Position numbers and translations under genes: made by a program. Of a stretch of DNA of 64,000 nt, positions 1-64,000 are shown piece after piece. Each line of letters begins with the position of its first letter. The first letter of the stretch is position 1. The notes beneath the pieces were generated by a model. It was not told the origin of the DNA and ran no database searches. It saw nothing but the letters and a program-made list of their open reading frames with translations. Source of the DNA: the human T2T-CHM13v2.0 reference genome, Homo sapiens. The stretch lies in NCBI GenBank assembly GCA_009914755.4, contig CP086569.2, positions 10,944,001-11,008,000 on the forward strand. Direction: 5' to 3'.

Positions 1-271
1 CCATTCCACTCCACTGCATTCCACTGTATTCCACTCCACTCCCCTCCACTCAATTCCTTTGAATTAAACTCCATTCCATTGCATTCCATTACACTTCATT
101 CAACTTCATTCCACGCCACTCCATGCCACTACACTCCTTTCCAATCCTCTCCATTCCGTTGAACTCCACTCCATTCCAGTGCACTCCATTCCATTCCATT
201 CCATTCCATTCAACTCCATTCCATTCCATTCCATTCCATTCCATTCCATTCCATTCCATTCCATTCCATTA

Positions 272-332
272 TTTTGCCTGGATCTCACTCTGTCACCCAG
301 AATGGAGTACAGTGGCACAATCATAGCTCACG
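272..332 (-). mobile_element. Alu 3'-end fragment (degenerate, satellite-embedded)
   Basis: rc Alu 3'-end core GGATCTCACTCTGTCACCCAG..GGAGT.CAGTGGCACAATC.TAGCTCAC read in sequence; +/-5 bp. Confidence 0.8.
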
Positions 333-1194
333 TTTCTTTTCACCGTTCGATTCCAATTTTTGCATTCCAATCCATTCCATTCCATACCATTGCATTGCAT
401 TCCACTCCATTCCACTCCATTCCATTCCAATGCTCTCGGATCCCCTCAACTCAAACCCACCCCACTGCACTCCACTCCACGACGTTTGATCCATTCAATT
501 CCATTCTGTTCCATTCCCTTCCATTGCATTCCACTCCATTCTATTGCAATCCAATCCATTCCATTCCACTCTATTCCACTCCACTCCACTCCATTGCACT
601 CAACTCCACTTCACACCACTCCAGTCCACTCCATTGCATTCCTTTCCTTTCCATTCCTCTCCACTCTACTCCAATCCACTCCACCATATTCCATTCAATT
701 CCATTCCACTGCACTCCGATCATTTCGTCTCAACTCCACTCCACTCGACTCCATTCCGTTCCATTCCATTCCATTCTGTTCTCTTCCATTCTATTCCACT
801 CAATTCCATTCCACCCCCCTCCATTCCACTGCACTCCATTTCTGTCCATTCCTATCCACTTCAATCCACTCCACTTGTCTCAATTCCATTCCAATCCCTT
901 CCATTCCATTCCGTTACATTCCATTCCATTCTTTCCACGCCATTCCACTCCGTTCCACTCCACTCCATTCCACTCCATTGCACTCCACTCCATTCCACTC
1001 ATCTCCATTCCACTCCAATCCACTTCATTCCACTCCATTCCATTCCACTCCATTCCATTCCATTCCATTCCACTCCATTCTACTCCATTCCACTCCTTTC
1101 CACTCCATTCCACTCCTTTCCACTCCATTGTACTCCATTCCATTCCACTCCACTCCATTCCATTCCATTCCACTCCTTTCCGTTTCATTCCGTT

Positions 1195-1255
1195 ATTTTG
1201 ATTGGATATCTTTCTGTCACCCAGACTGGAGTGCAGTGGCACAGTCGTAGCTCAC
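1195..1255 (-). mobile_element. Alu 3'-end fragment
   Basis: rc Alu 3'-end core read in sequence; ends at CTCAC|ATTTC junction; +/-5 bp. Confidence 0.75.
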
Positions 1256-1785
1256 ATTTCTTTTCACCATTCGATTCCATTCCTATGCATTCGAATCCAT
1301 TCTATTCCATTCCATTCCGTTCCTTTCCATTAAATTATTTTCCATTCCTTTCCATTCCATTCCACGCCACTCCATTCCATTCCACTCCACTCCACTCCAT
1401 TTCCTTCCATTCCATTCCACGCCATTCTACTCCACTCCATTCCATTCGTTTCCTTTCCTTTGCATTGCATTCCACTGCACTCTGATGCACTCCACTAAAC
1501 TCCAGTCCACTCTCCTCCACTCCACTTCGCTCCATTCTATGCCATTCTGTTCCGTTTCGTTCAGTTGCATTCCATTCCAGTCCACTCAATTCCACTCCAC
1601 TCCATTTCACTCCATTGCATTCCATTCCACTGCATTCCATGCCTTTCCATTCTGCTCCATTCTACTCCATTCCACTGCACTCCATTCCACTGCACTCCAT
1701 GCCACTCCACTCCACTCCATTCCACTTCATTCCATAGCACTCCACTCCATTCCATTCCATTCTACTACATTCCATTCCATTCCTT

Positions 1786-1847
1786 TATTTTGATGGGATC
1801 TCACTCTGACAACGAGAACGGAATGCAGTGGCCCAATCTTAGCTCAC
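1786..1847 (-). mobile_element. Alu 3'-end fragment
   Basis: rc Alu 3'-end core read in sequence; +/-5 bp. Confidence 0.7.
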
Positions 1848-1910
1848 ATTTCATTAACCATTCCACTCCTCTTCACTCCATTCCATTCTACTCCATTCCA
1901 TTTCATTCCT

Positions 1911-1973
1911 TTATTTGGACGGAATCTCACTCTCTCACACAGACTGCAGTGTCGTGTCCCAATCTTAGCTCAC
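1911..1973 (-). mobile_element. Alu 3'-end fragment
   Basis: rc Alu 3'-end core read in sequence; +/-5 bp. Confidence 0.7.
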
Positions 1974-2525
1974 ATTTCATTAACCATAGCATTTCTTTCC
2001 ATTCCATTCCATTCCATTCCATTCCATTCCATTCCATTCCATTCCATTCCATTTCATTCCATTCCACTGCACTCCGATCCACTCTTCTGAACTCCACTAT
2101 ACTCCACTCTGCTCTAGATATTTCCATTCCGTTCCATTCCGTTGCGTTGCAGTCCATTCCACTCTACTTCATTACATTCCACTTCATTACACTCCATTCC
2201 TCTCCACTTCACTCCATTCCCCTCCTTTCCACTACATTCCGTTACATTCCATTCCATTCCACTCTATTACACTCCACTCTACTCCACTATTCTATACTCC
2301 ATCCCATTCCATCCCATTCAATTCCAATCCACTCCACTCCAGTATACTCAACTGCGTTCCCTCCCATCCCATTCCACGCCATTCGACTGAAATGCACAGC
2401 ACTCCACTCCACACAACTCCACTCAATTCCATTCCATTTCATTCCATTCCATTCTATTCCACTCCACTCCATTCCATTCCACTCCACTCCATTCCATTCC
2501 ATTCCTTTCCATTCCATTCCATTAC

Positions 2526-2587
2526 TTTCTGTCCAGAAAATCTCACTCTCACACTGGCTGTAGTGCAGTGTTGCACTTTCAGCTCAC
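2526..2587 (-). mobile_element. Alu 3'-end fragment
   Basis: rc Alu 3'-end core read in sequence; +/-5 bp. Confidence 0.7.
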
Positions 2588-2807
2588 ATTTCATTTCAGC
2601 ATTTCTTTCCACTCCTTTCCACTCCACTCCACTCCACTCCATTCCATCCCATTGCATTCCACTCCATTCCACTCCACTTCACTGCAGTCCACTCCACTCC
2701 ATTCCATTCCACTCCCTACCATTCCATTCCCCTCCAATGCACTCCACTCCAGTCAACTCATCTCCACTTCATTACAATCCATTCCACTCTATTACATTCC
2801 ATTCCTT

Positions 2808-2869
2808 TTTTTCAAAAGTATCTCACTCTGTCCCTCAGGCTGGAGTGCAGTGGCACAATTTCAACTCAC
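2808..2869 (-). mobile_element. Alu 3'-end fragment
   Basis: rc Alu 3'-end core read in sequence; +/-5 bp. Confidence 0.75.
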
Positions 2870-3140
2870 ATTTCATTTCACTATTCCATTGCATTTCCTT
2901 TCATTGCCTTCCATTTAATTGCAATCCACTCCACGCCATTCCATTCCATTCCACTCCACTCCATTTCATTCCATTCCACTCCATTCCACTAAACTCTACT
3001 CCACTTCATTCCATTCCATGCCGTCCCATTTCACTCCATTCCACTCCTCTCCACTCTGCTCCACTAAACTCCACTGTACTCCTCTCCAATCCATTCCTTT
3101 CCATTTCCTTCCATTCCATTTTATTACATTCCATCTGTTC

Positions 3141-3199
3141 CTTTCAACAGCATCTCACACTCAACCAGGCTGGAGTGTAATGACACAATCTCTGCTCAC
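3141..3199 (-). mobile_element. Alu 3'-end fragment
   Basis: rc Alu 3'-end core read in sequence; +/-5 bp. Confidence 0.7.
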
Positions 3200-3360
3200 A
3201 TTTCATTTTACCATTGCATTCCATTCCATTCCTTTCCATTCCATTCCATTCTACTCTACTGCACTCCACTTCACTCCACTCCAGTCCATTCCATTCCATT
3301 TCACTCCATTCCACTCCATTTAATTCCATTACATTACATTCCACTCCATTCCATTCCTTT

Positions 3361-3420
3361 CTTTCGAGAGGATCTCACTCTGTCACAAAGACTGCACTGC
3401 AGTGACCAATATCAGCTCGT
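3361..3420 (-). mobile_element. Alu 3'-end fragment
   Basis: rc Alu 3'-end core read in sequence; +/-5 bp. Confidence 0.7.
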
Positions 3421-3721
3421 ATTTCGTTTCACCATTCCACTCCATTCCATTCCATTCCATTCCATTCCATTCCATTCCATTCCATTCCATTCCATTCCAC
3501 TCCAATCCACTCCAATCTACTCCATTCCATTCCATCCAATTCCATGCCACTCCACTCCATTCCACTCCACTCCACTCCACTCCAGTCCACTCCATTCCAC
3601 TCCATCCCATTCCATTCCAATCCATTCCACTCCAGTCAACTCCACTCTGCTCCATTCTATCCCATTCCATTCCATTCCATTCCACTCACTTCCATTCCAT
3701 TCCACACCTTCCATTTGATTC

Positions 3722-3786
3722 CTTTCTTTTGAAAGGATCTCTTTCTCTCACCCAGGCTGGAGTGTAGTGGCACAATCTGAGCTCAG
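3722..3786 (-). mobile_element. Alu 3'-end fragment
   Basis: rc Alu 3'-end core read in sequence; +/-5 bp. Confidence 0.75.
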
Positions 3787-4038
3787 ATTACATTTCACCA
3801 TGCTATTCCATTGCATTCCATTGCACTCCATTCCATGGTATTCCGTTCCATTGCATTCCGTTGCATTCCATTACATTCCATACCATTCCATTGTATTCCA
3901 TTGCATTTCATTCCATTCCATTTCATTCCATTCCTTTCCACTCTTTTCCATTCCATTCCATTCCATTCAACTCCACTCCATTACACTCCTCTCCACTCCA
4001 CTCCAATCCATTCCATTCCACTCCCTTACATTCCATTC

Positions 4039-4105
4039 CTTTCTTTCGACAGAATCTCACTCCCTCACCCATGCTGGAGTGCAGTGGCACAATCTCATCT
4101 CACAT
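4039..4105 (-). mobile_element. Alu 3'-end fragment
   Basis: rc Alu 3'-end core read in sequence; +/-5 bp. Confidence 0.75.
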
Positions 4106-4448
4106 TTCATTTCACAGTTCTATTCCATTACATTCCGTTGCATTCCATTAATTGTATTGCATTCCATTCCATTTCATTCAATTCCATTCCACTACATTCC
4201 ATTCAACTCCAATACATTCCACTCCATTCCATTCCATTCCATTCCATTCCATTCCTTCCTATTCCTTTCCACTCTTGTCCACTCCGCTGCACTCCACTTG
4301 ACTCCGCTGCACTCCACTACTCTCCACTCCATTCCAATCCCCTCCATCCCATTGTATTCCACTTCATTCCCCTCCACTCCACTCTACTCCACTTCTGTCC
4401 ACTTGACTTCACTCCACTCCATTCCATTACACTCCATTGAATTCCATT

Positions 4449-4515
4449 CCTTTCTTTCACCAGGATCTCATTCTCTCACCCTGCTTGCAGTGCAGTGGAA
4501 CAATCTCAGATCGCA
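4449..4515 (-). mobile_element. Alu 3'-end fragment
   Basis: rc Alu 3'-end core read in sequence; +/-5 bp. Confidence 0.7.
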
Positions 4516-4651
4516 TTTCATTTCACCTTTCCATTCTATTCCATTCCATTCCACTTCATTCCATTCCATTCCACTCTGCTCCATTCCACTCCACTCCACT
4601 GCACTCCGTTCATTTCCATTCCAATCCGCTCCACTCCATTCCATTCCGTTC

Positions 4652-4718
4652 CTTTCTTTCGACAGGATCTCACTCTCTCACACAGGTTAAAGTGCAGTGG
4701 CAAAACTTAAGTTCATAT
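4652..4718 (-). mobile_element. Alu 3'-end fragment
   Basis: rc Alu 3'-end core read in sequence; +/-5 bp. Confidence 0.7.
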
Positions 4719-4847
4719 TTCATTTCACCATTCCATTCCATTCCACTCCACTCCACTCAATTCCCTTCCATTCCACTCCATTCCACTTCACTCCAGTCCA
4801 CTCCATTCAGTTACATTCCATTTCATCCCACTCCTATCCATTCCATT

Positions 4848-4913
4848 CCTTTCTTTCGACAGGATCTCATTCTGTCACCCAGCCTATAGAGCAGTGGCAC
4901 AATATCAGCTCAC
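4848..4913 (-). mobile_element. Alu 3'-end fragment
   Basis: rc Alu 3'-end core read in sequence; +/-5 bp. Confidence 0.75.
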
Positions 4914-5204
4914 ATTTAATTTCATCATTCCCTTACATTGCATTCCATTCAATTCCATACTATTCCATACCATTCCATTCCAATCTGCTGCATTTCATTC
5001 CATTCCATTCCACTTCACTCTACTCCACTACTCTACACTCCATCCCATTCCATCCCATTCAATTCCACTCCACTCCACTCTATTGCATTCCCTCTCATCC
5101 CATTCCAAGCCATTCCACTCAAATCCACACTACTCCACTCCACTCTACTCCACTCCATTCCATTCCATTCCATTCCATTGCATTCCATTCCATTCCATTC
5201 CATT

Positions 5205-5270
5205 ACTTTCTGTCGAGAAAATCTCACTCTGTCACACTGGCTGTAGTGCAGTGTTGCACTTTCAGCTCAC
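5205..5270 (-). mobile_element. Alu 3'-end fragment
   Basis: rc Alu 3'-end core read in sequence; paralog of 2526 and 56356; +/-5 bp. Confidence 0.7.
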
Positions 5271-5854
5271 ATTTCATTTCACCTTTCCTTTCTATTCCAT
5301 TCCACTCCACTCCACTCCACTCCACTCCATTCTATGCCATTGCATTCCACTGCATTCCACTCCACTTCACTGCACTCCACTCTACTCCATTCCATTTCAC
5401 TCCCTACCATTCCATTCCCCTCCACTCCACTCCACTCCAGTCAACTCCTCTCCACTCCCTTCCATTCCATTCCATTCCATTCCATTCCATTCCATTCCAT
5501 TCCATTCCACTCAACTGCACTGAATTCCACTCCACTCCACTCCCTTCCATTCCATTCCATTCCATTCCATTCATTCCATTCCACAACATTCCAGTCCATT
5601 CCATTCCATTCCACTCCATTCCATTCCATTCCATTCCACTCCATCCCATTCCATTCAACTCTTTTCCACACGACTCCACTCCACTCCAATCCATTCCACA
5701 ACACTCCACTCCAATCCACTCCATTCCATTCCTTTCCATTTGATCCCATTCCATCCCACTCTGTTCCACTCCACTCTACTCCATTCCATTCCATTCCATT
5801 CCATTCCATTCCATTCCATTCCATTCCATTCCATTCCACTCCATTCCATTCAAT

Positions 5855-5920
5855 TCTTTCCTTGGACAGGATCTCACTCTGTCACACAGGCTGGATTGCA
5901 GTTGCACAATCTCAGCTTAC
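5855..5920 (-). mobile_element. Alu 3'-end fragment
   Basis: rc Alu 3'-end core read in sequence; +/-5 bp. Confidence 0.75.
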
Positions 5921-6117
5921 ATTTCATTTCACCATTACATTCCTTTCCACTTTATTCCACTCCACTCCACTCACGTTCACTTCACTCATTTCCATTCCTT
6001 TCCACTGCACTCCACTCCACTCTTCTACCCTGCATTCCATGCCCTTCCATTCCACTCCACTCCACTCCATTCCATTCCATTCCATTCCATTCCAATACAC
6101 TCCAGTACATCACACAC

Positions 6118-6185
6118 TTTTCATTCGACAATATCTCACTTTGTCCCCCGGGCTGGAATGGAGTGGCACAATCACAGCTCACCTT
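6118..6185 (-). mobile_element. Alu 3'-end fragment
   Basis: rc Alu 3'-end core read in sequence; +/-5 bp. Confidence 0.7.
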
Positions 6186-6461
6186 ACATTTAACCATTCC
6201 ATTCCATTCCATTACATTTCAGTGCATAACATTGTATTCCATTAGGTAACATTCCGTTCAGTTCTCTTCCACGCCACTCCATTCCACTCCACTCCACTCC
6301 AGTCCACTCCAATCAACTTCATTCCATTCCATTCCATCCCATTTCACTCCATTCAAAACCACTCCACTCCACTCCATTCCACTCCATTCCTTTCCTTTCC
6401 AGTCCATTCCATTCCATTCCATTCCATTCCATTCCATTAAACTCCTTTCTATTCCATTGCC

Positions 6462-6525
6462 TACTTTCGACAGAGTCTCACTCTTTGACACAGGCTTGAT
6501 TTCAGTAGCAGAATCTTACCTCACA
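6462..6525 (-). mobile_element. Alu 3'-end fragment (more degenerate)
   Basis: rc Alu 3'-end core partly recognisable; +/-5 bp. Confidence 0.55.
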
Positions 6526-6641
6526 TTTCATTTCACCATACCATTCCACTGCATTCCCCTCCACTTCACTCCAGTCCACTCCACTCCACACCATTCCACG
6601 CCATTCCACTCCATATCATTCCACTCCATTTCATTCCATTC

Positions 6642-6706
6642 CTTTGTTTCAACAGGATCTCACTCTGTCACCCGGGCTGGAGTGCAGAGTCCCAATCTCA
6701 ACTCAC
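6642..6706 (-). mobile_element. Alu 3'-end fragment
   Basis: rc Alu 3'-end core read in sequence; +/-5 bp. Confidence 0.75.
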
Positions 6707-7031
6707 TTTTCATTAAACTGTTCCATTCCATTCTATTGCTTTCCATTCTATTCCAGTTCATTCCATTCCTTTTCATTGAATTCCATTCCATTTCATTCTA
6801 TTAAATTCCATTCCACTCCACTCCACTCCGTTGCATTCCATTCCACTCAACTACACTCCACTCCACTCCAATCCACTCCATTCCATTCCATCCCCTTCCA
6901 CTCCACTCCACTCCATTCCTCCCAATCCCATTCCATTCCACTCTCTTCCAGTCCACTCCACTCCACTCCACTCCACTACAATCCATTCCATTCCATTACA
7001 CTCCATTCCTCTCTTTGCCATTCCACTCTGT

Positions 7032-7095
7032 TCTTTCGACAGGATCTCACTTTATCACCAAGGCTGGAGTAACGTGGCATAATCTCAGCTCGCAT
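7032..7095 (-). mobile_element. Alu 3'-end fragment
   Basis: rc Alu 3'-end core read in sequence; +/-5 bp. Confidence 0.7.
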
Positions 7096-7285
7096 TTCAT
7101 TTCAACATTCCATTGCATTCCATTACAATGCATTCCACTCCATTCCATTTCATTCCATTCCATTCCACTCCACTCCACTCCACTCTGCCTCATTCCATTC
7201 CATTCCATTTCACTCCATTCCACGCCAATCTACTCCACTCCCCTCCACTCCATTGTATTCCATTCCACTCCCTTCCATGCCATTC

Positions 7286-7350
7286 CTTTCTTTCAACAGG
7301 ATCTCACTCTGTCACCCAGGATGGAGTGCAGTGGCAAAACCTCAGCTCAC
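7286..7350 (-). mobile_element. Alu 3'-end fragment
   Basis: rc Alu 3'-end core read in sequence; +/-5 bp. Confidence 0.8.
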
Positions 7351-8058
7351 ATTTCGTTTCACCATTCCTTTCCATTCCATTTAATTCCATTCCATTACCC
7401 TCCACTCCATTCCAGTCCACTCCACTCTGCCCAATTACACTCCAGTCCACTCCACTCCAATCTAGTACAATCCACTCTATTCCACTCAATCCCTTTCCAT
7501 TCCATGGAATTCCAATCCACTCCACTCCACTCCTCTCCATTGCATTCCATCATATTCTATTCCACTCCATTGCAGTCCACTCCACTCCACTCCTCTCCAT
7601 TCCATTCCATTCCATTCCATTCCATTCCTTTCCATTCCATTTTGCTCCATTCTCTTACATTACATTCCATTTATTCCCAATACATTGCACTGCACTCCTC
7701 TCCACTCCACTCCATGTCATTCCATTCCATTACATTCCAGTCCATTCCACTCCATTCCACTACACTCCAATCCAATTTGTTCCATTACATCCCGTTTCAT
7801 TTCACTCCATTCCACTCCTCTCCACTCTACTCCATTCCACTCCTCTCCACGCTATTCCACTCGATTCCATTTCATTCTTTTCCATTCCATTCAATTCCAT
7901 TCCACTCCAATCCACTGCACTCCAATCCATTCCATTCCACTCCATCCCATTTAATTCCACTCCATTCCACTCCAGTCCACTCCATTCCGTGCCATTCTAT
8001 CCAATTCCGTTCTATTTTGTTCCATTCCATTCAATTCTAGTCCATTACTTTGAATTCT

Positions 8059-8122
8059 TTTCTTTTGAAATGATTTCACTCATTCACACAGGCTGGAGTG
8101 CAGTGGGAATATATGAGCTCAC
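8059..8122 (-). mobile_element. Alu 3'-end fragment (HOR module A variant)
   Basis: variant GAAATGATTTCACTCATTCACACAGGCTGGAGTGCAGTGGGAATATATGAGCTCAC; +/-5 bp. Confidence 0.7.
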
Positions 8123-8334
8123 ACTTCATTTCACCATTCCATTGCACTCCATTCCACTCCACTCCACTCCACCCCACTCCACTCCATTAAATCCCAATCC
8201 ATTCCATTCCACTCCATCCCATTTGATTCCACACCACTACACTCCACTACACTACACTCCCTGCCATTCCATCCCATTTCTCTCCATTCCATTCCATTCC
8301 ATTAGATTCCATTCCACTCCATTGCATTCCATTC

Positions 8335-8399
8335 CTTTATTTCGACAGTATCTCACTCTGTCACACAGGCAGGAGTGCAGTGGCACAATATCAGCTCAC
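8335..8399 (-). mobile_element. Alu 3'-end fragment (module C)
   Basis: rc Alu 3'-end core read in sequence; +/-5 bp. Confidence 0.75.
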
Positions 8400-8525
8400 A
8401 TTTCATTTCACCGTTTCATTTCACTCCATTCCACTCCATTCCACCACACCACAGCACCCTCCACTCCACTCCACTCCATTAAATCCCAATCCATTCCATT
8501 CCACTCCATTCCATTCCATTCTTTG

Positions 8526-8590
8526 TTTTCTTTCGACAGGATCTCACTCTGTCACGCAGGGTGGAGTGCAGTGGCACAATCTCAGCTGAC
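8526..8590 (-). mobile_element. Alu 3'-end fragment (module D)
   Basis: rc Alu 3'-end core read in sequence; +/-5 bp. Confidence 0.75.
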
Positions 8591-8701
8591 ATTTCATTTC
8601 AATATTCCATCTCATTCCATTCCATTTCACTCTACTCCACTCCACTCCACTCTATTTCATTCCGTTACATTCCACTCCACTCCTTTCCATAAGTTTCCTT
8701 T

Positions 8702-8762
8702 CTTTTGACAGGATCTCACTCTATCAAACAGGCTGGAGTGTAGTGGCACAATTTCACCTCAA
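8702..8762 (-). mobile_element. Alu 3'-end fragment (module E)
   Basis: rc Alu 3'-end core read in sequence; +/-5 bp. Confidence 0.7.
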
Positions 8763-9240
8763 ATTTCACTTCACCCTTCCGTTCCGTTGCATTCCATTCC
8801 ATTCTATTCCATTCCATTCAATTCCTTTCCATTCCATTCCATTATACTCCATTCCACTCATCTCCACTCCATTGCTTTCCATTCCACTCCACTTCACTCC
8901 ACTCCTTTCAACTCCACTACATTACATCCCATTCTGTCCTACTCCATTCCACTCCACTCCACTCCAATCTACTCAATTCCATTTCCTTACATCACATTCC
9001 ATTCCATTCAATTCCATTCCACTCCACTCCAATCCACTCAACTGAACTTTCTATTCCATTCCATTCAATTCCATTCTATTCCACTCCACTCAATCCAATT
9101 CACTCCATTCCATTCCATTCCATTTCATTCCACTCCACTCCACACCACTCCACTCCACTCCATTCCATGCCATTCCATCCAATTCCATTCTATTCCGTTC
9201 AATTCCAATCCATTCCTGTCCATTCCATTCATTTCGTTTC

Positions 9241-9300
9241 TTTTTAAATGATCTCCCTCAGTCACACAGGCTGGAGTTCGGTGGGAAAATCTGAGCTTCA
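9241..9300 (-). mobile_element. Alu 3'-end fragment (module A)
   Basis: rc Alu 3'-end core, A-variant; +/-5 bp. Confidence 0.65.
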
Positions 9301-9423
9301 TTTCATTTCACCATTCCATTGCACTCCATTCTACTCCATTCCACTCCACCCCACTCCACTCCATTCCATTCCATTCCATCCCAATCCATTACATTCCACT
9401 CCATTTCATTCCTTTCTTTTCTT

Positions 9424-9482
9424 TCATAAGGATATCAGTTTTTCACGCAGGGTGAAGTGGAGTGGCACAATCTCAGTTCACA
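9424..9482 (-). mobile_element. Alu 3'-end fragment (module B)
   Basis: rc Alu 3'-end core read in sequence; +/-5 bp. Confidence 0.7.
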
Positions 9483-9542
9483 TTTTATTTCAACTTTCCA
9501 CTCTGTAGCATTCCATTGCAGTCCGTTTCTTTCCATTCCTTT

Positions 9543-9603
9543 ATTTTACAGGATCTCACTCTGTCACTCCGGGTGGAGTGCAGTCGCATAATCTCAGCTC
9601 ACA
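9543..9603 (-). mobile_element. Alu 3'-end fragment (module B')
   Basis: rc Alu 3'-end core read in sequence; +/-5 bp. Confidence 0.75.
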
Positions 9604-9920
9604 TTACATTTCAGCATTGCATTCCATTCCATTCCACTCCATTCCATTCCATTCGTTTCCATTCAGTTCCGCTCTACTCCACTCCACTGCATTTCATTTC
9701 ATACCATTCCATTCCACTCCACTTCACTCTAATCCACTCAATTCCATTCCATCCCATGACATTCCTCTCCACTAAACTCCACTCCATTCCATTCCCCTCC
9801 ATCCCGTTTCATTCCACACAACTACACTCCACTACACTCCATTTCCTGCCATTCCACCCCATTTCATTCCACTCCAATCCATTCCATTTGATTCCATTCC
9901 ACTCCATTGCATTACATTCC

Positions 9921-9987
9921 TTTTTTTTTCCGACAGTATCTCACTCGGTCACACAGGCTGTTGTGCAGTGGCACAATCTCAGCTCAC
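9921..9987 (-). mobile_element. Alu 3'-end fragment (module C)
   Basis: rc Alu 3'-end core read in sequence; +/-5 bp. Confidence 0.75.
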
Positions 9988-10120
9988 AATTCATTTCACC
10001 ATTTCATTTCACTCCATACCACTCTACTACACTGCACCACAATCCACTCCACTCCACTCCACTCCTTCCACTCCATTTAATCCAAATCCATTCCATTCCA
10101 CTCCATTCCATTCCATTCCT

Positions 10121-10187
10121 TTGCTTTCTTTCAATAGGATCTCACTCTGTCACACAGGGTGGAGTGTAGTGGCATAATCTCAGCTCA
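10121..10187 (-). mobile_element. Alu 3'-end fragment (module D)
   Basis: rc Alu 3'-end core read in sequence; +/-5 bp. Confidence 0.75.
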
Positions 10188-10327
10188 CATTTCATTTCAA
10201 TATTCCATCCCATTCCATTCCATTCCACTGCACTCCACTCCAATCCACTCCACTCAATTCCATTCCATTTCATTCCATTCCGTTCTATCCATTCCATTCC
10301 ATACCACTCCATTCCATTCCTTTCCTT

Positions 10328-10390
10328 TCTTTTGACAGGATCTCACTCCATCAAACAGGCTGGAGTGTAGTGGCACAATCTCACCTCAAA
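10328..10390 (-). mobile_element. Alu 3'-end fragment (module E)
   Basis: rc Alu 3'-end core read in sequence; +/-5 bp. Confidence 0.7.
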
Positions 10391-10469
10391 TTTCACTCCA
10401 CCATTCCATTCCATTCCATTCCATTCCATTCCATTCCATTCCATTCCATTCCACTCCTTTCCATTCCTT

Positions 10470-10532
10470 TCCTTTCTTTTGACAGGATCTCACTCCATCA
10501 AACAGGCTGGAGTGTAGTGGCACAATCTCACC
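10470..10532 (-). mobile_element. Alu 3'-end fragment (module E, local duplicate)
   Basis: near-identical to 10328-10390; +/-5 bp. Confidence 0.7.
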
Positions 10533-11037
10533 TCAAATTTCACTCTAGCAGTCCATTCCATTCCATTCCATTCCACTCCATTTCATTCCATTCCATACTA
10601 TTCCATTCCATTCTACTCAACTTCAATCAAATCCACTGCATTGCACTCCACTTCACTCCAATCCTCTCCACTCCTCTACATTACTTCCCATTTTATCCCA
10701 CTCCATTCCACACCACTCCACTCCAATCTACTCAATTCCATTCCATTACATCACATTCCATTCCATTCCATTCCATTCCAATCCACTCCAATCCACTCAA
10801 CTGCAATCCTCTATATTGCATTCCATTCCCTTCCATTCCATTACATCACATTCCATTCCATTCTATTCCATTCCACTCCACTCCACTCCACTCCACTCCA
10901 CTCCAATTCACTCCATTCCATTCCATCCCCTTTCATTCCACTCCACTCCACTCCACTCCATTACATGTCATTCCATCCGATTACATTCTCTTCCATTCCA
11001 TTCCAATCCATTCCAGTCCATTTCATTCAATTCGTTT

Positions 11038-11098
11038 CTTTTGAAACGATCTTACTCAGTCACACATGGTGGAGTTCAGTGGGAATATCTGAGCTCAC
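11038..11098 (-). mobile_element. Alu 3'-end fragment (module A)
   Basis: rc Alu 3'-end core, A-variant; +/-5 bp. Confidence 0.65.
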
Positions 11099-11223
11099 AC
11101 TTCATTTCACCACTCCATTGCACTCCATTCCACTCCATTCCACTCCCCTCCACTCCACCCCACTCAACTCTATTCCACTCCATTCAATCCCAATCCATTC
11201 CATTCCTCTCCATTCAATTCCTT

Positions 11224-11290
11224 TCCTTTCTTTCGTCAGGATATCACTCTTTGACGCAGGGTGGAGTGCAGTGACACAATCTCAGTTCAC
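11224..11290 (-). mobile_element. Alu 3'-end fragment (module B)
   Basis: rc Alu 3'-end core read in sequence; +/-5 bp. Confidence 0.7.
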
Positions 11291-11348
11291 ATTTCCTTTT
11301 AACTTTCCACTCCATAGCATTCCATTGCAGTCCATTTCTTTCCGTTCC

Positions 11349-11411
11349 TTTCTTTCAGAAGATCTCACTCTGTCACTCAGGTTGGAGTGCAGTCGCATAA
11401 TCTCAGCTCAC
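11349..11411 (-). mobile_element. Alu 3'-end fragment (module B')
   Basis: rc Alu 3'-end core read in sequence; +/-5 bp. Confidence 0.75.
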
Positions 11412-11809
11412 ATTACATTTCAGGATTGTGTTCCATTCCATTCCACTTTATTCCACTCCATTCGATAACATTCCATTCCACTCTACTCCACTCCACTGCA
11501 CTCCATTTCATACCATTCCATTCCTCTCCACTCCACTCTAATCCACTCAATTCGATTCCATCCCATTCCATTCCACTCCACTCCACTCCACTACATTCCA
11601 TTCCACTCCATCCAATTTCATTCCACCCCACTACACTTCACTACACTCCATTCCCTGCCATTCCATCCCATCCCATTCCATTCCATTCCATTCCATTCCA
11701 TTCCATTCCATTCCACTCCATGCCATTTGATTCCATTCCACTCCATTGCATTCCATTCCATTACACTCCATGCCATTTGATTCCATTCCACTCCATTGCA
11801 TTCCATTCC

Positions 11810-11870
11810 TTTTCTTCAACAGCATCTCACTTACACAGGCTGGAGTGCAGTGACACAATCTCAGCTCACA
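11810..11870 (-). mobile_element. Alu 3'-end fragment (module C)
   Basis: rc Alu 3'-end core read in sequence; +/-5 bp. Confidence 0.7.
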
Positions 11871-12017
11871 TTTCATTTATCCATTTCATTTCACTCCATA
11901 CCACTCCACTCAACTACACCACACTCCACTCCACTCCACTCCACTCCACTCCAGTCCACTCCACTCCTCTCCATTAAATCCCAATCCATTGCATCCTACT
12001 CCATTCCATTCCATTCC

Positions 12018-12085
12018 TTTGCTTTCTTTCGATAGGATCTCACTTTGTCACACAGGGTGGAGTGCAGTGGCACAATCTCAGCTCA
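12018..12085 (-). mobile_element. Alu 3'-end fragment (module D)
   Basis: rc Alu 3'-end core read in sequence; +/-5 bp. Confidence 0.75.
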
Positions 12086-12219
12086 CATTTCATTTAAATA
12101 TTCCATCCCATTCCATTCCACTCCACTCCACTCAATTCCATTCCACTCCATTCCATTCTATTCCATTCCATTCTATTCCAGACTATTCCATTCCATTCGA
12201 CTCCTTTCCATTCCTTTCC

Positions 12220-12285
12220 TTTCTTTCGACAGGATCTCTTTCTATCAAACAGGCTGGAGTGTAGTGGCACTATCTCAGCTCAAAT
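12220..12285 (-). mobile_element. Alu 3'-end fragment (module E)
   Basis: rc Alu 3'-end core read in sequence; +/-5 bp. Confidence 0.7.
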
Positions 12286-12591
12286 TTCACTTCACCATTC
12301 AATTCCATTCCTTTCTGTTCCATTCCATTCCACACCACTCCACTCCACTCCACTCCACTCCATTGCATTCCATTCCTCTTCACTCCACTCCACTCTTCTC
12401 CACTACTCTACATTACATCTCTCTCTATCCCAGTCCATTCTACTCCACCTCACTCCACTCCAATCTACTCAATTCCATTACATTACATCACTTTCCATTC
12501 CATTCCACTCCACTCCAATCCACTCAATTCCACTCCTCTATATTACATTCCTTTTCATTCCATTCCAGTACACCGTATTACATTACACTTA

Positions 12592-12655
12592 TTTCTTTGG
12601 ACAGGATCTCACTCTGTCAAACAGGGTAGAGTGCAGGGGCACAATCTCAGCTCAC
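12592..12655 (-). mobile_element. Alu 3'-end fragment (module F)
   Basis: rc Alu 3'-end core; paralog of 63525; +/-5 bp. Confidence 0.75.
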
Positions 12656-12989
12656 ATTACATTTCACCATTCCATTCTATTTCTTTCCATTCCATTCCAA
12701 TCCGTTCCATTCCATTCATTTCCGTTACACTTTACTCCACTCCATTCCACTCCACTCCACTACATTACACTTTACTCCACTCCAGTCCACTCCACTTCAT
12801 TACACTTCATCCCATTCCATTCCACTCCATTCCACTCTACTGCACTCCACTCCACTCCATTCCATTCCATTCCATCCCAGTCCATTCCACTCCATTCTAC
12901 ACCACTCCACTCCACTCCATTCCATTGCATTCCAACCGAATCTATTCCAGCCCACTCCATTCCATTCCACTCCATTCCATTCCATTCCC

Positions 12990-13052
12990 TGCTTTCGACA
13001 GGATCTCTCTGTGTGACACAACCTGGAATGCAGTAGCACTATCTCATCTCAC
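12990..13052 (-). mobile_element. Alu 3'-end fragment (module G)
   Basis: rc Alu 3'-end core; paralog of 39322; +/-5 bp. Confidence 0.7.
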
Positions 13053-13474
13053 ATTTCATTTGACCATTCCATTCCACTACATTCCACTACACTTCAGTCC
13101 ACTCCACTCCACTCTAATCCACGCCATTCCACTCCATTCAATTCCATTTCAGTCCATTCCACTCCATTCGACACCACTCCAATCCACTCAACTCCACTTC
13201 ATTCCACTTCAGTCCACTCCACTCCAGTCCACTCCACTTCATTAGCGTCCATGCAATTCCATTCCACTTCACTGCCCTTCACTCCACTACACGCCACTCC
13301 ATTCCATTCCATTCCATCCCAGTTTATTGCACTCCATTCCACACCACCCACTCCACTCCACTCCATTCCATTCCAATCCATCCCATTCCATTCCATCCCA
13401 TTCCATTCCATTCCATTCCATTCCATCCCTGTGCATCCCCGTCTATTCCATTCCATTTCGTTCCATTCCATTCC

Positions 13475-13540
13475 TTTCTTCTGACAGGATCTCACTCTCT
13501 CACCTTGGCTGTAGTGAAGTGGCACAATCTCAGCTCACAT
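13475..13540 (-). mobile_element. Alu 3'-end fragment
   Basis: rc Alu 3'-end core read in sequence; +/-5 bp. Confidence 0.7.
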
Positions 13541-14059
13541 TACATTTCACCATTGCATTCCATTCCATTTCACTCCTTTCCATTCCATTCCTTTCCACTC
13601 CATTCCATTCCATTCCATTCCATTCCATTCCATTCCATTCCATTCCATTGCATTCCATTCCATTCCATTCCATTCCATTCCATTCTATTTCACTCCACTC
13701 CACTGAACTCCACTCCACTCCACTGCACTCCAATCCATTCCATTCCATTCCATTCCATTTCACTCGACTCCATTCCAATCCACTCCACTCCATTACACTC
13801 CATTCCATTCCATCCCATTCATCCCATTCAATTTCCCTCTTCTCCATTCCACTCCACTCCACTCCAATTCACTCCATTCCATTGCATGCCATTCCATTCC
13901 ACTCCTCTCCATTCCACTCCACTCCGCACTCCTCCTTTCCACTCCATCTCATTCCATTCCACTCCATTCCACTCCACTCAACTGCACTTCATTCCACTGT
14001 ACTGCATTCCATTTCATTCCACTCCCTTCCATTTTTTTCCACTCCCTTACATTCCATTC

Positions 14060-14125
14060 CTTTCTTTTGACAGGATCTCATTCTCTCACACAGGCTGGAG
14101 TGTAGCGGCACAATCTCGGCTCACA
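14060..14125 (-). mobile_element. Alu 3'-end fragment
   Basis: rc Alu 3'-end core read in sequence; +/-5 bp. Confidence 0.75.
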
Positions 14126-14294
14126 TTTCATTTCGACATTCTATTCCATTGCAATCCATTGCACTCCGTTCCATTCTATTGCATTCCATTGCATTCCATT
14201 CCATTCCATTCCTCTCCACTCCATTCTACTCCACTCCAGTCCACTCTGCTCCAGTACACTCCACTCCATTCCATTCATCTCCATTCCATTACTT

Positions 14295-14362
14295 TCCTTT
14301 CTTTCGACAGGATCTCACTCTTTCACCCAAGTTGGTGTGCAGTGGAAAAATCTCAGCTCACA
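14295..14362 (-). mobile_element. Alu 3'-end fragment
   Basis: rc Alu 3'-end core read in sequence; +/-5 bp. Confidence 0.7.
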
Positions 14363-14689
14363 TTTCATTGCACCATACCATTCCATTCCATCCCATCCCA
14401 CTCCATTACTTTAAATTCCATTCCATTACAGTCCACTCCACCCCATTTCACTCCACTCCACACCACTCCACTCCTCTCCATCCATTCCATTCCACTCCAT
14501 TCCATTCTACTCCACTCCACTTCTTTACCATAATCCCATTCCATTCCACTGCAATCCACTCCACTCCACTCCTGTCCACTCCATTCCATTCCATCCCATC
14601 CCATCCCGTTCAAACCAATCAACTCCACTCCACTCCACTCCACTTCACTCCATACCGTTCCATTCCGTTCCACTCCTTTCCATTGCATT

Positions 14690-14755
14690 CCTTTCTTTCA
14701 ACAGGATCTTATTGTGTCTGCCAGGTTCGAGTGCAGTGGCACAATCTCAGCTCAC
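14690..14755 (-). mobile_element. Alu 3'-end fragment
   Basis: rc Alu 3'-end core read in sequence; +/-5 bp. Confidence 0.7.
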
Positions 14756-15054
14756 ATTTCATTGCACTATACTATTCCGTGCCATTCCACTCCACTCCAT
14801 TCCTTTAAATTCCATTCCATTCTAGTCCCCTCCACTCTACTCCACTTCACTCACTCTACTCCACACCACTCTACTCCACTCCATTCCATCCCATTCCATT
14901 CCACACCACTCTACTCCACTCCATTCCATCCCATTCCATTCCACTCCACTTCTTTCCATTCCATTCCATTCCACTCCACTCCATTACACTCCTGTCCGCT
15001 CCACTTCAGTCCATTCCATTAAATTGCATTCCATTCCACTCCTTTCCTTTCCAT

Positions 15055-15120
15055 TCCTTTCTCTTGAAAAGATCTCACTCTGTCACCCAGTCTGAAGTGC
15101 AGTGGCACAGTCTTAACTCA
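15055..15120 (-). mobile_element. Alu 3'-end fragment
   Basis: rc Alu 3'-end core read in sequence; +/-5 bp. Confidence 0.75.
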
Positions 15121-15480
15121 CATTTCATTTCACCATTCCATTGCATTCCATTCAATTGCATTCCTTTCCATTCTGTTCCATTACATTCCACTCCACTCCC
15201 CTCCACCCTGCTGCTTTCCATTCAATTCCATTCCTCTCCATTCCACTCCACACTACTCCATTCCTCTCCACTCCATCCCATTCTATCCAATTCCATTCCA
15301 TTCCATTCCAGTCAACTGCACTCCATTCCACTCCATTGCATCCCATTGCATTCCACTCCATTTCACTGCACTCCACTCCACTCCATTTCCTTCCACTCGA
15401 TTTCGTTCCATTAGACTCCACTGCACTCCCGTCCACTACTTTCCACTCCATTCCATTCCACTCCATTCCATTTCATTATT

Positions 15481-15545
15481 TTTCTTCGACAGGATCTCAC
15501 TCTGTCCCTCAGGCTGAAGTGTAGTGCCACAATCTCAGCTCAAAT
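15481..15545 (-). mobile_element. Alu 3'-end fragment
   Basis: rc Alu 3'-end core read in sequence; +/-5 bp. Confidence 0.75.
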
Positions 15546-15847
15546 TTCATTTCGCCATTCCATTGCATTCCATTCCATTAAATTTAATTCCAATCCTCTC
15601 CACTTCACTCCACTCCACTCCACTCCATCCCAATTCATTCTCATACATTCCATCCAATTCCACTCCATTGCACTCCATGCCTTTTCAACTATATTCCGTT
15701 TCATCCCTTCTCATTCCACTCCATTCCTCTCCTCTCCACTTTACTCCACGTCACTATTCTCCACTCCATTCCTCTCCATTCCATTCCATTCCATTCCATT
15801 CCATTCCATTCCATTCCATTCCATTCCACTCCATTTCATTCCATTGC

Positions 15848-15912
15848 TTTCTTTCAACAACATCATCCTCTTTCACACAGGCTGGAATGCAGCAGTACAA
15901 TCTCAGCTAACA
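15848..15912 (-). mobile_element. Alu 3'-end fragment
   Basis: rc Alu 3'-end core read in sequence; +/-5 bp. Confidence 0.65.
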
Positions 15913-16202
15913 TTTTATTTCACCATTACATTTGCTTCCATTCCATTCTATTCAATTCCACTCCACTGCACTTCATTAACTCCACTCCATTTCGTACAGT
16001 TCCATTCCATTCCATTCCACTCCATTCCACTTCACTCCCCAACACTCCACTCCATTCCAATCCATCCCATACCATTCCACTCCATTCCGCGCCACTCCCT
16101 TCCACTCCACTGAACTCCATTCCATTCCATTCCATTCCATTCCATTCCATTCCATTCCATTCCATTTCACTCCATTCCACACCATTCTATTCCATTCCAT
16201 TC

Positions 16203-16267
16203 CTTTCTTTCGACAGTATGTGTCTCTGACACAAAGGCTGATGTGTAGTGGCCCAATCATAGCTCAC
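16203..16267 (-). mobile_element. Alu 3'-end fragment
   Basis: rc Alu 3'-end core partly degenerate; +/-5 bp. Confidence 0.6.
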
Positions 16268-16560
16268 ATTTCATTTCACCATTCCATTCCCTTCCATTCC
16301 ATTGCATTCCATTCCATTCAATTCCATTCTTTTCCACTCCACTCCACTCCACTCCACTCCATGCCATGACATTCCATTACATTCCAGTCCAATCCAATCT
16401 ATTCCACTCCACTCCACAACACTGTATTCCATTACATCCCTTCCCATTCCACTCCATTCCACTTGTCTCCACTCTAATCCACGCCACTCAACTCCTCTGC
16501 ACTCTATCCCATTCCATGCCATTCCACTCCATTCCACTCCATTCCATTCCCTTCCTTTTT

Positions 16561-16620
16561 GTAGACAGGATCGGACTCTTTGACTCAGGCTACAGTGCAG
16601 TGCCACACACTCAGCTCACA
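16561..16620 (-). mobile_element. Alu 3'-end fragment
   Basis: rc Alu 3'-end core partly degenerate; +/-5 bp. Confidence 0.6.
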
Positions 16621-16904
16621 TTTCATTTCACCATTTCATTGCATTCCATTCCATTCCTTTCCATTTACTTCAAATCAATTACACTTCACTCCACTCCACT
16701 CCACGCCATTTCATTCCATTACATTCCAGTACATTCTACTCCATTACACTCCACTCCACGAGGCTATATTCCATTACATCTCATACCGTTCCACTCCATT
16801 CCACTCCTATCCAATCTACTCCATTCCACACCACTTCCTCTCCACGCTATTCCATTCCATTCCATTCCATTCCACTCTGTTCCTCTCCATTCCCTTCCCT
16901 TCCT

Positions 16905-16970
16905 TTTCATAGACAGGATCTCACTCTTTCACTCAGGCTAGAATGCAGTGACACACTCTCAGCTCATATT
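16905..16970 (-). mobile_element. Alu 3'-end fragment
   Basis: rc Alu 3'-end core partly degenerate; +/-5 bp. Confidence 0.6.
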
Positions 16971-17261
16971 GCGTTTCACCATTCCATTGAATTCCATTCC
17001 ATTCCATTCCATTTAATTCAAATCCATTCCACTCCACTCCCCACCATTCCATTCCATTACATTCCAGTGCATTCCACTCCAATCCACTCCACTCCACTAT
17101 GCTATATTCCATTTCATCCCGTCCCATTCCACTCCTCTCCACTCTACACCACTGCACTACACTCCTATCCACTCCATTCCATTCCATTCCATTCCATTCC
17201 ATTCCATTCCATTCCACTCCACTCCATTCCATTCCATTCCACTCCATTCCATTCCATTCCT

Positions 17262-17326
17262 TCCTTTCGACAACATCTCACTCTGTCATGCAGACTGGAG
17301 TGCAGTGGCACAATCTCAGCTCACGT
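17262..17326 (-). mobile_element. Alu 3'-end fragment
   Basis: rc Alu 3'-end core read in sequence; +/-5 bp. Confidence 0.75.
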
Positions 17327-17651
17327 TTCATTTCACCATTCCATTCCCTTACATTCCATTCCATTCCACTCAACTGCACTGCACTCCACTACATTCTATT
17401 CCATTCCATTCCATTCCATTCCATTCCATTCCATTCCATTCCATTCCATTCCATTCCATTCCATTCCACTGCATCCCATTCCATTCCACTCTATTCCAAA
17501 CCACTCCACTCCACTCCAATTCATTCCACACCACTCCACTCCACTCCATTGCATTCCATTCCAACCAATTCCATTCCACTCCGTTACATTCCACTCCAGT
17601 CCACTCGATTCAATTCCATCCCATAGCATTTCTCTCCATTCCTTTCCATTC

Positions 17652-17715
17652 TTTCTTTCAACAAGATCTTACTCTGTCACAGGCTGGAGTGCAGTGGCCC
17701 AATCTTAGCTCACAT
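17652..17715 (-). mobile_element. Alu 3'-end fragment
   Basis: rc Alu 3'-end core read in sequence; +/-5 bp. Confidence 0.7.
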
Positions 17716-17971
17716 TTTATTTCACCATTCCATTCCATTCGATTCCACTCAATTCCACTACACTCTACTCAAGTCCACTCCACTCCATTCCATTCCATTC
17801 CACTGCCCTCCACTCCACTCCTCTCTTCTCCGTTCCATCCGATTCCATTCCCCTCCTTTCCAACACACTTCACTCCACTTCTCTCCATTCCGTGCCTTTC
17901 CATTCCATCACGTTCCACTCCACTCCACTCCACTCCACTCCACTCCACTCCATTCCAATACACACCATTAC

Positions 17972-18045
17972 ATTACATTCCTTTCTTTCGACAGGATCTC
18001 ACTCTGTCAAACAGGCTGGAATACAGTGGCACAATCTCAGCTCAC
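17972..18045 (-). mobile_element. Alu 3'-end fragment
   Basis: rc Alu 3'-end core read in sequence; +/-5 bp. Confidence 0.75.
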
Positions 18046-18574
18046 ATTTTATTTAACCATTGCATTCCATTCCATTCCCATTTGTTCCGTTCCATTCCGT
18101 TCCACTGAACTACACTGCACTCCATTCCACTCCACTCCAGTCCATTCCGCTCGACTTCACTCCGTTCCATTCCATTCCATTCCACTCCATTTCACACAAC
18201 TCCACTCCAGTAAAATCCTCTTCACTCTGTTACATTTTATCCCATTCCATTCCACTCCATTCGATTCCATTCCATTCCGTTCCATTCCTTTCCATTCTGT
18301 TCCATTCCATTCCACTCCATTTCATTCCACTCCATTCCACTCTATTCCTTTCCTTTCCATTCCACTCTGTTCCACTGCATTCCACTCCACTCCATTCCAC
18401 TCCACTCAATTCGCTTCCTCCCCTCTATTCCAATCCATTCATTTACTCTGCATTACATGCCATTCCACTCCATTCCAGTCCACTTCATTACACTCCCTCC
18501 ATTCCACTCCACTGCACTCCATTTTATTCCACTATACTCCATTCCATTCAATTCTAATACAAATCATTCCATTC

Positions 18575-18640
18575 CTTTATTTCGACTGGATCTCACTTTA
18601 TCACTTGGACTGGAATGTAGAGGCACATTCTTAGTCGACA
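18575..18640 (-). mobile_element. Alu 3'-end fragment (degenerate)
   Basis: GGATCTCACTTTATCACTTGGACTGGAATGTAGAGGCACATTCTTAGTCGAC; +/-5 bp. Confidence 0.55.
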
Positions 18641-19999
18641 TTTCATTTCACTATTCCATTCCATTCCATTTCATTCCGTTGCATTCCATTCCATTCCAAT
18701 GCATTCCATTCCATTCCCTTCCATCAATTCCGTTCCCTTCCATTCCATTCCACCGCACTCTGATCATCTCCACTCAACTCCATTCCACTCCACTCCACTC
18801 CACTTTGTTCTGTTCAGATCCATTCCATTCCATTTCATTCCATTCCAGGCCATTCCTCTCCATTCAACTCCACTCCATTGCATTCCATTCCACGCCACTC
18901 CACTCCCTTCCCCTCCACTCCATTCCACTCCATTCCATTCCAATTCACTCCTCTTCATTTTATTCCAATGCACTCGATTCCATTCCACTCCAGTCCACTC
19001 CACTCCATTCCATTTCGTTCCATACCACTGAACTCCAATCCACTCCACTCAAATCCACTCCACTCCACTCCTCTCCACTCCATTGTATTCCGCTCCGTTT
19101 CGTTCCATTCTTTTCCATTTCAGTCCACTTCATTTCACTCCATTCCATTCCATTCCACTCCATTTCATTAAATTCCTTTCAAATCGATTCCACTCCATTC
19201 CACTGAATTCCATTCCTCTCTATTCCACTTCATTCCATTCCACTCGATTCCATTCCACTCCATTCCACCCTACACCACTCCATTCCACCTCAGTCCATTC
19301 CACTCAAGTGCACTAAACTCCCCTCCACTCCACTCCATTCCATTCAATTCTATTCCATTCTATTCCACTGCACTATGATCCACTCCACTGTACTCCTCTC
19401 CACACTTCTCTACACCTTTCTGTTCCTTTCCTTTCTGTTCTGATCCTTTCCATTCCATTCCACTCCATTCTATTACACTCCACTCCACTCCACTTCATTC
19501 CATTTCACTCCATTCCACTCCATTCCACTTCAATCCATTCCAATCCAATCCACTACCATCCACTCCACTCCACTCCATTCTATTACACTCCATTCATTTC
19601 CTTTCCACTCAATTCCATTCCATTCCATTCCATTACACTCCACTCCATTCCACTCCACTGCATTCCACTGTATTCCACTCCACTCTCCTCCACTCAATTC
19701 CATTCAATTAAACTCCATTCCATTGTATTCCATTACACTTCATTCAACTTTATTCCACGCCACTCCAGGCCACTACACTCCTTTCCAATCCTCTCCATTC
19801 CGTTGCACTCCATTCCATTCCAGTCCACTCCATTCCATTCCATTCCATTCCATTCCATTCAACTCCATTCCATTCCGTTCCATTCCATTCTGTTCCATTC
19901 CATTCCATTCCATTCCATTCAACTCCATTCCATTCCATTCCATTCCATTCCGTTCCATTCCATTCCATTCCATTCCATTCCATTCCATTCCATTCCATT

Positions 20000-20060
20000 A
20001 TTTTGACTGGATCTCACTCTGTCACCCAGAATGGAGTACAGTGGCACAATCTTAGCTCAC
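20000..20060 (-). mobile_element. Alu 3'-end fragment
   Basis: paralog of 272-332; +/-5 bp. Confidence 0.8.
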
Positions 20061-21034
20061 GTTTCTTTTCACCGTTCGATTCCATTTTTTTGCATTCCAA
20101 TCCATTCCATTCCATACCATTGCATTGCATTCCACTCCATTCCACTCCATTCCATTCCAATGCTCTCGGATCCCCTCAACTCAAACCCACCCCACTGCAC
20201 TCCACTCCACGACGTTTGATCCATTCAATTCCATTCTGTTCCATTCCCTTCCATTGCATTCCACTCCATTCTATTGCAATCCAATCCATTCCATTCCACT
20301 CTATTCCACTCCACTCCACTCCATTGCACTCAACTCCACTTCACACCACTCCAGTCCACTCCATTGCATTCCTTTCCTTTCCATTCCTCTCCACTCTACT
20401 CCAATCCACTCCACCACATTCCATTCAATTCCATTCCATTGCACTCCGATGATTTCCTCTCAACTCCACTCCCCTCCACTCCATTCCATTCCATTCTGTT
20501 CTCTTCCATTCTATTCCACTCAATTCCATTCCACCCCCCTCCATTCCACTGCACTCCATTTCTGTCCATTCCTATTCACTTCACTCCACTCCACTTGTCT
20601 CAATTCCATTCCAATCCCTTCCATTCCATTCCGTTACATTCCATTCAATTCTTTCCACGCCATTCCACTCCGTTCCACTCCACTCCATTCCACTCCATTG
20701 CACTCCACTCCATTCCACTCCATTGCACTCCACTCCATTCCACTCATCTCCATTCCACTCCAATCCACTGCATTCCACTCCACTCCATTCCACTCCATTG
20801 CACTCCACTCCATTCCACTCCATTGCACTCCACTCCATTCCACTCATCTCCATTCCACTCCAATCCACTGCATTCCACTCCATTCCATTCCATTCCATTC
20901 CATTCCATTCCACTCCATTCTACTCCATTCCACACCACTCCATTCCACTCCTTTCCACTCCATTGTACCCCATTCCATTCCGCTCCACTCCATTCCATTC
21001 CATTCCATTCCACTCCTTTCCATTTCATTCCATT

Positions 21035-21095
21035 ATTTTGATTGGATATCTTTCTGTCACCCAGACTGGGGTGCAGTGGCACAGTCGTAGCTCAC
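21035..21095 (-). mobile_element. Alu 3'-end fragment
   Basis: paralog of 1195-1255; +/-5 bp. Confidence 0.75.
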
Positions 21096-21627
21096 ATTTC
21101 TTTTCACCATTCGATTCCATTCCTATGCATTCGAATCCATTCTATTCCATTCCATTCCGTTCCTTTCCATTAAATTATTTTCCATTCCTTTCCATTCCAT
21201 TCCACGCCACTCCATTCCATTCCACTCCACTCCACTCCACTCCATTTCCTTCCATTCCATTCCACGCCATTCTACTCCACTCCATTCCATTCGTTTCCTT
21301 TCCTTTGCATTGCATTCCACTGCACTCTGATGCACTCCACTAAACTCCAGTCCACTCTCCTCCACTCCACTTCGCTCCATTCTATGCCATTCTGTTCCGT
21401 TTCATTCAGTTGCATTCCATTCCAGTCCACTCAATTCCACTCCACTCCATTTCACTCCATTCCATTCCATTCCACTGCATTCCATGCCTTTCCATTCTGC
21501 TCCATTCTACTCCATTCCACTGCACTCCATTCCACTGCACTCCATGCCACTCCACTCCACTCCATTCAACTTCATTCCATGGCACTCCACTCCATTCCAT
21601 TCCATTCTACTACATTCCATTCCATTC

Positions 21628-21692
21628 CTTTATTTCTATGGGATCTCACTCTGACAACGAGAACGGAATGCAGTGGCCCAATCTTAGCTCAC
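21628..21692 (-). mobile_element. Alu 3'-end fragment
   Basis: paralog of 1786-1847; +/-5 bp. Confidence 0.7.
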
Positions 21693-21755
21693 ATTTCATT
21701 AACCATTCCACTCCACTCCATTCCATTCCATTCTACTCCATTCCATTTCATTCCT

Positions 21756-21818
21756 TTATTTGGACGGAATCTCACTCTCTCACACAGACTGGAGTGTCGT
21801 GTCCCAATCTTAGCTCAC
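21756..21818 (-). mobile_element. Alu 3'-end fragment
   Basis: paralog of 1911-1973; +/-5 bp. Confidence 0.7.
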
Positions 21819-22149
21819 ATTTCATTAACCATAGCATTTCTTTCCATTCCATTCCATTTCATTCCATTCCACTGCACTCCGATCCACTCTTCTGAACTCC
21901 ACTACACTCCACTCTGCTCTAGAGATTTCCATTCCGTTCCATTCCGTTCCGTTGCAGTTCACTCCACTCTACTTCATTACATTCCACTTCATTACACTCC
22001 ATTCCTCTCCACTTCACTCCATTCCCCTCCTTTCCACTCCATTCCGTTCCATTCCATTCCATTCCTTTCCATTCCATTACACTCCATTCCATTCCATTCC
22101 AATGCACTCCATTCCATTCCATTCTACTCCGTTCCAATCCATCCCTTTA

Positions 22150-22195
22150 CTTCGACGTGATATAAAGTGGCCAAATCGTAACTAACATTTCATTA
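22150..22195 (-). mobile_element. Alu 3'-end fragment relic (heavily decayed)
   Basis: TTCGACGTGATATAAAGTGGCCAAATCGTAACTAACATTTCATTAATC retains frame of the CATTAACC-type copies. Confidence 0.4.
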
Positions 22196-22440
22196 ATCAT
22201 TCCATTCCATTCCATTGCATTCATTCAATTGCATTCCATTCCATTCCGTTCCATTCCTTTCCATGCCATTCCATTCCATTCCATTCCATTCCATTCCATT
22301 CCATTCCATTCCATTCCATTCCATTCCATTGCATTCTCTTCCATTCCTCTGCACTCCAGTCAACTCCATTCAACTCCAATTCTCTCCTCTCCCCTTTGTT
22401 CTTTTCCGTTCCATTTTATTCCGGTCCCTTCCATTCCTTT

Positions 22441-22500
22441 ATTTCTACTGGATCTCACACTGTCACCCAGAATGGAGTGCTGTGGCACAATCTAGCTCAC
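22441..22500 (-). mobile_element. Alu 3'-end fragment
   Basis: rc Alu 3'-end core read in sequence; +/-5 bp. Confidence 0.75.
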
Positions 22501-22759
22501 ATTTCATTTCACCATTCCATTCCATTCCATTCCATTCCATTCCATTCCATTCCACTCCATTCCATTCCTGTCCATTCCACTCCATCACATTCCACTCCAC
22601 TCCACTCCACTCCAGTCTATTCCATTCCATTCCATTACACTGCAGTCTGATCAACTCCACTCAAATCCTCTCCATGGCAAGCCACTCCACTCCGTTCCAT
22701 TCCATTCCCTTCCAATCCACTCCTTCCATTCCGCTCAACTCCATTCCATTCCATTCCTT

Positions 22760-22822
22760 TATTTAGAATGGAACTCACTTTGTCACTCAGAATGGATTGC
22801 AGTGTTCTTATCTTAGCTCACA
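22760..22822 (-). mobile_element. Alu 3'-end fragment
   Basis: rc Alu 3'-end core partly degenerate; +/-5 bp. Confidence 0.6.
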
Positions 22823-24444
22823 TTTCAATCACCATTCGATACAATTCCATTCCATTGCATAACATACCATTGAATTCCATTCCATTTCACTGCATTATGA
22901 GACAATCCACTTAACTCCACTCCACTCCATTCCACTCTGTTCCATTCCATTCCATTCCGCTCCATTTCTTTCCGTTCTTTTCCATTCCATTCCATTCCAC
23001 TTCGCTCCATTCCACTCCACTCCACTCCACTGCATTCAATTCCATTTAATTCAACTGCCCTGCGATCCACTCTACTCAATTTCACTCCATTCGACTCCAA
23101 TCCTCCCAAATCCACTCCATTCCCCTTCACTTCACTAAAATCTAGTTCATTCTACTCCACTCCACTCCATTCCATTCCATTCCATTCTATTCCACTACCC
23201 TCCATTCCTCTCCACTGCACTCCACTCCACTCAGTTCAATTCCATTCCACTCCATTCTATTCCTCTCCACTCCACTGCACTCCACTCCATTCAGTTCAAT
23301 TCCATTCCACTCCACTCCATTCTATTTCATTCCACTCCATTCCATTCCACTCCACTCCACTGCACTCCTCTCCACTCAATTCAGTTTCAGTCCACTCCAC
23401 TCCATTCCATTTCATTCCACTCAACTCCATTCCATTCCACTCCATTCCACTCCTCTCCACTGCACTCCGCTCCACTCAATTCAATTTCATTCCACTCCAG
23501 TCCACTCCATTCCATTCCACTGCACTCCGATCCACTCCACTCTACTCAAGTCCACTGTACTCCACTCTACTCTGTTCTGCTCCATTCTCTATCATTCCTT
23601 TCCATTGCATTCCATTCCACTCCACTCCACCCCACTCATCTCCGTTCCAATCCATTCCGTTCCATTCTACTCCATTCCATTCCGCACCATTCTACTGAAT
23701 TCCATTCCTCTCTATTCCACTCCATTCCACTCCCATCCATTCTACTCCACTCCATTCCACTCCACTCCACTCAATTGCATTCCATTCCTTTCCATTCTAT
23801 TCCACTGTTCTCTGATTTTCTCCACTCAGTTTCACTCCACGCCACTCCACTCCGTTCTGCTCCATGCCTTTCTATTCTGTTCCATTCCCTTCCATTCCAT
23901 TTCAGTGCATTCCATTCCACTTCACTCCGTTCCATTCCAGTCAATTACACTCCACTCCACTACGTTACATTCCAATACACGCCATTCCATTCCATTCCAC
24001 TGCACTGTGATCCACTCCACTCAACTCCACTGAACTCCACTCCGTTCCATTCCATTCCTTTCAATTCCAATCTGTTTTATATGTTGAATTCCACTGCATT
24101 CCATTCCTTTCCACCTCATTCCACTCTACTCAACACGATTCCACTCCTCTTCCCTCCAATCCATTCCATTCCAATCCAATCCATTCCATTCCACTCCTTT
24201 CCATTCCAATCCATTCCACTCCATTCCAATCTAGTCGATTCCGCTTCACTCCATTCCACCCCAATGCACTCGATTCCATTCCATTCCAATCCATTCCATT
24301 CCATTCCATTCCATTCCACTCTATTCCACTCCACTCCACTCCATTACCCTCCACCCCTTTCCAGTCCACTCCAATGCATTACAATCCATTCCGTTCCACT
24401 CCACTCCATTCCATTCGATTCTACTGCATTCCATTCAATTGCTT

Positions 24445-24505
24445 TATTTCGAATCTATCTCACTCTGTCAAAAATCCTGGAGTGCAGTGGCACAATCTTA
24501 GCTCA
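24445..24505 (-). mobile_element. Alu 3'-end fragment
   Basis: rc Alu 3'-end core read in sequence; +/-5 bp. Confidence 0.7.
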
Positions 24506-24945
24506 GATTTCATTTCCCCATTCCATTCCATGCCATTCCATTCAATTCCATTGCAGTCCATTCCATTCCATTTCATTCATTTCCATTCCATTCAATTCCA
24601 TTCCATTGCATTCCACAGAACTCCACTCCACTCCACCCCACAACACTCCATTAAACTCCATTTCACACCACTCCATTCCATTTCATTCCATTCCATTCCA
24701 TTCTATTCCACTACATTCCATTCCATTCTACACCAATCAACTCCACTGCATTACTCTCCACTCCATTCCTCTCCACTCTACTCCTTTTCATGCCATTCCA
24801 TTCCATTCCACTCCATTCCATGACATTCCATTCCACTCCACTAGGTTCCACTCGACTCCATTCAACTCAATTACACTCCATTCCTCTGTATTCCATTCCA
24901 CTACACTCCATTCCATTCCATTCTACTCCATTCCATTTCATTCCT

Positions 24946-25010
24946 TTATTTCGACTGAATCTCACTGTGTCACGCAAACTGGAGTGCTGTGGCCCAATCT
25001 TAGCTCACAT
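24946..25010 (-). mobile_element. Alu 3'-end fragment
   Basis: rc Alu 3'-end core read in sequence; +/-5 bp. Confidence 0.7.
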
Positions 25011-25584
25011 TTCATTGATGATTATAAAACATTTCATTTCATTCCATTCCATTCCATTCCATTCCATTCCATTCCATTCCATTCCATTCCATTCCATTCC
25101 ACTGCACTCTGATCCACTCTACTTGAATCCACTCCACTCCACTCTATTCCTTTCCATTCCAATCCGTTCAATTCCGTTCCATTCCACTCCACCCAGCTCT
25201 GTTCCATTCCACTTAATTCCACTCCACTCCTCTCCACTTCACTTAATTCCCATCCATTCCACTCCATTCCATTCTAATCTATTCCATTCCATTCCATTCC
25301 ATTCCATTCCATTCCATTCCATTCCGCTCCATTCCATTCCATTCCATTCCTTTCTTTTCCACTCCACTCCATTCCACTCCACTCCTCTCCACTCCACTAT
25401 CCTCCATTTCATTCCATTCCACTCCACTCCACTCCACTCCATTCCATTCCTTTCCATTCCATTCCACTGAACTCCCATCCACTCCGCTCAACTCCACTCC
25501 CCTCCACGCCACTCCAATTATTTCCTTTCCATTCCTTTCACTCCACTCTATTACATTCCATTCTATTGCTTTCCATTCTATTCC

Positions 25585-25650
25585 TTTATTGCGACAGTAT
25601 CTCACTCTGTCACTCAGAATGAAGTATAGTGGCCCTATCTCACCTCACAT
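25585..25650 (-). mobile_element. Alu 3'-end fragment
   Basis: rc Alu 3'-end core partly degenerate; +/-5 bp. Confidence 0.6.
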
Positions 25651-26295
25651 TTCATTCACAATTCAATTCCATTCCATACAATTCCATTGCATTGCATTCC
25701 ATTCCATTCCATTCTTTGCCATTTCACTCCACTCCACTCCATTGCACTCCACTCAATTCCATTCCATTCGACTCCACTCCACTATATTCCATTCCATTCC
25801 ATTCCATTCCATTTCCTTACAATCCATTCCATTAGACTGCACTCAGATCCAACCCATTCCACTTCACTCCGATCCTTTCTGTTTCACATTATTCCTTTCC
25901 ATTCTATTCCATTCCATTCCACTCCATTTCACTCCACTCCAGTCCAATCCACTCCATTCCATTCCATTCCATTTCATTCCACTGCATTCTGATCCACTCC
26001 ACTGAACTCCACTTCACTCTACTCCACTCCACTCCATTTCATTCTGTTCCATTCGAATCCATTCCTTTCCATTCCATTTCATTCCATTCCGCTCCACTCC
26101 ATTCCACTCCACTGAATTCCAATCCATTCTCTTCCTTTCCACTCCATTCCATTTCCTTCCATTCCGCTCCATTCCACTCCATTCCTCTCCAGTCCATTCC
26201 ACTCCTCTCCACTCCACCTAACTGCACTCCATTCCAATCTTTTCCATTCCACACCACTCCATTCCATTCGATTTTACTCCATTCCATTCCATTCT

Positions 26296-26360
26296 TTATT
26301 TCGGCTGGAACTCACTCTCTCACCCAGACTGGAGTCTAGTCCCACATTGTTATCTCACAT
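26296..26360 (-). mobile_element. Alu 3'-end fragment (GACTGGAACTCAC variant)
   Basis: rc Alu 3'-end core variant; +/-5 bp. Confidence 0.65.
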
Positions 26361-27374
26361 TTCATTTCACCTTTCCATTGTATTGCATTGCATTCCATTC
26401 CATTCCATTGATTCCATTCCATTCAACTCAACTCCACTCCAAAGCACTCAACTCCACTCCACTTCACTCCACTCCACTCCATTCTGGTGCGTTCCGTTCC
26501 ATTACGTTCCATTCCATTCAATTCCGTTCCATTGTATTCCATTCCACTCCATTCCATTCTATTCCATTCCATGCCATTCCATTCAATTGCACTCCGATCC
26601 ACTCCACTCAACTCCATTCCTCTCCATTCCACTCCATTCTGTTCTATTCCATTCCATTCCATTGCTTTCCATTCCATTCCATTCCATTCCACTTTATCCC
26701 ATTCCACTCCATTCCACTGCACTCCACTCCAATCCACTCCACTCCACACCATTCCATTCTATTCCACTCCACCCCATTCCACTCCACTCAACTCAACTCC
26801 ACTCCATTCCACTCCACTCCGTTCCATTGTATTCCGTTCCGTTCCATTCTCTTCCATTCCACTCCATTCCATCTCTCCACTCAATTCCACTCCACTCCAA
26901 TTCACTCTGTGCAATTAAATTTCACTCCAGTCCACTTCCCTGGACCACGCTCCATTCCACACCACTCCATTATGTTCCATTCCTTTCCATTCCATTCCAT
27001 TCCATTCCACTCCATTGCATTCCACTCCACTCCATGACACTCCACTGCATTTCACCCAATCCCTCCATTCCACTCCACTCATCTCCATTCCATTCAACTT
27101 CACTCCTTTCCATTTTGTTCCATTCCATTGTGTTCCATTCCATTCCACTCCATTTCATTCCACTCTACTCCATGTCACTCCACTCCATTTCACCCATTCC
27201 CTCCATTGCACTCCACTCATTTCCATTCCATTCCACTTCACTCCTTTCCATTCTTTTCCATTCCATTCTATTCCATTCCACTCCCCCCCATTCCACTCCA
27301 CGCCACTCCATTCCAATCCATTCCATTCCACTCCACAACTTTCCATTGTATTTTAATTTATTCCATTCCATTCC

Positions 27375-27440
27375 TTTATTTCGACTGGAATTCACAATCT
27401 CACCCAGACTGGAGTGTAGTGGAACATTCATAGCTCACAT
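27375..27440 (-). mobile_element. Alu 3'-end fragment (GACTGGAAYTCAC variant)
   Basis: rc Alu 3'-end core variant; +/-5 bp. Confidence 0.65.
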
Positions 27441-28144
27441 TTCATTTCACCCTTTCATTCTATTCCATTCCATTCCATTCCATTCCATTCCATTCCATTC
27501 CATTCCATTCCACTCCATTCCATTCCATTCCATTCCACTCCATTCCATTCTATTGCTCTCACGTCCACTCCACTCTACTCAAGTCCACTTCACTTCACTC
27601 CACTCACCTCCATTCCAGTGAGCTCCATGCCTTTCCGTCCCATTCTATTCCATTCCATTCTATTCCAAACCATATAATTGCATTCCATTCTGTTGCATTC
27701 CATTCCATTCCATTCCATTCACTCCTTTCCATTCCACGCCATTCCACTCTATTCCACTCTGCTCCAATTTACTCCACTCCATTTCATTCCACTCCATTCC
27801 ACTCCAATCCACTCCATTCCATTCCATTCCATTCCATCCCATTCCATTCCATTCCAGTGCACTCCGATCCACTTCACTCAAATCCATTCCACTCCACTCC
27901 ACTCTGTTTCATTCTGTTCCATTCCATTCCTTTCCATTCCGTACCATTAAACTCCATTCCATTTCACTCCACTCCATTTGAACCCATTCTCTTCCATTCC
28001 ACTCCAATCAGTTTCATTCAATTCCACTCCATTCCTCTACAGTCTATTCTACTCCACTCCATTCCACCCTAATACACTCCATTCCAATCTCTTCACTTCC
28101 ACTCCACTCCATTCCATTCGATTTTTCTCCATTCCATTTAATTC

Positions 28145-28210
28145 TTTATTTCGACTGGAACTCACTTTCTTATCCAGACTGGAGTACAGTGGCACATTGT
28201 TAGCTCACAT
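28145..28210 (-). mobile_element. Alu 3'-end fragment (GACTGGAACTCAC variant)
   Basis: paralog of 26296; +/-5 bp. Confidence 0.7.
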
Positions 28211-29069
28211 TACACTTCACCTTTCCATTCCATTCCTTTCCATTCCATTCCATTCAATTCCATTGTGTTCCATTCCATTCCATTCCATTGCATTCCACTC
28301 AACTCCACTCCGCTGCACTCAGCTCCACTCCACTCCACTCCACTCCATTCTGGTTCCTTCCATTCCGTTCCTTTCCTTTCCATTCCATTCGGTTCCATTG
28401 CATTCCATTCTACTCTATTCAATTCCATGCCGTTCCATTCCACTGCACTCCGATCCACTCTGCTCAACTCAACTCCACTCAATTCCACTCCATTCCAATC
28501 CATTCCATTTCATTCCATTGCATTCCATTCCTTTCCATTCCACTCTACTCTATTCCATTCCACTCCATTACACTCCATCCCACTTCACTCCACTCCAATC
28601 AACTCCATCCCACTCCATTCTATTCCTTTCTATTCCACTGTACTCCAATCCACTCGACTCAATGCAAATTCGCTCCATTCCACTCTACTCCTTTCCATTT
28701 CATTCCGTTCCATTCTGTTCTCTTCCATTCAATTCCATTCCATTCATCTCCACTCAATTCCTCTCCACTCCAACTCACTACATGCCATTAAATTCCACTC
28801 CACTCCACTTCCCTCAACTCCACTCCATTCCACTCCACTACTTTAGGTTCCATTCCTTTCCTTTCCATTCCATTTGATTCCACTCCATTGCATTCTACCT
28901 GACTCCATTCCACTCCACTCCATTTCAATACATTCCACTCCACTCATCTCCATTCCCTTCCACTCCACTCCTTCCCATTCCACTCCATTCCATTCCATTC
29001 CATTCCACTGCACTCCATTCCATTCCACTCCATTCCATTCCATTCTATTTTACTCCATTCCATTCCATT

Positions 29070-29140
29070 CCTTTATTTCGATTGGAACTCACTGTCTCAC
29101 CCAGACTGGAGTGCAGTGGTACATTCTTAGTTCACATTTC
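29070..29140 (-). mobile_element. Alu 3'-end fragment (GATTGGAACTCAC variant)
   Basis: paralog of 26296/28145/45090; +/-5 bp. Confidence 0.7.
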
Positions 29141-29994
29141 ATTTCACCCTTCCATTCCATTCCATTCCATTCCATTCCACGCCACTCCACTCCACTCCTC
29201 TCCATTCCATTCCATTCCATTCCATTCCATTCCATTCCATTCCATTCCATTCCATTCTATTCAATTTCGTTCCATTCCGTTCCGTTCCATTCCGTTCCAT
29301 TCCATTACATTCCATTCCATTGCACTCAACTCCACTTCACTCCACTCAACTCAACTCCAATTCACTCCACTCCATTCCATTCTGGTGTGCTCCATTCCAT
29401 TCCGTTCCACTCCATTCTATTCCGTTCTATTCTATTCAAATCTGTTCAATTGCATTCCATTCTTTTACATCACATTCCATTCCAATCCACTCCATTCCAT
29501 TCCACTCCCTTCCAATCCAATCCACTCCACTCGATTCCACTCCACTCCATTTCACTGCACTCCACTCCAATCCAATCCATTCCATTCCACTCCATTCCAT
29601 TCCACTGCACTCCAATCCACTCCACTCAACTCCACTCCACTCCACTCATCTCTGTTTCATTCCGTTCCATTCCATTCCATTCCATTCCATTCCATTCCAT
29701 TCCATTACTGTCCATTCCATTCCACTCCACTCCCTTCCACTCCACTATTTCTGATGCCATTCACCTCCATTCCCCTCCACTCCAGTCCACTCCACTCAAA
29801 TCAACTCCATTCCATTCCATTCCACTACATTCCATTCCATTCCACTACATTCCACTTTATTCCAATCCACTCCATACCACTCCACTCCATTCATCTCCAC
29901 TCCACTCCATTCCTCTCCACTCCACTCCATTACACTCCATTCCATTCCACTGCACACTATTCCATTCCATTCTACTCCACTCCATTCCATTCCT

Positions 29995-30056
29995 TTATTT
30001 CAACAGATCTCACTCTGTCACTTTTAATGAAGTGCAGTAGCACAATCTTAGCTCAC
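29995..30056 (-). mobile_element. Alu 3'-end fragment
   Basis: rc Alu 3'-end core partly degenerate; +/-5 bp. Confidence 0.6.
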
Positions 30057-30607
30057 ATTTCATTTCACCATTCTATTCCATTTAATTCCATTGAACTCCA
30101 TTCCATTCCATTCCACTCTAATACACTCAGCTAAACTCCACTGCATTCCATTCCATTCCATTGTGTTCCATTCCACTGGACTCTGATCCACTCCACTCAA
30201 CTCCAGTACACTCCACCCCACTTCACTCTATTCCATTTTGTCTTTTCCGATAGTTTCCGTTCCTTTCCTCTCAGTTCCATTCCAGTCCACTGCATTCCAC
30301 TCCACTCCACTGCACTCCATTCCACTCCAATCCACTCCATTCCATTCTACTCCATTGCATTCAACTCCATTCCATTCCATTCCACTCCATTCCACTCCTC
30401 TCCATCTCCCTCATCTCCATTCCACTGCACTCTGCTCCACTCCATTCCATTCCATTCCATTCCACTCCATTCCATTCCAGTCCACTCCACTCCACTCTCC
30501 TCAACTACATTCCACTCCACTCCATTCCCATCCACTACATTCCACTGCATTCCATTCCATTCCACTCCACTCCATTCCATTCCTTTCTACTTGATTCCAT
30601 TCCATTA

Positions 30608-30675
30608 CTTTATTTCGACTGGATCTCACTCTGTCACCCAAACTGGAGTGCTGTGGTACAATCTCAGCTAACATT
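30608..30675 (-). mobile_element. Alu 3'-end fragment
   Basis: rc Alu 3'-end core read in sequence; +/-5 bp. Confidence 0.75.
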
Positions 30676-30989
30676 TCCTTTCACATTTCCATTCTATTTC
30701 ATTCCATTCAATTGCATTACATTCCATTCAATTGCATTCCATTCCATTCGACTCCACTGCATTCCCCTCCACTCTACTCCACTCCTCTGAATTCCATTCC
30801 ACTCCACTCCATTCCACTCCATTCCATTCCATTCTACTACATTCCATTCCATTACATTCCACTGCATTCCACTCCGTTCCACTCCACTCCTCTCCACTGT
30901 ACTCCACTCCATTCCATTCCACTCCACTCCATTCCATTCCACTCTATTCCATTCAAATCCATTCCACTCCACTCCACTCCATTCCATTC

Positions 30990-32080
30990 CACCCCACTCC
31001 TACTTGACTCCACTCTATTCCATTCTCTACCATTCCATTCCACAACACTCCATTCCATTCCACACCACTCCACTAATCTCCACTCCACTCCACTGCATTC
31101 CATTCCATTCCACTCCACTCCACTCCAATCCATTCCATTCCATTCCTGTGCACTCTAATAAAATCCACTGAACTCCATTTCACTCCAGTCCATATCACTT
31201 TGTTCCATTCCATTCCATTCCATTCCATTCCATTCCATTCCATTCCATTCCATTCCACTGCACTCCATTCCATTCCATTCCACTCCACCCGACTCGACTC
31301 CACTCAAATCCACTCCAATCCAATCCACTCCACTCTACTCCATTCCATTCCATTCCACTGCATTCCATTGCACACCATTCCATTTCACACGACTCCAGTC
31401 CATTCCACTTCAATCCATTCCTTTCCATTCCACCTCACTCCACTCCATTCCTATCCATTCCATTCCATTCCTTTCCATTCCATTCCATTCCATTGCACTC
31501 CACTCCATTCCATTCCACTCTATTCCATTCAAATCCTCTCCACTCCACTCTGTTCCATTCCACCCCACTCCTACTTGACTCCACTCTATTCCATTCTCTA
31601 CCATTCCATTCCATAACACTCCATTCCATTCCACTCCAATCCACTAACCTCCACTCCACTCCACTCCACTCCACTGCATTCCATTCCATTCCACTCCACT
31701 CCACTCCATTCCATTCCATTCCATTCCTGTGCACTGTGATAAAATCCACTCAACTCCATTTCACTCCAGTCCATATCACTCTCTTCCCTTCCATTCCATT
31801 ACATTCCTATCCATTCCATTTCATTCCATTCCTTTCCCCTGCACTCCATTCTATTCCATTCCACTCTACCCCACTCGACTCCACTCAAATCAACTCCAAT
31901 GCAATCCACCCCACTCTACTCCATTCCCTTCCACTCCACTGCATTCCGTTGCACACCATTCCATTTCACACGACTCCACTCCTTTCCACTTCAATCCATT
32001 CCGTTCCATTCCACCTCACTCCATTCCTATCCATTCCATTCCATTGCACTCCATTCCATTCCACTCCAATCCACTCCACT
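30990..32080. repeat. 545-bp tandem duplication (2 copies) inside an Alu-fragment-free sub-block
   Basis: 30990-31534 vs 31535-32080 share CCCCACTCCTACTTGACTCCACTCTATTCCATTCTCTACC...CCTGTGCACT(C/G)T(A/G)ATAAAATCCACT. Confidence 0.8.
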
Positions 32081-32675
32081 CAACTCCACTCTAGTGTAAT
32101 CCACTCCACTCCATTCCATTCCATTCCATTCCATTGCATTACCATCCATTCCACTGCACTCCGATGCACTCCACTCAAGTATACTCCACTCCACTCTACT
32201 CCATTCCATTCTGTTCTCTTCTATTCCATTCTACTCCATTCCATTCCACTCAACTCCATTCCATTCCACTGCATTTCACTCCATTCCACTACACTCCACT
32301 GCACTCCACTCCACTCCAATCCATTCCATTCCACTCCATTCCATTCCATTCCACACCATTCCATTCAATTTCCTTCCACTCCGCTAGTTTCCATTCCAGT
32401 CCACTTCATTCCATTCCATTCTTATCCACTCCGTTCAACTACATTCCACTCCAATCCTTTCCACTCCACTCCATTCCACTCCACTGCTCTCCATTCCGAC
32501 CCATTCCTTTGATTCCACCAAATTCCATTCCATTCTATTCCACTCCATTCCACTCCACTCAATTCCACTCCACTTCATTCCACACGACCCATCTCCATTC
32601 CACTCCATTCCACTCCGTTCAATTCCACTCCACTCCGTTCCATTACATTCTAAGGCATTCCATTCCATTCCTTTA

Positions 32676-32740
32676 TTTCGAGTGCATTTCACACTTTCAC
32701 CCAGACTGTAGTGCAGTAACACAATCTTAGCTCACATTTC
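32676..32740 (-). mobile_element. Alu 3'-end fragment
   Basis: rc Alu 3'-end core read in sequence; +/-5 bp. Confidence 0.65.
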
Positions 32741-33149
32741 ATTTCTCCATTCCATCGCATTCCATTCCATAACATTGCATTCCATTCCACTGCACTCCAA
32801 TACACTTCTCTACTCAACTCTACTCCACGTCACTCGGTTCCAATCCGATCCATGCCATTTCGTTCTTTTCCGTTCCATTCCACTTCATTCCATTTCACTA
32901 TACTCCATTCCACTGCAGTATGTTTCACTCCATTCCACTCCATTCCACTCCACTTCACTCAACTCTACTCCACTCCACTCGATTCCAATCCGTTCCATGC
33001 CATTTCGTTCTTTTCCGTTCCTTTCCACTCCATTCCATTTCACTATACTCCATTGTACTGCAGTATGTTTCACTCCATTCCACTCCATTCCACTCCACTC
33101 CTCTCCACTTCACTCTACTTCATTCCATTCTACTCCGTTCCACTGGATT

Positions 33150-33220
33150 CCTTTACTTCAACTGAATATCACTCTTACACCCAGACTGGAGTGCAGTGGC
33201 ACAACCTTAGCTCACATTTC
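33150..33220 (-). mobile_element. Alu 3'-end fragment
   Basis: rc Alu 3'-end core read in sequence; +/-5 bp. Confidence 0.7.
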
Positions 33221-33527
33221 ATTTGACCATTCCATTCCGTTCCATTCTGTTTTATTCAATTCCATTCCACGGCATTCCGATCCACTCCACTCTACTCCAT
33301 TCCACTCTACTACACTCCACTCCATTCCATTTCCGGCCACTCCATTCCATTCCATTCCACTTCTTTACACTCCATTCCACTCTTCTCCACTCCATTCTGC
33401 TCTCTTCCACACCATTACATTCCACTCCATTCCATTCCACTGCATTCCACTACATTCCACTCCTTTCCACTCGATTCCATTCCATTTCTCTCCATTCCAT
33501 TCCATTCTACTCTATTCCCTTCCATTC

Positions 33528-33592
33528 CTTTATTTTGACTGGATCTCACTCTGTCACTTAGACTTGAGTGGAGTGACACAATCTCAGCTCAC
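33528..33592 (-). mobile_element. Alu 3'-end fragment
   Basis: rc Alu 3'-end core read in sequence; +/-5 bp. Confidence 0.7.
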
Positions 33593-33949
33593 ATTTCATT
33601 TCACTGTTCCATTCCATTCCACTCCATTCCATTCCATTCCATTCCATTCAAATCCATTCCATTCCATTCCCCTCCACTGCACTCCGATCCACTCCACTCA
33701 ACTCCACTGCATTCCACTACACTCCACTATGTTCCATTCCATTCAATTCCATTCTAGTCCCTTCCATTCCATTCTATTCCATTCCATTCCATTCTATTCT
33801 TTTCCATTCCCTTCCATTCCGTTATGTTCCATTCCACTCCATTCCACTTCACTCATTTCCACTCCACTCCACTCCATTACGCTCCACTACATTCCACTCC
33901 ATTCCATTCCACTCCATTCCATTCCATTCTACTCTATTGCATTTTATTC

Positions 33950-34015
33950 CTTTATTTATACTGGATCTCACACTATGACCCCTACTGGAGTGCAGTGGCA
34001 CAATCTTAGCTCTGA
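33950..34015 (-). mobile_element. Alu 3'-end fragment
   Basis: rc Alu 3'-end core partly degenerate; +/-5 bp. Confidence 0.6.
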
Positions 34016-34861
34016 TTTCATTTCACCAATGCATTAGATTCCTTTCTGTTCCATTCCATCCCACTCCCTTCATTTCCATTCCACTCCATTCCATTCCATT
34101 CCACTCCATTCCATTCCATTCCACTCCACTCCATTCCATTCCATTCCATTCCATTCTAATCCATTCCATTCCACTACACTACACTGCACCGCATTCCATT
34201 CCATTCCACTCCATTCCATTCCATTGCACTACACTACACTGCACCGCATTCCATTCCATTCCACTCCATTCCATTCCATTCCACTCCATTCCATTCCATT
34301 CCATTCCACTCCACTCCATTCCATTCCATTCCATTCTAATCCATTCCATTCCCCTCCACTACACTGCACCCCATTCCATGCCATTCCAATCCATTCCACT
34401 GCATTCCATTACACTGCAGTCCCACCCACTCCACTGAACTCCACTCCACTTCACTCTACTCCACTCCATTCCATTAGGTTGCATTCTGTTTCGTTCCATT
34501 CCTTTCCATTCCACTCCACTCCAGTCCACTCCACTCCATTTCACTTCATTCCAGTCCATTCCACTCCACTCCATTCCATTACACTGCATTCCGAATGATT
34601 CCACTACTTTCCATTCCATTTCACTCCATTCCACTCCATTCCATTCCACTGTACTCCATTCCACTCCACTCCACTTCATTCCATTACACTGCATTCCGAA
34701 TGATTCCACTACTTTCCATTCCATTTCACTCCATTCCACTCCATTCCATTCCACTGCACTCCATTCCACTCCACTCCACTCCATTCCACTCCATTCCATT
34801 CCACTCCATTCCATTCCACTCCACTCCATTCTATTCCATTCTACTGCATTCAATTCCATTC

Positions 34862-34930
34862 CTTTATTTCGACTGGTACTTACTCTGTGAACCCTACTGG
34901 AGTTCAGTGGCACAATCTTAGGTCTCATTT
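34862..34930 (-). mobile_element. Alu 3'-end fragment
   Basis: rc Alu 3'-end core partly degenerate; +/-5 bp. Confidence 0.6.
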
Positions 34931-35014
34931 CATTTCCCCAATCCATTCCATTCCTTTCTGTTCCATTTCATTCCATTCCATTCTATTCCAATCTACTCCA
35001 TTACATTCCAGTCC

Positions 35015-35078
35015 TTTATTTCAACTGGATCTCACTCTGTCATCAAGACTAAAGTGCAATGGCCCAACCTAAGCTCAC
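35015..35078 (-). mobile_element. Alu 3'-end fragment
   Basis: rc Alu 3'-end core; paralog of 35745; +/-5 bp. Confidence 0.65.
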
Positions 35079-35744
35079 ATTTCATTAGCCTTTCCATTCC
35101 ATTCCATTCCATTCCATTCCATTCCATTCCATTCCATTCCATTCCATTGCATTCCATTCCACTCCACTCCACTCCATTTCCCTCCACTACACTGCACTTC
35201 ATTCCATTCCGTTCCTTTCCATTGTATTCCATTTCATTTCTTTGCACTGCACTACCATCCACTCCACTCAACTCTCCTCCACTTCAGTCTATTCCTCTCT
35301 CTTCCATTAGGCTGCATTCCATTCCACTCCACTCCATTCCACTCTACTCCGTTTTACTTCTTTCCACTCCATTCCACTCCACTCCACTCCAGTCCAGTCC
35401 ATTCTATTACACTCCATTCCATTCGATTCCACTCCATTCCACTCCATTCCATTCCATTCCACAACATTCCACTCCACTCCACTCCATTTTATTTCTTTCC
35501 ACTCCATTCCACTCCACTCCACTCCAGTCCATTCTATTACACTCCATTCCATTCGATTCCACTCCATTCCATTCCATTTCAATCCATTCCACTCCATTCC
35601 ATTCCATTCCACAACATTCCACTCCACTCCACTCCATTCCACTCTGCTCGATTCCACTCCCTCCATTAAACATCACTCCACTCCATTCCACTGCATTCCA
35701 TTCCACTCCACTCCATTCTATTCCATTCTACTCCATTCCATTCC

Positions 35745-35810
35745 AGTCCTTTATTTCAACTGGATCTCACTCTGTCACCAAGACTAAAATGCAGTGGCCC
35801 AACCTAAGCT
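35745..35810 (-). mobile_element. Alu 3'-end fragment
   Basis: rc Alu 3'-end core; paralog of 35015 (offset 730 bp); +/-5 bp. Confidence 0.65.
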
Positions 35811-36269
35811 CACATTTCATTAGCCTTTCCATTCCATTCCATTCCATTCCATTCCATTCCATTCCATTCCATTCCATTCCATTCCGTTCCACTATACTCC
35901 GATCCAATCCACTCAACTCGACTTCACTCCACTCATTCCTTTCCATTCTGCTCTATTCTCTTCCATTCCATTCGATTCCATTCCGTTCTTTTCCATTCCA
36001 TCCCACTCCACTCCATTCCATTCTACTCCATTCCTCTCCACTCCTTTCCACTCCACTCCATTCCATTTCACTCCATTCCATTCCATTCCATTCCATTTCA
36101 TTCCATTCCATTCCAGTGTACTCCGATAGACTCCACTCAACTTCACTCGACTTCCCTCTGATCCATTCCGTTCCGTTCCTTTGCATTCCAGTCTACTACA
36201 TTCCATTCCACCTGACTCCATTCCACTCCACTCCATTCCCTCCCATTCTAATGCATTCCATTCCACTCC

Positions 36270-36340
36270 TTTATTTCGACTGGATATCAAACTGTCACCC
36301 AGAATGGAGTGCAGTGGCACCAAATTAGATCATATTTCTT
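36270..36340 (-). mobile_element. Alu 3'-end fragment
   Basis: rc Alu 3'-end core partly degenerate; +/-5 bp. Confidence 0.6.
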
Positions 36341-36589
36341 TTCACCCTTCCATTCCATTCCATTCCATTCCATTCCATTCCATTCCATTCCATTTCACAC
36401 CATTCAACTCCACTCCATTCCACTCCCCTCCACTCCACTCTATTCCACTCCACTCCTTTCATTCCATTGCATTCCATTCCTATGTAATCCAATCCACTCG
36501 AGTCAAATCCACTCCACTCCACTCCACCACACTCCATTCCATTCCCCTCCACACCGTTTCATTCCATTATACTCTGTGCCATTCCATTC

Positions 36590-36655
36590 CTTTGTTCCGA
36601 TTAGATCTCACTGTGTCACCCAGAATGGAGTGCAGTTGCCCAATCTTTGCTCACA
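36590..36655 (-). mobile_element. Alu 3'-end fragment
   Basis: rc Alu 3'-end core read in sequence; +/-5 bp. Confidence 0.7.
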
Positions 36656-37187
36656 TTTCATTCACCATGTCATAGCATTCCATTCCATTTCATTCCATTC
36701 CATTCCATTAAATTCCATTCCACTGCACTCCGATCCTCTCCACTCAAATCCACTCCACTCCGTTCCATCCCGTTCCATTCCTTTCCTCTTCATTCTATTC
36801 CATTACACTTAATTCCATTCCATTCCATTGCACTCCATTCCACTTTACTTAATTACACTCCACTCCATACCACTCCACTATACTCCATTCCATTCCCTTC
36901 CATTCCCTTCCATTCCATTCCACACCATTCCATTCCATACCACTCCAGTACGTTCTTCCCCATTCCACTCCACCCCATCAACTCCACTCTATTCCATTCC
37001 ATTCCATTCCTTTTCTTTCCACTTCACTCCTATCCACTCCACTCAACTTCACTCCATTCTACTCCACTCCACTCCGTCCCATTCCATTCCATTACTTTCC
37101 ATTCCATTCTACTCCATTCCATTCCATTCCACTCCTATCAACTCCACTCTATTCCATTCCATTCTACTCCCTTCCATTCCATTTCAT

Positions 37188-37255
37188 TCCTTTATTTCAA
37201 CTGAATCTCACTCTTTCACCCAGACTGGAGTGCAGCGTCACAACCTTAGCTCACA
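37188..37255 (-). mobile_element. Alu 3'-end fragment
   Basis: rc Alu 3'-end core read in sequence; +/-5 bp. Confidence 0.7.
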
Positions 37256-38041
37256 TTTCATTTCACCATTCCTTTCCATTACATTCCATTCCGTTCCATT
37301 CCATTCCATTCCAATCCATTGGAGACCTTTCCATTCAACTCGAATCCACTCCACTCCACTCCACTCCATTCCACTCCTCTGCATTGAATTGCATTCCATT
37401 CCATTCCTTTCCATTCCACTGCATTCTGATCCACTCCACTCAACTCCATGCCACTCCAGTCCATTTGATTCCATTCTGTTCTATTATGTCCCGTTCCATT
37501 CCATTCCACCCCATTCCATTCCACTCCACTCCATTCCACTCCCCTCCTTTCCATTCCACTCCATTCCATTCCATTCCACTGCATTCCATTCTATTCCATT
37601 ACACTCCCTTCCACTCCATTCCACTACCCTCCATTCCACTCCACTCCACTCCATTCCAATCCATTCCATTCCATTTCACTCCATTCCATTCCATTTCACT
37701 CCATTCCATTCCATTCCACTCCACTCCACTCCATTCCACTCCACTCCATTTCACTCCATTCCCCTCCTTACCACTCCATTGCCCTGCATTCCACTCCATT
37801 CCCTTCCGTTTCATTCCACTCCACTCCATTCCACTCCACTCCATTCCATTCCATTCCACTTCATTCCATTCTATTCCATTACATTCCTTTCCACTTCATT
37901 CCACTCCACTCCTTTCCTCTCCACTCTACTCCATTCCATTCCATTCCATTCCACTCCACTCCATTCCACTCCACTCCACTCCACTCTATTCCTTTCCATC
38001 CACTCCATTCCACTCCATTCCACTACATTCCATTCCATTCC

Positions 38042-38105
38042 TTTATTTTGACTGGATCTCACTTTGTCGCCAAACTGAAGTGCAGTGGCACAATCTTAGC
38101 TCACA
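38042..38105 (-). mobile_element. Alu 3'-end fragment
   Basis: rc Alu 3'-end core read in sequence; +/-5 bp. Confidence 0.7.
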
Positions 38106-38487
38106 TTTCATTTCACCCTTCCATTCCATTAGATTCCACTACATTCTATTCCATTCCACTGCACTCTGATACAGTCCACTCAATTTTGCTCCACTCCAGT
38201 CCATTACATTGCATTCCACTCAATTCGATTCCACCACATTCTATTCCATTCCACTCAATTCCACTCCACTACTTTCCACTCCACTACATTCCACTCCACT
38301 CCATTCCAATCTATGCCATTACTTTCCCTTCCATTCCTTTCCATGATATTCCATTGCACCCCATTCCACTCCATTCCTCTGCACTCGATTCCACTCGACT
38401 CCATTCCACTCTGCTCCACTCCATTTCAGTTCATTCCATCCCACTCCACTCCATTCCATTTCATTCTACTCCATTCCATTCCATTTC

Positions 38488-38555
38488 TTTATTTCGAATG
38501 AATCTCACTCTGTCACGCATACTGGAGTGCTGTCGCGCAATTTTAGCTCGCTTTT
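38488..38555 (-). mobile_element. Alu 3'-end fragment
   Basis: rc Alu 3'-end core partly degenerate; +/-5 bp. Confidence 0.6.
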
Positions 38556-39067
38556 CATTAACAATTCCATTGCATTCCACTCCATTCCATTCAATTACGT
38601 TCCATTCTATTCCATTGAATTTCATTCCGTTCCATTCCATTGCACTCCATTCCATTCCATTCCACTGCAATCCAGTCCACTTCACTGAATTCCACTCCAC
38701 TCCACTCCACTGCATTCTATTCTGTTCCATTCCTTTTTGTTTTGTTCCATTGCATTCCACTCTACTCCACTCCTGTCCACTTTACTGCATTCCCCTCCAC
38801 TTCACTGCATTCCGTTCCATTCCATTCCATTCCATTCCATTCCATACCACTGCACTCTGATCCACTGCACTCAACTCCACACCACTCCACTCGGTTCCAT
38901 TCTGTTCCACGCCATTCCGTTCTGTTCCATTCCATTTCACTCCAATCCATTCCGCTATACTCCATTCCATTGCCATACATTTCTCTCCATTCCACTCTAT
39001 TCCACTCCATTCCACTCCACTCTTCTTCACTCCACTCTATTCCAATCTACTCCATTCCACTATATTT

Positions 39068-39135
39068 CTTTATTTCGACTGAATCTCACTCTGACACCCA
39101 GACTGGAGTGCAGAGGCACAACCTTGACTCACATT
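39068..39135 (-). mobile_element. Alu 3'-end fragment
   Basis: rc Alu 3'-end core read in sequence; +/-5 bp. Confidence 0.7.
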
Positions 39136-39321
39136 TTATTTCACCATTCCAATCCATTCCATTCCATTCCATTCCATTCCATTCCATTCCATTCCATTCC
39201 ATTCCATTCCATGCCATTTTACTCCATTCCATTCCATTCCATTCCATTCCATTCCATTCCATTCCATTCCATTCCATTCCATTCCACTCCACTCCACTCC
39301 ATTCCATTCCATTCCATTCCC

Positions 39322-39390
39322 TGCTTTCGACTGGATCTCACTCTGTGACACAGCCTGGAGTGCAGTAGCGCCATCTCATTTCACATTTCA
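39322..39390 (-). mobile_element. Alu 3'-end fragment
   Basis: paralog of 12990 (offset ~26.3 kb); +/-5 bp. Confidence 0.7.
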
Positions 39391-39799
39391 TTTGACCATT
39401 CCATTCCACTACATTCCACTACACTTCAGTCCACTCCACTCCACTCCCATCCACGCCATTTCACTCCATTCAATTCCATCCCTGTCCATTCCACACCACT
39501 CCCGTCCACTCAACTCCATTCCATTCCTCTTCAGTCCACTCCACTCCAGTCTACTCCACTTCATTACACTCCATCCCATCCATTCCACTCCATTTCACTG
39601 CACTGCCCTTCTCTCCACTCCACTCCATTCCATTCCATCCCAGTCCATTGCTCTGCATTCCACACCTATCCACTCCACTCCACTCTATTCCATTCCATTC
39701 CATTCCATCCCATTACATTATATCCCACTCCATTCCATTCCATTCCATTCCATTAAATTCCATTCCATTCCATTCCTTTCCATTTCGTTCCATTCCATT

Positions 39800-39868
39800 C
39801 CTTTCTTTTGACAGGATCTCACTCTCTCACCCAGGCTGTAGTGCAGTGACACAATATCAACTCACATT
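39800..39868 (-). mobile_element. Alu 3'-end fragment
   Basis: rc Alu 3'-end core read in sequence; +/-5 bp. Confidence 0.75.
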
Positions 39869-40254
39869 TCATTTCACCATTCTCTCCCATTGCATTCCAT
39901 TCCATTGTATTCCATTCCATTCCATTTCTTTCCAATCCATTCCACTCCCTTCCATTCAACTCCACTCCACTCCAATCAATTGCATTCCTTTTCATTTCAT
40001 TCGAGTCCATTCCACTCCCTTCCATTCAACTCCACTCCACTCCATTCCATTCCATTCCATTCTATTGTAGTCCACTCCACTGTATTTGACTCGACTCCAT
40101 TCCATTAGACTTCACACCAATCCATTCCCCTCCATCCCATTCTAATCCACTCCATTCCCCTCCACTCCACTCTACTCCACTACAGTCCACTCCACTCTAC
40201 TCTACTCCACTCCATTCCATTCCACTCCGTTCCATTCCACTCCATTGAATTCCA

Positions 40255-40325
40255 TTCTTTTCTTTCGACAGGATCTTACTCTTTCACCCAGTTGCAGTGC
40301 AGTGGAACTATCTCAGCTCGTGTTT
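40255..40325 (-). mobile_element. Alu 3'-end fragment
   Basis: rc Alu 3'-end core read in sequence; +/-5 bp. Confidence 0.65.
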
Positions 40326-40661
40326 CATTTCACCATAGCATTCCATTCCTTTCCTTTCCATTCCATTCCTTTAAATTACATTCCATTCCATTCCTCTTCA
40401 CTCCACTCCACTTCACTGCACTCCACTCCACTCCACTCCACTCCATTCCATTCTATCCCATTCCTTTCAACTCTATTCCATTCCACTCCACTCCTTTCCA
40501 TTCCATCCCAATACATTCCACACGATTCCACTCCAATGCACTCCACTCCTGTCCGCTCCATTCCATTCCACTCAATCCAATTGCATTCATTTCACTCCAC
40601 TCCACTCCACACCATTCCAGTACACTCCATTTTATTCCACTCCTTACCATTCCATTTCATT

Positions 40662-40728
40662 CTTTTGACAAGATCTCACTCTGTCACCCAGGCTGGAGTA
40701 AAGTGACACTTTCTCAGCTCACATTTCG
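40662..40728 (-). mobile_element. Alu 3'-end fragment
   Basis: rc Alu 3'-end core read in sequence; +/-5 bp. Confidence 0.75.
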
Positions 40729-40863
40729 TTTCAACATTTCATTGCATTCCATTCCATTTCATTCCATTCCACACTTATCCATTCCATTCCACTCCACTCC
40801 ACACCACTACATGCCACTCCACTCCATTCCATTCCTTTCCATTCCACTCCTTGCCATTCCATT

Positions 40864-40930
40864 CCTTTCTTTTGATAGGATATCACTCTGTCACCCAGGC
40901 TGCTGTGCAGTGGCACAAACTCAGCTCAGA
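40864..40930 (-). mobile_element. Alu 3'-end fragment
   Basis: rc Alu 3'-end core read in sequence; +/-5 bp. Confidence 0.7.
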
Positions 40931-41449
40931 ATACATTCCACCATTGCATTCCACTCCATTTCACCCCTTTCCATTCCATTCCTTTCAATTCCATTCCTTT
41001 CCATTCCATTCCATTTCACTCCACTCCACTCCACTCCATTCCACTCCATCCAATCTCATTCCACTCCACTCCACTCCATTCCATGCCGTTTCATCCTATT
41101 CCATTTCCCGCCATTCCAATCTACTCCACTCAACTCCATTCCGTGCCATTCCATCCCATTCCATTCCACTCCATTCCACTCCACTCCACTCCATTCAAAT
41201 CCATTCCACTCCATTCCATTGCATTCCATCCCCCAGCACTCCACTCCACTCCATTCCACTCCATTCCATTCCATTCCACTCAATTCTGTTCCTCTCCACT
41301 CCATTCTTATCCATCCCATTCCATTCCACTCCATTCCCCACCACTCCACTCCACTTCATTCCATTTCATTCCATCCCATTCCATTCCACTACACTCCACT
41401 CCACTCTATTCAATTCCATTCCTTTCCATTCTACTCCATTGTATTACAT

Positions 41450-41520
41450 TCCTTTCTTTCGAAAGGAACTCACTCTGTCACATAGGCTCCATTGCACTGA
41501 ACCAAACTCAGCTCACATTT
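41450..41520 (-). mobile_element. Alu 3'-end fragment (degenerate)
   Basis: rc Alu 3'-end core partly degenerate; +/-5 bp. Confidence 0.55.
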
Positions 41521-41919
41521 CATTTCAACATTCCATTCAATTCCATTCCACTCGACTCCAATCCACTCCACTCTTCTCCACTCCACTTCACTCCAATCCA
41601 TTCCATTCCAATACATTACATTCCACTCAACTCCATTCCACTGCACTGCACTCAAATCCATGGCATTCCATTCCACTCCATTCATCCCATTCCATTCCTC
41701 TCCACTCCATTCCACTCCACTCCACTTCACTTCATTCCATTTCATTCTATTCCATTCCACTCCAATCGATTCCACTCCACTCCCCTCCCTTTCACTCCAT
41801 CCCATTCCATTCCACTCCATTCCACTCCACTCAACTCCACTTCACTGAAATACACTGCATTCCATTCCTTTCCACTCCCTTCCATTTTTTTTTCCACTCC
41901 CTTACATTTCTTTCATTTC

Positions 41920-41985
41920 TTTTGACAGTTTCTCACTCTCTCACCCATGATGGTGTGCTGTGGCACAATCACAGCTCACATTTCA
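41920..41985 (-). mobile_element. Alu 3'-end fragment
   Basis: rc Alu 3'-end core partly degenerate; +/-5 bp. Confidence 0.6.
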
Positions 41986-42821
41986 TTTCGACATTCTATT
42001 CCATTGCCTTCCATTGCACTCCATTCTATTGCGTTCCATTTTATTGCATTACATTGCACTGCATTCCTTTCCATTCCCCTACACTCCACTCAATTCTACT
42101 CCACCCCACTCCACTCCACTCCAGTCCATTCCATTCCTTTCCCTTCCATTCTGTACCAGATCATTCCACTCCATTCTATTCCATTTCTCTGAATTCCATT
42201 CCATTGCATTCCAATCCATTCCACTCTCCTGCATTCACTCCTGTCCATTCCTCTCCACTCCATTCCTTGGTACTCCACTCCATTCCATTCCACTCCTTTC
42301 CACTCCATACCACTCCAGTCTATTCCATTCCATTCCACTCCACTCCACTCCACTCCACTCCATTCCATTCCATTCCACTGCACTCCGTTCCACTCCAATC
42401 AACTTCACTCCACTCCAATCCCTTCCATTCCATTCCATCCCTTTCCATTCCATTCCACTCCATTCCCTTAAATTCCACTCCTTTCCACTCCTCTCCATTT
42501 CACTCCATTGCACTCCACTCCACTCCATTCCACTGCATTCCATTCCATTCTACTCCACTACAATCCATTCCACTTTACTCCATTCCATTCCACTCCATTC
42601 CATTCCATTCAACTCCATTCCATTCCATTTCATTCCACTCCTTTCCACACCAGTCCATTCCACTCCTCGCCTCTCGCTTCCAATCAATTCCAGTCTTTTC
42701 CATTCTGTTCCACTACCTTCAACTCCATTCCACTCCACTCCATTCCACTCCACTCTCCTCCATTCCACTCCATTCCATTCCACTCCACTCCATTCCATTT
42801 CATAATACTCTATTCTATTCC

Positions 42822-42890
42822 ATTCCTTTATTTCGACTGTGTCTCACGTTGTCACCAGAGTGAAGTTTAGTGGCACTATCTTAGCTCACC
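42822..42890 (-). mobile_element. Alu 3'-end fragment
   Basis: rc Alu 3'-end core partly degenerate; +/-5 bp. Confidence 0.6.
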
Positions 42891-43201
42891 TTTTATTTCA
42901 TTCACCATTCCATTCTATTCTGTTCTTTTCCACTACGTTCCATTTCAGTCCATTGCACTTCGATCCAGTCCATTCAAATCCACTCAACTCCAGTTCCTTC
43001 CTTTCCGTACCATTCTATTCGATTCCACAACATTCCATTCCATTCCACTCCATTCTTTCCCATTTCATTCCACTCCATTCCAGTCCATTAGACTCCACTC
43101 CATTGCACTAAACTCCATGTAACTCCTTTCCACTCCTTTGCACTCCATTCCATTCACCTCCAATAAATTCCTTTCCATTGTACTCCGTTGCATTCCATTA
43201 G

Positions 43202-43268
43202 TTTATTTTGACTGGGTCTCACTCTGTCACCCAGACTGGAGTGCAATGGCACAATCTTAGCTCACATT
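43202..43268 (-). mobile_element. Alu 3'-end fragment
   Basis: rc Alu 3'-end core read in sequence; +/-5 bp. Confidence 0.75.
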
Positions 43269-43957
43269 TCATTTCACCGTTCCATTGCATTCCATTCCAT
43301 TCCATTCCATTCAGTTCCATTCCAATCCATTCTTTTCCATTCCACTCCACTCCATTCCATTCTACTCCATTCCAATCCACTCCACTCCAATCCAATCCAC
43401 TCCACTCCATTCCATGCCAACCCTTTCTAATGCACTCCAGTCCAATCCACTCAACTCCAATCAACTCCACTCCACTCCCCTCTGTTCCATTTTGTTCCTT
43501 CCTGTTGCTTTCGGATCTGTTCCATTCCACTCCATTCCTTTCCAGTCCACTCCATTCCACTCCACTACATTTCTCTCTATTCCACAACATTCCACTCCAC
43601 TTTACTCCACTCCACTCCACTCTGCTCCATTCCATTCCATTCCATTCCGTTCCATTCCGTTCCGTTCCGTTCCGTTCCATTCCATTCCATTCCATTCCTT
43701 TCCACTCCGTTCCACTATATTCTACTCAATTTCACATCATTCCTCTCCGCTCTATTCCACTCAACTCCCTTCCACTCCCCTCCACTCGATTCCAGTCCAT
43801 TCTCTTCCATTTCACTGCCTTCCATTTCATTCCATTCCACTCCATTCTTCTCCAGTCCATTCCCCTGCACTCCATTCCACCCCACTAAACTCCATGCTAA
43901 CCTTTTCCATTCCACTGCACTCCATTCTATTCGATTTTACTCCATTCCTTGCCATTC

Positions 43958-44025
43958 TTTGTTTCGACTGGAACTCACTGTCTCACCCAGACTCTAAGTG
44001 CAGTGGCACATTGTTAGCTCACATT
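43958..44025 (-). mobile_element. Alu 3'-end fragment (GACTGGAACTCAC variant)
   Basis: same variant as 26296/28145/29070; +/-5 bp. Confidence 0.65.
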
Positions 44026-45089
44026 TGATTTCACCTTTCGATTCCATTCCACTCCATTCCATTCCATTCCATTCCATTCCATTCCATTCCATTCCATTCC
44101 ATTCCATTCCTTTCCATTGCATTGCATTCCTTTCCATTGCATTCCATTCCACTCAACTCCACTCCACTTCACTCAACTCCACTCCAATTCACTTTACTCC
44201 ACTCCGTTCTCATGCATTCCATTGCATGACGTTCCATTCCATACCATTCCATTCCATTCCATTACTTTCCATTCCATCGCATTGCATTCCATTCCACTCC
44301 ATTCAATTCCATTCCATTCCATGCTATTCCATTCCACTGCACTTTGATCCACTCCACTCAACTCCCCCAAACGACATTCCACTCCTTTCCATTCCATTCC
44401 ATTCCATTCCATTGCATTCCATTCCAGTCCAATTCCATTCCATTCCATGCCATTACATTCCACTGCACTCCGAACCACTCCACACACCTCCCCCACACGA
44501 CATTCCACTACTTTCCCTTCCGTTTCGTTCCATTCCATTCCATTCCATTCCATTCCATTCCACTCCACTCCATTCCACTCCACTCCACTCCAGTCCACTC
44601 TACTCCCCTCCATTCCATTCCATTCTATTCCACTGCACTCCAATCCTCTCCACCCATCTCAACTCCATTCCGCTCCACTCCGTTCCATTGCGTTCCATAC
44701 TGTTCAGTTCTATTTCATTCCACTCCATTCCATTCCTCTCCAATCAATTCCTCTCCACTGTATTTCACTCCGTGGCATTAAATTCTACTACACTCCTCTT
44801 CCCTCCACTCAACTCCATTCCACTCCACTCCATTATGTTCCATTCCGTTCTGTTCCATTCCATTAAATTCCACTCCATTACATTCCACTCCACTCCATTC
44901 CACTCCACTCCATTTCACTTCATTAAACTTCATTCCTCTCCCCTCATCTGCATTCCATTCCACTCCTCTCCTTTCAATTCCACTCCATTCCATTCCATTC
45001 CTTTCCACTCCATTACACTCCACACCACTCCATTCCAATCCATTCCATTCCACTTCATTCCATTCAGTTTTACTCTATTCCTTTCCATT

Positions 45090-45160
45090 CCTTTATTTCG
45101 ACTGGAACTCACTCTCTCACCCAGACTGGAGAGCAGTGGTACATTCTTAGCTCACATTTC
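45090..45160 (-). mobile_element. Alu 3'-end fragment (GACTGGAACTCAC variant)
   Basis: near-identical to 29070-29140; +/-5 bp. Confidence 0.7.
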
Positions 45161-45815
45161 ATTTCACCCTTCCATTCCATTCCATTCCATTCCATTCCAT
45201 TCCATTCCATTCCATTCCAATCTACTCCACTGCACTCAACTCCAGTCCACCTCACTCCACTCCACTCCACTCCACTCCACTCCACTCCAATACACTCCAT
45301 TCCTTTCCTTTCCATTCCATTCCATTCCACTGCACTCTGATCCACTCCACTCAACTCCACACCACTCCACTCCATTTCGTTCTGTTCCATTCCGTTCTGT
45401 TCCATTCCTTTTCCTAAACTCCATTGCTTTCCACTCCACTCCATTCCACTCCACACAATTTCACACCATTCAACTCAACTCCACTCGACTCCACGCCACT
45501 CCACTCCGCTCCACTCAAATTCACTCCATTCCATTCAACTTCATTCCATTCCATTCCACTCCTTTCCATTACATTATATTCCACCCCATTCCACTCCACT
45601 CCATTGCATTCCAATCCACTCCACTCCACTCCATTCCATTATACTCCACTCCATTCCATTCCATTCCACTTCGTTCCTCTTTATTCCACTCCACTCTATA
45701 CCACTCCACTCCATTCGTCTCCACTGCACTCCTTTTCGCCCCACTCCACTACATTCCACTCCCTTCCAATCCACTCCACTCCATGCCAGTCCATTCTAAA
45801 CCATTCCATTCCATT

Positions 45816-45885
45816 CCTTTATTTCAACAGGATCTCACTCCGTCACCCATACTGGAGAGCAGTAGCACAATGTTACCTCACATTT
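45816..45885 (-). mobile_element. Alu 3'-end fragment
   Basis: rc Alu 3'-end core partly degenerate; +/-5 bp. Confidence 0.6.
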
Positions 45886-46499
45886 TTTTTCACCATTCCA
45901 TTCCATTCCACTCCATTCCATTCCTTTACATTCTATTCTACTCCACTCCACTCCACTCCATTTCGTTCAATTCCGTTCCATTCCATTTCGTTCCATTCCA
46001 TTCCAGTGTCTTCTGATCCACTACACTCAACTCCAGTACACTCCACTCCACTCCACTCTGTTCCATTCTGTTCTGTTCCTATACCTTCCCTTCCTTTCCT
46101 CTCCTTTCCATTCCAGTCCAATCCATTCCAATACACTCCACTTTATTCCACTCCACTCCACTCCTCTCCACTCCACTAAATTCCATTCCGCTCCATTTCA
46201 TTCCATTCCACTCCATTCCGTTCCATTCCACTCCATTTCACTCCTCACCATCTCCCTCCACTCCTTGCCAATTTACTCCTCTTCACTCCACTCCACTTTA
46301 TTCCTTTCCATTCTGCTCCTTTACATTCCATTACCCTCTATTCCAGTCCATTCCACTCCACTCCATTCCACTCCACTGTATTCCACTCCACTGCACTCCA
46401 TTTCACTCCACTCCGTTCCACTCCACTGCATCCTACTGCAGGCCCTTCCATTCCACTCCACTCCATCCCATTGCTTTCTACTTGATTCCTTTCCATTCC

Positions 46500-46568
46500 T
46501 TTATTTCGACTGGATCTCACTCTTTCACCCAGACTGGAGTGCTGTGGCACTATCTTAGCTAACATTTC
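46500..46568 (-). mobile_element. Alu 3'-end fragment
   Basis: rc Alu 3'-end core read in sequence; +/-5 bp. Confidence 0.7.
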
Positions 46569-47469
46569 ATTTTACCATTCCATTCCATTCCATTCCATTT
46601 CATTCTATTTCATTCCATTCCATTCCATTAGACTCCACTGCACTCCCCTCCACTCTACTCCACTCCTCTCAATTCCACTCCACTCCATTCCATTCCATGC
46701 CATTCCAGTCCATTCCACTGAATTCCTATCCTCTCCCGTCAACTCCACTCCACTGCACACCACTATGTACCATTCCGTTCCATTTCATTCCGTCCCATTC
46801 CATTCCACTCCGTTCCATTCCATTCCATTCCACGCCATTCATTTCTGCTCCATTCCACTCCACTCCATTCCATTCCACTCCATTCCCTTCCATTCCACTC
46901 TACTCCTTTCCATTCCATTCCATTTCACACCACTACATTCCATTCCATTCCTCTCCATTCCTTTACATTCCACCACATTCCATTCCTTTCCATTCCACAC
47001 CAATCAACCCCAATCCACCCCAATCCACTTCACTCAACTCCACTCTGTTCCACTCCACTCCACCCCTCCACTTTCCATTCCATTGCTTTTTATTCCATTC
47101 CATTCCATTCCATTCCATTCCATTCCATTCCATTCCATTCCATTCCACTCCAATCCAATCCATTCCATTCCACACCACTCCACTCCACTCCATTCCATTC
47201 CACACCACTCCAATCCACTTCACTCCGTTCCTTTCCATTCCATTCCGTTCCATTCCATTCCATTCCATTCCGTACCGTTCCGTTCTGTTCCATTCCGTTC
47301 CATTCCGTTCCATTCCATTCCATTCCATTCCATTCCTTTCCATTCCACTCCATTCCAATGCACTCCATTCCACTCCATTCCATTCCACTCAAATCCACTC
47401 CTCTCCTCTCCACTCCGTTCCATTGTGTTCCATTCCATTCTATTCGATTCACTGCATTTCATTCCACTC

Positions 47470-47545
47470 CACTGCATTCAACTCCACATGAATGCGCTAC
47501 ACTCCCCCTCACATCACTCAATTTCATTTACTTCACTCCATTTCA
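47470..47545 (-). mobile_element. Possible heavily decayed Alu-fragment relic
   Basis: CCACATGAATGCGCTACACTCCCCCTCACATCACTCAATTTCATTTACTTCAC loosely parallels GAGTGCAGTGGCAC..CTCACATTTCATTTCAC; speculative. Confidence 0.3.
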
Positions 47546-49297
47546 CTATATTCCATAGTATCCTTTACACTGCAATTCGATCTGATCCACTCCACTCCAC
47601 TCAACGCCTCTCCACTCCTCTCCACTCTAGTCCGTTTAACTCCACTCCATTCCATTTCATGCCATTCCATTCCCTTGCATTCCACTGCACTCCATCCACT
47701 CCACTCAATTCCACTCCACTTCACTCCATTCCACTCCACTCCTTTCTATTCCATTCCTTTCCGTTCTGTACCATTAAATTCCATTCCGTTCTATTCCATT
47801 CCATTTCACTCCATTCCATTCCACTCCACTCCATTCCTCTCCACTCCACTCCATTCTATTCTGTTCCATTCCACTCCATTACATTCAACTCCACTCCATT
47901 CCACTCCACTCCATTTCACTACTTTCCACTCTATTCCACTCCTCTCCACTACTGTCTGCAGCACTACATTCTTTCCACTTCATTCCATTCCATTCCTTTC
48001 CATTCCACTCCACACCACTCCACTCCACTTTGCTCCACTCCATTCCATTCCACTCCAGTCCATTCCTTCCAAACCATTCCATTCCACCCCACTCCACTCC
48101 ATTCCACTCCACTCCATTCCGTTCCACCGCACTCCACTCGACTCCACTCTATTCAATTCTATTCCATTCCATTCCACAGCCCTCCCTTCCATTCCACTCC
48201 ACTCCACTAAACTCCACTTCACTCCACTCCACTCTGCTCCACTCCACTCCACTGCATTCCTTTCCATTCCACTCCAATCCATTCCTTTGCATTCCTTTCC
48301 ATTCCATTGCTGTGCCTTCTGATCCACTCCACTAAACACCACTCTACTCAAGTCCATATCAATTTGTGCCGTTCCATTCCATTCCATTCCTTTCCATCCC
48401 ATTCCATTCTGTTCTATTCCATTCCATTCTACTCCATGCCATTCCATTCCACTCATTTCTACTCTACCTCACTCAACTCCACTGAACTGCACTACAATCC
48501 AGTACATAACACTCTACTCCGTTCCATTCAACTACACTCCATTCCATTCCTTTCCATTCCACACCAATACACTCCATTTCATAAAACCTTACTCCACTCC
48601 ATTCAATTCCATACCTTTTTGTTCCATTCCTTTCCACTCAATTCCATTCCACTCAACTCCATTCCGCTCTACTACACTCCATTCCAATCCTCTCCATCCC
48701 ATTCCATTCCATTCCATTCCATTCCGTTCCGTTCCATTCCATTCCATTCCAATCCATTCCATTCCATTGCATTCCACTGCACTCTGATCCAGTACATTCA
48801 TGTCCACTCCACTCCAGTCAATTCCATTCTCCTCTGTTCCATTCTTTTCCATTTCATTCCATTCTACTCCATTCCATTCCACTACACTGCATTTCACTAC
48901 ATTCCTCTCCATTCCACTACACTCCACTGCACTCTACTGCATTCCTTTGCACTCTATTTCATTCCATTCCACACCATTCCTTTTGATTGCATTCCACTCC
49001 ACTCCATTCCATTCTGTTCCACTTCATTCCATTTTATTCCACTCCACTCCTTTCAACTCCATTCCACTCCAATCCATTCCAATCTACTCCATTTCACTCC
49101 ACTATTCTCTGTTCCAATCAATTCCTTTCAATTCCACCCCATTCAATTCTATTCTATTCTTATCCATTCCACTCCTTTCCACTCCACTCAGTTCCACTCC
49201 ACTTTTCCTCTGCACTCCATTCCATTACACTACGTTCCTCTCCATTTAATTCCACCCCGGTCCATTCCTTTCCATTTTGTGGCATTCCATTCCATTC

Positions 49298-49370
49298 CTT
49301 TATTTCAACAGGATCTCACCTTTCACCGAGACTGCAGTGCAGTGGCAGAATCTTATCCCTCATTGCATTT
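49298..49370 (-). mobile_element. Alu 3'-end fragment
   Basis: rc Alu 3'-end core partly degenerate; +/-5 bp. Confidence 0.6.
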
Positions 49371-49611
49371 CACCCTTCCATTCCATTCCATTCCACTGCT
49401 CTCCGATCCACTACACTCAACTCCACTCTACTCCACTCCACTCGGTTCCATTCCAATCCGTGCCATGCCCTTCTGTTCTGTTCCATTCCACTCCATTCTA
49501 TTCCACTCTACTCTATTCTACTGCAGTACATGTTACTCCATGCCACTCCATTACACTCCCCTCCACTACACTTCACTCCACTCCATTCCATTTCACTCCA
49601 TTCCACTACAA

Positions 49612-49680
49612 TCCTTTATTTCGACTGAATCTCACTCTGACATGTAGACTGGATTGCATTGGCACAATCTTAGCACACAT
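49612..49680 (-). mobile_element. Alu 3'-end fragment
   Basis: rc Alu 3'-end core partly degenerate; +/-5 bp. Confidence 0.6.
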
Positions 49681-50211
49681 TTCGTTTCAGCATTCCATTC
49701 CATTCCACTCCACTCCATTCCATTCCATTCCACTCTATTCCATTCCATTCCTTTCCACTGCACTCTGATCTACTGCATTCTACTTCATTCCACTCTACTC
49801 CATTCCACCCCACTCCACTCCATTCCATTCAGGTCCATTCCTTTCGGCTCTCTTCCATTCCACTCCATTTCATTCCACTCCTCCCCATTCCACTCTTCTC
49901 CATTCTGCTCCATTCCACTGCACTTCACTTCACTCCACTCCACTCCACTCCATTCCATTCCATTCCACTCCATTCAACTCCGTTGCTCTCTACTGCACTC
50001 CACTCCATTGCACTATACTCTACTCCATTGCATTTCACTCCACTGTTCTCCATTCCACTTCATTCCTTTCCATTCCTCTCCATTCCATTCTATTCCGCTC
50101 CATTCCACTCCAATTCATTCCACTCCATTCCATTCCACCCCATTCCACTCCATTCCATTCTATTCCACTCCATTACATTGCATTCTATTCTACTACATTC
50201 CATTCCACTGC

Positions 50212-50275
50212 ATTATTTCAACTGGATCTCACTCTGTTACTTAGACTTGAGTGCAGTCACACAATCTAATCTCAC
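50212..50275 (-). mobile_element. Alu 3'-end fragment
   Basis: rc Alu 3'-end core partly degenerate; +/-5 bp. Confidence 0.6.
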
Positions 50276-50436
50276 ATTTCATTTCTACATTCCATTCTAT
50301 TGCATTCCATTCTGTTCCGTTCCTTTCCATTCCACTCCATTCCATTCAACTGCACTCCATTTCATGCCATTCTGTTCCATTCCACTTCACTGCACTCTAC
50401 TCCACTCCATTCAATTCTACTCCATTACATTCCAAT

Positions 50437-50505
50437 CCTTTATTTCTACTCAATCTCACTCTGTCACAAAGACTGGAGTGCAGTTGCACAATCTTAGCTC
50501 ACATT
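50437..50505 (-). mobile_element. Alu 3'-end fragment
   Basis: rc Alu 3'-end core read in sequence; +/-5 bp. Confidence 0.7.
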
Positions 50506-50880
50506 TCATTTCACCATTTCATTCCATTGGATTCCATTGGATTCCATTCCATTCCATTCCATTCCATTCAATTCCTTTCCATTCTACTGCACTCCGATCT
50601 GCTCCACTCAACTCCACTCCACTCCACTCTGTTCGGTGCCATTCCATTCCATTCCATTCCATTGCATTCCATTCCATTGCATTCCATTCCATTCCATTGC
50701 ATTCCATTCCATTCCATTCCATTTCATTCCATTCCATTCCGCTCCACTCAATTCCACTCCACTCCATTGCACTCCACTCCACTCCACTGCATTCTACTCC
50801 ACTCCACTCCACTCCATTCCACTCCACTCAATTCCACTCCACTCCATTCCATTACCTTCTTCTCTATGCTTTTCCATTCC

Positions 50881-50945
50881 TTTAATTCGTCCGGATCTTA
50901 CTCTGTGATCCCGACTGGAGTGCAGTGGCACAATCTTAGCTCCCA
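50881..50945 (-). mobile_element. Alu 3'-end fragment
   Basis: rc Alu 3'-end core read in sequence; +/-5 bp. Confidence 0.65.
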
Positions 50946-51502
50946 TTTCCTTTCACCAATCATTTCCATTCCATTCCATTCCATTCCATTCCATTCCATT
51001 CCATTCCATTCCCCTCTACTCCACTACAATCCACGATGCTACACTCCACTCCATTGCACTCCATTCTATCCCGTTCCGTTCCATTCCATTCCATTCTTTT
51101 CCATTCCATTCCATTCCATTCCATTCCATTCCATTCCATTCCATTCCATACCATTCCATTCCATTCCATTCCACTGCACTCCCATCCACTCCACTCAACT
51201 CCACTCCACTTTACTCTGCTCCACCGCCTACCATACGGTTACATTCTGTTGCGTTCCATTCCATTCCATTCTATTCCACTCCACTCCATTCCGCTCCTCT
51301 CCATTGCACTTCATTCCACTCCACTCCACTGTGCTCCACTCCATTTCGTTCCACTCATTCCATTCAACTCCATTTCACTCCATTCCATTCCACTCCACTC
51401 CATTCCACTCCACTCCACTCCACACCACTTTAATCCATTCTTATCACTTACTCTCCATTCCATGACATTCTATTCCACTCTACTCCATTCCATTGCATTC
51501 CT

Positions 51503-51568
51503 TTATTTCGACATCATCTCACTCTTTTTCACAGGCTAGAGTGCAGTGACCAAATCTCACCTCACATT
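51503..51568 (-). mobile_element. Alu 3'-end fragment
   Basis: rc Alu 3'-end core; paralog of 53795; +/-5 bp. Confidence 0.65.
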
Positions 51569-51821
51569 TCATTTCACCATTCCATTCTATTCCATTCCAT
51601 TCCATTCCATTCCACTCAACAGCTTTGCACACCCCTCCACTCCACTCTATTCCATTTCATTGCATTCCATTCCATCCCATTCCATTCCACTCTATTCCAT
51701 TCCACTCCACTCCATTCCACACCACTTCTCTCCATTCCTTTCTATTCCATTCCATTCCCTAACCTTTCATTCCACTCCATTCCACTCCACTTTGTTCCAC
51801 TCCATTCCAGTTAATTCTATT

Positions 51822-51888
51822 CCTTCTTTTGACGGGATCACACTCTGCCATACAGGCTGAAGTGCAGTGGCACAATCTCATCTAACAT
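51822..51888 (-). mobile_element. Alu 3'-end fragment
   Basis: rc Alu 3'-end core; paralog of 54100; +/-5 bp. Confidence 0.7.
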
Positions 51889-52199
51889 TTCATTTCACCA
51901 TTCCATTGGATTCCAGTCCATTCCACTTCATTCCACTCCAACCCACTCAAGTCCACTTCACTCCATTCTATTCCATTCCAATGTGCTCCACTACACTCAT
52001 CTACTCTCCATTCCATCCAACTCCATTCCACTGCATTCCATTCCACTCCACTCCACTCCATTCCTTTCCTTTCCTTTATGTCACATTCCACTCCACTACA
52101 ATCTGCTCTATTCCATTCCATTCCATTCCATTCCATTCCATTCCATTCCATTCCATTCCATTCTATTCCATTCAAGTACCCTCCATTACCTTAGATTTC

Positions 52200-52265
52200 T
52201 TTCTTTCGACAGGATCTCATTCTTGCACCCAGGCTGGAATGCAGTGGAACAATCTCAGCTCACAT
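52200..52265 (-). mobile_element. Alu 3'-end fragment
   Basis: rc Alu 3'-end core; paralog of 54440; +/-5 bp. Confidence 0.75.
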
Positions 52266-52629
52266 TTCATTAAACCATTGCATTGCATTCTATTCCATTC
52301 CATTTCATTCAATTCCATTACATTCCATTCCATTTTCTTCCGTTCCGTTCTGTTCCACTCCACACCACTACACTCAATTCCACTCCACTCCACTCAATTC
52401 CACTCCACTCCACCCCAGTCCACTCCATTCCACTACACTCCACTCCATTCCATGCCATCCCATTCCATTCCTCTCCAATCCACACCACTCCACTCCAGTC
52501 CACTCCATTCTATTCCATTTCATCCAATTCCACTCTACTCCATTCCATTCCATTCCATTCCATTCCATTCCATTCCATTCCATTCCATTCTATTCCATTC
52601 CATTAAACTTCATTCCATTTCTTTCCCTA

Positions 52630-52700
52630 GTTGCTACAGAATCTCACTATGTGACACAGGCTGGAGTGTAATAGCAAAATCTCATCTCTCATAGCATTTC
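52630..52700 (-). mobile_element. Alu 3'-end fragment
   Basis: rc Alu 3'-end core; paralog of 54848; +/-5 bp. Confidence 0.6.
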
Positions 52701-52781
52701 ACCATACCATTCCTCACCATTCCACTTCACTTCACTTCACTGCACTCTTCACCAATGCACGCCATTCCACTCCATTCCATT

Positions 52782-52850
52782 CCATTCCTTTGTTTCGACA
52801 GGATCTCACTCTGTTACCGAGGCTGGAGTGCAGTGGCACAATCTCAACTC
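52782..52850 (-). mobile_element. Alu 3'-end fragment
   Basis: rc Alu 3'-end core read in sequence; +/-5 bp. Confidence 0.75.
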
Positions 52851-53064
52851 ACATTCCATTCCATTCCATTTCATTCCACTCCATTCAATTCCACTCCAAT
52901 CCACTCCATTCCATTCCATTCCATTCCACTCCACTCCACTACACTTCATTCTGTTCCATTTCACTCCACTCTACTCCCCTCCAATCCACTCCATTCCACT
53001 GCATCCAATTCCACTCCACTCCACTCCAGTCCACCTCATTCCATTCCAGCCCCTTACATTCCAT

Positions 53065-53130
53065 TCCTTTCTTTTGACAGTATCTCACTCTCTCACCCAG
53101 GCTACATTGCAGTGGCACAATCTCCGCCCA
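53065..53130 (-). mobile_element. Alu 3'-end fragment
   Basis: rc Alu 3'-end core; paralog of 55162; +/-5 bp. Confidence 0.65.
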
Positions 53131-53461
53131 CATTTCATTACACCATTCTATTCCATTACATTCCATTGCATTCCATTCCATTGCATTCCATTCTATTGTA
53201 TTCCATGGCATTCCATTTCGTTCAATTCCATTCCAGTCCACTCCATTCAACTACAATTAAATCCACTCCATTCCTTTTCATTCCATTCCATTCTATTCCT
53301 TTCCACTCCAGTCCACTCCACTGCACTCCACTCCACTACTCTCCACTCCATTCCAGTCCACTCCATCCCATTCTATGCCACTTCATTCCCTTCCACTCCA
53401 ATCTACTCCACTCCTGTCCACTCCACTCCACTGCATTCCATTCCACTCCATTCCATTCCAT

Positions 53462-53530
53462 TCCTTTCTTTCGACAGGGTCTCTCTCCCTCACCCAGTTT
53501 GCAGTGCAGTGGAACAATATCAACTCGCAT
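53462..53530 (-). mobile_element. Alu 3'-end fragment
   Basis: rc Alu 3'-end core; paralog of 55566; +/-5 bp. Confidence 0.65.
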
Positions 53531-53794
53531 TTCATTTCACCTTTCCATTTTATTCCATTCCATTCCATTCCATTCTATTCCATTCCATTCTATTCCATTC
53601 CACTCCACTCCACTCAATTCCACTCCACTCCACTCCTCACCACTCCACTCCATTGCAATCCATCCCAATCCATTCCATGACATTCCATTCCACTCCATTC
53701 CACTGCACTCCATTCAACTTCATTCCACTCCATTCCACTGCATTCGTTTCCACTCCACTCCATTCCATTCCGTTCTACTCCATTCCATTCCATT

Positions 53795-53860
53795 CCTTTA
53801 CTTCGACATCATCTCTCTCTGTTACACAGGCTGGAATACAGTGGCCCAATCTCAGCTCAC
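53795..53860 (-). mobile_element. Alu 3'-end fragment
   Basis: rc Alu 3'-end core read in sequence; +/-5 bp. Confidence 0.7.
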
Positions 53861-54099
53861 ATTTCATTTCACCATTCCATTCCATTTCATCCCATTCCAT
53901 TCCATTCCACTCAACAGCACTACACACCCCTCCACTCCATTATATTCCATTCCATTCCATTCCTTCCAATTCGATTCCACTCTATTCGACTCCACTCCAC
54001 TCTGTTCCACACGACTCCTCTCCACTCCATTCCATTCCATTCCATAACATTCTATTCCACTCCATTCCACTCCACGTTATTCCACTCCATTCCAGCCAG

Positions 54100-54170
54100 T
54101 TCTATTCCTTTTTTCGACAGGATCTCACTCTGTCATACAGGCTGCAGTGCAGTGGCAGAATCTCATCTCA
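54100..54170 (-). mobile_element. Alu 3'-end fragment
   Basis: rc Alu 3'-end core read in sequence; +/-5 bp. Confidence 0.75.
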
Positions 54171-54439
54171 CATTTAATTTCACCATTCCATTGCATTCCT
54201 TTCCATTTCACTCCATTCCACTCCACTCCACTCAAGTCTTCTTCGCTCCATTCCATTGCATTCCACCGTGCTCTACTCCATTCCTCTCCTTTCCATTCCA
54301 CCCAGTTCCATTCCACTCCATTCCATTCCACTCCACTGCATTCCGTTCCTTTCCATTAAGTGTTATTCCACTCCACTTCACTCCGCTCCGCTCCACTCCA
54401 TTCCATTCCATTCCATTACACACCACTACATTACATTCC

Positions 54440-54505
54440 TTTCTTTCGACAGGATATCACTCTTTCATCCAGGCTGGAATTCAGTGTCACACTCTCAGCT
54501 CACAT
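54440..54505 (-). mobile_element. Alu 3'-end fragment
   Basis: rc Alu 3'-end core read in sequence; +/-5 bp. Confidence 0.7.
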
Positions 54506-54847
54506 TTTATTTAATCATGGCATTCCATTTCATTCCATTCCATTTCGTTCCATTCCATTCCATTCCATTACATTTTGTTCCATTCCTTTCTGTTCCACTC
54601 CACTCCTCTACACTCAATTCCACTCCACTCCACTCCAGTCTACTCCAATCCTCTTCACTCCATTCCATTCCTTGCCATCCCATTCCATTCTACTCCATTC
54701 CACACCGCTCCACTCCACTCCACTCCACTTCATTCTACTACATTTCATCCCCTTCCATTCCACTCCATTCCATTCCATTCCATTCCATTCCATTCCATTC
54801 CATTCCATTCCATTCCATTAAACTCCATTGAAATTATTTCCGTAGTT

Positions 54848-54910
54848 TCTACAGAATCTCACTCTGTGACACAGGGTTGAGTGCAATAACAATATCTCAT
54901 CTCGCATATC
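54848..54910 (-). mobile_element. Alu 3'-end fragment
   Basis: rc Alu 3'-end core partly degenerate; +/-5 bp. Confidence 0.6.
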
Positions 54911-55161
54911 ATTTCACCATGCCATTTATCACCATTCTGCTCCACTTCACTCCACTGCACTCCACACCAATCTACGCCATTCCACTCCATTCCATTCCAC
55001 TCCATTCCATTCCATTCCTTTGTTTCAACAGGATCTCCACTCCGCTCCACTCCAATCCACTCCATTCCACTGCATCCCATTCCACTCCACTCCACTCCAC
55101 TCCACCACACTCCACTCCACTCCACTCCATTCCATTCCACTCCCTTACATTCCATTATTTT

Positions 55162-55225
55162 ATTTCAACAGGATCTCACTCTCTCACTCAGGCTAGAGTG
55201 CAGTGGCACAATCTCAGCTCATATT
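55162..55225 (-). mobile_element. Alu 3'-end fragment
   Basis: rc Alu 3'-end core read in sequence; +/-5 bp. Confidence 0.7.
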
Positions 55226-55565
55226 TCATTTCACCATTCTATTCCATTCCATTCCATTGCATTCCATTCCATTCCATTCCATTTCATTCAATTCTATTCC
55301 ATTTCATTCAATTCTATTCCACTGCACTCCATTCATCTACAATACATTCCACTCCACTCCATTTCATTACTTTCTATTCTATTCCTTTCCACTCCAGTCC
55401 ACTCCACTGCACTCCACTCGACTCCACTCCACTCCACTACTCTCCACTCCATTCCAATCTACTCCATCCAATTCTATTCCACTTCATTCCCCTGCACTCC
55501 ACTCTACTCCTCTCATGTCCAGTGCACTCCACTGCATTCCATTCCACTCCATTCAATTCCATTCC

Positions 55566-55630
55566 TTTATTTCAACAGGATCTCACTCCTTCACCCAGTT
55601 TGCAGTGCAGTGGAACAATCTCAACTCACG
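55566..55630 (-). mobile_element. Alu 3'-end fragment
   Basis: rc Alu 3'-end core read in sequence; +/-5 bp. Confidence 0.65.
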
Positions 55631-55784
55631 TTTCATTTCACCTTTCCATTTTATTCCATTCCATTCCATTCCATTCCATTCCATTCCATTCCATTCCATT
55701 CCATTACACTCCACTCCGGTCAATTCCACTCCACTTCACTCCACTCCATTCATTTCCATTCCAATCCATTCCACTCCATTCCCT

Positions 55785-55855
55785 TCCTTTCCTTTCTTTC
55801 GACAGGATCTCACTCTGTCACACAGTCTGAAGTGCAGTGGCAAAATCTCGGCTCA
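55785..55855 (-). mobile_element. Alu 3'-end fragment
   Basis: rc Alu 3'-end core read in sequence; +/-5 bp. Confidence 0.75.
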
Positions 55856-56029
55856 CATTTCATTTCTCCATTCCATTCCATTCCATTCCATTCTATTCTA
55901 TTCCATTCCATTCCATTCCATTCCACTCCACTCCACTCAGTTCCATTCCATTCCACTCCACTCGACTTCACTCTAATCCTCTCCATTCAATTTCATTCCA
56001 TTCCATTCCACTCCTATCCATTCCATTAC

Positions 56030-56095
56030 TGTCTTTCTACAGGATCTCACTCTGTCACCCAGTCTGGAGAGCAGTGACACTGTCTCAGCTCACAT
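56030..56095 (-). mobile_element. Alu 3'-end fragment
   Basis: rc Alu 3'-end core read in sequence; +/-5 bp. Confidence 0.75.
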
Positions 56096-56355
56096 TTCTT
56101 TTCACCATTCCTTTGCATTCCATTCCATTGCATTCCATTACATTCCGTTCCATTCCATTCTACTCCTCTCCTCTCCACTCCATCCCATTCCATACCATTT
56201 TATTCCACTCCACTCCACTCTATAGCATTCCCTGCCATCCCATTCCACACTCTTCCACCCCAGTCTGCACCACTCCACTGCACTCTAATGAATTCCATTC
56301 CATTCCATTCCATTCCATTCCATTCCATTCCATTCCATTCCATACCACTCCATTA

Positions 56356-56420
56356 CTTTCTGTCGAGAAAATGTGACTCTGTCACACTGGCTGGAGTGCA
56401 GTGACGCAATTTCAGCCCAT
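56356..56420 (-). mobile_element. Alu 3'-end fragment
   Basis: paralog of 2526 and 5205 (TCTGTCGAGAAAAT.T.ACTCTGTCACACTGGCTG); +/-5 bp. Confidence 0.6.
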
Positions 56421-56679
56421 ATCCACTCCATTTCATTGCATTCCATTCTATTCCTCTCCATTCCAGTCCTCTCCATTGCACTCCACTGAATTCCACTCCA
56501 ATCCACTGCATTCCATCCCATTGCATTCCACACCAATTTACTCCACATCTCTGTACTCCACTTTACTCCATTCCATTCCACTCCCTACCATTCCATTCCC
56601 CTCCATTCCACTCCACTCCAGTCAACATCTCTCCACTCCATTCCATTCCATTCCATTCCACTCTATTCCATTCCATTCA

Positions 56680-56745
56680 TTTCTTTTGAAATTTTGTCAC
56701 TGTGTCACAGTTTGTGGTGCAGTGGAAGAATCCCAGTTCATATTT
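56680..56745 (-). mobile_element. Alu 3'-end fragment (degenerate)
   Basis: TTGAAATTTTGTCACTGTGTCACAGTTTGTGGTGCAGTGGAAGAATCCCAGTTCAT; paralog of 2808; +/-5 bp. Confidence 0.5.
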
Positions 56746-56939
56746 TATTTCACTGTAGCCTTCCATTCCATTCCACTCCATTCTTTTCTTTTAAACTCCA
56801 CTCCCATTCAGTCCACTCCACTCCATTCCATTTCACTCCACTCCCCTCCATTCCACTCAACTCCACTCCGTCCCATTCCATCCCATTCCATTCCAATTCA
56901 TTGCTCTCAACTCCACTCCACCCCACTCCACTTCTTTCC

Positions 56940-58230
56940 ATTCCATGCCATTCCATTCCACTCCACTGCACTTCAATCCATCCCATTCCATTCCACTACA
57001 TTCCACTCCACTCCACTCCAATCCATTCCACTTCTTTGCAGTCCATTCCATTCCAGTCCACTCCACTCCAATCCATTTAACTGCAGTCCACTCCACTCCA
57101 TTCCATCCCTTTTGATTCCACTCCTCTCCACTCCATTCGATTCCATTCCACTAAATTCCATTCCGTTCCATTGAATTCTAATCCACTCCACTCCTCTACA
57201 CTCCACTCCATGCCATTACATTCCATTACATTCCAGTCCATAGTCCTGCATTCCACTCCACTCCACTCCACTATATTCCATTCCATCCCATTCCACTCCT
57301 CTCCGCTCTAATCCACTCCACTCCACTCCTCTCCACTCCATTCCATTCCATGCCATTTCACTCCATTCCTTTCCATTCCGTGCTTTTGACAGCTTCTCAC
57401 TCTGTCACACAGGCTGGAGTGCAGTGGCACAATCTCAGCTCACGTTGCATTTCACCATTCCATTGCATTCTTTTGCATTGCCTTCCACTCCATTCCATTC
57501 CATTCCATTCCATTCCATTCCATTCCATTCCATTCCATTCCATTCCACTACACTCAGCTGCATTCCATTCCATTCCACTCCACTCCACCCCTATGAACTC
57601 CACTCGACTCCACTCCACCACATTCTACTCCTTTCCATTCCACTCCATAACATTCTATTCCAATACATTCCACTCCACTCCACTCTATTCCATTCCAGTC
57701 CACTCTACTAAACTCCCCTCCATTCCGCTCAACTCCACTCCTTCCCATTCCATCCTATTCCATTCCAATTCATTCCCCTCCACTCCACTCCGCTTCTTTC
57801 AATTCCATGCCATTCCATTCCACTCCACTCCACTTCAATCCATCCCATTCCATTCCACTACATTCCACTCCACTGCACTCCAATCCATTCCACTTCTTTA
57901 CAGTCCATTCCATTCAAGTCCACTCCACTCCAATCCATTTAACTCCACTCCACTGCACTCCATTCCATCCCTTTCCATTCCACTCCTCTCCACTCCATTC
58001 GATTCCATTCCATTAAATTCCATTCCTTTTCATTGAATTCTAATCCACTCCACTCCTCTACACTCCACTCCATGCCATTCCATTCCATTACATTCCTGTC
58101 CAAAGTCCTGCATTTCACTCCACTCCACACCACTGCATTCCATTCCATTCCATCTCATTCCACTCCATTTCACTCGTCTCCACTCTACTCCACTCCACTC
58201 CACTGCACTCCTCTCCACTCCATTCCATTC
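56940..58230. repeat. ~860-bp tandem duplication (2 copies)
   Basis: 56940-57370 vs 57790-58230 near-identical (CCACTTCAATCCATCCCATTCC...GTCC(A/A)TAGTCCTGCATT). Confidence 0.75.
57385..57450 (-). mobile_element. Alu 3'-end fragment
   Basis: rc Alu 3'-end core read in sequence; +/-5 bp. Confidence 0.75.
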
Positions 58231-58269
58231 CATTCCATACCATTTCATTCCATTCCTTTCCGTTCCGTG

Positions 58270-58370
58270 CTTTTGACAGCATCTCAGCCTGTCACACAGG
58301 CTGGAGTGCAGTGGCACAATCTCAGCTCAGGCTGGAGTGCAACGGCACAATTTCAGCTCACATTTCATTT
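58270..58370 (-). mobile_element. Alu 3'-end fragment with internal tandem duplication of the GGCTGGAGTGCA..CAGCTCA core
   Basis: ..CAGGCTGGAGTGCAGTGGCACAATCTCAGCTCAGGCTGGAGTGCAACGGCACAATTTCAGCTCAC read directly. Confidence 0.75.
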
Positions 58371-58744
58371 CACCATTCCATTCCATTCCATTCCATTCCA
58401 TTCCATTCCATTGCATTCAATTCCACTCTATTCCTCTGTACTCCACTCCACTCTACTCCACTCCGTTCCATTCCACTCCATTCCACTCTATTCCACTCCA
58501 CTCCACTTTACTTTATTCCACTCCATTCCATTCCATTCCACTCCATTCCAATCCAATGCACTCCAATCGACTCCACTACACTCAATTCCGTTCAACTTTA
58601 TACCATTGTATTCCACTCCATTCATATTAACACCACTCCACTCTACTCCACTCCAGTCCACTCCACTCCGCTCTGTTCCATTCCAATCCACTCCTCTCCA
58701 CTGCACTCCATTCCATTTCATTCTGCTCCATTCCTTTCCATTCC

Positions 58745-58810
58745 TTTCTTTTGACAGGGTCTCACTCTTTCAGCCAGGTTAGAGTGCAGTGGAATAAACT
58801 CCGTTCACAT
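58745..58810 (-). mobile_element. Alu 3'-end fragment
   Basis: rc Alu 3'-end core partly degenerate; +/-5 bp. Confidence 0.55.
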
Positions 58811-59160
58811 TTTATTTCATCATAGCATTCCATTCCATTCCATTTCCTAAAATTCCATTCAATTCCAGTCCACTCCAATCAACTCCACTCTACCTCATTC
58901 AATCCTATTCAATTCCACTCCACTCCATTCGATTCCATCCCATCCCATTCCATTCCATTCCATTCCACTCCACTCTTCTCCACTCCACTCCATGCCATTC
59001 CATTCCTTTCTATTCCAGTACATATTACTCCATTCCTCTCCACTCCACTCCACTACATTCCATTCCATTTCATCCCATTCCACTCCATTCCTCTCTTCTC
59101 CACTCTACTCCACCCCATTCCATTCCATTCCATTTTACTCCATTAAATTCCATTCCTCTC

Positions 59161-59250
59161 TTTAGACAGAATTTTACTCTGTCACACAGGCTGGAGTGCA
59201 GTGACACAGTCTCAGCTCAGGCTGGAGTTCAGTGGCATAATATCAGCACA
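59161..59250 (-). mobile_element. Alu 3'-end fragment with internal tandem duplication of the core
   Basis: ..CAGGCTGGAGTGCAGTGACACAGTCTCAGCTCAGGCTGGAGTTCAGTGGCATAATATCAGCACAC; same doublet as 58270-58370. Confidence 0.7.
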
Positions 59251-59324
59251 CATTTCATTTCACCATTCCATTCCATTCCACTTTATTCCATTCTACTCCA
59301 CTCCACTCCACTCCATTCCATTCC

Positions 59325-59395
59325 TTTCTTTCAAAAGGAGCTCACTCTTTCACCTAGGTTAGAGTGCAGTGGAACAATCTCAGCTCACATTTCAT
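59325..59395 (-). mobile_element. Alu 3'-end fragment
   Basis: rc Alu 3'-end core partly degenerate; +/-5 bp. Confidence 0.6.
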
Positions 59396-59631
59396 TTCAC
59401 CATAGCATTCAATTCGATTCTGTTCCATTCCCTTCAATTCCATTCCACTCCATTCCACTCCAATGTACTCCACTCGACTCCACTCCAATTCACTCCTCTC
59501 CACTCCATTCCATTGTACATCATACCATTCTGTTCCACTCCATTCACATGCTCTCCACTGCACTCTATTCCACTCCAGTCCACTCCACTCCACTCCATTT
59601 CACTCTACTCCATTCAACTCCACTCCATTCC

Positions 59632-59695
59632 ATTCTTTTGACAGGTTCTCACTCTTTCACACAGGTTAGAGTGCAGTGGAACAACCTGAGCTCAC
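59632..59695 (-). mobile_element. Alu 3'-end fragment
   Basis: rc Alu 3'-end core partly degenerate; +/-5 bp. Confidence 0.6.
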
Positions 59696-60059
59696 ATTTC
59701 ATTTCACCATAGAATTCCATTCCATTCCATTGCATTCCCTAGAATTCCATTCCATTCCAGTCCACTCCACTCCATTCCACTCCACACCACTTCTTTCCAT
59801 CCCATTCTGTTCCACTCCATTCCACTCCCATCCACTCCATTGCACTTCTTTCCATTCCATTCCATTCCATTCCATTCCGTTCCATTCCATTCCATTCCAT
59901 TCCATTCCATTCCATTCCATTCCATTCCATTCCATTCCACTCCAATCCTCTCCACTCCACTCCTGTCCACTCCATTGCGTTCCATTCACGCCAATCCACT
60001 CAACTTATTTCCATTCCATTCCATCCTATTCCATTCCACTCCTTTCCATTCCATTCATT

Positions 60060-60120
60060 TTCTTCAACAGGATCTCTCTGTCACCCAGGCTGGAATGCAG
60101 TGGCACAATCTCAGCTCACG
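60060..60120 (-). mobile_element. Alu 3'-end fragment
   Basis: rc Alu 3'-end core; paralog of 57385; +/-5 bp. Confidence 0.7.
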
Positions 60121-60485
60121 TTTCGTTTCACCATTCAATTGCATTCTTTTGCATTGCATTCCACTCAATTCCATTCCATCTCATTCCATTCCATTCCGTC
60201 CATTGCATTCCACTCCACTCAGCTGCATTCCATTCCATTCCATTCCACTCCACTCCACTCCACTCCTATGCACTCCCCTCGATTCCTTTCCACTCCACCA
60301 AAGTCCACGCCATTCCATTCCACTCCATAATATTCTATTCCAATATATTCCCCTCCACTCCACTCTATTCCATTCCAGTTCACTCCACTCCACTCCAGTC
60401 CACTCCACTCCACCCCACTCCAGCCCACTCCACTTCACTCCACTCCATTCCACTCCATTCCATTCCACTCCATTTCATTCCATTC

Positions 60486-60555
60486 CTTTCTTTCGACAGC
60501 ATATCACTCTGTCACCCAGGTTACAGTGTAGTTGAAAAATATCAGCTCATATTTC
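60486..60555 (-). mobile_element. Alu 3'-end fragment
   Basis: rc Alu 3'-end core partly degenerate; +/-5 bp. Confidence 0.6.
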
Positions 60556-60865
60556 ATTTCACCATAGCATTCCGTTCCATTCCATTCCATTCCATTCCAT
60601 TCCATTCTATTCCATTCCATTGCCTTCCATTCCTTTAACTTCCATTCCATTCCTGTCCACTACACTCCACTCCACTTCACTCCACTCCAATCCACTCCAC
60701 TCCGCTTCATTCCATCCCATTCCATTCCACTCCATTCCACAACACTCCAGTCCACTCAACTTCTTTCAATTCAATCCCATTCCATTCTACTCCAGTCCAC
60801 TCCACTCCACTCCTTTCCATTCCACTACATTGCATTCCTTTCCACTCCTTTCCATTCCATTCCTT

Positions 60866-60930
60866 TCTTTTGACAGAATCTGATTCTTTCACCCAGGCTG
60901 GAGTGCTGTCGCACAATCTGAGCCCACATT
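60866..60930 (-). mobile_element. Alu 3'-end fragment
   Basis: rc Alu 3'-end core read in sequence; +/-5 bp. Confidence 0.7.
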
Positions 60931-61209
60931 TCATTTCACCACTCCATTGCATTCCATTCCTTTGCATTCCATGCCATTCCATTTTTTTTCCATTCCACTG
61001 CACTCCACTCCACTCTACTCCACTCTGCTGCATTCCATTCCATTCCATTCCATTGCATTCCATTCCATTCCATTCCATTCCATTCCACTCTACTCCACTC
61101 CTCTGCACTCCATCCCATTGCATCCCATCCCATTCCACACCATTCCACTGCACTCCACTCAACTGCATTCCATTCAATTCCATTACATTCCACTCTATTT
61201 CATTCTGTG

Positions 61210-61275
61210 CTTTTCTGTCAACAAGATCTCACTCTGTCACAGTGGCTGTAGTGTAGTGGCAGAATCTCAGCTCAC
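61210..61275 (-). mobile_element. Alu 3'-end fragment
   Basis: rc Alu 3'-end core partly degenerate; +/-5 bp. Confidence 0.6.
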
Positions 61276-61474
61276 ATTTCATTCTACATTCCATTCCATT
61301 CCCTTCCACTCCATTCAATCCCATTGTATTCCACTCCATTCATCTCCACTTCACTGAACTCCCTTCCACTTCATTCCATTAAACTCCACAACATTCCATT
61401 CTACTCCACGCCACTCCACTCCACTCCACAACACTCCATTCCATTTCATTCCACTGTATTCCATTCCATTCCTT

Positions 61475-61540
61475 TTCTTTTACAGTATATCACTCTGTTA
61501 CACAGGCTGGAGTGCTTTAGCGCAATCTCAGCTCACATTG
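61475..61540 (-). mobile_element. Alu 3'-end fragment
   Basis: rc Alu 3'-end core partly degenerate; +/-5 bp. Confidence 0.6.
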
Positions 61541-61819
61541 CCTTCACCATTCCATTGCATTCCATTCCATTCTGTTCCATTCCAAATCACTACATTCCAT
61601 TTAGTTCCTATCCATTCCACTGCACTCCTCTCCACTCCACTGCACGCCATTCCATTCCATTCCATTCCAGTCCAGTCCACTCCACTACGCCTTATTCCAT
61701 TACATCCCGATTCATTCCACTCCATTCCACTCCTCTCCACTCTACTCCACTCCACTCCTCTCCACTCTATTCCGTTCTGTTTCATTCCATTCCATTCCAT
61801 TCCTTTGCATTCCATTCCT

Positions 61820-61885
61820 TTCTTTTGACAGGATCTCACTCTGTCACCCAGGCTGATGTCCAGCGGCATAAACTCAGGTGACATT
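61820..61885 (-). mobile_element. Alu 3'-end fragment
   Basis: rc Alu 3'-end core (5' half intact, 3' half diverged); +/-5 bp. Confidence 0.6.
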
Positions 61886-62074
61886 GCAATTCACCATTGT
61901 ATTCCATTCCATTTCACTCCATTCCATTCCATTCCATTCCACTCCACTCCACTCCACTCCACTCAATTCCATTCCACGCAATCCCATTTCATTCCACTCC
62001 ACTCCATTCCATGCCCTTCCATCCAATTCCATTCTATTCCGTTGTATTCCAATCCATTCCATTCCATTCAAATC

Positions 62075-62140
62075 CTTTCTTTCAAAGTGTTCTCACTTAG
62101 TCACACATGGTGGAGTTCAGTGGGAAAATCTGAGCTCACA
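62075..62140 (-). mobile_element. Alu 3'-end fragment (module A)
   Basis: A-variant as at 9241/11038; +/-5 bp. Confidence 0.65.
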
Positions 62141-62261
62141 TTTCATTTCACCATTCCATTGCACTCCATTCCACTCCACTCCACTCCACCCCACTCCACT
62201 GCATTCCACTCCATTCCATCCCAATCCATTCCTTTCCACTCCATTCCATTCCTTTCCTTTC

Positions 62262-62325
62262 CTTCATCAGGATATCACTGTTTCACACAGGGTGGAGTGC
62301 AGTGGCACAATCTTAGTTCACATTT
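62262..62325 (-). mobile_element. Alu 3'-end fragment (module B)
   Basis: paralog of 9424/11224; +/-5 bp. Confidence 0.7.
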
Positions 62326-62382
62326 CATTTCAACTTTCCACTCCATAGCATTTCATTGCAATCCGTTTCTTTCCATTTTTTT

Positions 62383-62445
62383 TCGTTTGACAGTTTCTCA
62401 CTCTGTCACTCCGGGTGGAGTGCAGTCGCATAATCTCAGCTCACA
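62383..62445 (-). mobile_element. Alu 3'-end fragment (module B')
   Basis: paralog of 9543/11349; +/-5 bp. Confidence 0.75.
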
Positions 62446-62761
62446 TTACATTTGAACTTTGCATTACATTCCATGCCACTCCATTTCATTTCATTCGATT
62501 CCATTCCATTCCACTCTACTCAATTCCACTCCACTCCACTACATTCCATTTCATACCATTCCATTCCACTCCATTCCACTCTAATCCACTCAATTCCATT
62601 CCATCCCATTACATTCCACTCCACTCCACTCCATTCCATCCCACTCCATCCCATTTCATTCCACACCACTACACTCCACACCACTCCATTTCCTGCCATA
62701 CCATCCCATTTCATTCCATTCCATTTGATTCCTTTCCACTCCTTTGCATTCCATTCCTTTA

Positions 62762-62825
62762 TTTCGACAGTATCTCAATCTGTCACAAAGTCTGGAGTGC
62801 AGTGGCACAATCTCAGCTCACATTT
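62762..62825 (-). mobile_element. Alu 3'-end fragment (module C)
   Basis: paralog of 9921/11810; +/-5 bp. Confidence 0.75.
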
Positions 62826-62957
62826 CATTTCACCATTTCATTTCATTCCATACCACTCCACTCCACTACACCACACTCCACTCCAGTCCACTTCACTCCA
62901 CTCCACTCCATTAAATCCCAATGCATTCCATTCCTGTCTATTCCTATCCATTCCTCT

Positions 62958-63025
62958 GCTTTCTTTTGATAGGATCTCACTCTGTCACTCAGGGTGGAGT
63001 ACAGTGGCACAATCTCAGCTCATAT
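62958..63025 (-). mobile_element. Alu 3'-end fragment (module D)
   Basis: paralog of 10121/12018; +/-5 bp. Confidence 0.75.
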
Positions 63026-63149
63026 TTTATTTCAATATTCCATACCATTCCATTCCATTCCATTCCACTCTACTCCACTCCACTCCACTCAATTCCATTC
63101 TATTCAATTACATGCCACTCCATTCCACTCCTTTCCATTCCTTTCTTTT

Positions 63150-63215
63150 CTGTCGACAGGTTCTCACTCTAACAAACAGGCTAGAGTGTAGTGGCACAAT
63201 CTCCGTTCAAATTTG
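63150..63215 (-). mobile_element. Alu 3'-end fragment (module E)
   Basis: paralog of 10328/12220; +/-5 bp. Confidence 0.65.
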
Positions 63216-63524
63216 ACTTCACCATTCCATTCCATTCCATTTCATTCCATTCCATTCCATTCCATTCTACTCCCTTCCACTCAACTCCAACCCATTGCAT
63301 TCCATTCCACTCCACTCCACTCCTCTCCACTGCTCTACATTACATCCCATTCTATCCAACTCCATTCCCCTCCACTCCACTCCAATCTACTGAATTCCAT
63401 TCCATTACATCACATTCCATTCCATTGCATTCCATTCCACTCCACTCCAATCCACTCAAATCCATTCCACTATATTCCGTTCCTTTCCTTTCAATTCCAA
63501 TACACTGTATTACCTTAAACTCCT

Positions 63525-63590
63525 TTCTTTAGACAGGATCTCACTCTGTCACACAGGGTAGAGTGCAGTGGCACAATGTTAGCTCACATT
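63525..63590 (-). mobile_element. Alu 3'-end fragment (module F)
   Basis: paralog of 12592; +/-5 bp. Confidence 0.75.
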
Positions 63591-64000
63591 ACGTTTCACA
63601 ATTCCATTCCATTTCTCTCCATTCCATTCCATTCCTTTCCCTTCCGTTCCTTTAAGTTCCACTCCACTCCACTCCATTCCACTCCACTCCACTCCATTAC
63701 AGTACACTCCACTCCACTCCAGTAGACTCAATTTCATTACACTCCATCCCATTCCATTCCACTCCATTCCACCCCACTACAATCCACTCCACTCCTCTCC
63801 AATCTACTCCACTCCACTCCACTCCAGTCCACTCCATTGCATTCCATCCCATCCCAGTCCATTCCACTCCATTCTACATCAATCCACTCCATTCCATTCC
63901 ATTCCAACTGATTCCATTCCATCCCGGTCAATTCCATTCCATTCCATTCCATTCCATTCCATTCCATTCCATTCCATTCCATTCCATTCCATTCCATTGC

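What the first reader, a model, noticed from the sequence alone, without database searches (positions are those of the whole stretch)
8059..13540. ~1.8-kb higher-order repeat with ordered Alu-fragment modules A-B-B'-C-D-E, seen again ~51 kb away at 62075-64000
Each module is a distinguishable variant of the Alu fragment plus its flanking pentamers. The units are 8059-9240 (truncated, no B), 9241-11037 (A-to-A 1797 bp), 11038 onwards, and 62075 onwards. The A-to-B spacing is 180-186 bp in all three full copies. The E-to-F spacing is 370 bp at both 12220/12592 and 63150/63525. Recurrence across ~51 kb implies either a long-range HOR domain that the intervening 13.5-62 kb interrupts, or two related arrays brought together.
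Basis: seen in the sequence. Interest (0 to 1): 0.5.

Follow-up and report, generated by a model that had tools for sequence, protein, structure and literature searches.

The report
Old 1.8-kb repeat in pentamer satellite
Inside a primate CATTC-type satellite peppered with copies of one Alu tail fragment, a 1.8-kb stretch was copied three times side by side and has one more old relative 51 kb away; this is real but is ordinary satellite-DNA turnover, not a homogeneous higher-order repeat array.

Summary
The window is a (CATTC/CACTC)n satellite carrying 134 same-strand copies of one ~65-bp Alu 3'-end fragment, 127 of them starting within Alu consensus positions 220-229. At 8059-12590 there are three tandem units with ordered modules. 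U1 and U2 read A-B-B'-C-D-E. U0 is the same unit with a 408-bp internal deletion that removes B and B'. A fourth, solitary copy lies at 62075-63523. All 25 class-assigned modules have their nearest neighbour, out of 133, in the predicted class.

The units are old. Global identity is 77-79% including gaps, against 67.8±1.2% for 99 Alu-anchored control chunks (z 7.5-9.4). Substitution-only identity over the A-E core is about 89.5% for all three full-copy pairs. The predicted >90% identity is not met, and the 1.8-kb period occurs only at about 6-15 kb. Elsewhere the local periods are 0.57, 0.87, 1.86 and 2.1-2.3 kb.

The distant copy shares both flanks with the tandem triplet. The two flank offsets differ by 3.0 kb, which is about U0+U1. 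So the two loci are paralogues and the left one gained two extra units.

Best reading: a low-copy nested tandem duplication made by unequal exchange in an HSat3-like Alu-composite satellite. It is a known kind of structure, of low interest, with no sign of function.

The parts
8059..9240 (.). Unit U0. Modules are A (8059-8122), C (8337-8399) and D (8525-8590), then E (8700-8761), then a pentamer-only tail. It is a whole unit with a 408-bp internal deletion between 8187 and 8188, relative to U1 9365-9772, which removes B and B'.
   Evidence: Module classes. Long-gap alignment to U1, U2 and U3 gives blocks of 82-96% identity.
9241..11037 (.). Unit U1 (1797 bp). Modules are A (9249-9297), B (9423-9481) and B' (9547-9603), then C (9922-9988), D (10131-10188), E (10326-10389) and a duplicate E (10473-10535), then a pentamer tail of about 500 bp.
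   Evidence: TRF reports a 147-bp period, 2.5 copies, 92% matches at 10246-10613.
11038..12590 (.). Unit U2, the last tandem unit. Modules are A (11035-11098), B (11231-11290) and B' (11353-11412), then C (11828-11869), D (12024-12086) and E (12220-12283), then post-E pentamers.
12591..12988 (.). Right flank of the tandem array. It contains module F (12591-12657) and following pentamers, and is paralogous to 63524-64000. It is not part of the repeating unit, because F is absent after E in U0 and U1.
   Evidence: F modules 12655 and 63587 are reciprocal nearest neighbours at distance 0.11. Chunks 12401-12789 to 63328-63721 and 63601-63960 to 12669-12988 are best hits.
62075..63523 (.). Unit U3, the solitary distant copy. 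Modules are A (62085-62139), B (62268-62321) and B' (62379-62445), then C (62759-62821), D (62964-63022) and E (63146-63209).
   Evidence: The preceding module at 61882 is not an E, and homology to the unit tail covers only about 61925-62074.
63524..64000 (.). Right flank of U3. It contains module F (63524-63593) and pentamers, and is cut by the end of the window.
7617..7903 (.). Left flank of the tandem triplet, paralogous to the left flank of U3.
   Evidence: It is the reciprocal best local hit of 61547-61818, with score 137 against 100-106 for the next hits. The offset of 53,930 exceeds the right-flank offset of 50,930 by 3,000 bp, which is about U0+U1 (2,979 bp).
61547..61818 (.). Left flank of U3, paralogous to 7617-7903.
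12812..13597 (.). It is paralogous to 39144-39934 at 83-85% identity and is not related to the 1.8-kb unit.
   Evidence: (13052 and 39384 at distance 0.06).

Best explanation
This is non-coding satellite DNA. It is an HSat3-like pentameric (CATTC/CACTC)n array whose ancestral building block already contained one ~65-bp Alu 3'-end fragment, from about Alu position 224 to the start of the poly(A) tail, in antisense orientation. That composite block of roughly 350 bp was amplified.

Within the array, a 1.8-kb stretch carrying six already differentiated Alu modules (A-B-B'-C-D-E, with their pentamer spacers) was duplicated in tandem. The likely mechanism is unequal sister-chromatid or homologue exchange between misaligned pentamer or Alu-module tracts. 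This gave three side-by-side units at 8059-12590.

Later events were smaller:
- A 408-bp deletion removed B and B' from the first unit.
- A 147-bp duplication of E arose in the second unit.
- Many small indels accumulated.

A paralogous segment at 61.5-64 kb carries the same flanks and a single unit. The two loci therefore come from a larger, old segmental duplication within the satellite, and the tandem amplification is private to the left locus.

All copies are about equally diverged, at roughly 10.5% substitutions. The duplication events were therefore close in time and ancient, and the units have not been homogenised since.

Shown: the anatomy, the module orthology, the identities, the shared flanks and the single origin of the Alu fragment. 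Inferred: the unequal-exchange mechanism, the order of events and the absence of function.
For: - Satellite nature: TRF finds a period-5 CATTC array across 7106-14064. The pentamer spectrum is dominated by CATTC and CACTC phases. GC skew is uniformly strong across the window.
- Single origin of the Alu fragment: 134 hits, all on the minus strand, with 127 starting at Alu positions 220-229. The module consensus differs from the Alu 3' end almost only at CpG sites.
- The same start point holds in 666 of 696 fragments in 107 unrelated metagenome contigs, where the median spacing is 347 bp.
- Module orthology is 25 of 25.
- Unit identity is z 7.5-9.4 above Alu-anchored controls, and the A-E core shows equal substitution-only identity of 0.893-0.895 for all three pairs.
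- The 1.8-kb interval peak occurs only at 6-15 kb.
- U0 carries an internal deletion, and E is duplicated in U1.
- The flanks are shared: F and 7617-7903 with 61547-61818 as reciprocal best hits. The offset difference of 3.0 kb is about U0+U1.
- A further collinear paralogy links 4.0-5.5 kb with 55.1-56.7 kb.
- Literature: kb-scale nested tandem repeats in HSat2/3, and TE fragments inside HSat3 units (10.1101/2021.07.12.452052). HSat3 blocks intermingled with Alu fragments on the Y and acrocentric chromosomes (10.1101/2022.12.01.518724).
Against: - The species and chromosomal origin could not be established with these tools.
- None of the 14 published HSat2/3 subfamily marker 24-mers is present exactly, so assignment to classical HSat3 is by pentamer content only.
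- The left-flank paralogy is modest (score 137 against 100-106).
- The pure-pentamer 150 bp immediately upstream of A is not distinctive.
- Only 12 of 47 gaps between units are multiples of 5 bp, so pentamer slippage is not the only indel process, or the alignment is noisy.
- Equal pairwise distances leave the order of events unresolved. Gene conversion could have blurred them.
Confidence: 0.8

Rival explanations
1. A genuine higher-order repeat domain. On this view a long homogenised array of 1.8-kb units once spanned, or still spans, the region, and the 13.5-62 kb stretch interrupts it.
For: The same ordered modules recur in three tandem units and again 51 kb away. A 1.8-kb interval peak is present at 6-15 kb.
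Against: - There are only about 2.6 tandem copies plus one solitary copy. The module upstream of U3 is not an E, and U2 and U3 both exit into the same flank F.
- Identity is 77-86%, not >90%.
- Module lengths range from 121 to 562 bp.
- The intervening DNA is the same satellite with other local periods and a second Alu-fragment variant.
- No A or B modules occur in 310 kb of related contigs.
Confidence: 0.06
2. Chance resemblance. On this view independent Alu insertions, or the generic similarity of pentamer arrays, give apparent units.
For: Background identity between any two chunks of the array is already about 68% including gaps, and about 80% counting substitutions only.
Against: - The units exceed every one of 99 Alu-anchored controls (maximum 70.6%) by z 7.5-9.4.
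- Nearest-neighbour class assignment is correct in 25 of 25 modules.
- All Alu fragments share one start point and one strand.
- The B' 38-mer is exact in all three copies, with zero matches expected by chance.
Confidence: 0.01
3. Assembly artefact. On this view the triplet or the distant copy results from mis-joined or duplicated reads in a hard-to-assemble satellite.
For: Satellite arrays are prone to misassembly. No read data are available here.
Against: The copies differ by 10-23% and carry distinct indels: a 408-bp deletion, a 147-bp duplication and 10-80-bp indels. Artefactual duplicates would be near-identical.
Confidence: 0.03
4. The distant copy is not part of a large collinear duplication. 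On this view a small segment of about 2.5 kb was transposed, or copied by gene conversion, into another part of the array.
For: Only about 2.45 kb (61547-64000) is demonstrably paralogous to the left locus before the window ends. Between 5.5-7.6 kb and 56.7-61.5 kb no convincing homology is found.
Against: A second paralogous block (4.0-5.5 kb with 55.1-56.7 kb) lies in the same order and orientation upstream in both loci. Both loci sit in the same 'GC-type' Alu-variant domains.
Confidence: 0.1

Closest known systems
Nested tandem repeats (NTRs) of human satellites 2 and 3, for example DYZ1/HSat3A6 (~3.6 kb) and the 1.77-kb HSat2A2 unit (Altemose 2014, PMC4022460; Altemose 2021, 10.1101/2021.07.12.452052; Rhie 2023, 10.1101/2022.12.01.518724)
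   Same: A kb-scale repeat unit built on a diverged (CATTC)n background. The sub-blocks vary in length, so it is not a monomer-based HOR. The presumed origin is unequal exchange.
   Different: Here there are only about 2.6 tandem copies, 10-23% diverged, in one small patch. The named NTR arrays span hundreds of kb to Mb, and DYZ1 units are mostly >98% identical. None of the published subfamily marker 24-mers is present.
HSat3 blocks intermingled with Alu(Y) fragments on the Y chromosome and the acrocentric short arms (Rhie et al. 2023, 10.1101/2022.12.01.518724)
   Same: A pentameric satellite with many Alu fragments, and no large-scale homogenisation of the Alu fragments. This is the best literature match to the window as a whole.
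   Different: Membership could not be tested, because no reference genome is available in these tools. The paper reports no local homogenisation. Here local low-copy duplications, including the 1.8-kb unit, give clear module orthology.
D15Z1, the 1.8-kb KpnI satellite III repeat of chromosome 15 (Higgins et al. 1985, cited in PMC4022460; subfamily HSat3A5)
   Same: The same nominal unit length of 1.8 kb, on a pentameric satellite III background.
   Different: There is no KpnI site anywhere in the window. The HSat3A5 marker 24-mer is absent even with 2 mismatches. The shared length is a coincidence.
HSat1B / DYZ2, a composite satellite of an Alu fragment plus AT-rich sequence with a ~2.5-kb unit
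   Same: An Alu fragment is a fixed component of a satellite repeat unit and was amplified with it.
   Different: The partner sequence is different (AT-rich rather than CATTC pentamers), and so is the Alu portion. DYZ2 units are highly homogenised.
Alpha-satellite higher-order repeats
   Same: The logic is hierarchical. Differentiated sub-blocks in fixed order form a larger unit, and orthologous sub-blocks in different units are more alike than neighbouring sub-blocks within a unit.
   Different: Alpha-satellite monomers have a uniform length of 171 bp, and HOR copies are 95-100% identical across hundreds to thousands of copies. Neither holds here.

Membership tests
HSat3-type pentameric satellite | Derived from a (CATTC)n simple repeat. 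| tested here: met
   TRF reports period 5 with consensus CATTC over 7106-14064. The five phases of CATTC are the five commonest pentamers, followed by the phases of CACTC.
HSat3-type pentameric satellite | Carries marker k-mers of one of the 14 HSat2/3 subfamilies of Altemose 2014. | tested here: not met
   There are 0 exact matches for all 14 published 'most common subfamily-specific' 24-mers. Only generic near-matches appear at 2 mismatches, for A2, A4 and B5. Only one marker per subfamily was available, so the subfamily remains unassigned.
Higher-order repeat (alpha-satellite sense) | The unit is made of a discrete number of monomers of similar length. | tested here: not met
   Module-to-module spacings within a unit are 121, 147, 181-192, 201-217, 385-458 and 562 bp.
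Higher-order repeat (alpha-satellite sense) | Many tandem copies with high (>90-95%) identity between units. | tested here: not met
   There are two full units and one deleted unit in tandem. Identity is 77-80% globally, 79-86% over the core, and about 89.5% counting substitutions only.
Higher-order repeat (alpha-satellite sense) | Sub-blocks at the same position in different units are more alike than different sub-blocks within one unit. | tested here: met
   Nearest-neighbour assignment is correct in 25 of 25 modules.
Nested tandem repeat (Altemose et al.) | A kb-scale tandem periodicity nested in a short-period satellite, with sub-blocks that are not uniform monomers. | tested here: met
   The 1.8-kb peak appears in the k-mer interval spectrum for 6-15 kb. 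Diagonals at offsets of 1.75-1.89 kb are seen. Nested sub-repeats of 121, 147 and 191-201 bp are present. The periodicity is local and low-copy.
D15Z1 1.8-kb KpnI repeat (HSat3A5) | One KpnI site per 1.8-kb unit, and HSat3A5 marker sequence. | tested here: not met
   GGTACC has 0 matches in the window. The HSat3A5 24-mer has 0 matches at up to 2 mismatches.
Alu-derived composite satellite | The Alu fragments descend from one ancestral fragment amplified with the satellite, rather than from independent insertions. | tested here: met
   There are 134 of 134 on one strand, and 127 of 134 begin at Alu positions 220-229. In unrelated contigs 666 of 696 do so. The Alu consensus used was recalled from memory. 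The shared start point does not depend on its exact sequence.
HSat3-Alu arrays of the Y chromosome and acrocentric short arms (Rhie 2023) | Maps to those arrays in a T2T assembly. | not testable with these tools
   No primate reference genome is searchable here. Metagenome contigs of the same family carry no chromosomal assignment.

The most novel reading that the evidence does not exclude
The 1.8-kb unit may be one layer of a multi-level architecture not yet described for this Alu-composite pentameric satellite. The proposed levels are:
- pentamers;
- Alu-plus-pentamer blocks of about 350 bp;
- local kb-scale units (0.57, 0.87, 1.8, 1.86 and 2.1-2.3 kb);
- a super-repeat of tens of kb, in which domains of two Alu-fragment variants alternate and recur with collinear content, at an offset of about 51 kb between the two 'GC-type' domains.

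If this super-repeat continued outside the window, it would be a very long-period nested repeat in a satellite reported as showing no local homogenisation.
Probability: 0.15. Interest if true: 0.35.

Novelty: new member of a known kind. Interest (0 to 1): 0.15.

Why it matters
It matters little beyond annotation. The result shows that this Alu-fragment/pentamer satellite evolves by patchy, low-copy local duplications and larger segmental copies, not by array-wide homogenisation. Module variants could serve as positional markers for assembly validation, read mapping or copy-number typing in an otherwise featureless satellite. The shared start point of the Alu fragment, seen both in the window and in unrelated contigs, supports a single founding event for the whole family.

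Tried and rejected
- blastn self-comparison of the satellite timed out. The reverse-strand part of a fuzzy-regex scan also timed out. Both were replaced by rare-k-mer diagonals, nhmmer and Biopython alignments.
- Subfamily assignment with the published HSat2/3 marker 24-mers gave no exact hit.
- The D15Z1 idea, prompted by the shared 1.8-kb length, was rejected: there is no KpnI site and no HSat3A5 marker.
- The exact 38-mer of module B' was searched in metagenome contigs and gave 0 hits.
- The generic junction 34-mer was searched in bacterial and archaeal genome contigs and gave 0 hits.
- The 107 metagenome contigs found with the generic junction are not collinear with the window. The best diagonal has at most 34 shared 24-mers. 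They contain no A, B or B' modules: the best mean distance is 0.16-0.18, against 0.12-0.14 within classes. They therefore gave family-level evidence only.
- The literature on 'HSAT5' gave no sequence description that could be tested.
- An Rfam scan found nothing.
- MAFFT on the four units mis-aligned U0's A module with B'. This was corrected with a long-gap pairwise alignment.
- The phylogenetic order of U1, U2 and U3 could not be resolved, because the pairwise distances are equal.

Full report
**What the window is**

The whole 64-kb window is one strand-uniform satellite.
- GC content is 43-46% and GC skew is -0.65 to -0.82 throughout.
- The commonest pentamers are the five phases of CATTC, followed by the five phases of CACTC.
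- TRF calls a period-5 CATTC array across 7106-14064.

Embedded in the satellite are 134 matches to the 3' end of Alu.
- The search was nhmmer against an AluY consensus that I supplied from memory.
- All 134 matches are on the minus strand, and 127 of them begin at Alu consensus positions 220-229.
- The consensus of the 134 modules is TTTCTTTCGACAGGATCTCACTCTGTCACCCAGGCTGGAGTGCAGTGGCACAATCTCAGCTCAC, followed by ATTTCATTTCACCATTCC.
- It differs from the Alu 3' end almost only by CpG-to-CpA changes.

The fragments therefore descend from one ancestral ~65-bp Alu tail that was amplified together with pentamers. They are not independent insertions.

The same junction occurs outside the window.
- It is found in 107 metagenome contigs totalling 310 kb, presumably host contamination.
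- There, 666 of 696 Alu fragments share the start point.
- Orientation is uniform in 105 of 107 contigs, and the median spacing is 347 bp.
- This matches the regular 348-422-bp spacing at 14.7-18 kb in the window.

There are no Rfam matches.

**Checking the observation**

I extracted 125 bp around each of the 134 fragments, aligned them, and computed all pairwise distances. The median distance is 0.24.

| Class | Breakpoint coordinates |
|---|---|
| A | 8122, 9300, 11098, 62139 |
| B | 9481, 11290, 62321 |
| B' | 9602, 11411, 62444 |
| C | 8399, 9987, 11869, 62821 |
| D | 8590, 10188, 12086, 63023 |
| E | 8762, 10389, 10536, 12283, 63210 |
| F | 12655, 63587 |

All 25 modules have their nearest neighbour, out of 133, in their own class, at distances of 0.04-0.15. 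The B' 38-mer TGGAGTGCAGTCGCATAATCTCAGCTCACATTACATTT is exact in all three copies, with zero matches expected by chance.

Rare-k-mer diagonals show offsets of 1.75-1.89 kb within 8-12.7 kb, and offsets of 50.9-54.4 kb to 62-63.6 kb. An NTRprism-like interval spectrum peaks at 1.8 kb for 6-15 kb.

Identities, including gaps:

| Comparison | Identity | Source |
|---|---|---|
| U1-U2 | 76.9-77.0% | |
| U1-U3 | 78.1-79.1% | |
| U2-U3 | 80.4% | |
| Random 1.8-kb chunks | 66.8-71.4% | |
| 99 control chunks that also start at an Alu fragment | 67.8±1.2%, maximum 70.6% | |

Against the Alu-anchored controls, identity z is 7.5 and 9.4, and alignment-score z is 9.3 and 10.6.

Over the A-to-E core, identity is 79-86% including gaps. 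Substitution-only identity is 0.893-0.895 for all three pairs.

Details of the observation:
- A-to-A is 1797-1798 bp. This is correct.
- E-to-F is 371-372 bp and 377-378 bp. This is correct.
- A-to-B is 181, 192 and 182 bp. It is slightly outside the stated 180-186 in U2, which has a 10-bp insertion.

**Anatomy in more detail**

- U0 is a complete unit with a single 408-bp internal deletion relative to U1 9365-9772, which removes B and B'. It is not end-truncated. Its aligned blocks are 82-96% identical to U1, U2 and U3.
- U1 carries a younger 147-bp duplication of E. The two E copies are at distance 0.04, and TRF reports 92% matches.
- Inside each unit there are older sub-repeats: B and B' at a 121-bp period, and C, D and E at a 191-201-bp period, with 74-78% matches. 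The structure is nested.
- After E, U0 and U1 run through a pentamer tail of about 500 bp into the next A.
- U2 and U3 both run from E into module F and remain alignable to each other as far as the end of the window.
- Upstream of U3 the nearest module (61882) is not an E. Homology to the unit tail covers only about 150 bp. U3 is therefore a solitary copy.
- Further upstream, 61547-61818 and 7617-7903 are reciprocal best local hits in the whole window, with score 137 against 100-106 for the runners-up.
- The left-flank offset is 53,930 and the right-flank offset is 50,930. They differ by 3,000 bp, which is close to U0+U1 at 2,979 bp.

The simplest reading is that 7.6-13.0 kb and 61.5-64.0 kb are paralogous segments, and that the left one holds three units where the right one holds one.

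**Context**

The 1.8-kb repeat is one of many local events. A best-hit map of 400-bp chunks and the module neighbour table show the following.

| Regions | Type | Identity or offset |
|---|---|---|
| 1-2331 and 19645-22141 | Dispersed duplication, the youngest in the window | Mostly 96-99%; 80-89% in the edge and indel-containing chunks |
| 2458-2800 and 5139-5488 | Duplication | 90% |
| 26.0-27.2 kb and 27.9-29.1 kb | Tandem | 1.86-kb offset |
| 27-34 kb and 43.6-51 kb | Dispersed, collinear | Offsets of 15.7-17.9 kb |
| 30.8-32.1 kb | Tandem, 0.57-kb unit | 87-91% |
| 51.25-53.6 kb and 53.56-55.7 kb | Tandem | 2.1-2.3-kb offset |
| 56.8-58.5 kb | Tandem, 0.87-kb unit | |
| 12.8-14.1 kb and 39.1-41.8 kb | Dispersed duplication | |
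| 4.0-5.5 kb and 55.1-56.7 kb | Dispersed duplication | Offset 51.12-51.18 kb |

The last block lies upstream of the 1.8-kb units in both loci, in the same order and orientation. This suggests an old duplication of at least 9 kb that was later remodelled differently in the two copies.

Two variants of the Alu fragment define alternating domains:
- The 'GC' type (CAGGCTGG...AATCTCAGC) occupies 2.5-18, 39.3-42 and 51.5-64 kb.
- The 'AT' type (CAGACTGG...AATCTTAGC) occupies 0-2.3, 19.6-39.1 and 42.9-51 kb.

Both loci of the finding sit in GC-type domains. The stretch between them is a different sub-domain of the same satellite. It does not interrupt a HOR array.

**Mechanism**

- Nothing suggests a coding or structured-RNA function. 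The G-poor pentameric sequence has no Rfam hit.
- The pattern is the signature of unequal exchange and segmental duplication in satellite DNA: tandem copies with shared flanks at a paralogous single-copy locus, indels in pentamer tracts, and nested sub-repeats.
- This mechanism is inferred from established knowledge, not shown here.
- Substitution divergence is about 10.5% among U1, U2 and U3, and it is equal for all pairs. The events were therefore ancient and close together in time, and no homogenisation followed.

**Comparison with what is known**

- Altemose et al. describe kb-scale 'nested tandem repeats' in HSat2/3. They distinguish them from HORs because the sub-blocks are not uniform monomers. 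They also note that HSat3 units often include fragments of ancient transposable elements (10.1101/2021.07.12.452052).
- Rhie et al. describe HSat3 blocks intermingled with Alu fragments on the Y and acrocentric chromosomes, without local homogenisation (10.1101/2022.12.01.518724). This is the closest description of the window.
- I could not test membership of those arrays, because no primate reference is available in these tools.
- None of the 14 published subfamily marker 24-mers is present (markers from PMC4022460).
- The classical 1.8-kb KpnI repeat D15Z1 is excluded: there is no KpnI site and no HSat3A5 marker.
- The 1.8-kb module classes A, B and B' were not found in the 310 kb of related contigs.

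**Verdict**

The label 'higher-order repeat' overstates it. This is a local, low-copy, old nested tandem duplication with one paralogue, inside a known kind of Alu-containing pentameric satellite. I rate it as a new member of a known kind, of low interest.

Noticed in passing
window 1-2331 and 19645-22141: This is the youngest duplication in the window. About 2.3-2.5 kb is mostly 96-99% identical at offsets of 19.64-19.85 kb, falling to 80-89% in the edge and indel-containing chunks. The four Alu modules are at distances of 0.02-0.04. It is much more recent than the 1.8-kb units.
   Followed up: partly
whole window; domain boundaries near 2.4, 18-19.6, 39.2, 42-42.9 and 51-51.5 kb: Two variants of the Alu fragment define alternating domains. 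The 'GC' type (CAGGCTGG..AATCTCAGC) occupies 2.5-18, 39.3-42 and 51.5-64 kb. The 'AT' type (CAGACTGG..AATCTTAGC) occupies 0-2.3, 19.6-39.1 and 42.9-51 kb. AT-type domains have much sparser Alu fragments, with gaps of up to 2.8 kb.
   Followed up: partly
window 51254-55701, and 4001-5500: A second multi-module tandem repeat is present. It has two copies of 2.1-2.3 kb with six or seven Alu modules each (for example 51565 with 53860, 51886 with 54171, and 53528 with 55629), at 80-88% identity. A partial third relative lies at 4.0-5.5 kb.
   Followed up: partly
window 30804-32135; 56761-58486; 34371-35972; 26001-29743: Further local tandem repeats have other periods: 0.57 kb (87-91% identity), 0.86-0.87 kb (81-92%), 0.74-0.83 kb, and 1.77-1.87 kb (78-83%). 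No single kb-scale period characterises the window.
   Followed up: partly
window 27204-34000 and 43600-50930: A long collinear old paralogy of 78-86% identity links these regions. Chunk best-hit offsets lie between 15.7 and 17.9 kb, mostly rising from about 15.8 to about 16.9 kb along the block. It lies within the AT-type domains.
   Followed up: no
window 14700-18050: There is a run of ten Alu modules at a regular spacing of 332-422 bp. This probably shows the basic Alu-plus-pentamer block of about 350 bp. It matches the median spacing of 347 bp in related metagenome contigs.
   Followed up: partly
window 58290-58361 and 59182-59251: Two Alu cores lie directly head to tail (…CTCAGCTCAG|GCTGGAGTGCA…). 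This is an internal partial duplication of the fragment, present in both copies of the local ~0.89-kb repeat.
   Followed up: no
loci L001-L107 (metagenome contigs): A total of 107 metagenome contigs (1-10 kb) carry the same Alu/pentamer junction. They presumably come from primate host DNA in the samples. None is collinear with the window, so the family is much larger than this window.
   Followed up: partly
window 12812-14152 and 39144-42007: The DNA just right of the tandem triplet is paralogous to the small GC-type island at 39.3-42 kb. Modules 13052 and 39384 are at distance 0.06, and block identity is 83-85%. This is another dispersed copy event next to the finding.
   Followed up: partly
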